From Pelagomonas calceolata (lineage: Eukaryota): a DNA stretch of 64,000 nt. The translations under genes and the position numbers were made by a program. Below the pieces are notes generated by a model, which saw only the letters and a program-made list of their open reading frames with translations, had not been told where the DNA came from and searched no databases. The stretch covers positions 4,340,001-4,404,000 of the forward strand of contig CAKKNE010000005.1 of assembly GCA_918797485.1 (NCBI GenBank), read 5' to 3'. This document shows positions 1-64,000 of the stretch, in pieces; the stretch's first letter is position 1; the number at the start of each line of letters is the position of its first letter.

Positions 1-91
1 GACCCCAGCGGCCGCGGCTGGAACCTAGTTGATTCAACCCGAGCACGAGCCCTTGGCTGAAAAGGATAGCCGCAGCGCTCTAACAAGAACC

Positions 92-2863
92 ATGGCCACG
101 GCCGCCCAACAAAACCCCCTCGAGACGCCTAGAACGAGGGCAAGACGCCTGAACCCGCCGACCATACGGGCCGGCTCCGCGCGCGGCCACGGGAGAAGAC
201 CTGACGCCTACTCCGGCCAGCCGGACAGCGCCCGCTCGACCCGCAGCCAGGGGCCTAGGCGCGAGCCGCCCTCGGCCATGGCGAGGGCCGGGCGGAATTC
301 GTTTGATACGACACCGAGGCAAGGCGGCCTACCGTCAGGCCTCGTCAAGCCCCCGCCGATCGACACGGAGCCGCCGACGCCTAGACGCGGAAGCCGTGCG
401 CGTTCCAAAGATGAAGATGACGACAACCGGAGCGATGCCGGTTCCGTCGCGAGCATGGCGTCTGTCAGAAGTACACGAAGTATGAGTGGTAGACCGCGGC
501 AGTACCGGTGCATTCGGAGTGGTTGCGTCAATCCCGCGGGACGGGACGGCTTCTGCCGGAACTGCGCGCCCAATAGTCAGTACTGGGGCGAGCGCAGCGA
601 CTCCGAGTCGAACTTCAGTGTGGCGTCGACCGCGACGACGGCGGTCGAAGCGCGGCGGCCCAATTCCGGTCGGGTGGGCTACAACCCCACAAGGCCTCGA
701 GTGTCGTCGAACGCGTCGTCGGGCGGCAACAATAGTGATGATGCATCTTCTGTAGCGTCTTATGCTTCAGTAGGACCGCGACCCGGCAGCTCCCAGAACC
801 AGAGGCAGAGGGACCCCTGGGCCCGTATTAAGCGAGAGACGAACAAGGGGCCCGACCGACGGCCGTCTGATGAAGTGAGTGAGTATTCCGAGTACGGGGG
901 TGGGAGAGGCTCCTTACACTCCGCGAGGTCCGAATACAGCGAGTACGGCCCACGGTCAGCGAGAGGCGACGCTCCTAGATCCGCAAGAAGACGTTATGAG
1001 CCGCAAGCACCGCCCCGAACGCCGCGAGAAACGGCTCTGGAGGATGAAAATGAATATCTCAGAGAGCAGCTCGCGGCGGCGGAGGCGCGCGGCGTGAAGT
1101 TGCGGGAGGAGTCCTATTCTCCTCGCAGACGGCGTTCTCGGCGCGACGACCGCGATCGGAGACGTTCTAGACGCGATCGAGACTATGACGACGATCGTCG
1201 TCGAAGGCGTTCCCGGCGCGACTATGACGACCGGGACGATCGTCGTCGACGTCGGAGTCGGTCCCGAGATTACCGGGACGACTATTCGAGGCAAGGTACG
1301 GCCGGCACTCACAGAGATTCAAGGGAATATAGGAGACGTCGACCGCCCCCCTCGTATGACGACGAGGACGGGCCCACGGCGGCCGAACTAGCTTATGAAC
1401 AATCTTTAGAAGACTACAAGCGCCAGACGGGCAAAACGCCGAAGAACGCGGACACGTCGCGCCATCGGAGCGAACGAACGCCGAACCGACGGCCGAGACC
1501 CCAAGATCGGAGCGGCGGTCGTAGGCCGCCTCCGAGAGAGAGATCGAGATCAAAGAGCCGCCAGGACATCCTCGATGCCGAAGCGCGGTCGGCGAAGGAC
1601 TGGGAAAGGGCGAAAACACCAGACTCCCCAAAAACAGCAGCTTCGGCCTTCTTTCAACAAGATAGACCTGGCTCTTCCATGTCCCAGGCCGGTTCTCCGC
1701 CGAAGCGACGGGCGCCGCCGCCGGCTCGCAAGTTCGTCGCGCCCCCGAACACGGATTCGACCTTGTGGGCCCACGGAAGCGACTCGCCGCAGCGCACGGA
1801 GCCGCAGATCGCGACGCTCGTGGATACGGGCGACGACGACTCGGAAGATGACGACGACCAGCCGGGCGCGCCGCCGATCCATGTTATTTGCAGGACCCCG
1901 ACCGGAATGACGATTCCCGTGAATGCTCGACCGGGCTGGCGCTGCGAGGCTATCGTGCGACGTGTCGGCAAAGCGGTCGGGCTGGAGTCTGATGTCATTA
2001 GACTGGTAGCTGGCGAGCGACCGCTGGATGCGATGCGGCGCGTGCGAGATGCGCAGCTCGCACCGGGCGATCGATTGAGGGTAGCATTAGTAGGTGGCCC
2101 GCACACGCCCTGCGGGCCGTGCTTGCACCAGTGGGTCCGGGCGATCCAGGTGAATGGGGCCGATGTGAGGATTGGGGGCCGCGACGGCCGCTGGCTCACG
2201 AACGACGCCTTCGATCACATCACGACGGCCGTGGTCGGCCCGGATCGGCGCGCGAGGATTGTCGTCACATTACATAGCACGGAGACGGCACACAACTTGC
2301 AGTTACCGTGGGGTAGGGTGGAGCCGAGAAGAGGCGGCTCCGCGACGGACGTCGTTCCCAAGAAGCTCGGCAAGTGTCTGGCGTTAGCGAGGGCGCGGAA
2401 TCGCCGGAGAGATAGAGATGGAGGCGGGCCGCACCATGTGGACTTATTAGATGCGAGACCGGACGACGCGACGATCGGGCATCGCGGCGGCCCGACGCAG
2501 GGCGAGCTCGACCACCGCCAGCGCCAGGGCTTCGGGTTTCGCTACGACTACTTCGGGGCGAGGCAGATCACGCTGCAGTTCGCCAACGTGCAACCGGACG
2601 TGGAATACTTGTTCGGCCTCTCGAAGCTCGGGGACCGGCGCGGCGTCCTGGCCCACGACGACTACAAGCACACGGACTGGGGCGACGGGTTTCGCGACCC
2701 GTGCTGCTGGCGCGTCGTCTTTACGAGGGCTAGAGGCTTCGACGTGCCGGGCTACAACGGCGACGTCTACGACCCGCCGCCCGCCCAGCCGTTCGCGCCG
2801 TCCGGTTTATTACCGCCGAAGCAGGCCACGGGGACACAACAAGCATGCTGTAGCGTGTCGTAA
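92..2863 (+). CDS. Large low-complexity (Arg/Ser/Asp-rich) protein with a ubiquitin-like domain and a C-terminal CaaX-like end
   Basis: Long ORF; ATG 92 in good context (aaccATGg); IHVICRTPTGMTIPV...IRLVAGERPL...LRVAL resembles a Ubl fold; ends CCSVS*. Confidence 0.6.
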   Translation: MATAAQQNPLETPRTRARRLNPPTIRAGSARGHGRRPDAYSGQPDSARSTRSQGPRREPPSAMARAGRNSFDTTPRQGGLPSGLVKPPPIDTEPPTPRRGSRARSKDEDDDNRSDAGSVASMASVRSTRSMSGRPRQYRCIRSGCVNPAGRDGFCRNCAPNSQYWGERSDSESNFSVASTATTAVEARRPNSGRVGYNPTRPRVSSNASSGGNNSDDASSVASYASVGPRPGSSQNQRQRDPWARIKRETNKGPDRRPSDEVSEYSEYGGGRGSLHSARSEYSEYGPRSARGDAPRSARRRYEPQAPPRTPRETALEDENEYLREQLAAAEARGVKLREESYSPRRRRSRRDDRDRRRSRRDRDYDDDRRRRRSRRDYDDRDDRRRRRSRSRDYRDDYSRQGTAGTHRDSREYRRRRPPPSYDDEDGPTAAELAYEQSLEDYKRQTGKTPKNADTSRHRSERTPNRRPRPQDRSGGRRPPPRERSRSKSRQDILDAEARSAKDWERAKTPDSPKTAASAFFQQDRPGSSMSQAGSPPKRRAPPPARKFVAPPNTDSTLWAHGSDSPQRTEPQIATLVDTGDDDSEDDDDQPGAPPIHVICRTPTGMTIPVNARPGWRCEAIVRRVGKAVGLESDVIRLVAGERPLDAMRRVRDAQLAPGDRLRVALVGGPHTPCGPCLHQWVRAIQVNGADVRIGGRDGRWLTNDAFDHITTAVVGPDRRARIVVTLHSTETAHNLQLPWGRVEPRRGGSATDVVPKKLGKCLALARARNRRRDRDGGGPHHVDLLDARPDDATIGHRGGPTQGELDHRQRQGFGFRYDYFGARQITLQFANVQPDVEYLFGLSKLGDRRGVLAHDDYKHTDWGDGFRDPCCWRVVFTRARGFDVPGYNGDVYDPPPAQPFAPSGLLPPKQATGTQQACCSVS

Positions 2864-3008
2864 TTCCTTTCCAAGTTCTCTAGCGTATTTACACACTAGG
2901 CTAACAGGCCAACCGGCAGCGTCTACGAGCGCCCAGGGCTGCCTCGTCGCTTCGCAAACGACCGCAGGGCTGCCTCGCGCTTCATCGACGCCCAGGAGCA
3001 CCGTACGA

Positions 3009-3704
3009 ATGCAGTTCGTCGGCGGCAACTTCACCCTGAAAAAGAACGGGCCCGAACTGGTAGAGGCGTGCAAAGTCGATGATGTGGAAACAGCCCGGGG
3101 CTGCCTCGAGCGCTGCCCCTACAGCATCCACTTCAAGGATGCGGAAGGCTTGACGCCGCTCCACGTCGCCGCCGCGCACGATTCCAAAAAGTGCGTCGTG
3201 GCGCTCGTCGACTCCGCACCGGCCGTGCCGGCGCGCACCCCTTGTGGTGATACTGCCCTACACACAGCAGCGCGCAGTGGCGCCCCGCAAGCATCGGCCA
3301 TGCTCATCGCGTCGCACGACTTCGCGCTCGACGCCCCAAACACCTGGGACGAGACGCCGCTGCATTTGGCCGCGTCGAGCGGCAGCCTCGAGACGGTCAA
3401 ATATTTTATCGGGGCCGGCGCGGACAAAACATTGCGGGACCACATGAGGCGCACGCCCTACAACGTGGCCGAGGACCTGGGCTACGACGACGAGCTCCTC
3501 TCTCTATTAGCCGTCGACGACGACGAGGAGCCGGTCACGTCGCGCGTCGAGCCGTCGGCGGCGCCCGCGCCGCCGCCGCCGCCCGAGCGCGCCGTCCCGA
3601 CGAAGCCGCCGCCGGCGGGCGCCGCGGCGAACGTCGTGCGCGACCGGCGGAAGACGAATATTGCTGCTGCCAGAAAGGAGCTCGAGGAAGCGCTCGCACT
3701 CTAA
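3009..3704 (+). CDS. Ankyrin-repeat protein
   Basis: GLTPLHVAA, GDTALHTAA and ETPLHLAA ankyrin consensus; ATG 3009 follows the stop of the previous gene. Confidence 0.8.
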   Translation: MQFVGGNFTLKKNGPELVEACKVDDVETARGCLERCPYSIHFKDAEGLTPLHVAAAHDSKKCVVALVDSAPAVPARTPCGDTALHTAARSGAPQASAMLIASHDFALDAPNTWDETPLHLAASSGSLETVKYFIGAGADKTLRDHMRRTPYNVAEDLGYDDELLSLLAVDDDEEPVTSRVEPSAAPAPPPPPERAVPTKPPPAGAAANVVRDRRKTNIAAARKELEEALAL

Positions 3705-3749
3705 GTTTGATATAATGTTAATCACAAAATAGGCCGTCGCCGCGTCCAA

Positions 3750-5144
3750 TCACCGCTTCGCGAGGCGCTTGGATTTGGGAAACTTGACGGCCAAGGCCAC
3801 TCCTTCGCCCGACAGCCGCACGAACTCGGCCTCGAAGCGCTCGAGCGCGGCGCCGACCGACGCCCTTAAGTTTAAGCCCTCGCCGCGCCGCCGCAGAAAG
3901 TCGTTCACGGCCTTCTCGTCATCGGTAGCGGGCGCGAAGGCCGTCTCGAGCTCCAAATCCGCCGCCGCGGCGCCCGACGCCGCGTCGCGGATAATACAGC
4001 GGCCGTTGAACAAGGGACTCCCCTCTTTGTTCTCTGCGGCCCACGCGATTTCAACCTCGGAAAAATCAAACAAGTACCGCGTCCGCCTTTGAAACACGAC
4101 GACCTGGGCGTCGCCCACGACTCGAAGCACGTCGCGGAACTTTAAGTTGATCGAGGGAGACACCTGACATACCTCCTCCTGCAACAACTCCGCGAACCTT
4201 TCGACGGCCCAGGCCGTCACGTCGCGCTCCTCCCACGTATCTTTGGAGTTCCAGACGGCCTTCTGGGGCGGCGGGCCGCCGGCCGCGCGCACGTCCTGCG
4301 TCGTGACGGGCGCCTTCGGCGCCGTCACGTCGACGACGATCGGCTTCTTCTCGCGTGGAGGCGGCGGCGGCGGCGGCACCTGACAGCGGGGCCGGTCGAC
4401 CTCCTCCACAATAGGCTCGTCGATGTCGTCGTCGTCGTCCGACGGCGCCGCGTCGACGTCGACGGCCGCGGCGCGCGCCTCGACGGCGTCGTCCGACGGC
4501 GCCGCGGCCTTCGCGTTCAAGTGCCGCGCCGCGTAGAACGGCGTCCTCTTCCGCGTCGTGAACGACCCGCCGCAGAGCGTGCCGTGCGACCGCAGGTGCA
4601 GGGGCTCGGCCTCCTCCTCGACGACCTTGGCAGGCGGCGGCAGGAAGGCCGCCAAGGTTTCGCCACCCCGCACGGTCTGCAGGTCGGGCCGCGGTTTTTG
4701 CTTTTCCTCGCGCATGATGAGTGTGGCCGCGGCGACGCCCTCGTGGTCCGGCAATTCCACGTCATTTTTAACTAAGACCTGCCGCGCCGCGGGCACGCGC
4801 GTCATCGCCTCGAGGCTCAGCTTGACGTCGTGGGCCGTCGCCCCCGGCTCGGCCTCGACGGCGAGCCGCTTGAGGGTCGTGTCCCCGTCCTTCCACTCCA
4901 CGGCTATTTTCAGGTCCTTGGACTTCTTGGCGTCGGCTTTCTCCAGCAGCCGCCGCGACACCCAGCCAGTCATCGCCGCGCCTTCTATTTTCAACCGCTC
5001 GACGCCCTTCGAGTTCGTCGTAGCCTCCAGCGCCTTGACGACCTCGAGGACCGGCACGGTGCCGACGAGGGCGGAGCTCGTCTCCGGGCCGGCGCGCACG
5101 ACGGCGCCGTGCTTGCCGGTGACGGTGTAGAGCTGCTGGGCCAT
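3750..5144 (-). CDS. Aha1 N-terminal-domain protein with SH3-like and ubiquitin-like N-terminal modules
   Basis: WNSKDTWEERDVTAWA and GDAQVV..RRTRYLFD resemble Aha1_N; VRAGP...GWVS is SH3b-like; VKLSLEAMTRVPAARQVL is Ubl-like. Confidence 0.6.
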   Translation of the reverse strand: MAQQLYTVTGKHGAVVRAGPETSSALVGTVPVLEVVKALEATTNSKGVERLKIEGAAMTGWVSRRLLEKADAKKSKDLKIAVEWKDGDTTLKRLAVEAEPGATAHDVKLSLEAMTRVPAARQVLVKNDVELPDHEGVAAATLIMREEKQKPRPDLQTVRGGETLAAFLPPPAKVVEEEAEPLHLRSHGTLCGGSFTTRKRTPFYAARHLNAKAAAPSDDAVEARAAAVDVDAAPSDDDDDIDEPIVEEVDRPRCQVPPPPPPPREKKPIVVDVTAPKAPVTTQDVRAAGGPPPQKAVWNSKDTWEERDVTAWAVERFAELLQEEVCQVSPSINLKFRDVLRVVGDAQVVVFQRRTRYLFDFSEVEIAWAAENKEGSPLFNGRCIIRDAASGAAAADLELETAFAPATDDEKAVNDFLRRRGEGLNLRASVGAALERFEAEFVRLSGEGVALAVKFPKSKRLAKR

Positions 5145-5491
5145 CGAGTCTTTTTGATGTGGCGTGGCTGGCGCGCTCGCTTGCGTACAGCGTTTTGCGC
5201 CGCGAGCCAAGGCTTCAAAAGCACTGGATAACGCGAACGCTAGCGGCGGTTAGGCCGCCACAAGCACTCAAAATTGCAGATTGAGAGTTCGAGAAAACCC
5301 TAATTACTTGAATAGTTATTTTTGGTGAAATTCAGTGTGTGCTCTGGATCTCGCGGATTGCAATTTGCAGCCGCTTAAATCCCGCGTGCGTGTGTTAGCA
5401 GCCTGTACTAGCAAGCCAAAAAACGCAGCCCATCGCACGAGGGGAGACAGTGAGTGGGCAGCCCAAGGAACTGTGAGGATTGGGCAGCCAC

Positions 5492-8400
5492 ATGAGGTTC
5501 ATACTCGCGCTAGCCGCGGCGGCGACCGCCACCACCGACGTGTTCTTGGCCTCGGACCGCATGGCGGCGTCGGCGGCAGTCTTGAACTCGGTCTGTGATA
5601 ACAGCCAGCCGACCGCGTTGCGCCTTCACCTCCTCGCTCCCACAAAAGAGGCCGCTCAGACGCTCGCGACGGCAACAGAAACGGCGTGCGACGGCGCGGT
5701 CGTGCTGCCGTACGGCCTCGCGGAGTTTGAAGCGCAAGTCCGGACGCGTGTCGGGGAGGAGCCCATGTGGACGACGGCGCTCTCTAAGGTCGAGCGGTCG
5801 AAATCTACGTACGCCGTACCCGTCGTGCCCTGGGATCGCGACGAGAAGCATACGTCGCCGTATAATCACGCCCGCTTCTACGCGCCCGCTTCTACGCTCG
5901 TGATGCTCGACGACGACGTCATCGTCCAAGGAGACGTCACGACCTTGACCACACGAAATAAGGCCGTGGCGGCCGGGTGCCAACAGTGGTACGTCGGGCA
6001 CGAGGGTGAGTTTTAGTCCTCGACCACTTTGACGTATGCGGACGTGCCCTACTTCGGCTTTGGCGTTTTGTCGGCGCAGGATGACCCCGGATGCTCGCAC
6101 GAGGGCGCCACGGAGTGCATACCGGGCGACGCGCGCGACTGGTTCGCCGAGGTGGCACGCACCGACCAAGCCGTCGCGAGGCGTGCATCGTGGCCGCGGC
6201 TCCTCCGGCGCCTCGCCGCGATCGGCGAGGACGCGTTCCCTGCCGAGCCTTCACCTGACGCGGGCGACGCGTTCGTCGACGAGCTATATAACACCCGCGC
6301 TTGGAACTTTGGCCTCGTGGTGATCGATCTCGACACGTGGAAACAGCACCAGCTCACGGCGAAATATCATGGCTGGCTCGAGGCCAACTACCGGCGCGCG
6401 TTCTGGCCCAGCGACTCCCTCGCGTTCGGGCTGGGCCTACCATTTTTAGCTTTGAGGGGTGATGTCGAGTGCTTCGAAGACAGTGGCGAAGTGCGCTTCG
6501 AGCAGGGCCTGGGCGTGGCGCCGTGGGTCTACACGGACCGCGACACCAAGACACTGGACGAGGCCTTCGCCTTACATTGGAACGGTAATAGAAAACCATG
6601 GGACATGGATAGGTGCGACGACGCCACGCGGCCCTACTTTCTGCGCTACCTCGCGCGGTCGCCGGGGCTCTACGGCGGGCACGTCGCGGAGAGTGGGGGC
6701 GACTACTGGGCGGCCTGCGCGCCGCCGCCGCCGCGCTACCACGGTTTCCGGTTTCAACGGAAGCTCTACGGCGTGAATTCCGTCGAGGGCACGGCCTGGG
6801 CGACGTACGCGGATGCCTACGTGTGGGCGGAAGACTTCTATCGCTACGACCTCGACCGCTCCGCGAGCAACATCTCGGACTGCGTCGCCATCTGCCGCGA
6901 CCTCTTCCCGGACGTGGTGGGCGGCGGCACGCTGGCGTGCCCGCGGACGAAGCTCGCGCTGGAGTTGCTGAGAGACCGCTTCTGGCAGCCGGGCTGGTGG
7001 GGCTGGACGGGCCACTTTTCCGGAGGCGGAACGGGCGCCGCGTCGTTCAACAGCTGCCCCGGCGTCAATGGCACCGTCGCCGCCGACGCCGGCCTGTGGT
7101 ACCCGGGCCGCCCCGACGATGGCGGCGCCTGCCCCATCAGCGAGCAGTGCACGGTGCTGCTGGACAACGAATGGAATACGAAGAGGAAGTGCTGGAAAAA
7201 AGGCGATTACGGCCGCGATTGTAAGAAGTGGAAGACCGGCTGGATCACCCGCCGCGAGGCCCTCGACGACAAGAGTTGCGGCACCGGCCGCTACCCGGTC
7301 CCGCCGTCGACCAAAGAGAAGACAAAGAAGAACGACAAAGACGGAGGAAAACTGGACGCCCGCGTGACGTACGGCCACCGCCGTAACGTGTGCCTCTGCG
7401 AGAAGACGCCGCCCGCCACCTACGACCCGGCGGCCCTCGAGCTTTCCTCTCCAGGCCTCGCGGCGGGGTCTCTCGCTCTGGCCTGCGACGACATGGTCTC
7501 CAAGCACCTTAAGTACGATAAGCCACACACAAGACCGACGGGGTGGGTCGTCTCCCTCATCGTCCTTCTCTGCATGTGCTGCTGTTGCTGGTGTTTTGCG
7601 TTGATGAATAATATTGCCGACGGCTGTTGCGAAGACTGGTGCCGAGCGGCGCCACCGAGGCCGCCACCGGACGACGAGGGTCTCACTTTCACGACGGCCG
7701 CCGCGGAAAAGTGCGTCATGCCCCTCGTCTGCCTTCTTTGCTTCGTGCCATATACGTTGTTTTCTCTTTGTGCGTTGATGAAGGACATTTGCGTTTTCTC
7801 TTTGTGCGTTGATGAAGAAATGGAGAAGGTCGACCGGGCGAATGAGTACGGTGAGACGCCGCTGTACATCGCCTGCAGGAACGGCCACGTCGATGCGGCG
7901 CGGCTGTTGCTGAGAAAAGGCGTGAAGGTCAACTGGGCGAATGAGTACGGTGAGACGCCGCTGTACGTCGCCTGCCAGAACGGTCACGTCGCAGCGGCGC
8001 GGCTGCTGCTGGACAAAGGCGCGAAGGTCGATCGGGCGAACAAGAACGGTATGACGCCGCTATACGTTGCCTGCGTTAACCGCCGCGTCGACGCGGCGAT
8101 GCTGCTGCTGGACAAAGGCGCGAAGGTCGACCGGGCGATGAAGAACGGTGCGACGCCGCTGATGATCGCCTGTGAGCACGGCCACGTCGACGCGGTGCGG
8201 CTGTTGCTGTCGAGCGGGGCGGATTTTAATCGGGCTGCGAAGAACGGGGCGACGCCGCTGGGCATCGCGCAGAAGAAAGGCCACTCGTCCATCGTTGCGC
8301 TGCTCGAGGAGCATATTTACCCGCTGCACGCCGCGGCCGAGACAGACGAAGTCGACGCGATGACGCATCTTATCGACGGCGGCGCCGTGGTCGACCAGAC

Positions 8401-9187
8401 GAAGGAGGACGGTGCGACGCCGCTGTGGATCGCCTGCAGGAACGGCCACGTCGACGCGGCGCGGATGTTGCTGGAGAAAGGAGCGGAGGTCGATCGGGCG
8501 ACGGAGAACGGTCAGACGCCGCTTTTCGTCGCCTGTGCTGAGGGTCACGTCGACGCGGCGCGGCTGTTGCTGAACAAAGGCGCGGAGGTCGATCGGGCGA
8601 ATCAGAACGGTGCGACGCCGCTCTATATTGCCTGCCAGGAGGGCCACGTCGACGTGGCAAAACTGTTGCTGGACAAAGACGCGGCGGTCGACCGGGCTGC
8701 GGAGAACGGTATGACGCCGCTGTCCAGCGCAAGAAACAAAGGCCACTCGTCCATCGTCGCGCTGCTCGAGAAGTCCCTACCACTACCTCTCGCGCCGCCG
8801 CGCCTCGGCCAACGGCAACAGTCGGAGGACAAGTGCTCTATCTGCCTGAAGCCGTACGACGACCGCGCGTGGACGAAGTGCAACCACAGCTTCTGCCGCA
8901 AGTGCATCACGCAAGTGTGTCGGACGAACCGGTCGGCGGATCGAGCCCCGTGTCCGTTTTGCAGGCAGCCCGTGCTTTTGGGCGAGCTCACGAGACGAGG
9001 CGAGGCGGAACGCCGCGAGACCGAGCGACGAGTCGCGCCCCCGCCCGCTCCCGCCCGTGCGGCCTCGGATACGACCAGCGACCTTGCAATCGCGCGGGCG
9101 CTGAGCAGGGATACCGACGCAGCCCTCGCGGCCTCCCTGCAGGCGGAAGAGGCGGCCGCCGCGTCCTTGCCTCGTCCTCCTCCTTGA
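5492..9187 (+). pseudogene. GT8 (GAUT-like) glycosyltransferase / Cys-rich / TM / ankyrin / RING chimera interrupted by an in-frame TAG at 6014-6016
   Basis: ORFs 5480-6016 and 6029-9187 are in the same frame. Signal peptide, YNHARFY, LDDDVIVQGD, WNFGLVVIDLDTW and LHWNGNRKPW (GT8); hydrophobic segments; about 10 ankyrin repeats; C3HC4 RING. Confidence 0.6.
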
Positions 9188-11977
9188 CACCACACACGTT
9201 TTCGCATGGTCTCTCCGACCCTTCTACCACGGATTCCGCCTGTTCTGCTTCAGCTGCGACTACTCGACTAAGAATATCTATCACCTATTACGCCCGGCCA
9301 CGCGAACGCTAGCGTCGGTTTAGGCACACACACGCCCAAAAACGCGACTTTTGCATAAATATCTAGTATGTTATATACTGGCACAGAAGTATAAACCCTC
9401 GGGCGCAGGAGCTGGGAGACGTATAATCCACCCTAGGCAAGCCCGTCCGGTCGACGGGCAGCCCACCGCACGCGGGCAGCTGCTCCGGGCTGCCAATCCA
9501 CCGCGCTGCTCCGAAGTCGGGCCGGCGACGTCGAGGCGATGACACAACTCCTGGATGGCGGCGCTGCGGTCGACCAAGCTAAAGGGGACGGCAGAACTTC
9601 CCTATGGATCGCCTGCCACCAGGGCCGCGTCGAGGCGGCGCGGCTGTTGCTGAACAAAGGCGCAGAGGTTGATCGGGCGAATCAGAACGGTGCGACGCCA
9701 CTGTACGTCGCCTGCCAGAACGGTCACGTCGCAGCGGCGCGGCTCTTGCTGGAAAATGGCGCGGAGGTCAATCGGGCGAAGGAGAACGGCTGGACCCCGC
9801 TATTGATCGCCTGTTGGAAGGGTCACGTCGACGCGGCAAAACTGTTGCTGGACAAAGACGCGGCGGTCGACCGGGCTGCGGAGAACGGTGCGACGCCGCT
9901 GGGCATCGCGCAGAAGAAAGGCCACTCGTCCATCGTTGCGCTGCTCGAGGAGCATATTTACCGGCTGCACGCAGCGGCCAAGACCGGCGACGTCGACGCG
10001 ATGGCGCGGCTCATCGACGGCGGCGCCGAGGTCGATCGGGCGGACGAGGACGGTCGGACGCCGCTGGTCATCGCCTGCCAGGAGGGCCACGTCGCCGCGG
10101 CACGACTGTTGCTGAACAAAGGCGCGGTGGTCGACCGGGCGATGAAGGACGGTAAGACGCCGCTGTACATCGCCTGCCAAGTGGGCCACGTCGAAGCGGC
10201 GCGGCTGCTGCTGGACAAAGGCGCGGCGGTTGATCGGGCGGCGAGGAGGGGCACAACGCCGCTGTTCGCCGCCTGCTTTTTCGGCCACGTCGACGCGGTG
10301 CGGCTGTTGTTAGAAAAAGGCGCGGCGGTCGACCGGGCTGCGGAGAACGGTGCGACGCCGCTGGGCATCGCGCAGAAGAAAGGCCACTCGTCCATCGTTG
10401 CGCTGCTCGAGGAGCATATTTACCCGCTGCACGCCGCGGCCAAGACCGGCGACGTCGAGGCGATGACACAACTCCTGGACGGCGGCGCTGCGGTCGACCA
10501 AGCTAAAGAGGACGGCACAACTTCCCTATGGATCGCCTGCCAGCAGGGCCGCGTCGACGCGGCGCGGCTGTTGCTGAACAAAGGCGCGGAGGTCGATCGG
10601 GCGAATCAGAACGGTGCGACGCCACTGTACGTCGCCTGCCAGAACGGTCACGTCGACGCGGTGTGGCTGCTGCTGGACAAAGGCGCGAAGGTCGACCGGG
10701 CGATGAAGAACGGTGCGACGCCGCTGATGATCGCCTGTCAGCACGGCCTCGACGTCGACACGGTGCGCCTGTTGCTGGACTACGGCGCGGAGGTCAACCG
10801 GGCGAACAAGAACGGCTGGACGCCGCTAATGATCGCGTGCTGGAAGGGCCACGTCGACGCGGTGCGGCTGTTGCTGTCGAGCGGGGCGGATTTTAATCGG
10901 GCTGCGAAGAACGGGGCGACGCCGCTGGGCATCGCGCAGAAGAAAGGCCACTCGTCCATCGTTGCGCTGCTCGAGGAGCATATTTACCCGCTGCACGCCG
11001 CGGCCAAGACAGACGAAGTCGACGCGATGACGCATCTTATCGACGGCGGCGCCGTGGTCGACCAGACGAAGAAGGACGGTGCGACGCCGCTGTGGATCGC
11101 CTGCAGGAACGGCCACGTCGATGCGGCGCGGCTGTTGCTGGAGAAAGGAGCGGAGGTCGATCGGGCGACGGAGAACGGTCAGACGCCGCTTTTCGTCGCC
11201 TGTGCTGAGGGTCACGTCGACGCGGCGCGGTTGTTGCTGGACAAAGGCGCGGAGGTCGATCGGGCGAATGAGAACGGTTTGACGCCGCTGATGCTCGCCT
11301 GCTACAAAGGCCACGTCGAGTTGGCACGGCTGGTGCTGGACAAAGGCGCGGAGGTTGACCGGGCTGCGGAGAACGGAGCGACGCCGCTGGCCATTGCGAA
11401 GCGTCGGCAACATCACGCGGTCGTCGCGCTGCTCAAAGAGTTCCTACCACTACCACTCGCTCCGCCGCGCCTCGGCCAACGGCAACAGTCGGAGGACAAG
11501 TGCTCTATCTGCCTCGAGCCGTACAGCGACCGCGTGTGGACAAGGTGCAACCACAGCTTCTGCCGCAAGTGCATCACGCAAGTGTGTCGGACGAAACCGC
11601 CGACGAATCGAGCCCCGTGTCCGTTTTGCAGGCAGCCCGTGCTTTTGGGCGAGCTCACGAGACGAGGCGAGGCGGAACGCCGCGAGACCGAGCGACAAAT
11701 CGCGCCCCCGCCCGCTCCCGCCCGTGCGGCCTCGGATACGACCAGCGACCTTGCAATCGCGCGGGCGCTGAGCAGGGATACCGACGCGGCGCTCGCGGCC
11801 TCCCTGCAGGCGGAAGAAGCGGCCGCCGCGTCCTTGCCTCGTCCTCCTCCTTGACACCACACACGTTTTCGCATGGTCTCTCCGACCCTTCTACCACGGA
11901 TTCCGCTCCGCCTCTAGACGCAAATGCGACTACTCGACTAAGAATACTATCTATCACCTATTACGCCCGGCCACGCG
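8180..11977 (+). repeat. Direct repeat pair of about 1.1 kb (8180-9304 vs 10847-11977)
   Basis: Near-identical ankyrin, RING, stop and 3' UTR sequence in both copies, visible by eye. Confidence 0.9.
9539..11854 (+). CDS. Ankyrin-repeat C3HC4 RING protein (putative E3 ligase) with a ubiquitin-binding-like tail
   Basis: About 19 G.TPL..AC..GH repeats; CSIC...CNHSFCRKC...CPFC; tail DAALAASLQAEE; 3' half nearly identical to 8180-9187. Confidence 0.85.
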   Translation: MTQLLDGGAAVDQAKGDGRTSLWIACHQGRVEAARLLLNKGAEVDRANQNGATPLYVACQNGHVAAARLLLENGAEVNRAKENGWTPLLIACWKGHVDAAKLLLDKDAAVDRAAENGATPLGIAQKKGHSSIVALLEEHIYRLHAAAKTGDVDAMARLIDGGAEVDRADEDGRTPLVIACQEGHVAAARLLLNKGAVVDRAMKDGKTPLYIACQVGHVEAARLLLDKGAAVDRAARRGTTPLFAACFFGHVDAVRLLLEKGAAVDRAAENGATPLGIAQKKGHSSIVALLEEHIYPLHAAAKTGDVEAMTQLLDGGAAVDQAKEDGTTSLWIACQQGRVDAARLLLNKGAEVDRANQNGATPLYVACQNGHVDAVWLLLDKGAKVDRAMKNGATPLMIACQHGLDVDTVRLLLDYGAEVNRANKNGWTPLMIACWKGHVDAVRLLLSSGADFNRAAKNGATPLGIAQKKGHSSIVALLEEHIYPLHAAAKTDEVDAMTHLIDGGAVVDQTKKDGATPLWIACRNGHVDAARLLLEKGAEVDRATENGQTPLFVACAEGHVDAARLLLDKGAEVDRANENGLTPLMLACYKGHVELARLVLDKGAEVDRAAENGATPLAIAKRRQHHAVVALLKEFLPLPLAPPRLGQRQQSEDKCSICLEPYSDRVWTRCNHSFCRKCITQVCRTKPPTNRAPCPFCRQPVLLGELTRRGEAERRETERQIAPPPAPARAASDTTSDLAIARALSRDTDAALAASLQAEEAAAASLPRPPP

Positions 11978-14900
11978 CACGTGGCGCGGCAAAACGTCCT
12001 CCTCGTAGGACCCCGCGCCCTGGAGGACGACGTCGAACGACTCGCCGTGGTGCACGTCGAAGCGGAAGCGCGAGCAGTAGCGCACGTTGCGTTTCGGCGA
12101 GAAGGTCACGCGGACGGGCTTCGGGGCCCGCGGGTTCGCGGCCGCGTCGTTCGTTAACGACTGCGCGAGCGACGTGACCGCCGCGCCCTTCCAGGACAGC
12201 TCCGTGAGCGTCTGCGCGAAGAGCGGCCGCGCGTCTCGCATAAAATCCTTGGGCACGCAGGCCGCCGCCGACCTTAGGGGTAACGACGGCCCGGCGACCA
12301 CACCGGCCACGTGCTCGAAGGCGAAGACCGACGGGTCGTCGACGGAATCGGGTCTCGCGTTGTCGCCGTCAATTCCGTCGTTCTTCCGACCAGCCCGCGG
12401 CACGTGCCTCAAAGACCAGGACGCCTCGACCTCCGTCGGGTTCGACAAGAAGACGAGCAATTCCGACGTCTTGTCGGCCCTTACCACGCCAAAGGCGTGC
12501 GCCGCCGGTTGGACCACCAAAGTAGGTGATAACACGGTAGCCTTCAGGGCTATGGTTTGTAACTGGCCGGTCGAAAAGGTGATGTTCAGGTCGCCCCGGT
12601 ACAAGTGTTCCAAAGGCAAGGGCTTGTCGCCTATTCTCACTGGTAAGGGCGGCTTCTCGAACAAGATATCGACGCCCATGCTTTGAGCTGGCAACAATTT
12701 AATTGTAGACGTACAGTCCGCACCGAGGTAGGAAAACTCCGTCGAGAAGCATCTCAATAAGGAAAAGGGCCCGTCCAATGATAAAGAGCACGAGACGGGC
12801 ACGTCCAGCGGGTTCCGCAGCAACGTCTTGCGGTGCAGGGACTTGGGCGCGTGCTTTACGAGGGTCACGGGCGGGACTTCTACCGTGGACCACGTTCTGA
12901 ACCTTATGTTAGAGTCCTTGGACGCCTTTTCCATGCGTAATGAGGGTTCCACGATCCTAGCATCAAGACAGACCTTCAGAGCGGCCGTGACCTTCGGAGC
13001 CTTCCTTGCTTTTAACAATTTACTTTTCATGGACTGCTGGACGTGTAAGGCGCCCAGCGACGTGAGCTTCGCCGTCTCGCCTTCCACAGAATCGTGAGAC
13101 GACACTTGTAGTTTCGAGACCCACTCCGCGTCGGCCACGGCGACGGACGCGATGCGTCCCGGTAAACCAGTAGCGGATTCGGATGGTAAAATCATGGTGA
13201 ACGTCGCCTCCGCGTGGGCCTTGACGACTCTACTGATGGGTTTTATTGTAAAGGGCGACTCGTAGACCTCGGGCTCCTTCCACTCGATTGACGTGGAAAC
13301 GCCGTCCTCGGTCGCCATGAGCTTGCATTCCACGAATTGCCTCTCCGCATTCTCGAGGCCTTCCCTTACTAAACGCCAAGAAATGCGCGCGTCGACGGGC
13401 CCGTCGTTTCTAATTTTTATGTGTTTCTCTGGAGGTGAGGGATGGCCTATTGTGACCTGCCCAAACCTTAACAAGGGGTCCTTGCACTTCGTCAATGTAA
13501 GATCCAAGCCGGCGCACTCCTGCTTGAAAGTTAAAGGGCACCCTATCACGGCTAGCGATACGGGTATCGACGCCGTCGGCGCCGTCTCGACCTCGCACGA
13601 CAACGTATCATTAAATAGGGACGCCATGTTGTTGAATGCTGTCACTGTGACGACCGTGACGCCCCACGGGGTCAATTGACCAGTGCTGGGTTCGACGGCA
13701 AAGGCCACGCCGTTGCCCTTCTTGAGCACAATAGCATCCTGCTTCTGCAGCAATCGTTTCGAGACGTACGTGCGACCCATTTCCGATTGGAACGTGTTCT
13801 CCACGTCATGTGCATCGTCCAAAATTTTATTCGCGAACCTTGGTTTTTCTGGTGGTAGCGGCTCGGCCGCATATTTACTGCAGCCGAAGTTGAATGGCGC
13901 CGCAATCGCGCTCAAATTACGAACGGCAATCCTCATCTTCCGTCGCTCGAACAAGGGCACGTCAGTACCGAAGTTTAGGGAAGGTAGCGGCGGCACGAGC
14001 GGTAGTTGCACATCATCCGGTAATTGGACACAGTTGGAGTCGCATAATGGTGGAGGTGGTGCTTGGTCTTCTCCCAATAACTCGTAGGCCAGGACCGCAT
14101 TCTTGGACGTGGCCCTCAGTCCAAACCCGAGCGGCAGGGCGCACCCGAAGACCTTGCAGCCCAATACTTCGTCGACGACGCCCGCCGTCAACGCCGTATA
14201 CTTTATACTAATAGTCAACACCTGCTTGGCCTCCAATTCTCCTGAACGCGGCTCAAACACCAAAGTGAAAGCTGGTGATGACCCGCCCGGCCGCTCGAAC
14301 TTGAATTTTGTACTAAGGTTAGAGAGATTCACCAGAGTTAACTCCCTTTCGACAGGTACTCCCACGTACACCACCCCTAAGGGTACGGAGGTCTCCTTGA
14401 GATACACCTTGGGCGCTTGGACTTCTCCTCTAATACTCATGTACTGGGGCGGGGCTCGATTACACGCGCACGTCACGACGGATCGCAATCGTTCCGGTCG
14501 CTTCCCCGCCGCGCATCTTACTAAAATGCTACCTTGGGACTTGGCCGGCACTCTGAGGAGTGGTGGATCGAACTCCAACGCACACGCGTCGTGGTCAATC
14601 ACAAAGGTGTCGGCCACCGTCGCCGTGGCTCCTTCATCCACGGAATCATCATCGTCCACGACGGCCTCCAGATGATCCTTTACTTCCTGAAACTCGACGT
14701 CGACGCCGCACGGCGCCGTGTTTGTGAATTTTAGCTCGTAGTCCTTCCGGCCGCCGACCGCGATGAGTCCCAAGTCGACCTCTGGTACTTCGAATTTTAT
14801 CCGAGCTTGAACGACTTCACCACGCACCACCACTCGCCCCGCCTCGTGCGTCTCTCCACTTAGTTGATCGGCAATATCAAGACCGCAGCTCACGTCGTAC

Positions 14901-17293
14901 GAACCTACTTCCAAACCAGTGGCCGTCGCTACCGTATCTACGGATTGACCCGGTTCGAGGACGCCGCCCGACGGCAGCCAGACTAATGAGGCTTGGGGCG
15001 CGTCTTGCACCAAGGAACCGTCTACAGTAATACGCTGGTCGTCATCAAAAGCCCACGCCACCGTCGAGTCGGTGGGATTTGTTACTGTGACGGCATTTGA
15101 TGCTACACTTTCACCGAGATACATAGCTCGAGGGAAGGCGACGGCGCCCGGTGCTATTTCTAATCTGGCTAGATGGCCCCTACCTCTAAGAACACAGGAG
15201 TAGACCTCGATATCCACTACATCCTCGTCACTAGTGATACCGGCGGCCTGCCTTGGTATTTGTTTTATCATAATTCGGAGTATGGCCTGAGACGCCTCAT
15301 TTGCTGAAGGCGCGTACGTCACGGCCACGTTCGATCTTTGTTCACTGTGTATGGTGCCGTCGCCATTCGCGTACGTAAAGGACGACGCGCCGTCGATACG
15401 TACTTCATACGACAATGATAATTCACCGTCATTCACTAAATCAAGAGCATGTACGGACGACGACCCGAGGCAGACCGAGTCGAAGTTTAGGGTGCTGGGA
15501 GGCTTATAATCACCATGTGAATCAAGATCGACGCCGTCCAAGCCCGCGACGCGCACTTGAATAGCTTCGGCCCGGCCCTTCAGAGAATAGGTCGTCGCGT
15601 GCTGCTCCTCGTCAATTAGTAAAAAGGACGCGTCGTACGACGGTCGTCCCTCCTCGGGCTTGAACGTGACATGCACATCCATTGACTGATCAGTATCTAA
15701 TGAGAACCTAGCGGGACCCACGACAAACGCGCCCGTCCTGACTTCCTGGTACGTGATCAAGTGCTCCGGGACGTCTCGATCACAAACGTCGAGCAGTCGG
15801 AACGCACCGGGACCGCCGGAATTCGTCACGCGGAAAGTTTTTTCTATGACTCCTCCTAACAAACACGCGCCCACATCTAGTACCGAGGGTAGGTCCAGGA
15901 TCGGAGGGTCCCGCTTGCCCGTCAGACTTATGTTAACTTCGCCCTCCTCGCTCACGACAACTAGTCTGTCCTCGAAATCCTTCAGACTATCCGGTGCGAA
16001 CTTGATCAATGCATGCACGGACATGCCCGGCGCTAGCACGCCGGAGTCCTCGCCGCCGGGCCACTTGACGCGAGCGACCTTGAAGTACCGTGACTGCGGT
16101 CTCAGCAGTCGCAATCGGCGCGATATGGCCGACGTGTTCCGGATATGCAATGTTTGTTCATAGATCTGAGCAGGCACGTGGTTCCGGAAGAACAACGAGG
16201 CCGGCTCCACGGCGATGAGATCGTGCGATTCTACAGCTGCCTGAGTCTTCTCAAACGTCCGCTGGGACGCCGCATAAGTAGCGTCAAAAGCAATGGTCAT
16301 CGGGTCGCCCTCGACGTAGACGTCCTTGCCGATCATGCGCGGTGACGGGGGCCGCACCGTTAATCTAGTGTTATGGTTTGACGAAGAAGGATCGTAGCGC
16401 GGGTTCCGCAAAAAATGCTGTCGCGCCCGCATGCCCCGCAAAATCGTGTCGTTGGCCCACTCCTCGTCGCCGGTCATCTGGTCGACGCGCTTCTTGCGGG
16501 CTTGCTTCACTTTCTCTTCTAAAGCCGGTCCTTGCGATTTAGTAGTTGCGAGGAACGTTTTCACAAATTCCGCAGTAGCTTTCCCGCCGTTCGGACCGTG
16601 CGAGATGGGTAAGAGCTTGGAACACCGCTTCGAGAAGGATGCTGTTTGTTTATAATATGCCGGCTCGTCCTCTTCCAGTAAAGGCGGTCCCGGCATCGTC
16701 AAACCAGCTTGGGCATAATTACCTGATTGTATAGCCACGTCTCTCCTGTTGGCCTCGACCAGGTCTTCGGCCGTCACCAAGGCATCGGCGAATTTACCAC
16801 TCTGGTCCATGTCGCCCTTGTGTAACTCCAAAGTCGAGCGATGCTGCGGCAGGTGCGCGTTTTGTATTAAACCGATCTTCTTCAGGGAGATTTCTTCGTC
16901 CTTGTCCTCTCGTTTGGCTTTCGTGGTTTGGACTTTCATATATTGCAACAAATCATCAGCTTGCGTCCGTTGCGTTTCTAAGCGCTTGGCGATCGACAGG
17001 GCTCGCTTCCGCGCCAATGCTTTCGTAGCCTCCGGGTCGCCTCGTTGTTTAGGATCGAACCATGGTTCGGTTTGCAATTCCATCCTCAAAGAAGCGACGG
17101 AAGCTTCATCGGTGATACATGCTGGGGCTTCGGCCGGCGCCGGGCCGGGGGCCTCCTCTTCAGGAGCTTCCGATTCCTCGTAGAGCCCCCTAAACAAGGT
17201 CCGCAGGATGTGCGAGATGGAGCCGACGGCGGCGTCGTCGTGCGCTTGCTTCTTCGCGTCTTCGTCTGCGGCGCCGGCCGCTGTGGTCGCCAT
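11954..17293 (-). CDS. DLEC1: DLEC1/CFAP81-like ciliary protein with multiple ASH (Ig-like) domains
   Basis: 1779 aa; HFLRNPRY followed by repeated ASH-type domains (LHIRNTSAISRRLR...GVLAPGMS..IKFAPDSLKDFED; LVNLSNLSTKF). Confidence 0.75.
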   Translation of the reverse strand: MATTAAGAADEDAKKQAHDDAAVGSISHILRTLFRGLYEESEAPEEEAPGPAPAEAPACITDEASVASLRMELQTEPWFDPKQRGDPEATKALARKRALSIAKRLETQRTQADDLLQYMKVQTTKAKREDKDEEISLKKIGLIQNAHLPQHRSTLELHKGDMDQSGKFADALVTAEDLVEANRRDVAIQSGNYAQAGLTMPGPPLLEEDEPAYYKQTASFSKRCSKLLPISHGPNGGKATAEFVKTFLATTKSQGPALEEKVKQARKKRVDQMTGDEEWANDTILRGMRARQHFLRNPRYDPSSSNHNTRLTVRPPSPRMIGKDVYVEGDPMTIAFDATYAASQRTFEKTQAAVESHDLIAVEPASLFFRNHVPAQIYEQTLHIRNTSAISRRLRLLRPQSRYFKVARVKWPGGEDSGVLAPGMSVHALIKFAPDSLKDFEDRLVVVSEEGEVNISLTGKRDPPILDLPSVLDVGACLLGGVIEKTFRVTNSGGPGAFRLLDVCDRDVPEHLITYQEVRTGAFVVGPARFSLDTDQSMDVHVTFKPEEGRPSYDASFLLIDEEQHATTYSLKGRAEAIQVRVAGLDGVDLDSHGDYKPPSTLNFDSVCLGSSSVHALDLVNDGELSLSYEVRIDGASSFTYANGDGTIHSEQRSNVAVTYAPSANEASQAILRIMIKQIPRQAAGITSDEDVVDIEVYSCVLRGRGHLARLEIAPGAVAFPRAMYLGESVASNAVTVTNPTDSTVAWAFDDDQRITVDGSLVQDAPQASLVWLPSGGVLEPGQSVDTVATATGLEVGSYDVSCGLDIADQLSGETHEAGRVVVRGEVVQARIKFEVPEVDLGLIAVGGRKDYELKFTNTAPCGVDVEFQEVKDHLEAVVDDDDSVDEGATATVADTFVIDHDACALEFDPPLLRVPAKSQGSILVRCAAGKRPERLRSVVTCACNRAPPQYMSIRGEVQAPKVYLKETSVPLGVVYVGVPVERELTLVNLSNLSTKFKFERPGGSSPAFTLVFEPRSGELEAKQVLTISIKYTALTAGVVDEVLGCKVFGCALPLGFGLRATSKNAVLAYELLGEDQAPPPPLCDSNCVQLPDDVQLPLVPPLPSLNFGTDVPLFERRKMRIAVRNLSAIAAPFNFGCSKYAAEPLPPEKPRFANKILDDAHDVENTFQSEMGRTYVSKRLLQKQDAIVLKKGNGVAFAVEPSTGQLTPWGVTVVTVTAFNNMASLFNDTLSCEVETAPTASIPVSLAVIGCPLTFKQECAGLDLTLTKCKDPLLRFGQVTIGHPSPPEKHIKIRNDGPVDARISWRLVREGLENAERQFVECKLMATEDGVSTSIEWKEPEVYESPFTIKPISRVVKAHAEATFTMILPSESATGLPGRIASVAVADAEWVSKLQVSSHDSVEGETAKLTSLGALHVQQSMKSKLLKARKAPKVTAALKVCLDARIVEPSLRMEKASKDSNIRFRTWSTVEVPPVTLVKHAPKSLHRKTLLRNPLDVPVSCSLSLDGPFSLLRCFSTEFSYLGADCTSTIKLLPAQSMGVDILFEKPPLPVRIGDKPLPLEHLYRGDLNITFSTGQLQTIALKATVLSPTLVVQPAAHAFGVVRADKTSELLVFLSNPTEVEASWSLRHVPRAGRKNDGIDGDNARPDSVDDPSVFAFEHVAGVVAGPSLPLRSAAACVPKDFMRDARPLFAQTLTELSWKGAAVTSLAQSLTNDAAANPRAPKPVRVTFSPKRNVRYCSRFRFDVHHGESFDVVLQGAGSYEEDVLPRHVRVAGRNR

Positions 17294-17962
17294 GGTGGCT
17301 CCTTATACGTGCCGGGCAGCAGCCGACGGGTCGCAGCGATGCGTTTACGTACGTACGGCAAAGCTGTGACCGTCGGGCAGCCCGGTCGCGCCCTAGGCGG
17401 CGTCGGCGCGCGACAAAGCCGGCGGCGCTATGCCAAAACTCCCGTCGCTTCGTGCGGGGCGGAGATTTGCCGTGGTGCACTAGAGAAGCGTGGGAGTGGT
17501 CTCTGGAAAGACACGAGGCCTGCCCGGACGACTTGCTAGTCCATCGATTCGGCTGCTCTTGCTGCTCGCTTCGAGCGCAATTGAAGGCGTCGTGCGCCCT
17601 CCCCCGGGCGACCGGCGGGCTGCTGTGCCGCGTGCGAGCCATGCGCTTGATATATTTTGTGAATGCCATGTCGAAAAGACCGGTTCGGATAAGCCGCATT
17701 AGTAACCAGCAGCGCACCTCCAACCCTGCAGCAAGCAGCACCGCAATTCGGAGCCGCCGAGACAAGGTAACCACCGGCGTCTGCATGCACAGAGCAGCAA
17801 ACACGGCAATGAGAATAAACCTGGTCTTCTTTCAACTGGACGGAGTATCTCCGCGTGAAGAGGATACCTACCGCTGATTATAATTTTTGAGCCTACGGTG
17901 CCACACAAAACGCCCGCCGCGACCGCGACGCGCGCTCGACGTTCCATCGCGCAGGCCATGCC

Positions 17963-19189
17963 ATGACCGACGGCGACTACTACTGGTTCCGGCCGCCGCG
18001 CGAGGGCCGCGCGTCGACGTTCTACGCGACGCGCCACGCAAGTGGACGTATTTGCGAGCAAGGCGAGCAGGCCGTGATAGATATAGAAGATCGGGACCTC
18101 CAGGCCAAGATCGCGGCCTTCAACGCCCTGGTGCACAAGCACCGCGTCTGCCCGGCGCAGACGCTGCCGAACGATCCTAGAAGAGAGAAGCTAGCACTGT
18201 TGCGAGAGGAATCGGCGCGCACTTTGCAAATCTACGACGTTAATGATTTCGTCAAAAGGACGGTCTGGCCCTACTGCCTCGCGGGGGGCGATTTAAGGCA
18301 CGTCGGGTTCCACGTCGTCGATGAGTTCGTACCTTCACACGTATCACATTCTGATATCGAGGACGCGGTCTTCCCGAGCTGCTACGACGAAACGAAGGGT
18401 TCCGTACCGAACTGTTATGCGTGGGAGGATAATGATAAAAAACATGAGCAAAATAGAGAGGTCTGCACGCACGGCGTCACGCTCCTCGATCGCGAGCAGC
18501 TGATTCCGGCCGAAGTCGCGCCCTTACCTCTGCCCGAGTTAGTGAGAAGGACTCTAGTCCCCGGCCTGGAAGCGTTCCTCGAACAGTTAAATCTACCAAC
18601 AGCATTGGACTTCCTCTACGCGAATCGGTATCGCAAAGGGAAACGGAGCTATATAAGGTTCCACCACGACCAGTTGACGAAGATGGGCCCCGTCGTTGTG
18701 GGAGTGTCGTTGGGCGCGACGGCGCACTTGACTCTCGTAAGGACGTGTTCGAGCGACACGAAGCTGCCGGGCCGCGACGGTTCCGTGGATGTTGAATTGA
18801 GAGCAGGTTCGATGTACGTCATGAGCGGCATCGCGCGCTACGGGCTGAAGCACGGCGTGCTCGACGCGTCGGCGCTCGGCGACCGCGTGTCGCTGACGTT
18901 TCGCGAAGTGACGAAGAAGCGGCCCTGGGTGCGGCCGCCCGCGGACATCGTCGGGCCTTTGGTAAGGCACCCGGCGGCTCTGGGCTGCGCGTGCTGCCGG
19001 CGGGCGCCGCGGTGCGGTCGCCGCGACGCCATCGACGCGCCCGCGATCCGCCCGCGTGAGCGCCGCGAGTCGTTCGACGCCACGCGGCGAGAACAGGCGC
19101 CGGGAATCCGCCCGCCAGGGCGCATCGACACCTCAACACGGAACCGCAAGCGCGCCGAGAAGCGCAAGCGCAAGCGACGAGCCCCCTGA
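17963..19189 (+). CDS. AlkB-like 2OG-Fe(II) dioxygenase; possible in-frame intron 19004-19096
   Basis: ANRY..IRFHHD (HxD), GVSLG, LKHGV, RVSLTFR; basic NLS-like tail. Confidence 0.8.
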   Translation: MTDGDYYWFRPPREGRASTFYATRHASGRICEQGEQAVIDIEDRDLQAKIAAFNALVHKHRVCPAQTLPNDPRREKLALLREESARTLQIYDVNDFVKRTVWPYCLAGGDLRHVGFHVVDEFVPSHVSHSDIEDAVFPSCYDETKGSVPNCYAWEDNDKKHEQNREVCTHGVTLLDREQLIPAEVAPLPLPELVRRTLVPGLEAFLEQLNLPTALDFLYANRYRKGKRSYIRFHHDQLTKMGPVVVGVSLGATAHLTLVRTCSSDTKLPGRDGSVDVELRAGSMYVMSGIARYGLKHGVLDASALGDRVSLTFREVTKKRPWVRPPADIVGPLVRHPAALGCACCRRAPRCGRRDAIDAPAIRPRERRESFDATRREQAPGIRPPGRIDTSTRNRKRAEKRKRKRRAP

Positions 19190-19255
19190 CCCGTACCATT
19201 CCGGGGGGCTCCGCTACGCCGCGCAATTTTGATAAGTTTTGTACCATTTACCTAA

Positions 19256-20398
19256 CTAGCGGCTAGCCCCGCTGCACTTTTCCGAATGTTTGTCCCTGGT
19301 CCAGTCTGCCCGTTGGCAGTGAACACCGCAGTACCTCCGGTCCCCACAGCCATCACACACCGCGCATCGGGGCTCGTCCACGTCAGCCTGTCTACCGCAT
19401 ACGTCACACGCGCGACGCTCGAGCTTCCCGAGCCGCTTTAGAGCAGCTTCATTTCCGCGCTTGCTATGATATAGGCGCCAGTAGGCCCACCTTGTTTCGC
19501 GAGCAGCGTTGGTCTCGTATCGCGACCGTCTCGCAAAAGGGGGCATCGGGGGAAAAATAAATCTCTCAACCACAACCGGATCGTCCACTTTAAGAATTTG
19601 AGCCCATACGCGCTCACAGAAGATGTCAAAGATTGCTTTAGTAAAAAAATAGGCTGAGACCATAATGAAACCAATGACGCGCGGGATGCCCATGTTGCGC
19701 AACAGCGCGACAGAACCCAATAATCGACCTCCTGCGACGGGACTTAGAAGATATACAGCAAACAGGAAAGCCAATGGAGCCACGTAGCCGCTCGAGAACG
19801 GCGCCCAGACACCGCCAAAGAAGCCGTAGTAGATAAGATAAATTTGGCCCGCGGCTGCAAGGAGGCGAAGGGATTTAGGCGCATCGCAACTATGAACAGT
19901 AAAGGAGGATGAAATCAACACCGCTCCCCGCAGAGCTGAGGCGACTAAGGGCAACGAATAGCTGTAGGCCACCGCCAAAAAAACCAACGACGCGACGGGG
20001 AAGACGAACAAACTTCCCGCAAGTGTCAGGCCGACCGTCCAGAGCCAATCAAGGGCGAAGCCGACGACGACGCCCGCCATCACGGACCAACTTTGTAGCG
20101 CGAGCAGCCCCTCCGTGTTTATTGTGTGCATGACGTCGAAGTGCTCCATCGTCATGTCGCCAAGATATCCAGATCCCAGGGAAAACAGGAGGAAACCAGT
20201 GTGCCAGCCGAAGAAAAAATTAAACAGCGGACCGAACTCGACACGGTGCAGGGTGTGGCGATCGGGCAGGTCCGGCTTATGAGGCGGCGCTGCAGGCGGC
20301 TCTGTGGCCTCGAGGACGCGATCATTCGTCGCCGGGCGACTCGTAGCCGACTCGTGGTGACTTTTGCGTGTCGCTCTTCGGCGCTGGGCCTTTCCCAT
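19256..20398 (-). CDS. Multi-pass membrane protein with a C-terminal MYND zinc finger
   Basis: Several hydrophobic helices; CDVC...CDGC..RRYCGVHCQRADW...HSEKC. Confidence 0.8.
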   Translation of the reverse strand: MGKAQRRRATRKSHHESATSRPATNDRVLEATEPPAAPPHKPDLPDRHTLHRVEFGPLFNFFFGWHTGFLLFSLGSGYLGDMTMEHFDVMHTINTEGLLALQSWSVMAGVVVGFALDWLWTVGLTLAGSLFVFPVASLVFLAVAYSYSLPLVASALRGAVLISSSFTVHSCDAPKSLRLLAAAGQIYLIYYGFFGGVWAPFSSGYVAPLAFLFAVYLLSPVAGGRLLGSVALLRNMGIPRVIGFIMVSAYFFTKAIFDIFCERVWAQILKVDDPVVVERFIFPPMPPFARRSRYETNAARETRWAYWRLYHSKRGNEAALKRLGKLERRACDVCGRQADVDEPRCAVCDGCGDRRYCGVHCQRADWTRDKHSEKCSGASR

Positions 20399-20648
20399 GA
20401 CTTTTTAGCAGCTGGACCAAAACCTGTTTTTTGACCACCCTGATAGGTATGTATATACATATGTATACATACATGAGTACAAATAATGAATGAATAATTA
20501 ATTAATAACCGAGGAATGAATATCATAATAGAAGAATATATAAAAATATGTACAAATACTATCCCGTACTGCAAAGCGCCGTACCGTCGGGGACGGGAGC
20601 ACGAGGTATGTGTGGTAGGAACCGCCACGATATGTTATATAATTCTTG

Positions 20649-23600
20649 TTACACATCAGTTTCCTCGTCATCTCGCCGCAGCGCCCCTTCCACGATCCGC
20701 GCGAACGCCTCGAAGCCGATCTCGCCGTCATTGATAGAACCGATCTTCGCCTCGAGCGCCTCGGCGAGCTTCGGCCAGTCGCCCGCGTCGGCCTCGGACA
20801 GCCCGGCGCCGCCGCGCTTGACCGCGCTTCGCACGTCGGCCATGGAGATGGCGCCGCGGCCCTCGACGTCGAACAACGCGAAGACGGCCCGCAGTTCGTT
20901 TCGCCGCGCGTCGCCCTTTCTGGCGAACGGCCCGATGCCGCGCCGCGCCAAGCACACGTCGAGGCACTCCGCGAGCTCCGACGGTTTTATCAACGGGAAG
21001 TAGCCTTTGAGAAATCCCTTCAGGGAGAGCGCAGTCTTATGGTCCTCAGCAACAATAACCGCGCGCTGGCGCAGGTAGTCGATGCCTTGAATTGTTTCGT
21101 GCTTCTCGACCTTGTCGAGAGGCGCCATTGAACCAAATTTCGCCTCGGGGGGCAAGGCGGCTTCATACGCCTTGACGAAGGCGTCAATATTTGAAAAAGG
21201 ATAGGGCCCATAAAAACCTCTAGCGGTCGTACGCTTTTTACGCGAAGGGCCCTTCTGGTCGAGCTTGGGTTTTGATGACACTTTCTTGGCCCGCTGCGGC
21301 CGCAACTTGTTGCGCAGGGGCTCGTGGACGCGCGCCACGAAACTTTTTTCAGACGGCTCGTCCACCATCTTAGCGTAGCCGTCGACGCGCCTCTGCCACC
21401 TCTCTAGAGTAGCAGAGACGGTCCGCGCGTGCGCCGCGTTCTCCGTCAGGGGCGGCAACCGATTGACATTTCCGAACGTACAGTCGCCCCACGTCCGGAC
21501 GCTCTCGTCGCACGTCTCGGACGTGTACTCCGAGGACGCAGGCTCCGAGACAGGAGGCTCATCACGCACAACGGGAGGCTGAGGCATGCGCACGGTCCGC
21601 TGCAGCTCCTTAAAAGCGACAACAGACTGCTCACCGGTCGCCCCAAATCTATTAGCCCTTCCGAACTGCTCCTTGAAAAACGATGAAGGCTCCACGAGAT
21701 GCTTCACCTGTTCAGCTTCGGCGGTGAGCATGGCCGCCGTTTTTACTTTGACCGTCTTCTTCAGAGCTTCTTTCGCGCCCCTTTCATTCAATACAGTATG
21801 GTGCGCCGGGTACATGGCCCTCTCGCGGTTGAGACTCCCGACGTTCCAATTATCAGGATCCGCGGGGTCCGGCCGCATCTCGTTCTTCTTGAGTTCCTTG
21901 CGTAGGGCTTCCTCCTTGCGGCGCTCCTCTTCCGTCGGGATTGCTGAATCGTCCAGACTGATATCTACACTTTCGTCGGGTTTCTTCTTCTTCCGCCGCC
22001 GCTTACCCTTCTTGGCCTTGGCCTTCTCCCTGTGCGCCTCGCTGGCCTGGGCCTTCAAGCGGTCGAACTCGGACTCGACCCAGGTCTGTTCGCCTTCCAA
22101 TTGGTGGATTAATCGAGTCCGTTCCTGCTCCTTGGCGGCGTCTGACTCATAAGATGCGATGGACGCCTCGTCCACACGCTCCCTTGCGGCCTGACGAGCT
22201 TCTTCCAACTCCTGGGCTTCTCGCTGTTGCATACGTTCTCTCCGTTTCGTCTCTACTACTTCCTGTAAGATGGTTCTAGCTCTCTGTAAAGTAGCCTCCT
22301 TCCGTCTACGCACATCTTTCCCACTCAGGAACCTCCACGCAGCACTTTTAGAGGCTTTGAGCTTTTGAGCGACGCTTAACCGCCCGGGCGCCGCGAGATT
22401 TCTTAACGCTCTATGGTCCGCATCTCTCCCATATGTTAACGTACCAACGGGTTCACCATCTAACCCCCAAGCTTTTATCGAGCCATCTGTCGAGCAAGAT
22501 ATAAGCCTAGGAGGATCCGCCGTTACTACGACGCAAGTCACGGCACGATCATGCGCGTTCCACCGGTTACAGGTATAGGACGCCAAGCCACTTCTAATAG
22601 GATAGTCTCGCGACGGCTTTAATTGAATATCATTCACCTCGGAGAGAGCATGATCGCGACTCAACTTCCGGCGCGGATTATATCCCATGCGCTTCCATTT
22701 CGGAGAGGCAATGGCCTCTATATTTAATCTTTTGAGCGCATCTTGGACGTCAAAACTCTGAATCGCGCCCCGACTATCGCCCGTGAACACTAAAACGCGT
22801 CCGCTCATGACACCAGGCGCTATTTCCTTGCCACCGTGCAGATCCACAAACGATTGGGAACATGTTGCTGCAGCTCCTCTACGTAACTCGCCATCAATTC
22901 TAGCTGCTTTGCCGTTCTCGAACCGCAACGCGCTCCGTCTTGTTTTGGTGGATATGAGTCGCACACCACTGTCATCGTCCGTATGCACTAAGCAAGGATA
23001 CGGTTTAATAAATGACAGAGAGGACGCCTCGGGCAGTGCCGAACCGTCCCCATCGAAGCACTCGCCGACCAGTAAAAGTGTTTCAAAGTCCCATAATTTT
23101 GTTCTTCCATTCCTATCACTGGTACAGATCAGCCCCTCGTCCCGCGACAGACACACTTGTTGGATGTCGCCGTCGTGGGCATTTGTGGTGTATCTAACTA
23201 GACTATCTTGAGGATCGTCCTCCAGTTCGTCGTAGACGTGGAGCGCGCGGTCCCATCCTGCTGTGACCACTATTCTATCTAACGGGCAGTACGCGACCGC
23301 AGAGCATTCCGCACCATGTTTACCTAAATACATCAATTCACAACCATCTTTGGCTCGTCGTATCTTGACCGTGCCGCTTCGGTCCGTGACGATGCATCTT
23401 CGGCCTCGAGCATCGAAGGACAGGCCACTCACGAGGGAGTCCTCCAGTGTTTCCTCATGTACTAATAACCCCGTCCGCGCGTCCCAGAGCTTTAACGAGG
23501 AATCATGAGCCGTCAAAATGGAGTGCGTTTGCGAGGAATAGTCGATATGTGTGGCTGGCGCCTCCGCATCTCTATGATCGGCAGCATCCAACCAACGTAC

Positions 23601-25539
23601 AATCCCCCGTTTCCCGCCACAAGCCAAGGAAATAGCATTCGACGAGTAGGCCATGGCCTGGCCCGCCGTCGCGGCGTCGGCCAACGCTCGCTTCGTGTGG
23701 TTGTTGTCGTCCCCCTTATGCCTTTGTTTAATGAGCTTCTGGGCCTCCGACACTTCTTCGACTTCCTCCTCGTCGCCTCGCAACAGTTGCTCGGCGCGCT
23801 CGGACGCGAAGCTTCTAAACAGGTCTTCCGCGGCGTCGACGTCCACCCCACATCCCACGGGCTCAACCAGCAGACACGTCTCCGTCTCCAATTGAACACT
23901 ATGAGTGAGGCGTTCCGTCGGCGAGGCGACACTATCTCGCGACGTGTCCCACCAGCTCATCACGCCGTCGTCGTCTAGACTCACACAGAACGCCGCCCCT
24001 CCCGGTGCGCACCTCACACATCTTACCGAGGCGTTGTGGCCGCCCTCCAGCGTGAACATGGGGAACGCCTGTTCCCCCGTGACGCCCCAGCCCCGCACCG
24101 TATACTCGAAGCCGCAACTCACTAATAAAGATTGGTGTCTGTCATAGGACAACGACCGCACTCCAGAAATATGTCCCGTAAGGCACCAGACCTCCTTGCA
24201 TTCGGGTAAGTGCCAGAGTCGTATGGTCTTGTCCAGGGAGCACGTCGCTAATAGTCCAACTTCGCGGCTCATCTCCTTCCTTGAGGAAGGTATATATATT
24301 TCCCGCGGCTGGTCCAATACCAAAGCATCCATCACGGCGTCCGTATGTCCGACCAATGACGGTAGTCTGGCGATGGAGGGCATTTTTACATCTCGATTAA
24401 ACCCGTCGAAGGGTTCCATGCATAGAACATCGATATCCTTGCGCGGCCCGACCAAAAAGCACAGCCGCGACCCTTCGTGGGGGCCCTCCAGGATGCTACC
24501 GGCCCACCAGGCCAATCTAAATGAAGGGTCCCGCAGTCGCACGGCGCCCCGGCATTTTATCGTTTCATCGTTGGGCGACGCTCGCGCCGAGCAGTGGTAG
24601 AATCTTAATGTAAGGTCGGAGCAGAGGACGATCACCAGCTCGTCGCCCTGCGTCGCGGGGGTTGTTCTCTCCGGGCGGCGGGCGTGATGCTCTCGGGAGG
24701 CCTTCTACCCCACCAGTGATCGCGCAGAAGGCAACAAAGACGCCGCGACGCACCGGCGCGAAGGCCACGTCCAGACAGCTCACGCCGGCGTCTTTTAGAT
24801 ACGTGTGCAGCTCCGCGTCCTCCCCGTCGTCGTCAGACACATCATCATCAAGGTTCTCCGCATCTACAACTTCCAGGGCATCCGTATAGACGGGTTTGGG
24901 AGGCAATCGGAGCGCTTGCTGTCGAGGAAAGGGCGGGAACAGGCCGAACGTGCCCGCCGCGCAGACGCAAAGCAGCCGCATCTCGGGCAGCCATCGCAAG
25001 AATTTTAGTGGCCCGTCGCCGCCCTCGCCGGGCTTGTAATCGCCAAATACTTGTTCTTTGTCCGGTCTTATGTCCCTCGGTTCGTAGCGGTCGTGCGCCT
25101 CCCGCTTTTGGCCACCCATCCCGTGCTCGATGACGCAGCGCGTGAACTCGTCCCACTCCAAGCGTTCGTCGCCGTTCACGTCAATACTATCAAAAAGTTC
25201 GCACAGATCGTCGATCGCTTCCAAATTTGGTCTACCAGAACTATCAACTAAGGGCTTGATTTGACCATGTTCGTCCCGCAATTCGGGATCGTCATCAATA
25301 TCATCGTTGTCACTATCAAAATGGGGCCTATCTCCTAGACTCAGGCCCGACATGCGCCGTTTGTTCGCCTCCTGCGTCCAGTCGTTCACTTGGGCTTGTC
25401 TGCCTCTCCTTAACATCACGCGGACGAATTGTGTAAGTGTTAGACCAGCTGTGCCTTCCTTTAAAAAGTCGTCGCGCATCGTCATTAATTCGGAGGCGGG
25501 CAGGCGCATCATCGTGTTCGTGGCTACGTCGGAGGGCAT
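20649..25539 (-). CDS. EF-hand + WD40 repeat protein (WDR49/WDR64-like), one intron 24648-24753
   Basis: Exon 1 has LFDSIDVNGDERLEWDEF. Donor GTGCGT at 24753 and CAG acceptor at 24648 join DVAFAP|GDELVIV in frame. Many GH...WD repeats; C-terminal EF-hands. Confidence 0.8.
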
Positions 25540-26059
25540 GGTTGGTTGCGGGGCCTAGGCGGCTAGGGCTGGCGTTTTGGCTGCTGCCCGCGGGCCCGGC
25601 GGTGGTGCCGGTCGATGGTTATGCGCTGTTCGGGCTGCCCCCAGCCCGGAGGGCCGCGTGGGGTGCCGAGGCAGCTCCGGCGCTATCGAGCTCGGGCTAT
25701 CGTGCGGGGTTGGCCTCGCGGAGCTCTCCCTTGTTGTGATGCGTCCTTCTATCTCTGCTGTGTGGGCGGACGAGTGCTCCTATGTATTTTGAGCTCCTTT
25801 CGAGTCCGGCATCGTCATCACTCGACGTTTTGCTCGGTGCGCTGCGAATTGCCGCGATCAGTCCGAAACGCCAGAATTTGTTGCGCACAACAGTGCAAAT
25901 TACTTCTATACCTTGCTCGTGCAACCAGAGCACGAAACGCAGCTTGTGAGAGCGCTGTCATCACCTCCTTGCCTTTTGCAGGAGTTGCAGTGCCGCGAAA
26001 CGGTCGCGAGAGACACGAAGCGTTGCGTACGCAGCGCCACGGACCCACGGGACGCCGCC

Positions 26060-26368
26060 ATGCAGCTCAAACTCGCGCTCCTGTGCCTCGTCACCGGTGC
26101 CGATGCGTTCGCAGCCGGCAGCACCGTCCGACGGACCACACGCCTCGCCGCGGCTGCCGACGAGTTCCCGCGGGAGACGGCGCGAGCGGCCTACTCGCGC
26201 TTCGACGACGTCTGCGCCGACGAAGAGTGCGACGCCCGCGAGCTAGCCGAGGACAATGGCTGGGACGAGCTCCGGCGGCTCGCGCGGCGCGAGGAGGCCC
26301 AGGACCGCGCGGCCGCCGAGAAGGCCGCCATCGCGGCGTTCCGGTTGCGCCTCGAGGAGCGCTGGTAG
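26060..26368 (+). CDS. Small protein with a bipartite plastid-type presequence
   Basis: MQLKLALLCLVTGADA-FAA (ASAFAP-like) followed by an Arg/Thr/Ala-rich transit-like stretch and an acidic domain. Confidence 0.6.
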   Translation: MQLKLALLCLVTGADAFAAGSTVRRTTRLAAAADEFPRETARAAYSRFDDVCADEECDARELAEDNGWDELRRLARREEAQDRAAAEKAAIAAFRLRLEERW

Positions 26369-26530
26369 AGCGCGCGCCGTGGGTCCGCGGCTCCGCGGCG
26401 CGGACCGTCCCATGTACTTTCCCCAAGTTTAAAATTGTCAAGTCTTACACACCGTGACGTGGAAATGATTTACGCAAACGAAACTGCAGAACTGGTCGCT
26501 CTCAATTGTATTCAAAAAGGGGGGCAGGAA

Positions 26531-27799
26531 CTAGTTCGCGGAGCCCTGCTGCTTCACCTGGTCGAACATGCCCATGGCCGTCGCGACGACGCCGGAGATG
26601 TCGTTCGGTCGGTCCGGAACGATCACAAGGTTGCTTTGTTTCGCCATCTCGGCCAGCTCCGAGACGTACTTGTCGGCGAGCCGTTGGACCATCGCGTCCT
26701 TGCCGCCCTCTTCACTCACGGCCTCGGCGATCGCGCGGAGACCGTCGGCCGTGGCTTCCGCCGCCATCCGCGTCGAAGCGGCTTGGGCCTCCGCAATCGC
26801 CTTGATCTGGTCGGCCTCCGCCGTTGCCTTCAGGCGCATGCTCTCGGCCTGCCCCTGGGCGGCGTTGATGGCGCCCTGGCGCTCGCCTTCGGACTGGTTG
26901 ATCAATTTCTGGCGGTAGCCCTCGGATTCGAGCACCTCGGCGCGGCGCAGCCGCTCCGCGTTCGACTGCTTCTCCATGGCCTCGCGCGTGCCGCGGTCGA
27001 CGTGGATGTCGGCGATCTCGTAGCGGAACACGCGGATGCCCCAGGGCTGCGACGCCTCGTCGAGCGCTTGCGCGATGCCTGTGTGAACGAAACACGTCGC
27101 CTCGATGGCGTGCAGAGGGACGCCATCGACGCGGTCGCGCGCCAATATTAAGCTTTTCGCGCTCGAGGAAGAGTTGATCAAGCTCTAAATTTCCAACTTC
27201 TTTGCGCATCGCCGACTGCGCGAGCGTCGTGATGGCCCCTTCCGGGTCCTCGATCCCGTAACTCGCCTTGTACGCGTCGACGACGCGCGTGTAGACGGCG
27301 CCGTCGAGGTGGACGTGGACGTTGTCTTTGGTAATGGCCGTTTGGGGATGAATGTCGATGGTCGTCTCTTTCAGGGAACGCTTGTACGCGATCTCGTCGA
27401 TGATCGGAATGGCGAAGCTCAGGCCCGGCAATGCCGTGTGACTAAATTTACCGAAGCGCTCGATCTGCCTGCGCGAGTTCCCGGTTGCGAGGCGGCGGCG
27501 GCGGCGATGTGAAGGCACCATAAACTGGGATTCGGCACCGATCCGGACCACTCCTCCGCTTGCGGCACCATCAACAGGACGGTGTTCCAGTGGCGCCCGT
27601 CTCTGCCGACGGAGATGTCGCGACGCGCGGCGAGCAGCGCGGGATTCGGTGGTGCGCGTTCAGTGCGCGCCCGGCGCGACGCCGAGAGGAGGCCGCGCGA
27701 GGCCATGGTGCTCAGGGCAGCGCCGGCTGCCCGCGGCGCGTGTCTTGCCAGCGCGCCAGGCGCTTGGCGTGCGAGGGTCTGCATCGCGTTCATCATCAT
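26531..27799 (-). CDS. STOML2: Stomatin-like protein 2 (SPFH/band 7), mitochondrial; introns 27469-27548 (GT-AG) and 27079-27142 (GC-AG)
   Basis: Spliced reading VPQAEEW|QIERFGKF...QTAITKDNV...LAQSAMRKEVG...EREKLNI|GIAQALDEASQPWGIRVFRYEI...AERLRRA; Arg/Ala-rich presequence. Confidence 0.85.
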
Positions 27800-28313
27800 G
27801 GTCGTGTCGTGTGCTGTGAGTGCCGCTGTGAGTGTGTTTGGGCTGCCTCTATGCAGCTTTTGGTGCTGTTTTAATCTGCTTTGATCTGGCTGCTTTGGAA
27901 CTGCTCGAAGATTGCTCGGGAACAATCGTGAGGAGAGAGCGCCGCTTGTATAGCTATGCAGCTCCGTAGAGAAGCGTCTTCGGTTGTAGTACGACATAGC
28001 AACAAGGCTCGGACGGATCACCTAGCGTCCTGTAAGACACTAGCAACCTGCAAAAACTCGAGTCGCATGCTAAATGGGCCGCTGAAGCACGCATGGGTCG
28101 CCAAAGCCTCCATTTCGAGGCGCCACCAGCTCCAGCACCAGTAGACAACAGCCGGACGCGCGACCTGCGCGTGGCGGGCTTCCAGCAGCAACCGACCAGC
28201 ACCACCGCGGCGGTCCCGGTCGCGACGATCGCCGTCCCGGAAAACCAAGCAAGCGAGGCCAACGACATCTTCCGGCGGATGAGGAGCTCCGATAAGCGGC
28301 GCCGCGAGCGGTC

Positions 28314-30287
28314 ATGAAGAACAAGCGCGTCGCGGTGCTAGCCGCGCTCGCCTTGCTGGTGGCGCTGCGCAGCTTCCACGTGGAGCTACCGCACCACCAC
28401 TCCGCCGCGCCGCCGCCCGCACAGCTTGCACCGCCCGCGCGACTGGCACCGCCCGTAGGACGACGGAGAGAGGCCACGCCCATCCTCGCGTCATCGAAAC
28501 ATAAACTTCCCTTCGCGATCTACTCGATCAGCTGCGCCGAGGCCCAAGATTGTGCCACAACGACCATTGTGGGCCAGCTGGAGGGGGCCTGCGACGCGCG
28601 AGAGCGGACCCTGGAGCGAGCCTCGCTCAATGAGTGGGCGCAGTGGCGCCGGGATTTTGAAAAAAAACATCGGAGATCGGGCTGCAAGGTCTGCGTGGCC
28701 TCGGAGTGGAAGACGAAGGTGCGAAGGGCCGTCGCGCAAGCTTTGAATGAGGAATACGCGTCGCGCTCTCCCAGTGGAGGTTATCTGGCGAAGGACCGCG
28801 CGTCCCTAGACCTGTATTGTGCTTACTCTTCTTCTGGAGGTGAGGAGACCGTGGTCAAGTCGTCCACAAGAGACCTCGCGACGTTCCTGCGGCGACGGTC
28901 GACGATCGTCTTCGAGTGCCCGGTACCACCTTCATTAAGACGCGCGGCGTTAAACGATGGGCTCCACGTAAGGATCGCCCCGCACAAAAACTTGGAGGGC
29001 GCGCACCCTTCCTTACCTCTCTTAGTACAACGAGCAGTAAAATGGCCCGACAACGGCCCGAAAATCGGCGCGTGCGCGTGGGTCAAGGGCGGCGCCTATC
29101 ATGATAGGGACGGCAATATATTAGGCCTACCGGCGGCGCGGGTGGCCGAGTGGCTCGCCCATTTGCGAGTGCTCGGCGTCGGACACGTGCTCATAACGGA
29201 CAACTCTGATGGTGTATTTGCGAAGGCTCTTAGTGGTCAAAGCGCCAGAGAGACCTCCCCGTTGAAGGTCGCCTACGACGGCTTCTCGTCTATAACCGTC
29301 GTGCCCTGGCCCTCGCTCGAGGACGATCGCGATCAATGCGACCCGGGACGAGTGGAAGCGAGTATTATCAAAGAGTCGAACGCCACGTGCACGACGCAGT
29401 CACTTTTTGGGCGACCGGCCCAGTACGCGGCGCAGAACACGTGCCATCGGCGGTTGGTCGCGGCAGGAGCGCAGTGGGTGACCCACAACGACGTCGACGA
29501 ATTTTTAGTACCGCCGCCGTCCCTCAATGCCGAGCAGTATTTGATGGAATTGCTCACGCCGTTCGGAGAACGTCGCCTGCCGCCGCGAGCGTTGGCGCTG
29601 CCTTGTGTTTTTTTTGCGCCGTGTCGCATGGACAATCATGGAATGCCAGTGGGTCAATCCGACAAGATGTTGCTGAGTGAGGGTACTTGCGCGGGCAAGG
29701 CGCAACTCCATAGACAAAAACTCATCGCCCATGCGTCCGTGACGCACCTGTGGGTCCACTACGCGTTTGCGGCTAAACAAGGGGTAGGTGATGTAGTATA
29801 CTTACTCCCAGAAAAGCAGCTCATGCTGGCGCATTTGAGACTCGGGTATTCCTTCGACAGCGCTTTGGCTTCAAGAGCTGTCGATAACTTCGGGGAGATC
29901 ACTCAGACTGAAGAAAAGCGCTTCGTGGAGCTGTATGACGAGCGGCTGAGTGCTGGTGGAGAGACCTGCGTCGCCGCTAAAAAGAAGACGGAGGAGTTCT
30001 GGAAGGCGCTGACGCCGGCGCAGCGGAAGGCTAGGGCCGCGGAAAGTATTCTAGAGAGAACGAAGCGGAACCGGCGCGAGACGGGCCTCGGGATCTCGGA
30101 CTGCGATTTGTTAGGAGAGGACATGTTCGGGTGGTGCTGGTGCGTCGACGACGCGCCGGCTAGGCTTGCTTTACGGACGCGCGCGGAGCTCGTAGCACGG
30201 TGGGACGTCTCTTCTCTACGTCGGGAGGTCGACGCGGCGTGGCCCGCCGTCGGTGCGGTGCCGAACGCGCCGACGCGGGGGTGGTAG
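28314..30287 (+). CDS. Type II membrane glycosyltransferase, GT92/DUF23-like
   Basis: N-terminal anchor; EWLAHLRVLGVGHVLITDN; AAQNTC; WVTHNDVDEFL (DxD). Confidence 0.7.
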   Translation: MKNKRVAVLAALALLVALRSFHVELPHHHSAAPPPAQLAPPARLAPPVGRRREATPILASSKHKLPFAIYSISCAEAQDCATTTIVGQLEGACDARERTLERASLNEWAQWRRDFEKKHRRSGCKVCVASEWKTKVRRAVAQALNEEYASRSPSGGYLAKDRASLDLYCAYSSSGGEETVVKSSTRDLATFLRRRSTIVFECPVPPSLRRAALNDGLHVRIAPHKNLEGAHPSLPLLVQRAVKWPDNGPKIGACAWVKGGAYHDRDGNILGLPAARVAEWLAHLRVLGVGHVLITDNSDGVFAKALSGQSARETSPLKVAYDGFSSITVVPWPSLEDDRDQCDPGRVEASIIKESNATCTTQSLFGRPAQYAAQNTCHRRLVAAGAQWVTHNDVDEFLVPPPSLNAEQYLMELLTPFGERRLPPRALALPCVFFAPCRMDNHGMPVGQSDKMLLSEGTCAGKAQLHRQKLIAHASVTHLWVHYAFAAKQGVGDVVYLLPEKQLMLAHLRLGYSFDSALASRAVDNFGEITQTEEKRFVELYDERLSAGGETCVAAKKKTEEFWKALTPAQRKARAAESILERTKRNRRETGLGISDCDLLGEDMFGWCWCVDDAPARLALRTRAELVARWDVSSLRREVDAAWPAVGAVPNAPTRGW

Positions 30288-30426
30288 CAGCTGCCTCGCT
30301 GTGTATAAGTGTACTGTTATAGATGTTGGAGAGCAAAAAACCTAGCGTCGACACACTAGCTCGAGCTCTCCTGCCCGCGCCGCCTTATGCACCGCGCACG
30401 GCTCCTGGAGCGTAGCAGGACGGGAG

Positions 30427-31455
30427 ATGGAGCCCTTGTCACTCCACATTGGCGGCGCCAGCAGCACTGGGCTGCCGCTGCCCCCTGCCCTCGGCCCATT
30501 GCTGCCCAAGCTGCCCAGCGCCGGCCTGGCGCTGCCCGACGCGCGCGAGCCCAGGGATGCGAGCGATATCAGGCCGGCGCTGCCCGACGCCCCGAGCAAG
30601 CCCAGGGATCGTCCAAGAGCCGACGACGACGCTGTGGATGCGAGCGACGACGAGATAGGGGTTGACGACCTCCTAGGGTTCGGCGGCGCCGACGCGCACG
30701 CCGCGAAACGATCCTTGGCGTTCAACGCGGGCAAGTACGACGAGGCGGTCCGGAGCATCGCGGCCCTCGGACGCGACCCCGTCAAGAGGGACGGCAAGGT
30801 CACGGCGCGCGCGGCTGATGACGACGCGGCGCGCGCGCGACGAGCCAAAGCGGTCGAGGACGAGTACGAGCGCGCGCGCAACGCCGTCACGCGGGTCACG
30901 CCGCAAAAAGTAAAGGGCAGCATGCTCGGGGACGACGACGACGACGCGTCGACGGCGTCGTCGGAGGTCAGTCTGCACGAGGACGTTGTGAGCGACGACG
31001 GCGAGGCGCCAAAACTCCTGAGCCTCGAGGAGCTCCGAGCGAGAAAGACCGCCGACGTCGAGACGCTGCCCGCCGTGCGGCGCATCGCGGCCATGCGGCG
31101 CAAGGCCGCCCCCGACGACAAATACTCCGTAGATTACTCGCGCTTCGCGGCCATCGACTCGTCGGACGGGGAGGACGAACCGACGCGTGCAGACGCCTAC
31201 CGGAGCATGGACTTTAAGAACCTCCCGAAGGCAGCGGCGCCGTCCACCAGCAAAGAAGGGTTCACGAGCGTCCTCGACATGTGCGACGAGCTCGCGCCCG
31301 AGCCGCCGCCGCCCGACGCCGAGCGGCGCGACGGCCTGTACTTCGAGAAGACGAACCAGTTCGTGCCCTACGCGAACGAGTTCGCCGTGCCGCACGTGCC
31401 CCCGGACGCGTCGGCGAAGCTCGGCGCCCTCATCGATAGGTTTAAGCCCAAGTGA
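30427..31455 (+). CDS. Hypothetical protein
   Basis: 342-aa ORF with GC3-biased codons between AT-richer flanks; no family recognised. Confidence 0.55.
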   Translation: MEPLSLHIGGASSTGLPLPPALGPLLPKLPSAGLALPDAREPRDASDIRPALPDAPSKPRDRPRADDDAVDASDDEIGVDDLLGFGGADAHAAKRSLAFNAGKYDEAVRSIAALGRDPVKRDGKVTARAADDDAARARRAKAVEDEYERARNAVTRVTPQKVKGSMLGDDDDDASTASSEVSLHEDVVSDDGEAPKLLSLEELRARKTADVETLPAVRRIAAMRRKAAPDDKYSVDYSRFAAIDSSDGEDEPTRADAYRSMDFKNLPKAAAPSTSKEGFTSVLDMCDELAPEPPPPDAERRDGLYFEKTNQFVPYANEFAVPHVPPDASAKLGALIDRFKPK

Positions 31456-31480
31456 TGTGTTTTTAAGGGGGGGAAGGTGG

Positions 31481-32779
31481 TCAGTTCGACGGCCCGAAGA
31501 ACGCCTGGAGCGCCCGGAGCTGGTAGCCGACGACCGAGGCGGCGACGCACGCCATCTGCCCGCTGAACGACGGCGCCGCCATGACGGCGAGCAGGACGAG
31601 GAACGCGCCGCCGAGCTGCGTGAAGAGGTCCGCGCCGATCGGGGTTTTGCGCACGAGCGGCGCGGCGACCGGTTCCTCGGCGACAGCGGCGGCGGCCGGC
31701 GCCGCGTCGACGACGGCCGGCGCGGCCGCCGGCGCGGCGTACTGCTGCGTCGGCGCGAAGGCGCCGCCGCGCGGCACGGTGCGCCGGTCCACGAGCGGCG
31801 GGTCGCGGCGCGGCGCTTGTACGCGGTCGACGATGACCGTCGGCGCCGCGGCCGCGCGCGTCGCCGCCTGGGCGCGCTGCGCCGCCGTCACGTCGCGCTC
31901 GCGCTGCCGCGTCCAGGCCGCCGCGGCGTCGCGCTCGTGCGCGCGCCGGCGCGCCGCGACCTCGTCCATGGCCGACGCGCGCTGCTGCATCTGCTTCAGG
32001 GCCGCCTCGGCGTAGTTCTCGCGCGCGCCGGCCGTCTTCGACACAGACGTCACGGGCTTCACGACGGCCGCGCGGTCGCGCGACCCCAGCGCCGCGTCGA
32101 GGACCGACGGTGCCGTGGATGACGCCGACACCCTGGTGGAGGGGTTGATGGGGATGGCCTGGCGCGCGCCGAGGGCCGCGTCCATAACGGACGGCGGGCG
32201 CCCCGAGACCGCCGGGGCGTAGGCCACGGGCGTCGCGGGGACGCCCGACGCGCGGGCGCGCGAGCCCATGGCCGCGTCCATCGGTGTCACCGGCAGCGAC
32301 GACGCCGAGAGGCCCGGCGGCGTGCGCTGCGCGACGTTCGCGCGTCCGGCTTTCACGGCGCGCATGGCCACGGGGCTCAGCCCCCGCAGCGGCTGCGTCG
32401 GCGGCTTGATCACGGCGACGGGTTGAGGTTGTGGCGGCGGCTGCGGCGCCTCCTCGAGGCAGGCGTCGACGTACGCGGCGGCGGCGCGGCGCTTGCGCGC
32501 GTCGTTGATGGACCCGACCAATTGTTGGACGCCGCCGGCCGTCGCGCGCGGCACGCGCAGGCCGAGCTTGACGACGGTCGTGGCGAGGTGGCCGAGGTCG
32601 CCCGCTACCACTTTAAATGGATTGCGGCGCTGCGGCGTCAGTGCCGCGGGCATGGCACCCGGGGTTTGTGGCGCTTGCGGCGGCTGCGGGGCACGCATTG
32701 GCTGCAGAGGATTCTGCCCCTGCGGCGTCAAGGCTGCGGCGGCGCCGAGGGCGGTCGTAGTGATGGCAAATGCGCGCAT
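31481..32779 (-). CDS. Hypothetical Ala/Pro-rich protein with a signal peptide and C-terminal hydrophobic helices
   Basis: MRAFAITTTALGAAAAL; internal AALTPQ and (M/L)DAA(L/M)G repeats; two hydrophobic C-terminal segments. Confidence 0.6.
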   Translation of the reverse strand: MRAFAITTTALGAAAALTPQGQNPLQPMRAPQPPQAPQTPGAMPAALTPQRRNPFKVVAGDLGHLATTVVKLGLRVPRATAGGVQQLVGSINDARKRRAAAAYVDACLEEAPQPPPQPQPVAVIKPPTQPLRGLSPVAMRAVKAGRANVAQRTPPGLSASSLPVTPMDAAMGSRARASGVPATPVAYAPAVSGRPPSVMDAALGARQAIPINPSTRVSASSTAPSVLDAALGSRDRAAVVKPVTSVSKTAGARENYAEAALKQMQQRASAMDEVAARRRAHERDAAAAWTRQRERDVTAAQRAQAATRAAAAPTVIVDRVQAPRRDPPLVDRRTVPRGGAFAPTQQYAAPAAAPAVVDAAPAAAAVAEEPVAAPLVRKTPIGADLFTQLGGAFLVLLAVMAAPSFSGQMACVAASVVGYQLRALQAFFGPSN

Positions 32780-33193
32780 CTTGATTTGACGTGCGTATGC
32801 GGCGCGTAGGCGGCCTCCGAGGCTTCGAATTGGCGTTGAGTGCTGGTTTTTTGTCACTCTGGTCCTTCTCGTGCAGTCAGAAACGCGCCGGGGACCGTCT
32901 GTGTGGCCTAACTTTCAAAAAATGGCCTTGCCAAGTGGAGCGGCATAATCGCTAGCTGAAAGATACTAGAGACCAACCAGACGCGAGCAAAAAGCTGCGG
33001 GTGGCCTCCCGCAAGCGCAAACAGCGAGTCAACGGCGGCAGAGGGCTCGTAAAAAACAATAGATCACTCGTGAGCCCGCGGAATTGCACGAAACTCCCGT
33101 AAATTAGCTTCTCCGCCGACCTCCCATAAGCTGTGTGACCTGTGCGCTCGCTCGTACGCCGAACGCGCACCGAGCAGAAGCAGCAGCAGCAAT

Positions 33194-34570
33194 ATGTACG
33201 CCGCGCGGCAAAAGGAAGAAGACGACGACGACGACGAGGCGCACGCCGACGCCGCGGTCTTGGCGCAGCTCGACGCGGACGCGGCCGAGCTCAAGCTCGC
33301 AAGGGCGCGCGAACGAGCCGAGACGCCGGATTTAGCCGCGGAGGACCGCGTGTGCTGGGCGGCCATCGCGACGGCGGCACATATTGCCGTGTTGCAGTGG
33401 TTAGTGGCGGGCGGCGACGCCGCGAAGTTTGCTGCATTGGCGCGGCCCCTTGCATTTTTTGCGACGGGCGCGTTACTAGCGTCCTTGCTCCGGCCGGCGC
33501 TGGCGCCGCCCCTCCGCTTACCGGGTTTGAGAGGAGGCTTCGGCGACACGATCTGGTCCTCGTCTTATATCGAGGAGAGCGACGTACAGCCGCAGCCGTC
33601 GCTCGCGACATTAGCTGCGCGGAAAAGAGTACTACTAAGGCAGCGGAGCCGCATCCACCAGAGCCGGACCGCCGTGCCCGGGGCGTCCGTGCCACGAGCT
33701 ACGAAAGAGGGCGCACCCCGGTCCTGGGAGCCGTCCGAAGCTTCGGGCTTCCAGCTGCGCGGCGCGCTCTATCTGGTGGACAAAAAAAAGTACGCGAGCG
33801 GGCCCGCGCTCTACGAACCCTTCGGGCTGGACATTCTGCGGTGTCAAGCAAGGGTCTTCGACCTGCCGGGGAGGGCCATACTGCCACCACCAACAACAGA
33901 AGAGAAAGCATTACCGGGATGGTGCCCTCGCATTTTAACGCAGACCATGTACTTCCCCGGCACGCCTCCACCCCTCGTGGGCCCCAATCGTGATACTGGA
34001 GACGGCCCGCCGGGCTGGCAGGTCGTGTGCTGGTGGCGCGCATCTCCATTATTATGTGAGTTACTACAAAAACCAAAAACAGAGTGGCCGCCCCACCTCA
34101 AGCTCTGGAGAGAATACGTCGAGGGCGCCGAGACGGCTTCCGTCTTAAATGGTTCCCTGAAGGGTGTCGGGAGCGTCGCGAACATTCACCAGGAGAACAT
34201 CGGCCTACCTAGATTGCTCCACCAGTTCAACGCCAAGCCCGTGCTCATGGCCGCCGCGGCCCCGCCCTGGGGCGGCGACCGGCAGGGCGTGGTCCACGTG
34301 TCGCGGAACGAAGATTATTTGGAATTTGGATTAGATGTCGGTGCCGACTTCGCTGCTACCTCGAATCACGCTTTATTTAGATTACTCCCGAAGCTGCCGC
34401 GCCTGGTCATGGACATCGCCTGGATCGTCGAGGGGCGGGCGCCGGAGTCGTTGCCGGAGAACGTGCTGGCCGCGATGCGCCTGAACCACCTCGACTTCGA
34501 GGCGCAGGCGTGGGGCGTCGAGGACTGGCTCCGCGGGCCCGGCGGGTTCTCGAGCGGTGAGTCGCCCTAG
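33194..34570 (+). CDS. EDR2 C-terminal (DUF1336) domain protein
   Basis: WEPSEASGFQLRG..YLVDKKK; FNAKPVL; YLEFGLDVG; VMDIAWIVEGRAPESLPENVL..MRLNHLD. Confidence 0.75.
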   Translation: MYAARQKEEDDDDDEAHADAAVLAQLDADAAELKLARARERAETPDLAAEDRVCWAAIATAAHIAVLQWLVAGGDAAKFAALARPLAFFATGALLASLLRPALAPPLRLPGLRGGFGDTIWSSSYIEESDVQPQPSLATLAARKRVLLRQRSRIHQSRTAVPGASVPRATKEGAPRSWEPSEASGFQLRGALYLVDKKKYASGPALYEPFGLDILRCQARVFDLPGRAILPPPTTEEKALPGWCPRILTQTMYFPGTPPPLVGPNRDTGDGPPGWQVVCWWRASPLLCELLQKPKTEWPPHLKLWREYVEGAETASVLNGSLKGVGSVANIHQENIGLPRLLHQFNAKPVLMAAAAPPWGGDRQGVVHVSRNEDYLEFGLDVGADFAATSNHALFRLLPKLPRLVMDIAWIVEGRAPESLPENVLAAMRLNHLDFEAQAWGVEDWLRGPGGFSSGESP

Positions 34571-34770
34571 TTGTTGTTCTAAGTCTTCTTCAAATTCTAG
34601 TGTCTCTACTTCTAGCAAACTGGTCGAACGCGGTCGATCTGCTTGGTCGCTCCGACCGCGTGGCTGGCTCATCGCTCGCCAAACGGTGCGTCGTTGCAAC
34701 GCCGCAGCGCGTACGACACCAGCTGCTGCGGTGCGCGGCGTCCGCCCTTGTGTAAAGCACTTTTGCATCG

Positions 34771-36252
34771 ATGGCGCCCAAGCGCAAGAAGAAGACGACC
34801 GAGGCCCCGCGCGGCTCGGACGCGGCGACGCTGATCGCGCAGTGCCCGCGCGCCGCGCTGGAGGAGCTCGCGCTGCGCATGTTCGACCAGCCCGGCTCGG
34901 TCTCCCGGAAGGATCTCGAGGAGGCGGCCGCGGCGTGCCGGCCCAAGGCGCCCAAGGTCATTTCCGTCGGCGACGACAGAAAGGGCACCGGCGCGTTCGA
35001 CGTGGTCAGCGGTGACGTGCTCGCGCGCATCCTGCTGGCGCTGCCGATCCAGGACCGCTACCGCATCGCGATCTGCGTCTGCAAGGCGTGGCGCCGCCTG
35101 CGGTCCGCGCACGGCCTCTTCACGGTGATCCGCGCCGGCGGATTTGACGCGGGCGCGAGGCGGACGTGGCGAAAGGACGCGCTGCGCATCGGGCCGTGGC
35201 AGGAGCACGCGTTCGACAGCAGCGCCGAGACCTCGGCGGCGTCGAGCCTGGGCCTGCACCGCCTCGTCCAGTGGCACGCGCACCGCGACGAGGTCCACAC
35301 GCTCAGCCTGGCGACGAGCTGCGGGACCAGGTCTTACCTCTCGGCGGACGCCGTCATCGCTGCGATTAAGGATCTCCCAAAGCTCCGCACGCTCGCGCTC
35401 AACGGCAAGAGCATCACGGCCAAGGTCATGAAGGCGCGGCCGCCGTGCCTGGCGACGCTGAAGATGCTCGCCGTCGGCAATGGATGCAGCGGCAGCCCGG
35501 CGCAGTTCGCCGCGATGCTCGGCGCCGCGCCCAAGCTCGAGAGCCTCGCGGCGTCCGACAAATTGTGCACCGCCCAGTCGCTCGGCGCCGCCGTGCGCCA
35601 GTGGCGCGCGGCGCGCGGCGGCGGCGACCCGCTCCTGGCGCACCTCTACCTCTGCGGCTACGACCACCAGAACTTCGCGCTCATCAACCAGCTCGGAAAC
35701 TGGTTGCCGAACCTCGAGACGCTCGCGTTCCGCGCGCCCGCCTACCAGCACGTCTGGATGCTCGGCGCGCCGCAGTTCTCCACGTTCCAGCGCCTCCACA
35801 CGCTCCGCATCGAGGGCATGGCGGGGTACCAGACCCACGCGTCGACGGAGCAGATAGAACAGCTGACGGCCGCCGCCCTCAGTGCCTGTCCCAAGCTCGA
35901 GACGCTCCAGATGCTCCACGGTGTGGCTTTCTCGAGGCCGCCGCCGATCCCGGGGGCGGGGACGGCGTTCCGGACGCTCCCGCCGACGCTCAAGTACCTG
36001 GCCATATCCGACATCGTGCTCGACTCGGAAAGCCTCTCCGTCAACTCGCTCGAGGTCCTCCGCCTCAACAACTGCAACATGGCGCTCGAAGCGGCCCAGA
36101 TTTTCTGGCCGGATCTCGCCGTCGAAGACTTCGAGGGCACGCTAGCTCGGATAGTAGCTCCAAAGCTCGACGATTCGGACGACGGCCCGCTCATCCCCTC
36201 GACGGGGGGCGACCCGGGGGAGCCGCCTTTTCATTTCGGGCGCTTCGACTAG
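34771..36252 (+). CDS. F-box-like / LRR (RNI-like) protein
   Basis: DVLARILLALPIQDRY..AICVCKAWRRL (F-box-like); repeated LPKLRTLAL / LPNLETLAF / CPKLETLQM. Confidence 0.7.
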   Translation: MAPKRKKKTTEAPRGSDAATLIAQCPRAALEELALRMFDQPGSVSRKDLEEAAAACRPKAPKVISVGDDRKGTGAFDVVSGDVLARILLALPIQDRYRIAICVCKAWRRLRSAHGLFTVIRAGGFDAGARRTWRKDALRIGPWQEHAFDSSAETSAASSLGLHRLVQWHAHRDEVHTLSLATSCGTRSYLSADAVIAAIKDLPKLRTLALNGKSITAKVMKARPPCLATLKMLAVGNGCSGSPAQFAAMLGAAPKLESLAASDKLCTAQSLGAAVRQWRAARGGGDPLLAHLYLCGYDHQNFALINQLGNWLPNLETLAFRAPAYQHVWMLGAPQFSTFQRLHTLRIEGMAGYQTHASTEQIEQLTAAALSACPKLETLQMLHGVAFSRPPPIPGAGTAFRTLPPTLKYLAISDIVLDSESLSVNSLEVLRLNNCNMALEAAQIFWPDLAVEDFEGTLARIVAPKLDDSDDGPLIPSTGGDPGEPPFHFGRFD

Positions 36253-36360
36253 CGGTCGAGTTGGGCGCGTGGCTGAACGTCAGAGCCTGGTCCCCTCTCC
36301 TTGTGCCTTGACACGTGATCTAAGTTGATATGTTACGTACTTTTACAAACAGACACATGG

Positions 36361-37203
36361 CTACCGCCACCCCGCGTCGCTCGGGTTCCAGTGGTCCCCC
36401 GCGTAGCCGCTGTTCGGCCGCGGCGCGCGCGGCGCGAGCTCCGGCGCGACCGACGCGGGCTCGAAGCCGTCGAGGCGGCCCGGCTCCAGCTCCCACGCGT
36501 GGTCCTCGCTTTCGCCGAGGACCGCCTCGAAGGCGCGCGTGAACGCCACCATCGCCGCGTCCGAGCCGAGCACGACCGCCAAATCGTCGAAGTTCGACGA
36601 GTAGTCGAACTCGGAGAGAGCCCCCAGCGCCGTCGCTGCAGCGATGCGCGGCCGCCAGGCCTTCACGCCGGCGCCGAGCGCCGGCAGCGCGACCGTCCTC
36701 GCGTCCTTTGTAGCGCAGACCTTGAGGGCGTTCACATACGTCGCATGGAGCCGCGCGACGGGCGGCACCGACGTCGCGCGCACGTCCTCGCCTCGTATGC
36801 CAATATTCCCCTGGTAGTGCCCTTCATACCCAAATTCCGAGTCGGGCGCCACGGCATGAATACACCAGTCCGCATCTAACCCGTAGGCGCGCGTCGCGAC
36901 GGCGCGGCCGGGCGCGCACCTCAAGGTTCGAGACAGGCCGCGCTTCTTGGCCGTCTCGGCCCATCGACTTATGTCGCGCGGCTCCTCGTTTTCGTGGACG
37001 ACAGGCTTGATCTCCGGCAGTGCCAAACAAGCGTCGCGGAGGCCGGGCCCGGCTATTTTCCGTATAGCGCCGTCGACGTTGCGCTGGTTCGTGAAGCGCC
37101 AGTAGAGCGGCTGGTCGTTGCCGCACAAGGCGTCGTTGGCCGAGGTGACGATGGCGTTGGCTCCGCATTTGGCGATATCGCCTTTGAGGAGGCGGAGGCG
37201 CAT
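36361..37203 (-). CDS. Macro domain protein (ADP-ribose binding/hydrolase)
   Basis: LLKGDIAK..ANAIVTSAN; VDGAIRKIAG; CIHAVAP; VALPALGAGVKAW. Confidence 0.85.
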   Translation of the reverse strand: MRLRLLKGDIAKCGANAIVTSANDALCGNDQPLYWRFTNQRNVDGAIRKIAGPGLRDACLALPEIKPVVHENEEPRDISRWAETAKKRGLSRTLRCAPGRAVATRAYGLDADWCIHAVAPDSEFGYEGHYQGNIGIRGEDVRATSVPPVARLHATYVNALKVCATKDARTVALPALGAGVKAWRPRIAAATALGALSEFDYSSNFDDLAVVLGSDAAMVAFTRAFEAVLGESEDHAWELEPGRLDGFEPASVAPELAPRAPRPNSGYAGDHWNPSDAGWR

Positions 37204-37760
37204 AGCTCAACCCCCTAACGATTCCTCTTCGATGGTCAATCGCGGCACCGGCGGCCACAGGTCAGCAAGGCGTTCGATATCTTCGTTGTCGCGTCCGAGA
37301 ATGGCGCGAAGGTCCTCGAGATGGCGCCTTGCAATTGCGGCGTTTAGCTCGCGCTCGGTTGGCATTTGCTGCTGCAGTGGTCTACCAGCTTGTGAGCTGT
37401 GTGCGGGCCGGCTGTGCGCCAGCGCGGTTGATCTCAGAGCACGGGTCACTGGGTAGTCCTAAGAGAATTTTGGACGCGTTTGACCACCTATGCGCCACTG
37501 CGCTTGAGCCCCGGTGTTTGCTAGTGTCTCACTGGCCGCTAGCTCGGCGCGCGTTTAGCAAAATCAAACTTACTGGCCGCTGTTTGCGCTCAGTTTAAAT
37601 TTCTGACGCCCTCGAAGCGCCCCACAGCTGTATCCGACAGCGCCGCGCCGAGAAACGCCAGCCCACGCGCGCAAACACGGCGCGCTCCCGGCTGCTCTCC
37701 CTCGCCCTCGTCCTCAGCGCCGCGACGGCCCTCCGCCCAATAATCACGCGAGTCGCCAGG

Positions 37761-39284
37761 ATGCTCGGCACCAAGCCCCAAGCACCGAAGGACGGCGTCG
37801 CCTGCATCGTCGCCGCGACGGCCCAGATGGGCATCGGGAGGGACGGCGCGCTGCCCTGGCGTCTGAAGGGCGACATGGCCTACTTTAAGCGCGTGACGAC
37901 GGAGGCGCCCGCCTCGCAACAGAATGCTGTTGTGATGGGCCGGAAGACGTGGCTCTCGATTCCCAAGAAGTTCCGCCCGTTACCTGGTAGAGCCAACGTC
38001 GTCCTCTCGAGAAACCCCGACGCTAGAGAACAGCTAGATCTCCCGGAGGACGTCGCGTGTTACGCTTCGCTAGACGCGGCATTGACGCAGATGAAGGCGC
38101 GCGAGGACGTCGCGAAAGTGTTCGTCATCGGCGGTGGGGAATTGTACAAGGCGGCCGTTAATGATGCGCGGTGCACGGAGGTCCTACTTACAAGAGTCGA
38201 GGACCCCAAGGGCGTCCTACCCCAATGCGACGCCTTTTTTCCCGACCTCACCGGGACCGGGTTCACTACTGTAGCCATGTCGCCGCCCGAAAAGGAGGGC
38301 GACCTCGCCTACTCGTTCCAGACCCTTACCAGAGAATGTTCATCTACGAAGTTGGGCGACGTCACGAATTCATTGAAAGAAAAACTCGTCGAGAAGCCGC
38401 CGCCGGTACCTCCAGTGAACAAGGAGGAGCAGCAGTACCTGGATCTCATTAGGGAGATCCTCGATTCTGGTGTGGTCCGAGGCGACCGGACGGGCACGGG
38501 AACCAAATCTATTTTCGGCGCGAGAATGAAATTTTCATTAAGAGACGACGTCTTCCCCCTCCTCACGACGAAGCGCGTCTTCTGGCGCGGCGTCGCGGAA
38601 GAGTTGCTCTGGTTCGTGTCTGGGGCGACCAACGGTAAATTACTACAGGAGAAGAACATCCACATCTGGGACGGGAATGGCTCCCGAGAATTCCTCGACA
38701 AGCGCGGCCTCCCGCACCGGGAAGAGATGGACCTGGGCCCGGTCTACGGCTTCCAGTGGCGCCACTTCGGTGCGTCCTATGAGGACATGCACGCTGATTA
38801 TGCAGGGAAGGGCGTGGATCAACTCGCGGAGTGCATCCGCCAGATCAAGGGCGACCCGAACTCTAGAAGAATTGTCCTGTCGGCGTGGAACCCGGCGGAC
38901 CTGCCGGAGATGGCCCTGCCGCCGTGCCACATGTTCTGCCAGTTCTACGTGGCCAATGGGGAGTTGAGTTGCCAGATGTATCAAAGAAGCGCGGACATGG
39001 GCCTGGGGGTGCCGTTCAACATCGCGTCCTACGCTCTCTTGACGCGCATGGTGGCCCAAAGTACCAATCTAAAAGCGGGCGACTTCGTCCACGTCATCGG
39101 GGACGCGCACGTCTACCTGAACCACATCGACGCGCTCGAGGAGCAGCTCAAACGGGCGCCGCGGCCCTTTCCCTCGCTGACGATCAACGCGGCGAAGAAG
39201 GACATTGATGCGTTTGAGTACGACGACTTCACGGTCGATGGCTACAAGCCCTACCCGAAGATCCAGATGGAGATGGCCGTTTAG
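37761..39284 (+). CDS. DHFR-TS: Bifunctional dihydrofolate reductase-thymidylate synthase; possible ACG-initiated extension from 37677
   Basis: [24 protein letters not shown] (DHFR); [47 protein letters not shown] (TS). Confidence 0.97.
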
Positions 39285-40117
39285 GGATACGCGCGTGCCT
39301 AAGTGGTCTTCTTCTTACAGCACAAGGGGAGGGGGTTTCTCGCGCCGGGCGGCACACCGCGCGTGTGCGCGGCGGCGGCGGCGGCGTCGCGGCGGCATCG
39401 TGCCTCTTAGTGCCGCGGGTCGGCTGACCGCGGGCTCTCGTTGAGAATGCCCGCGCCAACGGCCTGCATCGTGTCGTCGCTGATCACGCTGCACTCGTAC
39501 GCTTCGAAGTCCTGCTCGCACAGCTGCGCCGGGAACCTGTGCGGTTTGTGCCGTTTCGCCGGCGACGCTGTGCACCCGAAAAACAAGTTCGCGTCGCGCG
39601 CCGCGGCGGCCGCGGCGGGCGCATCGATCCCCGCGTCAAGCCACCGGCGACGGCATTTCGAAGGGGCCACTATAGTATGTCATCCGCGCCGCCGCGCACG
39701 ACCCGCCCTGCCACGGGAAGGAGAAAAACTGCACGTTCGGCTGTCGCTGTGGGCTTTGCGCGCTCGCCTGCCAGCGCGATGATGGGGCGCCAGTGGTGCG
39801 CATGGTAGGGGTGGTACCGGGCGCCATCTCCGCAAGAGGGCAGCCCCCAAGGTGCAATATTCAGTCCGCGCGGCCCCAAATACACTCCAAGAGCAAGGGC
39901 CTTTTTTTTTTGACCTCGACCTCGTCACGGGGTTTTATTGAAGGAGCGTACTGCGCCCATCAGGGGCCGCAGATACCTCCTCGGGCCGCCTCCCGACCGC
40001 TGGCTTGCCATCGACGCGCCGCGCCTGGGAACGCGCCCCGTACATCCGACGCGGGCACCCCCGACGCCATCGACGCGACACCTCCCGCCGCCAGTCACAA
40101 AAGAGTAGAAGTAGAAG

Positions 40118-40822
40118 TCACAACAACGACAACATTACGCGCCCCGCCACGCCAAGGCCCGCGACGCCGACACAGCCCGCCACAAATAGCTCGAGCCGCA
40201 ATTTCAAACACTCCGCCCGCGCATTATCAAGCGCCTTCCCTTCCAACCCCGCAAACTCAGAAGTACAAAACACATTTTTGGACGTCGAAGAAGACAAAAA
40301 TTGCGACCGCCCGATGCGCCAATACAGCCAGTTCACGTGGCCGTATTCGAGACGCACTTGGGAAGCATAAAGCGCGTACGCCCCGCTCTCCGCGCCCAGG
40401 ATGCTCATGTCAAAATCCATGAAGAGCCGGCCGTCGTCGTCCAAGCCATTACCGTCGTGGCTCCACGTGCGCTCGATCCACTCTACTACCTTATTGATGC
40501 GTTCCGACGTCATTGTGGTACTCTGAGCGAATTCGACAAACACTTGAGCGGACTCGCGCTCGTTGCGGCCACCACCACCAGCAACGGCGTCGTAGACAAT
40601 GTCGTGGAAGATGGTGGCGAGATCCACGGCTACTCGGTCTTGCACTTCGTGGTCGGTAGCTAAGGTGAGCATGGCGTCGATGTGCACCAAAGTGTGGTAG
40701 TGCCGACCCGGTTCGCCGTAGCCGGTCTCGACGCGGCGCCACCATTCCCGTTCTTTTGTTTTGTTTACTTCTAAGCTCTCGCAGGCGAGGGTCCAGCGGC
40801 GGCGCACTCTTGCTGTTGCCAT
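40118..40822 (-). CDS. HD-superfamily metal-dependent phosphohydrolase with a C-terminal TM
   Basis: RHYHTLVHI, FHDIVYD, NERESA, DFDMSILG, VRLEY. Confidence 0.8.
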   Translation of the reverse strand: MATARVRRRWTLACESLEVNKTKEREWWRRVETGYGEPGRHYHTLVHIDAMLTLATDHEVQDRVAVDLATIFHDIVYDAVAGGGGRNERESAQVFVEFAQSTTMTSERINKVVEWIERTWSHDGNGLDDDGRLFMDFDMSILGAESGAYALYASQVRLEYGHVNWLYWRIGRSQFLSSSTSKNVFCTSEFAGLEGKALDNARAECLKLRLELFVAGCVGVAGLGVAGRVMLSLL

Positions 40823-41384
40823 TGTCGCGTCGATGGCGCTTATTTTGCACCAGTGTGTGATGCTCTCCGGTGAGTGGTGGCCCCAGCGGCGGTTCAAAGT
40901 TGCGAAAAAGTCGCTGTGCTGTCAATGCAAGGGATCAGATGCGCGTAATATGCACGCGTATCGACGTGCACAGCACCCGTGTTGCCTGTTCCAGCCGCAT
41001 TCCAGCCGCAATGTCGAGCTGCTCACAGATTATGTGATGCCCGCCCAGGCAGGCGGGTCTTCTACGAGTCCCCAGGCCTGCAGAACCTCCGTGTATCGAT
41101 AGGCGCGTGATTGGAGCTAGCGTTTAAGGTGCTAGCCATCTGAGCAAGGCGGTGCAAATCGGTCAAAGTGACTGCCTGCGCGGCCCCTAAAGCTCCCCGT
41201 ATCTTAGGGTGAACTCTCATAACGCTGCGCTTGAGTACTGCGAGCGCTGCTGCTTATTAGCGCCGCCGCGCGACGCTTGACTTACCTTCCTCGCCTCCTC
41301 TGGCCAGGAGAAGAGCTGCCGCGACGCCACCGCGACCGGCCTGCGCAGATCGAGTATCGCTGCCAGACCACACACGCCTGAAAC

Positions 41385-42221
41385 ATGGCGCCGAACGAGC
41401 GGACGCACGTCGACAAAAGCCAGGCCCAGGCCGCGTACTCGGCGCTCGATGTGGAAGCCTCGGCGCGAGCCCACGCGTCGAGGGTCGACGGCGGCCACGA
41501 CGAGGCCCATTCGAAAGTCGGCGGCCAACTCAAAACGATAGTCTTCGGCGGTCTCGATGGCATCCTCACGTCTTTTGCGATCGTCTCCTCGTGCGCCGGC
41601 TCGGGACTCACCAGTCGCGTAGTACTGCTCTTGGGAGCCTGCAACATCTTGGCGGACGCCATGGCCATGGGTGTTGGGGAATACCTCTCGACAAAATCGT
41701 CAGATGAATATGCCAGGAGGGAACGCGCGCGGGAGGACTGGGAGCTCAGAAATCACCCCGAGGGCGAGGTCGAGGAGATGGTCGAGATCTATGTCCAGCG
41801 GGGCATGTCTCGCGAAGATGCGCAAGTCGTGATAAGCACGATGGCGAAGTATCACGACTTCTTCGTCGACGTCATGATGGTCGAGGAGCTCGGGTTGTTT
41901 GTCCCGGAGGAGGACGCGTGGGTCGAGTCGGCGAAGGACGGGCTGCTCATGTTCGCGTCGTTCGTCGTGTTCGGGACGGCGCCGCTCGTCGGGTATTTAC
42001 TTACTCCTCTCTTTGTTCACGATCCGTCGGAGCACGACCTGTTCCTGGCCGCTTGTGCCGTGACTGGAGTGACGCTGTTTAGTCTGGGCGCGGCGAAGGC
42101 TAGATTTGTGCAACAAAAGGCCTTGAAGCTGGGCGCCGAGACGCTGGCGCTGGGGGCTTTATGCGCGTCGGTGGCCTACTTCTGCGGCGCCGCGCTGTCG
42201 TCGCAGCTCCCCTCGCACTAA
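41385..42221 (+). CDS. VIT1: VIT1/CCC1 family vacuolar Fe/Mn transporter
   Basis: IVFGGLDGILT, ADAMAMGVGEYLS, EREDWE...PEGEVEEM, MMVEELG. Confidence 0.92.
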   Translation: MAPNERTHVDKSQAQAAYSALDVEASARAHASRVDGGHDEAHSKVGGQLKTIVFGGLDGILTSFAIVSSCAGSGLTSRVVLLLGACNILADAMAMGVGEYLSTKSSDEYARRERAREDWELRNHPEGEVEEMVEIYVQRGMSREDAQVVISTMAKYHDFFVDVMMVEELGLFVPEEDAWVESAKDGLLMFASFVVFGTAPLVGYLLTPLFVHDPSEHDLFLAACAVTGVTLFSLGAAKARFVQQKALKLGAETLALGALCASVAYFCGAALSSQLPSH

Positions 42222-42347
42222 CCTGTCGTGTTTCTAGTTTCTACCAGTACGCCATCGCCGCGACGGCTAGACGCGACGGCGTCGTGTAGCTACTCTAGAT
42301 AAACGGGACATAGTTGCGTTACTCGGCGCGGAGACGGAAAGGCGTCC

Positions 42348-42713
42348 CTAGTGCGAGCACTGGTCGCACTGGCAGCCCGGCGCGTGCGCCACGTTCGCGA
42401 AGCCGCCCGGGCAGAGGCAGACGCTTTCGCAGCCGCACGGCAGGCTGTGCTTTTTGAGTACCGTCCCCTTCGCGGCGCACATCGCACAGCCGCAAAAGGG
42501 GTCCGCGCAGACGTCGCAGTCCGGGCACGTACTCGCGGTCGCGGCGCGGAGGATGGCCTGGAAGCCGCCCTGGGAGCGGGCGAGGGCCGATGACCGCTGC
42601 TGCAGCGCCGCCGGCCGAGGTGCTGCTGTTTGCCTCAGCCAGGTGAAAGCGACGGCCGGCGTGAGTAGGTAGCTGGCCACGAGGGCCGCGACGATCTCGA
42701 GGAAGTAGCCCAT
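42348..42713 (-). CDS. Small Cys-rich (metallothionein-like) protein with a signal plus transit-like presequence
   Basis: Hydrophobic N-terminus ending PAVA-FTW, a basic linker, then 13 Cys and 3 His in about 59 aa arranged as CxC/CxxC. Confidence 0.55.
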   Translation of the reverse strand: MGYFLEIVAALVASYLLTPAVAFTWLRQTAAPRPAALQQRSSALARSQGGFQAILRAATASTCPDCDVCADPFCGCAMCAAKGTVLKKHSLPCGCESVCLCPGGFANVAHAPGCQCDQCSH

Positions 42714-43126
42714 GCTTCCCGCTGTTTACGTCCGGGGGCCGCCGCGCGGACTGCAATGGCAAGGACAGCGACGCTCTGCCTCACCAGCCTTAAGCGTGCC
42801 GCTGGGGGCCGTCGCGTCGAGCTCTCCAGCGACCAATAGGACGCGTGAGACTCGCCTTTGACACGTGGGGACCGTGCCAGCTTCAAGCAGGAGCAGGCAT
42901 ACTGGGGGAAGGCACCGCGTCCCGCGGCGCGAGTTGAAGTTCGGCAAAACCGGACTCCTACGGGGCGGGCGGACCGCGCGGACTTCCCCGCACCACGCCA
43001 GACGCGAGGGTCGCGCGACGCTCGGAATTGATACGATATCGGAGAGCAGAGACGGCCGGGCGTTGGACGACCGGAACAGGAGCCCCCCAAAAAAAAAGCT
43101 CAAGATATAAACAGACAGGCTCGTTA

Positions 43127-44470
43127 CTACTTGGAGGAGGACGAGGGCTTGGCCGCCGTGATGACCGTGGCCAGGAAGTCGAGCGGGTTCGCGCCCGCGG
43201 CCGGCGCCGGCGCCGCGCCGGCGCCGCACTGCCGGCACGCCGTGTTCCCCTGGAGACACCGCGCGTGGACGACGTGGCCGCATGGTAAAGCGTCGAGCAA
43301 CTCGAGAGAAGCAAAAACGCACCTTCCACACCGCGCGCACGCCTCCGAGACCTTGCGCGCGGGCTCGTCTCCAACAGTCTTGGGAGAGACCTCGTACGGC
43401 GCCGGGTTCGCGTCGGCCGGGCAGACGTGCACGAAGGGCGGGTCCCGGGAGCATGCCCGGCCCTTCGGCGCGCGGATGCACTGGTGGCACTTCATGCAGT
43501 GAAACGCATCTATACCGAGACCTCGTCCCGGCTTGCACGCGTCGCAGTACGGGCAGTGGTAGGAAGGACCCTCTATTTTGACTTCACCGGTCTCGTCGTT
43601 CGAACTGATCGTCGAGTCGCCGTCGTCGTCCTTCTTTCTTCTTTTCCTTTTACCCCGCTTCTTCGGCGGGGGCGGCGGCCGTTTCGCGACGCAGTAGGCG
43701 CAGGGGCCCCCCGAGGAGCTGCAGGCGCCTCGCGCTGACCCGCCTTTCTGGGCACCGCTCACGGAAGCTAACGAGGCCAGCCAGGCCCGGAACTTGCCGC
43801 CGCCGACCGCGCTCATGGTGGCGAGCACGTGTCTCGCCTGCAAGGGTTCGAGGTTCGGCACCACTACTTCTAGGGTAGCCACCGTGTCGTCCGCGCCTCG
43901 TCTCCCTAGGACCGCGCCTGTTAACTGGAGTAACTCGTCATGCGCAAAGGCTCGTCGCAACCGCGGAAGCATCTCCTCCTCCTCTTCCAACATGTGGTCG
44001 GCCATGAACTCCCTAAAACCATCCAACTCGAGCTTGAGGGAAGCTAGTTTTCGTTTGAAGTCGGCGCTGTTCGGCTTTGCTGCTAGGAGTTTCGTAAAAG
44101 CCTGCTCCGCGGCTTCGAGCTTCTGCGTCTCCACATCGTGGGCGGCGTCGTGCTCCGGCGTCGTTTCAATGCCTCTCGTCTGGGCTTCCCGCAACTCGAG
44201 CGCTGGTAGCAACAAGTCGTCCTCCGCGGACGAGTGCGCCCGAAACACGACGGCGTAGCGTTCAAAGCGCCGCGCGGCATCAGATAATTGCTTCGTGTCG
44301 TTCTTCGCGCCGTGCACCGCATCACAAACCGCCTGCATCTCGAGGCGCATGGCGCGGTGAATACTCAGGATCTCGATCAAGGGGTCGGAGACGAGCTGCT
44401 CGTGCCGCGGCTTGAGCGAGAGCGGGTCGGCGGGCGGCGGCGTGACGGGGGGCGGCGAGGTCGTCGTCAT
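43127..44470 (-). CDS. BRUTUS/HRZ-like hemerythrin + Zn-finger + RING-H2 protein
   Basis: IHRAMR, HSSAED, AHDVE, HMLEEE (hemerythrin); YHCPYCDACKPGRGLGIDAFHCMKCHQC; CARC...LPCGHVVHARC...CRQC; KKRGKRKRRKK. Confidence 0.8.
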   Translation of the reverse strand: MTTTSPPPVTPPPADPLSLKPRHEQLVSDPLIEILSIHRAMRLEMQAVCDAVHGAKNDTKQLSDAARRFERYAVVFRAHSSAEDDLLLPALELREAQTRGIETTPEHDAAHDVETQKLEAAEQAFTKLLAAKPNSADFKRKLASLKLELDGFREFMADHMLEEEEEMLPRLRRAFAHDELLQLTGAVLGRRGADDTVATLEVVVPNLEPLQARHVLATMSAVGGGKFRAWLASLASVSGAQKGGSARGACSSSGGPCAYCVAKRPPPPPKKRGKRKRRKKDDDGDSTISSNDETGEVKIEGPSYHCPYCDACKPGRGLGIDAFHCMKCHQCIRAPKGRACSRDPPFVHVCPADANPAPYEVSPKTVGDEPARKVSEACARCGRCVFASLELLDALPCGHVVHARCLQGNTACRQCGAGAAPAPAAGANPLDFLATVITAAKPSSSSK

Positions 44471-45103
44471 GCTTCGTATCTTTTTTTGGAACTGGTTCCC
44501 CTCGTTGACGCCGGCGCTCGTCGGCGCGCGGGCTCAAATTTCAGGAGGAACCGGCGTCCGTGTTTGGGCGCGTCCGCAGCGAGTTCTTTGACGCGCGTGG
44601 GTGGCCCAACGCGCGCAACCAGACGCGGGGCGCGGATTTTGGATGTGTATGAAATGGCTGAGTTTGCGGCGCGCAGACGTCCTTTGGCGCCTCTGCGGCG
44701 AGGGTGTGGCGTTGCTGGTATTTTTTGTGCCTCGCGGAGAGGCTGGGGCGCCCTGGTTCACCGAGTGTGGCCAGCTACGATATAGCTGTGCTGCTCCGGT
44801 GGGTGTGCTCGAGGAGCACACGCCCAGTCCAGTTTCGCTAACCGAGCGGTCTTCGGAAGCGGTGCATCCTTGCCAACATACGTCTCCACAGCCCCGTTTA
44901 GCGCAGTTTAGCCGAGGCGCTCCACAAAGGCTGGCTTTGACACAGGCCCAAAGCCATTGCAAATAGCCGCGCGACGGGGCTCAAACCGACGCATCGGCAG
45001 CTCAGAGTTGTTCGTTTGCAAGGAACAAATCAGAATCCGCAGTGATTTGCAGCGCCACCGCAGCAGCAGGGGAGAGCACCCCTCTCACTGCCCAGCCAGC
45101 AAA

Positions 45104-47230
45104 ATGCCGCCGCCGGCCCGCTACCTGCGCAGCCATGCCGAAGGCCTCCTGTTGGAAGGCGGCGAGCCCGGTCTGCGGCCGCTGCTCATCACAGCCGGAA
45201 AAGACGGCGGCGTCGCGTGTCGAGTCGTCCACCGCGACCGGCGGCCGTCGCTGCCGCAAGAAAGTGCGCACCCGTCGCTAGCCGCTCAAACGGCACCGAA
45301 GGTGCGCATCGAGGGCCTTTTTGGTGTGTACGCGTTCAGCGGCGGCCCCTACGCCGCCGTTATATTAGAGAGCGAACCGCTTTTGAAAAGAGACAAATCG
45401 ACGCAAGTCTTCGCCGATGCTAAATTGAGGTGGCCGCGCGACGCCTGTCACGCCTTTCGACTGAGGCGGGCCACGAAGGTCGCCGTCGTGCCCGTCTCGA
45501 ACGCGAACCGGCGGCTCTCGAAGCGCCAAGCCCAGGACGAGGCCCTGTGCCTGCGCCTGCTCGAGAGCGCGCTGCGGAAAAGGCCCTGGGTCTTCTCGCG
45601 CGACTCCGACGCGGCGACGCTGACGTCGACGCGCGCGTCCGACGCGCGGGACTACGCTTTAGCTGAAAGGCAAGCACTGAGACAGCGGGGGTCCATCAAG
45701 GCCGAGGACGCGGCGCGGCAGCGCTTCGAGCGGGCGGATGCGGCGTTCCTGTGGAACCAGCGCGTGCTTGCGCCGGTGGTTTGTTTCGGCGTGGAAATCA
45801 AATCGCGTCGACGGCGTGGAGGGCCGGGTCGCGCGACGCCGATCGCGGCGAGGGCGTGGAGCGCCGTCCGCGAGAGCTCATGCGACGCCGAGAGCGCGAA
45901 CGGGGCCGCGTCGATGGCGTATAGAACACACACAACACAGAAAAAAACAACGCAGGTCGAGGCCGGCGCCGCGGCCTGGTGCTGCGCCTGCGCTTGCATC
46001 GTAGCGACGGCCTGCGATTTGGGGGCGGTCGACGACGCCGAGGACGAGGGCCCCGCGCCCTGTGCGGCGATCGTGTTGACGAGACTAGGTGTGGATACCG
46101 GTGCGCGGCTCGTACGGAGAGGTCTTGGTCGAGATGGGTCGTTATCATCCTACGCCGAGACCGAGGTCTTGGTGGCGGCGGCCGCGACCCCAGATAGACC
46201 CGCGCGGGCGTATGCGTTTACTTTGAGTAGAGCATCACCACCTGTAGCTCTAGAGGACGACGCGCCCTCACAAAGTCGTGGGGCCTTGCTCAAACGCAAA
46301 CTCTCGATATCAAAAAAGGACCTCACGCAGCCGCCGACACCGGTCAACGCCAGGCACGCTAGGACAGACGCTAGAAAATTGGACGGCGCCGTCGAACAGT
46401 TGCTGACAAGGACGAAGACGACTCAAGTGACCGTCGTTGATCTAACAGCGCGGGCGCCGTCCACGTGCTCCGTATCGTCTTTATTAGTGAGGAAGCGCCT
46501 GAAGCAGGCCTGTCTGGCCCTCGCACCAGCCAAGCGCGGCGCTAGAGTGCGCCACGTCGTGGTCGGACCTTCGGAGGCGTTAGCTCAAGTGCCGGTGGCC
46601 CACGACATCACAAGACTCCGAGTCGCGTCGCAAGGTCAACGGCAGCAGAAGAACACGGTGTTAGTTGTTGGCTGCGACGAGGTTGATGAAACCGATTTGC
46701 TACTATGCGACCTCGCCTCAGAAACAATTCTAAAAGCGGCGGAGGACGAAGCACTCGGACCGGACGGTTTCACACCAGCTGATCCAAAGTATGCCTCGTC
46801 CCAGCTCGAGGCCTGCTGGCGGAGGCATGGAGACGGTATATCAACAGTAAGGTGCGGCGGCGGCGCGACCGTGGGATGGAAGCCCTTCGTGAGGTTGGCG
46901 AGAGCGTTACGCGGCAGTCTGTTCGACGGCACGGACCAGGATGGCTTGGACGTGGCTCTTGGTAGAAAAGCACCATCACAACTCGTAAGGGGCGCCGACG
47001 AAAGGACTTATGCGTGGGAGCGCGTCCATTTAACCTACGCGAAGACGGTGGGCGTCTCGCTCGTCGCCGCGGGCGCGTTGCGACTAGCGGCGCCGTCAGC
47101 GTCATGCATGGAAATACTAAAACAGGGCGTCGTCGCCGCTGTTTTAGGTGTCGTCTCCGTCAACGTCCACCAGGTCTGGGACGGGTCCCTGCTGGTTTCT
47201 GCGGCGGGTTCTCGACGCTTCGACGAATAA
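45104..47230 (+). CDS. Divergent SAC1-like phosphoinositide phosphatase, probably catalytically degenerate; in-frame intron about 45779-45955
   Basis: IEGLFGV, FLWNQRVL, GARLVRRGL...YAETE, W..HGDGIS, QDGLDVALG and two C-terminal TMs follow the Sac1 layout. Confidence 0.6.
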   Translation: MPPPARYLRSHAEGLLLEGGEPGLRPLLITAGKDGGVACRVVHRDRRPSLPQESAHPSLAAQTAPKVRIEGLFGVYAFSGGPYAAVILESEPLLKRDKSTQVFADAKLRWPRDACHAFRLRRATKVAVVPVSNANRRLSKRQAQDEALCLRLLESALRKRPWVFSRDSDAATLTSTRASDARDYALAERQALRQRGSIKAEDAARQRFERADAAFLWNQRVLAPVVCFGVEIKSRRRRGGPGRATPIAARAWSAVRESSCDAESANGAASMAYRTHTTQKKTTQVEAGAAAWCCACACIVATACDLGAVDDAEDEGPAPCAAIVLTRLGVDTGARLVRRGLGRDGSLSSYAETEVLVAAAATPDRPARAYAFTLSRASPPVALEDDAPSQSRGALLKRKLSISKKDLTQPPTPVNARHARTDARKLDGAVEQLLTRTKTTQVTVVDLTARAPSTCSVSSLLVRKRLKQACLALAPAKRGARVRHVVVGPSEALAQVPVAHDITRLRVASQGQRQQKNTVLVVGCDEVDETDLLLCDLASETILKAAEDEALGPDGFTPADPKYASSQLEACWRRHGDGISTVRCGGGATVGWKPFVRLARALRGSLFDGTDQDGLDVALGRKAPSQLVRGADERTYAWERVHLTYAKTVGVSLVAAGALRLAAPSASCMEILKQGVVAAVLGVVSVNVHQVWDGSLLVSAAGSRRFDE

Positions 47231-47242
47231 CAACATGTGTAC

Positions 47243-49081
47243 TTAGTAGTCCATCCCCGACCCGTACTCCCACGCGTCCGCGAGTCGACGGAGCGCGAAG
47301 CCCTGCCTTTGATCCGGCAGGCGATGCGAGTACGCCCTCACTCTCTTCCCAAGAACGTGGTGCGCGCCGTCGTACAAAAGCATCATCCCGAAGTGGCCGA
47401 GCCACTCGACCAATTCCTGAGGACCGATCCAGTAGCATAACGGCAAAATGTTCAGCGGGTCCCGCAGCGTCGCCAGGCCCAGCACCTGCAGCAATGCTCT
47501 AGGTTGCACGACGTCCTGGTTGAACGGTCGCAACACATCGTCACCGAGGTCCTCCATGTTGACGTAATTCTGGCGCATCAACCTATTCACAAACGAAGCC
47601 GGCCGTTGCGACGAAACGGGGTGCACGAAGCTCTTCTGGAACATCCAGGTCGCGGCGATGTTCGGCGCGTAGCCGTTCACTAGTGTCAATGACGCGCGGT
47701 CGAGGGCGTCATTTTGTAGAGCGTCCTCGACGGCGTCCGTGACCCTCCCCAAATGCCTTGTGAGCGCACCGAAGCCCCCGAAACTCAGGGGCGACTGGAC
47801 GCCCGACGCGTCGCCGACAGCTAAAACGCGGTCCCACCGGGTCGGTAGGGGCGAGTCTTTGTAGGTCGGGAACAAACCGTAGAGGCACCTTTTCAAGATC
47901 AGGTCGCCGTCCTCGAGCGCGTCTTCTATACGCTTACTGTTCAAGCAGTCGGCGTTGTGCTTCTGATAGGTCGGCAGCATGCGCCAATAATCCTCGAACT
48001 GGCCTTCCACAGTGTGTTGGCGCATTTCATCAGCATCTAAGTAGGTGAAGAGGTAGGTCGTGCGCGCGTCTTCACCCAGCGACATCGCCGGGAAGGCCTC
48101 CCAGAAGTACTGCCTTTCTTGGTGGATGCGCGTGTCCTCGTTCGTATATATCAGATCGCCGTAGGAGTTGTCCTTGGCGAAGCCGGCCATCGACGTGCCG
48201 ACGACGCAGCAGATGCCCGACGGCCGCGGGTCCGCGCCGTCATTCGCCTCGCGTCGACACTGCCGCGCGACGGGCGACGCGTTGCCCATGGCGTCGACGA
48301 CGAGTCGCGTCGTGATGACTTCCTCGGCGAGCGTCACCTGCGCGCTTTTCTCGCCCACCACGACCCCATTGCAAGGCGTGTGCTCCTTCACGACGCCGCC
48401 CTGCTCCTCGAAGCGCCGCCGCGCTCGCCTAACGGCCACGTCCGGTCTGACACCAACATTCAGCACGCTCGGCAGCCAGACCTCCTGGAGCGCGCCGCCC
48501 GAGCCGGACGCGCCGTGCTCTTGGTCGTTAAACCCCGCGCGCACCGACCCGAAGTGCGACGCGACGAGCGTGTCATCTGCACCGGCCAGCACCTCGTACT
48601 TGCCCGGCGTGCCGACGGCGCCGTCAATGTCATCTGCATGCAACGCCCCGGCGTCGACCAGGTCCCTCACTTCATCCAGCGACAAATTCCACTCCTGGTT
48701 CCGCCCCGCGAGCGGGCCCCTCTCAATAACGCACACTTTGAGACCCCGGGCCTGGAAGGCGCTCGCCGCGAAGATGCCGAGCGTGCCGCCGAGTACCACA
48801 ACATCAAAATCCGGCTCTGCCTCCACCGAAGCCTCGGTGACGAAGGGCGTTGCCGGTGACGCTGCCGTCGGTCGCCGCATGGCCTCCCAGCGCGCGTCGA
48901 GGGCGCGCAGGCCTGCGAGCGTGCCCGCGGCGCCGGCGCCGAGGCCGTCGCCCTCGCTTTCGAGGTGTTGCAATATGGATTCCGTGCGCGTCGCCTTGAG
49001 GGACGTTCTTGTGGCGAGTCGCGGTCGCTGGAGCTGCAGGGCTCGTGCTGCGATGGCGCAGCATAATAGGTTTGCAAGCAT
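47243..49081 (-). CDS. CruA/CruP-type lycopene cyclase-like FAD oxidoreductase with a plastid-type presequence
   Basis: DVVVLGGTLG, GRNQEWNLS, QYFWEAFP, RTTYLFTY, VGDASGVQSPLSFGGFGALTRHL. Confidence 0.8.
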   Translation of the reverse strand: MLANLLCCAIAARALQLQRPRLATRTSLKATRTESILQHLESEGDGLGAGAAGTLAGLRALDARWEAMRRPTAASPATPFVTEASVEAEPDFDVVVLGGTLGIFAASAFQARGLKVCVIERGPLAGRNQEWNLSLDEVRDLVDAGALHADDIDGAVGTPGKYEVLAGADDTLVASHFGSVRAGFNDQEHGASGSGGALQEVWLPSVLNVGVRPDVAVRRARRRFEEQGGVVKEHTPCNGVVVGEKSAQVTLAEEVITTRLVVDAMGNASPVARQCRREANDGADPRPSGICCVVGTSMAGFAKDNSYGDLIYTNEDTRIHQERQYFWEAFPAMSLGEDARTTYLFTYLDADEMRQHTVEGQFEDYWRMLPTYQKHNADCLNSKRIEDALEDGDLILKRCLYGLFPTYKDSPLPTRWDRVLAVGDASGVQSPLSFGGFGALTRHLGRVTDAVEDALQNDALDRASLTLVNGYAPNIAATWMFQKSFVHPVSSQRPASFVNRLMRQNYVNMEDLGDDVLRPFNQDVVQPRALLQVLGLATLRDPLNILPLCYWIGPQELVEWLGHFGMMLLYDGAHHVLGKRVRAYSHRLPDQRQGFALRRLADAWEYGSGMDY

Positions 49082-49401
49082 GCTCGGCAGTCGCAGGGCG
49101 CCCACTTGTCGTCAAACGCTTGCAGGCGCACGTGTCAACGGAGAACGTGTGCTCGGCCCCGCCGGATTGTCTCTATGCTCGACACGCGCGGAGCACTACA
49201 GGTGTGTGGTGGCCCAAGTTTTGTTGGCCTGCCAGCGCATTTGCTCTCCGAGCAAACAGGCGTTCGAGCGAGTGCCAGAACGCTTGCACTACGCTGCGCA
49301 CTCGTAGAGCCCCCAACGTAGCGTCTCGCAACGCAGGAGACCGTGGCCGTACGCTGCACGACCAGTGTGAGAGCCTGGCTGGTAGGTCACAAGATTAAAT
49401 C

Positions 49402-50630
49402 ATGCGCGTCACAGCTCTGAGATACGCGCTGCGTCGAGGACCGCGCCAGACGCCGCACCAGACGCCACGCCAGACGCTGCTCTGCCGGCGAGGCCTGCAC
49501 CAGTCGTCGCGGTTCGAGGACACGTCGGTCGCCGCGGTCAACGCCTGGCTCGCCGAGCCGCCGAGCAAGCCGACGTGGACGATTGCCGGCGCCTGCGCGG
49601 CGCACGACGTCTTTGATCTGAACGCGGACGTCGTCGTTGCGGTCGACGAGGGAGACGAGCCGTGCGAGCCGTGGGTCGCGGCGACGCGCATCGCCGTCCC
49701 GGAACCGCCGGTCGCGCTGGGGAGCGGCGCCGCCGACGCGCTGCCCGACGAGCTCGCGGACGAGGCGCTGCTCGCGATGGCGCCCGAGCGCCTGACCTTC
49801 GCGTTGTGCGGCGTGGGCACGGCCGAGACTGTCTTCGAGCGGCTCGAGAGCCTCTTCCCGGGCGCGCGGGCCGTGGCCTGCGCGGCGCCGGCCGTCGCGC
49901 GGCAGCGGCGCGGCGCGGGCGAGGAACGGCTCGTCGGCGCGGTGTTTACGGATTTGCTGGACGTGACGCCGCTCGCGCGGGCGCTGGCCGAGTTCTCGTT
50001 GGTACCTGAGTGGAATCAAATTTCGGGCGCCCTACGCCATCGACGCGATGTGCTTCCGTAGCTGCGTCTGCGCGATGGCGTGGCGATTCCACGCCATCGA
50101 CGCGACGCTGTCCCCGTGGCCGCGTCGGCTCGATGGCGTGGAGGCTCACGAAGTCCACGCAATATATCTAACCTAACTCACTGGTTGATTTTCCACACAG
50201 GACACCGGCGGACCGCACGTTCCGCGCCAACGCGGCCGCCGCGCGGGAGATCTTCCTGCCGTCGAGCGCGCCCTGCCTTGACGGGGGCGATATCACGCCG
50301 GCGGACCAGGCCGTGCCCCTCTTCGTGCTCGACGGCGTGAAGTTGAAGGAGGGGGAAGCTAGAGTCTTCAAGATCTTCGAGCCGCGGTACAAGCTCATGA
50401 TCAAGGAGTGCCTGGACAAGGGCCGGCCGCTGCTCGTCGTCGGCGCGACGGACGACGTCGGCTCGCTCTGCCGGGTAGGAGACGCCACCCACGACGTCGA
50501 CGGCGGCTCAGTCGTCGTCCTCCACTGCGAACGAACTGTCAAGGCCGTCGAGCGGCGGGCGTCGCGCGCCGAGTTTGGGCTCGCGCGAGCGGACCTCGTC
50601 GCCTTCACGAACCCGTACCGCGCCCCGTGA
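49402..50630 (+). CDS. Protein with a C-terminal LON substrate-binding-like domain; intron 49998-50200
   Basis: Splicing GT 49998 to AG 50200 joins the 49402 ORF in frame to ...VPLFVL...FKIFEPRYKLMIKECL; Arg-rich mitochondrial-like N-terminus. Confidence 0.7.
50006..50200 (+). mobile_element. Degenerate introner-like element (same TIR family as 57149-57320)
   Basis: Left end ctgagtggaatcaa; right end cactggttgattttccacacag; internal acgccatcga/cgatggcgt inverted repeats; no intact TSD. Confidence 0.75.
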
Positions 50631-50672
50631 ATTGTGTTATAAACAAGCTAGTACCTTACGACGCCCCGCTGT

Positions 50673-50798
50673 TTACTTGATGAAGCCGTGCTTCTTGTTC
50701 TGGAAGAACGCGGCGAAGCAGATGACGCCCGCGCCGCCGGCGACGGTCGCGATGACGGACGCGGCCATGCTGCCCTTGTTGAACGGCTTGCCGTCGAA
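50673..50798 (-). CDS. Last exon of a small single-TM protein not in the ORF track; upstream exon unresolved
   Basis: cgcag|FDGKPFNKGSMAASVIATVAGGAGVICFAAFFQNKKHGFIK* with nearly pure GC3 codons. Confidence 0.55.
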   Translation of the reverse strand, partial: FDGKPFNKGSMAASVIATVAGGAGVICFAAFFQNKKHGFIK

Positions 50799-51394
50799 CT
50801 GCGCGGGGCGCGGGGGTCGAGGACGCGCGCGCGCGGAGGCTCGTTCACTGTCGAGCGGCAGTCGCGTCGGTGGCGTCGCGGAGCGTCGAAGGTCCGACGT
50901 CGGGCCCCGCGTCGGCGCGAGTGGGTCTACCCAACGTAGCGCTTCGAAAATGACCAGTCCAGCGCGCAGGTTGAAGGCTGGGGCGCGCCCCTTAATCTAC
51001 GGACGCGGCGCGATACGGTACCTCCGCCCATTGCCCTCCTGCCGGCCGGCGCGACGCGCGCGGTGACGAGTCGAAGCGCAGCGATGGAGGACATAGGTGC
51101 TGCTAGTGTCCAATAAACTGCGCCTCGTCCCCGGCGGTCCCTGGCGGCGGTGTATTAGCCCAGCTTGCTCCCGGCTGTGTCTGCTTGCTAGTGTCTTTAG
51201 GCCGCTAGCCCCTCACGTAAGACTGCTCCAACGCTCCGCACGCAGTACCCGCCCCGTCCCGATTGCTCGAAACGGACGCGTAGGCCCGTGAGGCCCGGTG
51301 ACCTACTAGAGATCGTTATGATGGTGGCAAAGGGCGGGGGCAGCTAAAAAGGGCAGCTAAAGGGCAGCTAAGAAAGGGCAGCACAAAACCGACC

Positions 51395-53812
51395 ATGCCC
51401 CTCGGCGTCGACGACCTCAAGAACCTGCTGCGCCCCGGCGCGGCGCCGGGCAAGGCCAAGCTGCCCGCGAAACGGGGAAGAAACAAAGGAGCCAAGGTCT
51501 TTGCCGACATCAGGCAGGTCGAGTACGACGCGGACCTCTTCGTGCGGGGCGCCCTGCGCGCGCAGCCGCCGCCGCCGCGGGGCAAGCCCCTGGGCAAGCT
51601 CGTCAAGCCGCGGGTCTCGAACAACCCCGCGCGCCTGAACGGCCTGCACCCGGACCCCGAGCACAAGCCGAGGAAGCAGGCGCCGCCGCCGCCGCCGCCG
51701 GCGGCGCGCAAGGCCCGGGCGAAGAAGCCCGAGGCCGAGCCGGGCCTGCTCACGCGCCGCGTCAAGGCCGCCGCCGAGCCGGCGCCCGAGGCCGAGGCGG
51801 CGCCGGCGCCGCCGCCCGCTGCGCCTCCGGCGCCCAAAGCCAAGGCTGAGGCCAGAGAGCGGGTCCACGCGCCGCCGCCCGCCGCGCCTCCGGCGCCGCC
51901 GCCCGCCGCGCCCGCAGCCAGGGCCGAGGCCGACGCGCCGGCCGAGATCTCGGACGAGGAGGCCCGGGCCTACTGGGCCGCGCGCGACCGGGCCGGCGGC
52001 GAGGCGACGGAGGAAACGGCGCTCTGCCGCGCGCGCGCGCGCAAGGCCCACGCGCCCGTCGAGCCGACGGAGCTCGGGCTGGCCAAGGACCAGCGCGTCG
52101 TCGTACTGCGGGCGGAGCTCGCGGCGACGCCGGGCTGGGTCTTCGCCGACGCCGGCGAGGCCTTCGGCTACGTGCCGCGGACCTACCTCCAGCCGGTCCC
52201 CGCGGGCGCAGCGCCGGCGCCCAAGGCCCGGGCCGCGCCGCCGCCGCCCGCGGCGTCGCCGACGCCCGCCGAGGCCAAGGCCGCCGCCGCGCGGCCGCCG
52301 CCCGCGGCCCGCGCGCCGCCGACGCCCGAGGCCAAGGCCGCCGCGCCGCCGCCGCCCGCCGTCTCCGAGGCCAAGGCGGCGCCCGCGGCGCCGCCCGCGG
52401 CCCTCGAGGCCAAGGCGCTGGCCCAAAAGGCGCTCGACGTCCTCGACGCGATCCCCAAGCCCGCCGCGCGGCCGGTGCTCGTCGCCCGTGCAACGTCGGA
52501 GGCCAAGGCCGCGGTCGCGCCGCCGCCCGTCGCGCCCGAGGCCAAGGCCGCGGCCGCGCCGCCGCCCGCCGCCGCCGAGCCCAAGGCCGCCGCGCCCGGG
52601 GCCGCCGCGGCGCAGCACAAGGAGAGCAAGGGCGCGGGCGTCAAGCGCAAGTCGAAGCGCGAGGCCGTGCGCGAGGAGATCCGCGCGCGCAACGGCAAGC
52701 CCGTGCCCCGCAGGAAGAAGTTCGGCAACAACCGCGCGGCGCTCGCCGCGGCGCCGCCCGCCGTCCAGGCCGAGATGCGCGGCACGCTCCGGCGGGCGGC
52801 GACCGAGGCGCGCGCGACGATCAAGCGGAACGACGACATCGTCGCCGCGACGCTGCGGCGGACGCAGCAGGCGGGCGCGAGCCCGCTGCCGCGGCCGAGC
52901 GCCTTCTTCGCGCGGCGCCGCGAGAGCGAGGCGTCCCTGGCGTCGTCGGCGCCGTCGCCGCCGCCGCCGACGCCCGGCGCGTCCCGGGGCCGGCGCCCGT
53001 CGACGAGCCCGGACGTCCTCAACGGGCGCCGCGAGAGCGGCGCGTCGATGCCGCCGACGCCGCCGGGCGCGACGAGCCCCGCGACCGTCGGCGACGCCGC
53101 GGGCCCCGCCGGCGCCGCGGCGCCCGCGGAGCGCTGGGCCAAGTTCTGGGAGCCGACGCAGCGGTGCTTCTACTTCGTGTCGGACGCGAGCGGCGAGTCG
53201 CGCTGGGCGGCGCACTTCGACGATGATGTGATGGTCGTCGAGACGGAGGACGCGGTGACGTACGTCCACCACGCGACGCTGGAGCCCGTCGACGGCCCCG
53301 CCGAGGCGACCCCGAACGCCGAGGGCACGACGGCCCAGGACGTGTGCAACTGGCAGACGATGATCGACCCCGTGAGCGGCCAGGTCTACTACTACTCGCG
53401 CGCGTCGGGCGCCTCGCGCTGGACGCCGCCGACGTGGATGGACTACTACGACCCGACGGAGCAGTGCGTCTACTACATCCACAGGACGAGCGGCGAGTCG
53501 TCGTGGGAGGAGCCCGCGGGCTTCCGGGAAGAGGCCGACGCGGCCGAGCCCGACGAGGCCGAGGACGTCGGCGGTGGGGAGGAGGCGGACGCGAAGGAGA
53601 CCTACGAAGAGGCCGCGGTCGACGACGGCGCGGCCAAGGCGCGGGTCATGTTCTCGTACCGCAAGCGGCCGACGGCGCCCTGGGACCCGCACGGACGGAC
53701 GATGCGCGGGACGCTCAAGCGGCAGGCCGCGTCGCCGGGCGTCGTGCCCTCGCGGAAGCTGCAGTTCGGCGACACGCTCGTGCTCGGCGACATCATCGCC
53801 GAGCTCGACTAG
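51395..53812 (+). CDS. Pro/Ala-rich protein with an SH3-like domain and WW domains
   Basis: ELGLAKDQRV...GWV...FGYVPRTYL (SH3); WQTMIDPVSGQVYYY..SGASRWTPP and WMDYYDP...SSWEEP (WW). Confidence 0.8.
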   Translation: MPLGVDDLKNLLRPGAAPGKAKLPAKRGRNKGAKVFADIRQVEYDADLFVRGALRAQPPPPRGKPLGKLVKPRVSNNPARLNGLHPDPEHKPRKQAPPPPPPAARKARAKKPEAEPGLLTRRVKAAAEPAPEAEAAPAPPPAAPPAPKAKAEARERVHAPPPAAPPAPPPAAPAARAEADAPAEISDEEARAYWAARDRAGGEATEETALCRARARKAHAPVEPTELGLAKDQRVVVLRAELAATPGWVFADAGEAFGYVPRTYLQPVPAGAAPAPKARAAPPPPAASPTPAEAKAAAARPPPAARAPPTPEAKAAAPPPPAVSEAKAAPAAPPAALEAKALAQKALDVLDAIPKPAARPVLVARATSEAKAAVAPPPVAPEAKAAAAPPPAAAEPKAAAPGAAAAQHKESKGAGVKRKSKREAVREEIRARNGKPVPRRKKFGNNRAALAAAPPAVQAEMRGTLRRAATEARATIKRNDDIVAATLRRTQQAGASPLPRPSAFFARRRESEASLASSAPSPPPPTPGASRGRRPSTSPDVLNGRRESGASMPPTPPGATSPATVGDAAGPAGAAAPAERWAKFWEPTQRCFYFVSDASGESRWAAHFDDDVMVVETEDAVTYVHHATLEPVDGPAEATPNAEGTTAQDVCNWQTMIDPVSGQVYYYSRASGASRWTPPTWMDYYDPTEQCVYYIHRTSGESSWEEPAGFREEADAAEPDEAEDVGGGEEADAKETYEEAAVDDGAAKARVMFSYRKRPTAPWDPHGRTMRGTLKRQAASPGVVPSRKLQFGDTLVLGDIIAELD

Positions 53813-53913
53813 GCGCGGCGCCCCCCCTTCTGCTACTACTGCCTTGCTTGGTGCTCGGCCACACGAGCCGACTACTCCTAAGACCCAACAAGATAACTTA
53901 AGGCTCCTCAGGC

Positions 53914-56151
53914 TCAGCCGTCGAAGTCCATCGCGAAGTCCTTGTCCGCCTTGGAAGCCTTCTTTTTCTTGGGCTTTTTCGGCTTGGGCGCTGGAGCAGG
54001 CGCCGGCGCCTTCGACCGCTTCTTCTTTTGCTTCGGCTTCGGTTCCGGGGCCGCGGCCGGCGCCGCTTTCAGCCGCGCGGCGCGCGCGGCCCGCGCGGCG
54101 CGCCGGTCCGCAAGGCGCCGCGCGGCCGCAGGCGCGCCCGGCGGCTTGAGCGGCTCGAACGCGACGACGTCCTTGGGCGCGGCGGCGAGGCGCGCGCGCG
54201 CCGCCGCGGCCGCGTCGGCGGCCGACTCGAGGGTCGCGGCGGCGGCTTTCGCGCGCGCGCGCAGCTTCTGCGGGCAGCGCGGCTCCTTCGCGAGCTTTTT
54301 GAGAGCGACGAGCGGGACCAGGGCCAGCTCGGGCAGCGCCGGCGCGTAGCGGTGCAGCTCGAGGAAGTCCAGCAGCTGCTCGAGGGCCTCGCGGCCCAGC
54401 GACGCGCGCGCGCTCGCGTCGCGCTTGTCGCCGCAGTCGAGCTCGCCCCCAAAGTCGCCGCCGTCGTCGACGCCCCCGCGGCCGTCGCCGCCGCCGCCGC
54501 CGCCCCGCGAGCACTCGTCCAGCGTCGCGAGGAGGGGCTTCGTCGTGGGCACGAAGCACTCCGTCGCCGCGGCGACGTCGTGGAGGCAGCGGACGCAGTG
54601 CAGCCGGAAGGGCGCTTTCGAGGGCGCCGCCGCCAGCTCGAGGGCCCCGAAGAGCGTCTGGCAGAGGGGGAAGGCCAGCTCGCCCAGGCGCTCGGGCGCC
54701 GCGTTGCCGCAGACGCACCGCGCCCAGAGCCGCGCGCAGTGTAGGAACTTCCAGGACAGCACCTGCGCGACGTCGTCGGGCGCCCGCGTCGCCAGCGCGC
54801 TCCGGACCTTCAGCGCGAGCTGGCGCACGGCCACGAAGGCCGTGCGGTAGGCCGCGTCGGCGCCGGCGTCCGCGTAGAGGCCCACGAGCGCGTCCTGCAC
54901 GAGGGCGACGCTCGCGAAGGCCTTGCGCGCCTTCTGCGCGCTCGCGCCCCTGCCGGCGACGTCGCGCGCGAAGGCCGCGTAGCACCGCCGCAGCGCGTGC
55001 GCCTCGACGGTCTCGTCGCCACGCGCATCGACCGCCAGCGCCCGCGTGTGCGCGAGGACGGCCCGGAGCGCGGCGACGGCGTCGCGCTGCAGCCGCGTCT
55101 CCCGCGCCACCATGGCCACGCGCTCCTCGTCGGCCTCCTCCGGCGCCGGCTCGACGACGCGGCACAGCAGCCCGCAGAGCGCGCGGCACGTCCGCGGCGC
55201 GAGGTTCGCGTCCACGACGAGCCAGGGCGCCCAGGGCGCCACGGCCTCGAGCGCGACGACCCGGAGCCGCGTCGCGCGCTCGGCGTCGTCGCCCTTGAGC
55301 GCCTTGAGCAGGCCCACGAGCACGCTCCGCGCGAGGGCCCGGACGCGGTCCGGCGCCCGCGCCGCGTCCGCCCCGCCCGCGAGCGCCCGCAGCCGCGGCC
55401 CCAGCGCCGCGAGCGCGTGGCGCGCGCAGGCCTCGCGCGCGGCCGCGTCGGCGAAGTCGACGGCGGGGCCCTCGACGCCGTCGTCGTCGTCGTCGTCCGA
55501 GCTCGCCGGCGCCGACGCGACCGAGTCGGCCGAGTCGGCGTCGCCGTCGTCCGTCGGCTGCGCGCGGCGGCGCCGCGCGCGCCGCGACGCCGGCGGCGCC
55601 GCGTCGCCGCCGCAGGCCGCGCGCAGCAGCGCGACGAGCCGCTTCGTCGCGCGGAACGACGTCGCCCCGTCCGCGGCGAGCGCCGCGACGTCCTCGACGG
55701 AGACGACGCGCCGCGCCGCCGCCGCCGCCTCCTCGCCGGCGTCGTCGTCGTCGTCGTCCGCGGGATCCTCGTACGCGAGCAGGCCCTCGTCGTTCTCCCG
55801 CAGGTAGTCGTAGAACTCGGGGTCCGACGCGCGGAGCGCGTCGAGCTCCGCGCGGTGGTCGGCCGCGGCGGACGCCGACGACGCCGCCGACGACGCCGAC
55901 GACGCGTCGTCCGGCGCGTCGGCCGGCGCCGCGAGGTGGTCGCCCGCGAGGAACGCGTCGTCCGGCGCGTCGGCCGGCGCCGCGAGGTGGTCGCCCGCGA
56001 GGAACGCGTCGACGTCCATCGCCTTGGCCGCCGGCTTCGGGGGCCGCGCGGGCACGCGCGCCTGCGCCTTTTTCAGCAGCTTGCGCTTCGCCCTCGCCTT
56101 CGCCTTGAGCTTCTCGGCCCTGCCCGTCGTGTTCTTGCCGTGCTTGCCCAT
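53914..56151 (-). CDS. NOC2L: Nucleolar complex protein 2 (Noc2)
   Basis: LDALRASDPEFYDYLRENDEGLL; AYRTAFVAVRQLA; VLSWKF; PFRLHCVRCL; ALPELA. Confidence 0.85.
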   Translation of the reverse strand: MGKHGKNTTGRAEKLKAKARAKRKLLKKAQARVPARPPKPAAKAMDVDAFLAGDHLAAPADAPDDAFLAGDHLAAPADAPDDASSASSAASSASAAADHRAELDALRASDPEFYDYLRENDEGLLAYEDPADDDDDDAGEEAAAAARRVVSVEDVAALAADGATSFRATKRLVALLRAACGGDAAPPASRRARRRRAQPTDDGDADSADSVASAPASSDDDDDDGVEGPAVDFADAAAREACARHALAALGPRLRALAGGADAARAPDRVRALARSVLVGLLKALKGDDAERATRLRVVALEAVAPWAPWLVVDANLAPRTCRALCGLLCRVVEPAPEEADEERVAMVARETRLQRDAVAALRAVLAHTRALAVDARGDETVEAHALRRCYAAFARDVAGRGASAQKARKAFASVALVQDALVGLYADAGADAAYRTAFVAVRQLALKVRSALATRAPDDVAQVLSWKFLHCARLWARCVCGNAAPERLGELAFPLCQTLFGALELAAAPSKAPFRLHCVRCLHDVAAATECFVPTTKPLLATLDECSRGGGGGGDGRGGVDDGGDFGGELDCGDKRDASARASLGREALEQLLDFLELHRYAPALPELALVPLVALKKLAKEPRCPQKLRARAKAAAATLESAADAAAAARARLAAAPKDVVAFEPLKPPGAPAAARRLADRRAARAARAARLKAAPAAAPEPKPKQKKKRSKAPAPAPAPKPKKPKKKKASKADKDFAMDFDG
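55902..56003. repeat. 51-bp tandem duplication within NOC2 (17 aa x2)
   Basis: The sequence encoding DAFLAGDHLAAPADAPD occurs twice exactly. Confidence 0.9.
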
Positions 56152-56300
56152 GGCTGCTCGTCGCCAACCTTTTTGTGCCGTGTCGTTGCGCCTTCAAATG
56201 AAGCCGAACGGTTGGCTGTTAAAACGCGATAATCCGCTCGCTTTAGCTGAATTGCCGCCAGCCTTTTAGGAGTGCTCGCTGGCCCAGCGCGAGCGTGGAT

Positions 56301-56357
56301 GCTAGCGGCCTGTAAGACACTAGGCATCCTAGTGTCTTACCTGCACAGGCCGCTAGC
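56301..56357. promoter_or_regulatory. Long inverted repeat built from two copies of the GCTAGCG...GACACTAG motif in a divergent promoter
   Basis: gtaagacactagg-cat-cctagtgtcttac (13-bp perfect stem); gctagcggcctgt also pairs with acaggccgctagc further out. Confidence 0.6.
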
Positions 56358-56535
56358 TCGCGTCCTCTGCTCGTGAAAAAAGCCAGCCTAGATTGACAGT
56401 CTAGCCACCTCATCCCTAGCAAGCAATCCAAAGTCAGCTCGGAGGCCTGCCCAGGCTGCCCATATAGCTTAAGAGCTGCCCAGGCTGCTGGTCCGCATCA
56501 GCAGCATGTATGAGACAAGGCAGGATAACTAGCAG

Positions 56536-57714
56536 ATGGGACCGCCCTCGTCGTGGCCGCTCCTGCTGCTGGGGTGGGCGGCCGGCGCGGACCTCGCCAC
56601 GATGGCGCCGGCCTACTGCCCGCCGCACGCGGCCCGGACGCGCGGCCGCGAGCTCTGCCCCACGGACCCGGTTTGCGCGGCGAGCGTGCAACGCTTCGCG
56701 ACGGCCAAGCGCCACGCGCCGCCGCGCGTCGCCGTGTTACTGCGAGGCGTCGCCTTCCGGAACTGGGGCTCGCGCGACACGGAGGGCTCCTGCTGCCGGG
56801 GCACGGAGGCGTCGCAGCGGTCCGTCGTCGAGTCCTGGGACGAGCACCTCTTCGCGCCCCTGGAAGCGCGTGGCTACGAGGTGAATATATACGTGGCGAC
56901 GTACCGCTGCTCGAACGGCAAGGACTGGGTCGAGCGCGACCTCCTCGCGCAGTTGGCGCCGCGCCTCCGCGGCGTCTACCTGGGCAGCTACGACAACACG
57001 ACGCAATCCGCGACGCACGCGCGGGCCCTCGCGCTGGCCCACGCGGAAAGCAGTTCGCGCGAGGACCAACCCGAAGGCGCGGGCAAGGCGGCGCGCGCGT
57101 TCGAGCACGTCTTCATCATGCGGCTCGACATGGCGCTCACGCGGTCGACTGTGTGGAAATCAAAATTTTACGGCGCATTCCTGCTGAATCATCGCGTCGT
57201 CCTCCGCGCCATCGACGCGACGCCTGCTCGATGGCGTGGCGATGCCGGTTCCTCGCCGCTCGACCGAGCCAGGACGGCCGCGTCATCGCGCACCCGAAGC
57301 ACTGGTTGATTTCCACACAGGCGGTCGAATCTGACCTGCCTGCTCGCGCAGGACGGCCCCATGACGCGGAGCGAGGCCGGCAACGCGGACGGCTTCAGCT
57401 ACCTCCCCGGGCGGTTCTTCGCGTGCGCGGTGCGCGCGCGCGCGGCCCTGTACTACTCGCACGACTGGGTCGCGAGCGTGCTCTCGCTCGCGGGCGTCGA
57501 CGCGCCGGCCGCCGGCGCGCCCGTGCTCTACGCGCACGCCGTCGGCGGCCGCGCGCAGGACGCGTGCGCGACGCGGGCCTGGCGCCACGAGAAGCGGAGC
57601 GCCGAGACGGCGGCCCGGTGGCTCCGCGCGCGCGGCCGCGCCGCCGCCGCCGACCGCGCGCGCGCGGCGTGCTACGCCGCCCGGCGCCCGTCGCGCGACT
57701 ACCAGAACCGCTAG
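56536..57714 (+). CDS. Secreted or membrane hypothetical protein, possibly glycosyltransferase-like; intron 57141-57320
   Basis: Signal peptide; RVAVLLRG..FR and VFIMRLD; removing 57141-57320 joins ORF 56536 in frame to ORF 57361-57714. Confidence 0.7.
57141..57328 (+). mobile_element. Introner-type non-autonomous DNA transposon (172 bp) with 15-bp TIRs and an 8-bp TSD
   Basis: TSD gcggtcga at 57141-57148 and 57321-57328; TIR ctgtgtggaaatcaa (57149-57163) / ttgatttccacacag (57306-57320). Confidence 0.92.
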
Positions 57715-57751
57715 TAGTAGTATTCCTGCCCTTAGGGGACGCCCCCGCCCC

Positions 57752-58770
57752 CTAGCGCTTGAGCGGTCCGGCCTTGGCGGCGTTGCCGATGACCTTGGCC
57801 GCGTTCGCGCGGATCTGGTCCCAGTCGCCGGCCTGGACGGCGGCGGGGTCGAACAAGGGGGCCACGAGGCCGACGGACGCGGCGCCGTTCATGAGGAAGT
57901 CGCCCGCGTTGTCGAGGTCGACGCCCGACGTCGGGTTCAGCCGCAGCATGGGCAGGGCCGCGGAGACGGCCTTGACCCACGCGTGCGCGCCGGCGACGCC
58001 CGGGAAGATCTTCTGCAGCGGCGCGCCGAGCTTGTAGGCGTTGTACGCCTCCGTCGGCGTCTGGCAGCCCGGGATGATCACGATGTCGCGCTGCACGCAC
58101 CACTCGACGACCTCGGGCACGAGGACGGGCGTGATGATGAACTCGGCGCCCGCGTCGCACGCGGCCTCGGCGTCCGTCGTGTTCATGATCGTGCCGCAGC
58201 CGACCATGACGTCGCCGTCGTACTTGGCGCGGAAGTCGGCGAGCGTGTCGAGGCAGCCCGGCGTCGTCAGCGTGAACTCGGCGATCTTGAAGCCGCCCTC
58301 GATCGCCGCCGTCATGGCCTTGGGGCACGCCTCGGCCGTCGCCGTGCGCAGCACGGCGCAGACGCGGTCGCGCGCGAAGCGGTCGAGCACGCTCTCGCGG
58401 TTCGCCTCGCTCTTCGCGTAGAGCGACCTGCGCGCGCGTCGGTCGGTGGGTGTGTGTGTGTGTGGCGTCGCCGGCGTTCCCGCGGCGGCGGCCGCTCTCG
58501 CGGGTCCCGGGGTCGTGCGGGCGTGCGTCGCGGCGCGGCGGCGCAAGCGGGTCCCGGGGTGCGCTCCGCCAGCGAGTCGCGGCGGCTCGCGCGCGACGTG
58601 TCGTGCGACGCATGCCGTTCTCGCGCGCGTCCGCTCGCGTCTTGTATCTAGCTCGATCCTGTGGCGTGATGAGAGATGACGCCGCGTGCGCACCTGCTCG
58701 CAAGCGCCGCACCGTAGCGTCCGGCGGCGGCCCGCGCGACTGGTCTCGCTGCTCGTGCCACGGCTGCCAT
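57752..58770 (-). CDS. eda: KDPG/KHG aldolase with a mitochondrial-like presequence; intron 58428-58693
   Basis: MAAVARAARP...LASR|SLYAK via GTGCGC...CAG; AVLR, EFTLTTP, VGCGT, PGCQTPTE, KIFP, PTSGV. Confidence 0.9.
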
Positions 58771-59436
58771 GTTTGATCTCTTTGGCGTCGACGTTCGCCT
58801 TTTTAGCCTCTCGACAAAGGTGTGATGCGATTGCAAGGTAGGACTGCGAAAAGGTACGCAGACACGCCTATTTCTCGGCCGGGCAGGAGTCACGAGTCCG
58901 CGACGGGGATGATCTCCTTTTCTGGTGCTGCGGAGCCCCGCTCCGGAGCGACGAAGCCCCGCCTCGCGCGAGGGTGTGCCAGCCACCGGCGCGGCCCTAG
59001 AGCGACACTAGACTGATACGAGCCGAAGGGGCAGCCAAATGGCAGCCTTTCCCATGGATTGCCCCGAGGGGCAGCCCTGCCGGGAACCTGTGGGCCCTTC
59101 GTGTGGCCGGACGAGGGGTCCTGGCTGCCCCCGATGACAGCTCGGCGCGAGCGGGGGAATTTGCTCACCCCCTCAACGTCGGCTCACCCGCAGCATCTAA
59201 TTTTTTAGCCCCGCAGCATCGTCGGCAATAATCCCCAAAAACGGGCCAGCCACGAGCCTAGACCGACCAGCGACGAGCCGGAGGCGCGAGGCAGCGCCGA
59301 GACCCCTGGAGCCTTCGAGCGGCGGCGGCTGCGGGCAGCCTCCGAGCGAGCGCTCACACGAGGCTGCCGGTTTGCCGGGCCGGCCGCGCGGCCGGACGGC
59401 CGTGGCGCCCCGGCGGCGCGCGGGCGCGCGCCCCAC

Positions 59437-59613
59437 CGCCCGCGCCCGCCCGGCCGCGCTGCGCGCCCGGCCGCGCTGCGCGGCGAGGGCGCGGCGAATT
59501 ATTCGCGACGAGACGGCTCGACGCCCCATCGCCCGCGCCCGCCCGGCCGCGCCCCGGCCGCGCTGCGCGGCGAGGGCGCGGCGAATTATTCGCGACGAAA
59601 CGGCTCGACGCCC
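59437..59613 (+). repeat. Imperfect tandem repeat of about 90 bp, each copy holding the dyad gcgaat-t-attcgc
   Basis: Copies at about 59437-59527 and 59530-59613; dyads at 59494-59506 and 59581-59593, just upstream of ATG 59631. Confidence 0.8.
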
Positions 59614-59630
59614 ACGCAGGTACGGGAAGT

Positions 59631-62600
59631 ATGACGCGCGCCGCCGCGCTGCTGGCGCTGCTGGCCGGCGCCGCGCGCGCGGCCGTCGAGACGCACGAGG
59701 TGCACGCGAGCGGTAGCTTCGGGCTGCTGCGCCGCAAGCACGTGAACCCGGAGCGGCGCCTCCAGACCGACTACGCGCCCTCGGCAGCGCCGTCCGAGGC
59801 GCCGACCTTCGAGACGTACATGCCGACCGCCGAGAACGAGCACCTCGGCACGTGCAAGACGGCCGACGACGTGTTTACGTGTGCCGTTGCCGAGGACGCG
59901 TGCGAGAAAAAGTCGGGCAACACCTGGATACCGTCCAATCTCACGCCCCTCGTGGACGGCTGCTGCGTCTGCGAGCTGGGCTGCGACTATTCGGAGGAGA
60001 CGGGCGACAAAGGCGCGATCTGCCTCGCGCTACCGTCGGCCGTCTACGACGCCGTCGATAGCGACACCGTCGACGACTACATGCAGTTTGCGGTGGCGGT
60101 CCTCGTGAACGCCGACCCGAGCGACCTCAAGTTAGATCGGCTCAGCAGCGCCGAGGACGCCTATCAGGTCCAGGAGGTACCTGCACGGCGGCGGCTCGCG
60201 GGCGCGCCGGCGGACGAGCGCCGGCTCCAGCAGGACGCGTGCGATGTTTGGTACGAGTACCACCTGGTTTACAAACCCAAACCGGCGTCGGTCTCCCTCC
60301 GCAAGCAGAAGGCGACGCTCGACGCCACGAGCGCGGCGGACTGGGAGTCGGCGATCCACGACGCCATCGAGGCCGTGACCGGCCTGGACGTCTGCGACGC
60401 CGACGACAACATCTACTCCGCCGTGGGCGGGAACTGCGCCCTCAACTGCAACCTGAAGTACGGCGCCGCCGCGGGCACGTGCACGACCCTCAAGTCGGGC
60501 GACGCCGCCTGGAAGGACAAGTACGGCGACCGCGCTGTCGAGGCCGTGGGCTGGGCGGACGCGCAGCTTATCAACGCGGGGTACACCGCGTGCCAGTACG
60601 CCCCCGAGGCGGGCGCCAAGATGTACCTGCCGACGGCCCGGCCGACGTTCGCCGCGCCGACGCGCGTGCCGACGTCCAAGCCGACGGTGTTGGGGCATCG
60701 GGATGCCAACGCGTCGTACGCCCCCACGTACAAGCCGACGCACCAGCGGACCGGCATCCCGACGGCCGAGCCGACGCCGCAGCCGAGCACGGCGGTGCCC
60801 TCGGTCGCGCCGACGTTCGCGACGTGGGCGCCGTCGGAAATGCCGACGCCGGTGCCGGTGCCGAAGCCGACGGACGTGCCGACGCCGAAGCCGTCGTTTA
60901 AGCCGACGCCGAAGCCGACGCCGCAGACGCAGAAATCGCCGGAGCCGACGCCGGAGCCGTCCGTCAAGACGCCGGCGCCGACGAAGGCGCCGACGAAGGC
61001 GCCGAAGCCGGCGCCGACGCCCAAGCCGACGGCGGTCCCCACGTCGTTCCCCTCGCTCACGCCGACCGTGTCCCAAGCGCCGACGCGCAAGGGCTCGATC
61101 ACCTGGGCGCACGTCGGCGAGGACGTCGAGGTCCGGGGCCTCGACATGCACAAGTTCACGGCCTACGCGGACAACAGCGTCATGTTCTACTTCGCCGGCG
61201 ACCACATGGACTGCGACGACGGCGCCCGCGGCTACAAGATGACGGCGGACCCGCCGATCAACGACGCGGCGTGGAACAACGCCAGCTACTGCCTCTACCC
61301 CAACGGCAACGGCCTCGGCGCGGGGCGGTGGCCCCCGAGCTGCTGGCCGACGTACGACAAGAAGGGCAAGTGCACGAACCAGGACCGCGAGTGCGACGTC
61401 GATCAGGACTGCAACCGCAAGGCGTGGTGGCGCGCCAAGTACGGCGTCGGCGAGTGCATGGCGCCCCACTACGACGTCGACCTCACCTTCTACCAGAAGC
61501 GGGACGACGGCACGTCCGCGCTGGTCCGGACGGAGAACCACGTCTCGTACACGCCGTACGTCAACGTGTCGTGGCACCTCGACGGCCAGGCCGACGGCCT
61601 CTACTACTTCGTGGCCGCGGAGTCGACGTGCGGCGTCACCTCGACGTCGCCCGACGTCTTCCTGACCTCGTCGCAGGCCCCCACGCCGCGGCCCTCGGAC
61701 CAGCCGACGAGCGTCCCGACGGCCGCGCCCTCGCTCGCGCCCTCGCCCGTGCCCTCGCCCGTGCCGACGGAGCCGGGCCTCGCGGTGGTGATGACCGACT
61801 CGAACCGCCCGGGCGGCGGGGCCATGAAGTTCGGCGCCGGCGGCGGCGACCCCGAGAAGGACGACGTCCTGGCGTTCGACGGCGGCGACGGCGTCACGGT
61901 CGACATGGCCGTGGCCTTCACGGGCCAGGACGAGTCGGCCAAGGTCACGGTCAAGCTCTGCAAGGACGGCGAGGCCTCGGACTCGTCGCGCACGACGGCG
62001 ACCGACGACGCGGACGACGCGTGCGGCACGCTCGTCGCGACGCTCGCGGCCTCCGTGACCGTCACCAAGGACGCGGCCTCCTACCCCGTCACGATCCCCA
62101 ACGAGATCGACGGCGCGCCCCTCGACGGCACGGGCTACTACCTCGTCATGAGCGTCATCTACGACCGCCGCAAGCTCAGCACCGGCGCGACGTCCTTCGC
62201 GACCGGCACCTTCGGCGTCGTGGCCTTCTACCCCACGCCGCGGCCGACGCGCGTGCCCTGGCCCGCGCCGACGGCGCACCCCTCCGTGTCGCCGACCGTG
62301 TCGCCGACGCCCGAGCCGACCGAGGGCCCGACGCCGCGGCCGACGCCCAAGCCCACCATGTGGCCCACGGCGGCGCCGACGGCCGAGCGCCTGCCCTTCC
62401 AGATCCGGACCCAGGGCACGGCCCAGAACGGCGACTGGACGGACCGCTCGCTCAACTTCGAGGAGCCCGCCCGGACCAAGATCCAGTTCATCCAGGGCGC
62501 GGGCTACATCTCCGAGACCGGCTGCGCGCGCGCGTACCCCGGCGTCGACTTCGCCGCCGCCACGTCCTCCGTCGCCACGAAGGACGACTTCCTGGGCCAG

Positions 62601-64000
62601 TGCGGCCAGCAGGCGCAGTACGGCCCGTTCGTCTTCGACTTCGAGTTCGACGTCCTGCTCGTCGAGGCGGCGACGGACGCCGTCGTCCAGATCCTCTGCT
62701 CGGGCTGCCAGTCCGACGGCGAGAACATGTGGACGGGCGACTGGACGCCGGACCGCGCGAAGGTCGACGCCTCCTTGCCGACGACGCTGTACAGAATCAA
62801 GGTCGTCGAGTACTCCTACGGCCTCGTGGGCCGCTCGTCGCCCCTGACGGTCCAGGACGGCGTCTTCGACCCGACGCCCCGGCCGACGCCGACGCCGACG
62901 CCCGCGCCGACGCCCGAGGCGAGCAACCCGACCTCGGTGCCGATCCCCGCGCCGACGATGCTGCCGACGGAGAACACGCTCTCCATGGAGCTCCACGGCG
63001 CCGACGGCCACCTCGTGCCCCTCTGGAAGAGCGGCGACGGCGGCTACCTCGCGGCGGGCGAGTCCGTGACGGGCACGCTCCGCTTCACGGGCGACGAGGA
63101 CCAGAGCCGGCAGGTCACGATCCGGCTCTGCCGCGGCGAGGCCGTCGCCGGCCCCGACCTGTGCACGGACCGCGACGGCAAGTTCGTGGCCGAGGTCGGG
63201 TTCATGCAGCAGGTCGACTACGACGCCTCGGCGGCCTCCAACGACGGCACGCCGATCAGCTTCTCCGTGCCGACGGGCATCCAGGCCGGCAACAACTACT
63301 TCTTCGTGCTGTTCGCCTACGCGGACGCGCGGCGCAAGATGCTGGACAACGTGTCGCCGGCCGGCACCGCCGCCGCCGAGACGCAGACCTACGTCACGGG
63401 CGCCTTCACGGTCTACGACTACGCGCCGACGCCCGCGCCTTCTCCGTCGCCCTCGACGGCCGCGCCGTCGAACGTCGGGCGGGGCCCGACGCTGAACCCG
63501 ACGTACGAGCCCACGCCCAAGCCCGTGGAGGACATCCCCTGCACGGCCACCGTCGAGTCGGGCATCCCCGACGACAAGGTCTGGGAGTGGGGCCAGGACG
63601 TGGAGCTCAAGATCAAGATGTGCCACTGGTACTCGTACTCGTACGGCGTCGTCGACGTGCTCCTGTACGGCGACGAACCCAACGCGGACCCCGTCGACTC
63701 GCTCGCGCAGTACCAGAGCGTCCACGACAACACGCTTACCGTCAAGTACACGGTGCCCCAGTGCACGGACCAGGACCTCGTGACGGGCGAGTGCACCACG
63801 GATGGCCTCAACTTCCCCGACAACGAAGGCGTCCCGACAACGGGAAGTTCTAGGGACTCGTTCAAGCTCCGCATCATCGAGTACGGCCACGGCCTCGACA
63901 CGGGCGGCTGGACGGCCTCCGGGCAGTGGCCCCGCCAGGACCTCGAGTTCAAGATCCGCACCAAGCACATCCAGGCGCCCACGCCCGAGCCGACGAAGGC
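59631..64000 (+). CDS. Large secreted Pro/Thr-repeat (mucin-like) modular protein, running off the window end
   Basis: MTRAAALLALLAGAARA signal; the frame appears open to the end with GC3 codons; PTxxPT linkers alternate with Cys-containing globular domains; absent from the ORF track because it has no stop in the window. Confidence 0.85.
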   Translation, partial: MTRAAALLALLAGAARAAVETHEVHASGSFGLLRRKHVNPERRLQTDYAPSAAPSEAPTFETYMPTAENEHLGTCKTADDVFTCAVAEDACEKKSGNTWIPSNLTPLVDGCCVCELGCDYSEETGDKGAICLALPSAVYDAVDSDTVDDYMQFAVAVLVNADPSDLKLDRLSSAEDAYQVQEVPARRRLAGAPADERRLQQDACDVWYEYHLVYKPKPASVSLRKQKATLDATSAADWESAIHDAIEAVTGLDVCDADDNIYSAVGGNCALNCNLKYGAAAGTCTTLKSGDAAWKDKYGDRAVEAVGWADAQLINAGYTACQYAPEAGAKMYLPTARPTFAAPTRVPTSKPTVLGHRDANASYAPTYKPTHQRTGIPTAEPTPQPSTAVPSVAPTFATWAPSEMPTPVPVPKPTDVPTPKPSFKPTPKPTPQTQKSPEPTPEPSVKTPAPTKAPTKAPKPAPTPKPTAVPTSFPSLTPTVSQAPTRKGSITWAHVGEDVEVRGLDMHKFTAYADNSVMFYFAGDHMDCDDGARGYKMTADPPINDAAWNNASYCLYPNGNGLGAGRWPPSCWPTYDKKGKCTNQDRECDVDQDCNRKAWWRAKYGVGECMAPHYDVDLTFYQKRDDGTSALVRTENHVSYTPYVNVSWHLDGQADGLYYFVAAESTCGVTSTSPDVFLTSSQAPTPRPSDQPTSVPTAAPSLAPSPVPSPVPTEPGLAVVMTDSNRPGGGAMKFGAGGGDPEKDDVLAFDGGDGVTVDMAVAFTGQDESAKVTVKLCKDGEASDSSRTTATDDADDACGTLVATLAASVTVTKDAASYPVTIPNEIDGAPLDGTGYYLVMSVIYDRRKLSTGATSFATGTFGVVAFYPTPRPTRVPWPAPTAHPSVSPTVSPTPEPTEGPTPRPTPKPTMWPTAAPTAERLPFQIRTQGTAQNGDWTDRSLNFEEPARTKIQFIQGAGYISETGCARAYPGVDFAAATSSVATKDDFLGQCGQQAQYGPFVFDFEFDVLLVEAATDAVVQILCSGCQSDGENMWTGDWTPDRAKVDASLPTTLYRIKVVEYSYGLVGRSSPLTVQDGVFDPTPRPTPTPTPAPTPEASNPTSVPIPAPTMLPTENTLSMELHGADGHLVPLWKSGDGGYLAAGESVTGTLRFTGDEDQSRQVTIRLCRGEAVAGPDLCTDRDGKFVAEVGFMQQVDYDASAASNDGTPISFSVPTGIQAGNNYFFVLFAYADARRKMLDNVSPAGTAAAETQTYVTGAFTVYDYAPTPAPSPSPSTAAPSNVGRGPTLNPTYEPTPKPVEDIPCTATVESGIPDDKVWEWGQDVELKIKMCHWYSYSYGVVDVLLYGDEPNADPVDSLAQYQSVHDNTLTVKYTVPQCTDQDLVTGECTTDGLNFPDNEGVPTTGSSRDSFKLRIIEYGHGLDTGGWTASGQWPRQDLEFKIRTKHIQAPTPEPTK

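What the first reader, a model, noticed from the sequence alone, without database searches (positions are those of the whole stretch)
57141..57328. Intact introner: a transposon that can splice itself out as an intron
Seen: a 172-bp element with perfect 15-bp TIRs and a perfect 8-bp TSD (gcggtcga) interrupts a gene and carries an in-frame stop. The right TIR ends in CAG (acceptor). The first TSD copy offers GC at position 1 (exact restoration) or GT at position 4 (adds one codon); both restore the frame. Known: introner elements with TIRs and a TSD-derived splice site are described in Aureococcus. Inference: a recent insertion of a family that may still be creating introns here; an 8-bp TSD would fit a hAT-like transposase acting in trans.
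Basis: partly seen in the sequence, partly recalled or inferred. Interest (0 to 1): 0.85.

Follow-up and report, generated by a model that had tools for sequence, protein, structure and literature searches.

The report
Transposon-made intron in Pelagomonas alga
A small mobile DNA element sits inside a gene of the ocean alga Pelagomonas calceolata, and RNA reads show it cut out as an intron without a scar; it likely belongs to an intron-making family already catalogued in this species, so it is a clean example and not a discovery.

Summary
Observation confirmed: a 172-bp element (57149-57320) with perfect 15-bp TIRs, a perfect 8-bp TSD and an in-frame stop. The host protein matches a Pelagomonas calceolata protein at 100%. 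Ten RNA reads from one sample show a GC..AG junction that removes the element plus one TSD copy and restores the gene exactly; a rival GT donor three bases on is not excluded. The family is abundant: 65 copies in 121 metagenome loci, commonest length 203 bp, 8-bp TSDs, and GT/GC at TSD position 1 on the coding strand in 39 of 39 copies with a coding call. Homologues lack the insertion, and an empty allele probably exists in wild DNA. This kind is published for this species: 956 putative introners, and a 340-copy, 202-bp TIR family classed as hAT that co-opts its 5' site and carries its 3' site. 'Intact' and 'recent' need qualifying: this copy lost 31 bp, and same-site alleles carry five different deletions. 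No transposase was found. The scan's earlier notes held other introners, none of this family.

The parts
56536..57140 (+). Exon 1 coding part of the host gene (uncharacterised protein with a hydrophobic N-terminus, no Pfam family)
   Evidence: 100% identical over 201 aa to P0006 = CAH0377881.1, Pelagomonas calceolata
57141..57320 (+). The intron as seen in RNA: first TSD copy plus the element, 180 nt, GC..AG
   Evidence: joint 57140 to 57321 in 9 reads from 8 start places (X21) and 1 read (X24)
57141..57148 (+). First TSD copy (intronic); donor GC at 57141-57142; rival donor GT at 57144-57145
   Evidence: the public model P0006 has one extra Arg, which fits the GT donor
57149..57320 (.). Non-autonomous TIR element (MITE), 172 bp, a deletion derivative of a 203-bp subfamily
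57149..57163 (+). Left TIR, 15 bp; on the minus strand it also ends in CAG, so the element can supply an acceptor in either orientation; third in-frame GT at 57153
   Evidence: 23 forward and 16 reverse of 39 copies with a coding call
57289..57290 (.). Site of a 31-bp internal deletion (subfamily positions 142-172), ending inside a 12-bp palindrome
   Evidence: (table 5c)
57306..57320 (+). Right TIR, 15 bp; holds the in-frame TGA (57307-57309) and the acceptor AG (57319-57320)
57321..57328 (+). Second TSD copy (exonic, start of exon 2)
57321..57714 (+). Exon 2 coding part of the host gene, to the TAG
50006..50200 (.). Second, more diverged relative in the window: related TIR, different internal subfamily, no 8-bp TSD visible
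   Evidence: (85% over the length of the L030 copy)

Best explanation
The 172-bp element is a non-coding TIR element that RNA reads show removed, with one copy of its 8-bp target duplication, as a GC..AG intron from a Pelagomonas calceolata gene; it likely arrived by DNA transposition driven in trans by a probably hAT-type transposase that was not found. Step 1 (inferred): a cut-and-paste transposase inserted a roughly 203-bp MITE into the exon and duplicated 8 bp. Step 2 (shown in sequence): both TIR ends read CAG outward, so an acceptor is supplied in either orientation, and the first two bases of the upstream TSD copy give the donor. Step 3 (shown in 10 reads from one sample; the spliceosome as agent is inferred): splicing removes the first TSD copy plus the element, so the second copy restores the original codons and the stop is lost. 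Step 4 (shown as a family pattern; cause inferred): surviving copies have GT or GC at TSD position 1 on the coding strand, which fits selection for spliceable insertions, probably helped by a palindromic GTnnnnAC-like target bias. Step 5 (inferred from read-through peptides): after insertion this copy and its alleles lost internal pieces independently; the site probably still segregates as filled or empty in wild populations.
For: Anatomy. Junction 57140 to 57321, skip 180, GC..AG: 9 reads from 8 starts with up to 71 letters on the short side in X21, 1 read in X24, all with the first mate on the minus strand. Family: 65 TIR-paired elements in 62 of 121 metagenome loci; 16 of 65 are 203 bp; 28 of 65 have a perfect 8-bp TSD and 42 of 65 at most one mismatch; none has a perfect duplication of 6, 7 or 9 bp; shuffled pairs give 0.03. 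42 of 42 TSDs have GT/GC at position 1 on at least one strand against a 33% background. Of 32 one-sided cases, 29 had a coding call and all 29 put the donor on the coding strand (p 4e-9). On the coding strand position 1 is GT/GC in 39 of 39 and position 4 in 9 of 39; the acceptor is CAG in 38 and TAG in 1. Homologues P0035 (contig 34.6 kb), P0015, P0039 and P0003 run through the site with no insert and no extra residue. The joined form stands in contigs of two marine runs guessed to be DNA; in X13 an 821-nt contig has 98 letters on the short side. A at TSD position 7 in 13 of 39 against 4.7 expected, and AC at 7-8 in 7 of 39 against about 1 expected (p 8e-5); hobo, a hAT element, has an 8-bp TSD with motif GTNCGNAC (PMC3276498, passages). 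Published: 956 putative introners in P. calceolata with GT/GC donors, AG acceptor and TIR (PMC9481584, supplement passage); fam2 with 340 copies, 202 bp, TIR DNA/hAT, 'co-opt 5' carry 3'' (PMC12130899, Dataset S2 row).
Against: Only 10 junction reads, from one sample, where flank depth in X21 is about 50 and 46. Full splicing at this joint would give roughly 30 reads by my rough estimate, so intron retention or a second donor may be common; 94 joint rows were not shown, and a 177-nt skip with fewer than about 30 reads could be among them. The public gene model uses the GT at 57144. No transposase in 27 long window ORFs or 101 ORFs near family copies, and no genome was held to search. An 8-bp TSD with a GT..AC motif also describes P elements. 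The published tables give no sequence, so identity with fam2 is inferred from length, TIR, abundance and mechanism. 'DNA' for X10 and X13 is the tool's guess, and joined proteins in public assemblies may come from transcripts.
Confidence: 0.93

Rival explanations
1. Same introner, but the main donor is the GT at TSD position 4 (57144), adding one Arg; the GC junction is a minor form.
For: The public model P0006 has the extra Arg. GT is favoured over GC across the family, 29 against 10. Junction reads are fewer than flank depth predicts, and 94 joint rows were hidden.
Against: The only listed joint that links the two exons is the 180-nt GC one. None of 38 joined close alleles has the extra residue. 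Position 4 shows GT/GC in only 9 of 39 family copies, near background. Three filled alleles have a changed residue at the codon that overlaps this GT: P0012 and P0064 read Pro and P0026 reads Ala, which implies the GT is lost there.
Confidence: 0.2
2. The insertion is a poorly spliced, mildly harmful MITE: most transcripts keep it and meet the stop codon, so it is a leaky disruption and not yet an efficient intron.
For: 9 junction reads against a depth near 50 in X21, and 1 against about 10 to 17 in X24. GC is the rarer donor. The TIRs are predicted to pair in the RNA and cover the acceptor (z -2.7).
Against: Reads from other copies pile on the element, so retention could not be measured. Filled alleles occur on several upstream haplotypes and have had time to diverge, which argues against strong harm. 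Coding-strand donors in 39 of 39 copies indicate that surviving copies are spliceable.
Confidence: 0.25
3. There is no empty allele in nature: the intron is fixed in the species, and joined sequences are spliced transcripts or assembly shortcuts across the repeat. A variant of this: empty alleles are real but arose by intron loss.
For: The kind of X10 and X13 is only guessed. Filled and joined alleles are mixed on the exon-1 tree as much as shuffled labels (8 changes against 8.3), as expected if the two are DNA and RNA views of the same alleles. A graph assembler could bridge an 8-bp direct repeat only with short words, but chimeric records exist (P0072 looks like one). With exact restoration, loss through cDNA gives the same letters as the ancestral site.
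Against: In X13 one contig runs at depth 8 from exon 1 through exon 2 into the neighbouring aldolase gene, which in the two RNA runs reaches 5 to 8 times the host gene's depth. Element depth in X10 and X13 is over a thousand times flank depth, against roughly 70- to 250-fold in the RNA runs. Joined proteins come from contigs of up to 5,398 nt, longer than this mRNA. Recombination would also mix the labels on the tree.
Confidence: 0.2
4. An old ordinary intron whose ends resemble a TIR and TSD by chance or by later decay.
For: None found, beyond the copy's internal deletion.
Against: About 95% identity to copies in unrelated genes, a fixed 8-bp duplication across the family, and no intron at the site in homologues.
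Confidence: 0.01

Closest known systems
Pelagomonas calceolata introner fam2 (Gozashti et al. 2025, PMC12130899, Dataset S2 row seen)
   Same: Same species; 340 copies; 202 bp; 13-bp TIR call; donors gt:281, gc:42; acceptor ag:323; 'co-opt 5' carry 3''; classed TIR DNA, hAT, with best Repbase hit hATv-2N1_EHux.
   Different: No sequence in the files searched (12 of 14 supplements), so identity is inferred. The row gives no TSD length (NA); here it is 8 bp. This copy is 172 bp.
Putative introner elements of P. calceolata (Guerin et al. 2022, PMC9481584; main-text passages, supplement passage)
   Same: 956 putative elements; GT and GC donors, AG acceptor, conserved TIR; intron length peak near 210 bp, which fits 203 plus 8.
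   Different: The passages seen do not describe the TSD rule, strand bias, alleles or deletions. The logo figure is not held as text and one picture-only supplement could not be searched.
Aureococcus anophagefferens introner elements (Huff et al. 2016; paper not held; known here through passages of PMC9860276, PMC7789003 and PMC9481584, and otherwise recalled)
   Same: MITE-like, about 200 bp, TIR and direct repeats, canonical splice motifs; fam1 is listed as co-opting the 5' site and carrying the 3' site.
   Different: Another genus; sequence homology to this family was not tested.
Aureococcus sp. introner that adds 12 bp (Gozashti et al. 2022, PMC9860276, Fig. 2F legend)
   Same: 8-bp TSD; the same geometry is available here through the GT at 57153 (4 bp of element plus 8 bp of TSD).
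   Different: No such joint was listed in the RNA reads here; the listed joint restores the gene exactly.
hAT superfamily non-autonomous elements (hobo as the reference; PMC3276498 passages)
   Same: 8-bp TSD, short TIR, palindromic target bias with T at 2 and A at 7.
   Different: No partner transposase found; P elements share the 8-bp TSD and a GT..AC target motif.

Membership tests
Introner (intron-generating transposable element) | Repeated family with copies at unrelated gene sites | tested here: met
   65 copies in 62 of 121 loci, beside many unrelated Pfam families; element depth far above flank depth
Introner (intron-generating transposable element) | Removed from RNA at spliceosomal-type ends | tested here: met
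   GC..AG joint in 10 reads of one sample; efficiency and minor donors not measured
Introner (intron-generating transposable element) | Absent from the same site in homologues (a gain) | tested here: met
   P0035, P0015, P0039, P0003 and paralogues read through the site; P0035 and P0005 come from contigs of 34.6 and 9.3 kb
MITE / non-autonomous TIR DNA transposon | TIRs, fixed-length TSD, short, no coding capacity | tested here: met
P. calceolata fam2 of Gozashti et al. 2025 | Species, length near 202 bp, TIR, 5' site co-opted and 3' site carried | tested here: met
P. calceolata fam2 of Gozashti et al. 2025 | Sequence identity to the published family consensus | not testable with these tools
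   TIR motif not found in the supplements searched; three internal subfamilies share this TIR
hAT superfamily | 8-bp TSD | tested here: met
   not unique to hAT
hAT superfamily | Palindromic nTnnnnAn-type target bias | tested here: inconclusive
   A7 in 13 of 39 (p 4e-4, one of 56 cells scanned) and AC at 7-8 in 7 of 39 (p 8e-5), but GT/GC on the antisense end 10 of 39, p 0.14; T2 is confounded by splice selection; P elements have a similar motif
hAT superfamily | Cognate hAT transposase in a long copy with the same TIRs | tested here: inconclusive
   none in 27 window ORFs or 101 locus ORFs; no genome held, so the search was small
Self-splicing introns (group I or II) | Catalytic RNA core | not tested
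   No Rfam search was run; the GC..AG ends, small size and free internal deletions argue against it (inference)

The most novel reading that the evidence does not exclude
This site is a segregating intron presence/absence polymorphism in wild Pelagomonas calceolata, made by a hAT-type MITE whose own palindromic GT..AC target bias and double-CAG ends pre-adapt it to become an intron. The five different deletions at this one site (10, 17, 23, 31 and 58 bp), all ending at the same palindrome about 30 bp from the right end, would be footprints of repeated transposase cutting and gap repair. One of the most abundant ocean algae would then be a population-scale natural experiment in intron birth, shortening and fixation.
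Probability: 0.25. Interest if true: 0.5.

Novelty: already known. Interest (0 to 1): 0.22.

Why it matters
As an instance it matters little: introners with this mechanism are catalogued in this species. It is a useful worked example with RNA support, and it suggests that a public gene model has the donor wrong by one codon. Three side results could interest a specialist if they hold genome-wide: a strict rule that the donor is TSD position 1 on the coding strand, a hAT-like or P-like target bias that would hand the element its donor, and a likely filled/empty polymorphism with recurrent deletions at one breakpoint. Allele frequencies of such sites would let one test how new introns spread or are purged.

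Tried and rejected
No whole genome was held, so there is no genome-wide count and no search for long transposase-bearing copies. The ratio of GC to GT donor use and of spliced to unspliced RNA remains unmeasured. Huff et al. 2016 is not held. Viral contigs: 53 loci matched the 15-bp motif; none resembled the family by blastn, and the 4 motif pairs found had no 8-bp duplication, so these are taken as chance. Solo-TIR metagenome loci were truncated or short degenerate copies or chance matches; none led into a transposase. Pfam found no family for the host protein pieces or P0003; the protein atlas gave no answer, so the host's function is open. The exon-1 protein tree did not cluster filled alleles (8 changes, 273 of 500 shuffles as low; bootstrap not settled; 11 of 50 alleles with under 170 aa before the junction were left out), so it cannot order gain and loss. 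P0072, a joined allele on a 407-kb contig, was set aside as evidence because it reads into the element's right end further on and looks chimeric. Estimating intron retention from copy-specific letters was dropped because in X24 it exceeded flank depth. One search for P. calceolata intron polymorphism (listing only) showed no such paper; a second listing shows that introner presence/absence work exists for Micromonas (PMC4540971, listing and start of abstract only) and new-intron population work for Daphnia. Earlier scan notes: none by sequence; eight on other genomes by words, none of this family.

Full report
Observation. The 8-mers at 57141-57148 and 57321-57328 are identical, the 172 bp between them have TIRs perfect for 15 bp, and the right end reads CAG. 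The gene frame from ATG 56536 stops at 57307-57309 if unspliced. The TIR motif occurs 3 times in the window against 0.03 expected.

Organism and host gene. The first 201 codons are 100% identical to P0006, named by its source as Pelagomonas calceolata CAH0377881.1. That public model is 333 aa and has one extra Arg at the junction, which fits the GT at 57144. The protein has no Pfam family. Its neighbours are a Noc2 gene and a KDPG-type aldolase gene. No whole genome was held.

Splicing. Of 24 runs listed, 4 were laid on 56300-57900. Raw poly(A) reads show the joint 57140 to 57321, skip 180, GC..AG, in 9 reads from 8 start places in X21 and 1 read in X24; both runs are one sample. This is the exact-restoration form. 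It is the only listed joint that links the two exons, but 94 joint rows were not shown, and by my reading of the shown rows the cut-off was near 30 in summed support. Flank depth in X21 is about 50 upstream and 46 downstream, so 9 reads is fewer than full splicing at this joint would give. Intron retention or a hidden 177-nt class is therefore possible and was not measured. The TIRs are predicted to pair in the RNA (z -2.7); whether that helps or hinders splicing is untested.

The family. A motif scan of 2 of 64 parts of the metagenome collection gave 121 loci, with about 6000 estimated in all. 62 loci held 65 TIR-paired elements of 61-207 bp, 16 of them 203 bp; the other 59 had no pair and include chance matches. 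28 of 65 have a perfect 8-bp TSD and 42 of 65 at most one mismatch; perfect duplications of 6, 7 or 9-12 bp number 0; shuffled pairs give 0.03. At least three internal subfamilies share the TIR and the 203-bp length. All 42 TSDs start with GT or GC on at least one strand, against 33% by chance. A codon-usage model trained on window genes, which gave the expected strand in 7 of 7 check stretches, made a coding call for 29 of the 32 one-sided cases, and all 29 put the donor on the coding strand. Among the 39 copies with a coding call, position 1 is GT/GC in 39 (29 GT, 10 GC), position 4 in 9, the acceptor is CAG in 38, and the element lies forward in 23 and reversed in 16. So the family rule is: donor from TSD position 1, acceptor from whichever TIR is downstream, message restored exactly. 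This supports the GC donor at this site. Against GT/GC-starting background 8-mers, TSD position 7 is A in 13 of 39 (4.7 expected) and positions 7-8 are AC in 7 of 39 (about 1 expected), while antisense GT/GC overall is not significant (10 of 39, p 0.14). That hints at a palindromic target bias like hobo's GTNCGNAC or the P element's GTCCGGAC (PMC3276498, passages).

Empty site and age. More distant homologues read straight through the site (P0035, P0015 group, P0039 group, P0003), so the insertion is a gain. Among 50 close alleles with a readable junction, 38 are joined, 11 read into the element at the same site and 1 is the public model. These counts are not frequencies, since I opened clusters whose representatives were mostly joined and repeats break assemblies. 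The joined form also stands in contigs of two marine runs guessed to be DNA; the depth pattern favours DNA, though the tool warns that such depths are no copy numbers. Filled and joined alleles are mixed on the exon-1 tree, which fits recombination, chimeric assembly or RNA-derived records alike. The window copy differs from the subfamily majority by 5 substitutions and a 31-bp deletion. Read-through peptides of filled alleles imply net deletions of 10 (P0012), 17 (P0016, P0063, P0104), 23 (P0009), 31 (P0087, as in the window) and 58 bp (P0064), all resuming at element positions 170-173; four other filled peptides were too short to place. Across 43 subfamily copies, 15 of 76 called deletions end at positions 169-172, inside a 12-bp palindrome, against about 1.5 expected; alignment ambiguity in short copies and shared ancestry weaken that count. 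The insertion is thus old enough to have decayed in several ways, and 'intact' holds only for its ends.

Transposase. None among 27 long window ORFs or 101 ORFs from the family-type loci among the first 80 of the 121, and no family copy in viral contigs. Present activity was not tested.

What is known. Guerin et al. 2022 (PMC9481584; main-text passages and one supplement passage) report an intron length peak near 210 bp and 956 putative introner elements in P. calceolata with GT/GC donors, AG acceptors and conserved TIRs. Gozashti et al. 2025 (PMC12130899; passages and Dataset S2 rows) list 11 families for the species; fam2 has 340 copies, 202 bp, a TIR DNA/hAT label and 'co-opt 5' carry 3''. 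Gozashti et al. 2022 (PMC9860276; passages and supplement rows) describe the same mechanisms and an Aureococcus form that adds 12 bp. Huff et al. 2016 could not be read. No published sequence was available to confirm identity with fam2; a picture-only supplement, figure logos and 2 unsearched files may bear on this and on whether the TSD rule is already stated for this species.

Verdict. A real, well-supported introner in a species where such elements are already counted in the hundreds and already labelled hAT. Novelty: already known. Interest 0.22, for the clean RNA-backed example, the probable one-codon correction, and the leads on polymorphism, target bias and recurrent deletion.

Noticed in passing
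window 50006-50200: A second relative with the same kind of TIR but another internal subfamily (85% to the L030 copy); its flanks show no 8-bp duplication.
   Followed up: partly
window 45775-45955: A degenerate TIR-like start at 45787 inside the SacI-domain ORF, followed about 150 bp later by a CAG-ended A/C-rich stretch; possibly an old introner relic in an intron.
   Followed up: no
window 27094-27160, 8549-8662, 42239-42289: Weak profile matches to the subfamily (E 0.003 to 0.02), perhaps older relics.
   Followed up: no
proteins P0004, P0005, P0038, P0040-P0044: A paralogous gene reads into a different intron about two codons upstream of this site, whose end translates like the family's right TIR, and P0004 reads family-type sequence at a further site: likely independent insertions into the same gene family.
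   Followed up: partly
window about 57065-57090 (host exon 1): Wild alleles carry 1 to 4 copies of a 7-residue repeat just upstream of the junction, in both filled and joined alleles; the X13 contig appears to hold a 42-bp longer form.
   Followed up: partly
subfamily positions 168-179 (window 57290-57296 keeps the right part): Deletion breakpoints pile up at a 12-bp palindrome about 30 bp from the right end, and left breakpoints pile up near positions 28-33; cause unexplained.
   Followed up: partly
L090:301-472: A 172-bp copy with the same 31-bp deletion as the window copy, at another site and without a TSD: a recurrent deletion, a mobile short variant or a chimeric contig.
   Followed up: no
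family copies L001-L121: Two subfamilies with about 50% internal identity, and a third at about 63%, all keep a length near 203 bp, which suggests a length constraint; a link to nucleosome spacing is recalled from the introner literature, not tested.
   Followed up: no
window 12000-26000: A low-GC stretch (55-59% against 64-79% elsewhere) holding long intron-poor ORFs (an Ig-like Hydin/CFAP65-type protein, a WD40 protein).
   Followed up: no
window 6017-11854: Two neighbouring ankyrin-repeat RING-finger ORFs with near-identical parts, apparently a local duplication.
   Followed up: no
window 55900-56010: A near-exact 51-bp tandem duplication in the 5' coding part of the Noc2 gene.
   Followed up: no
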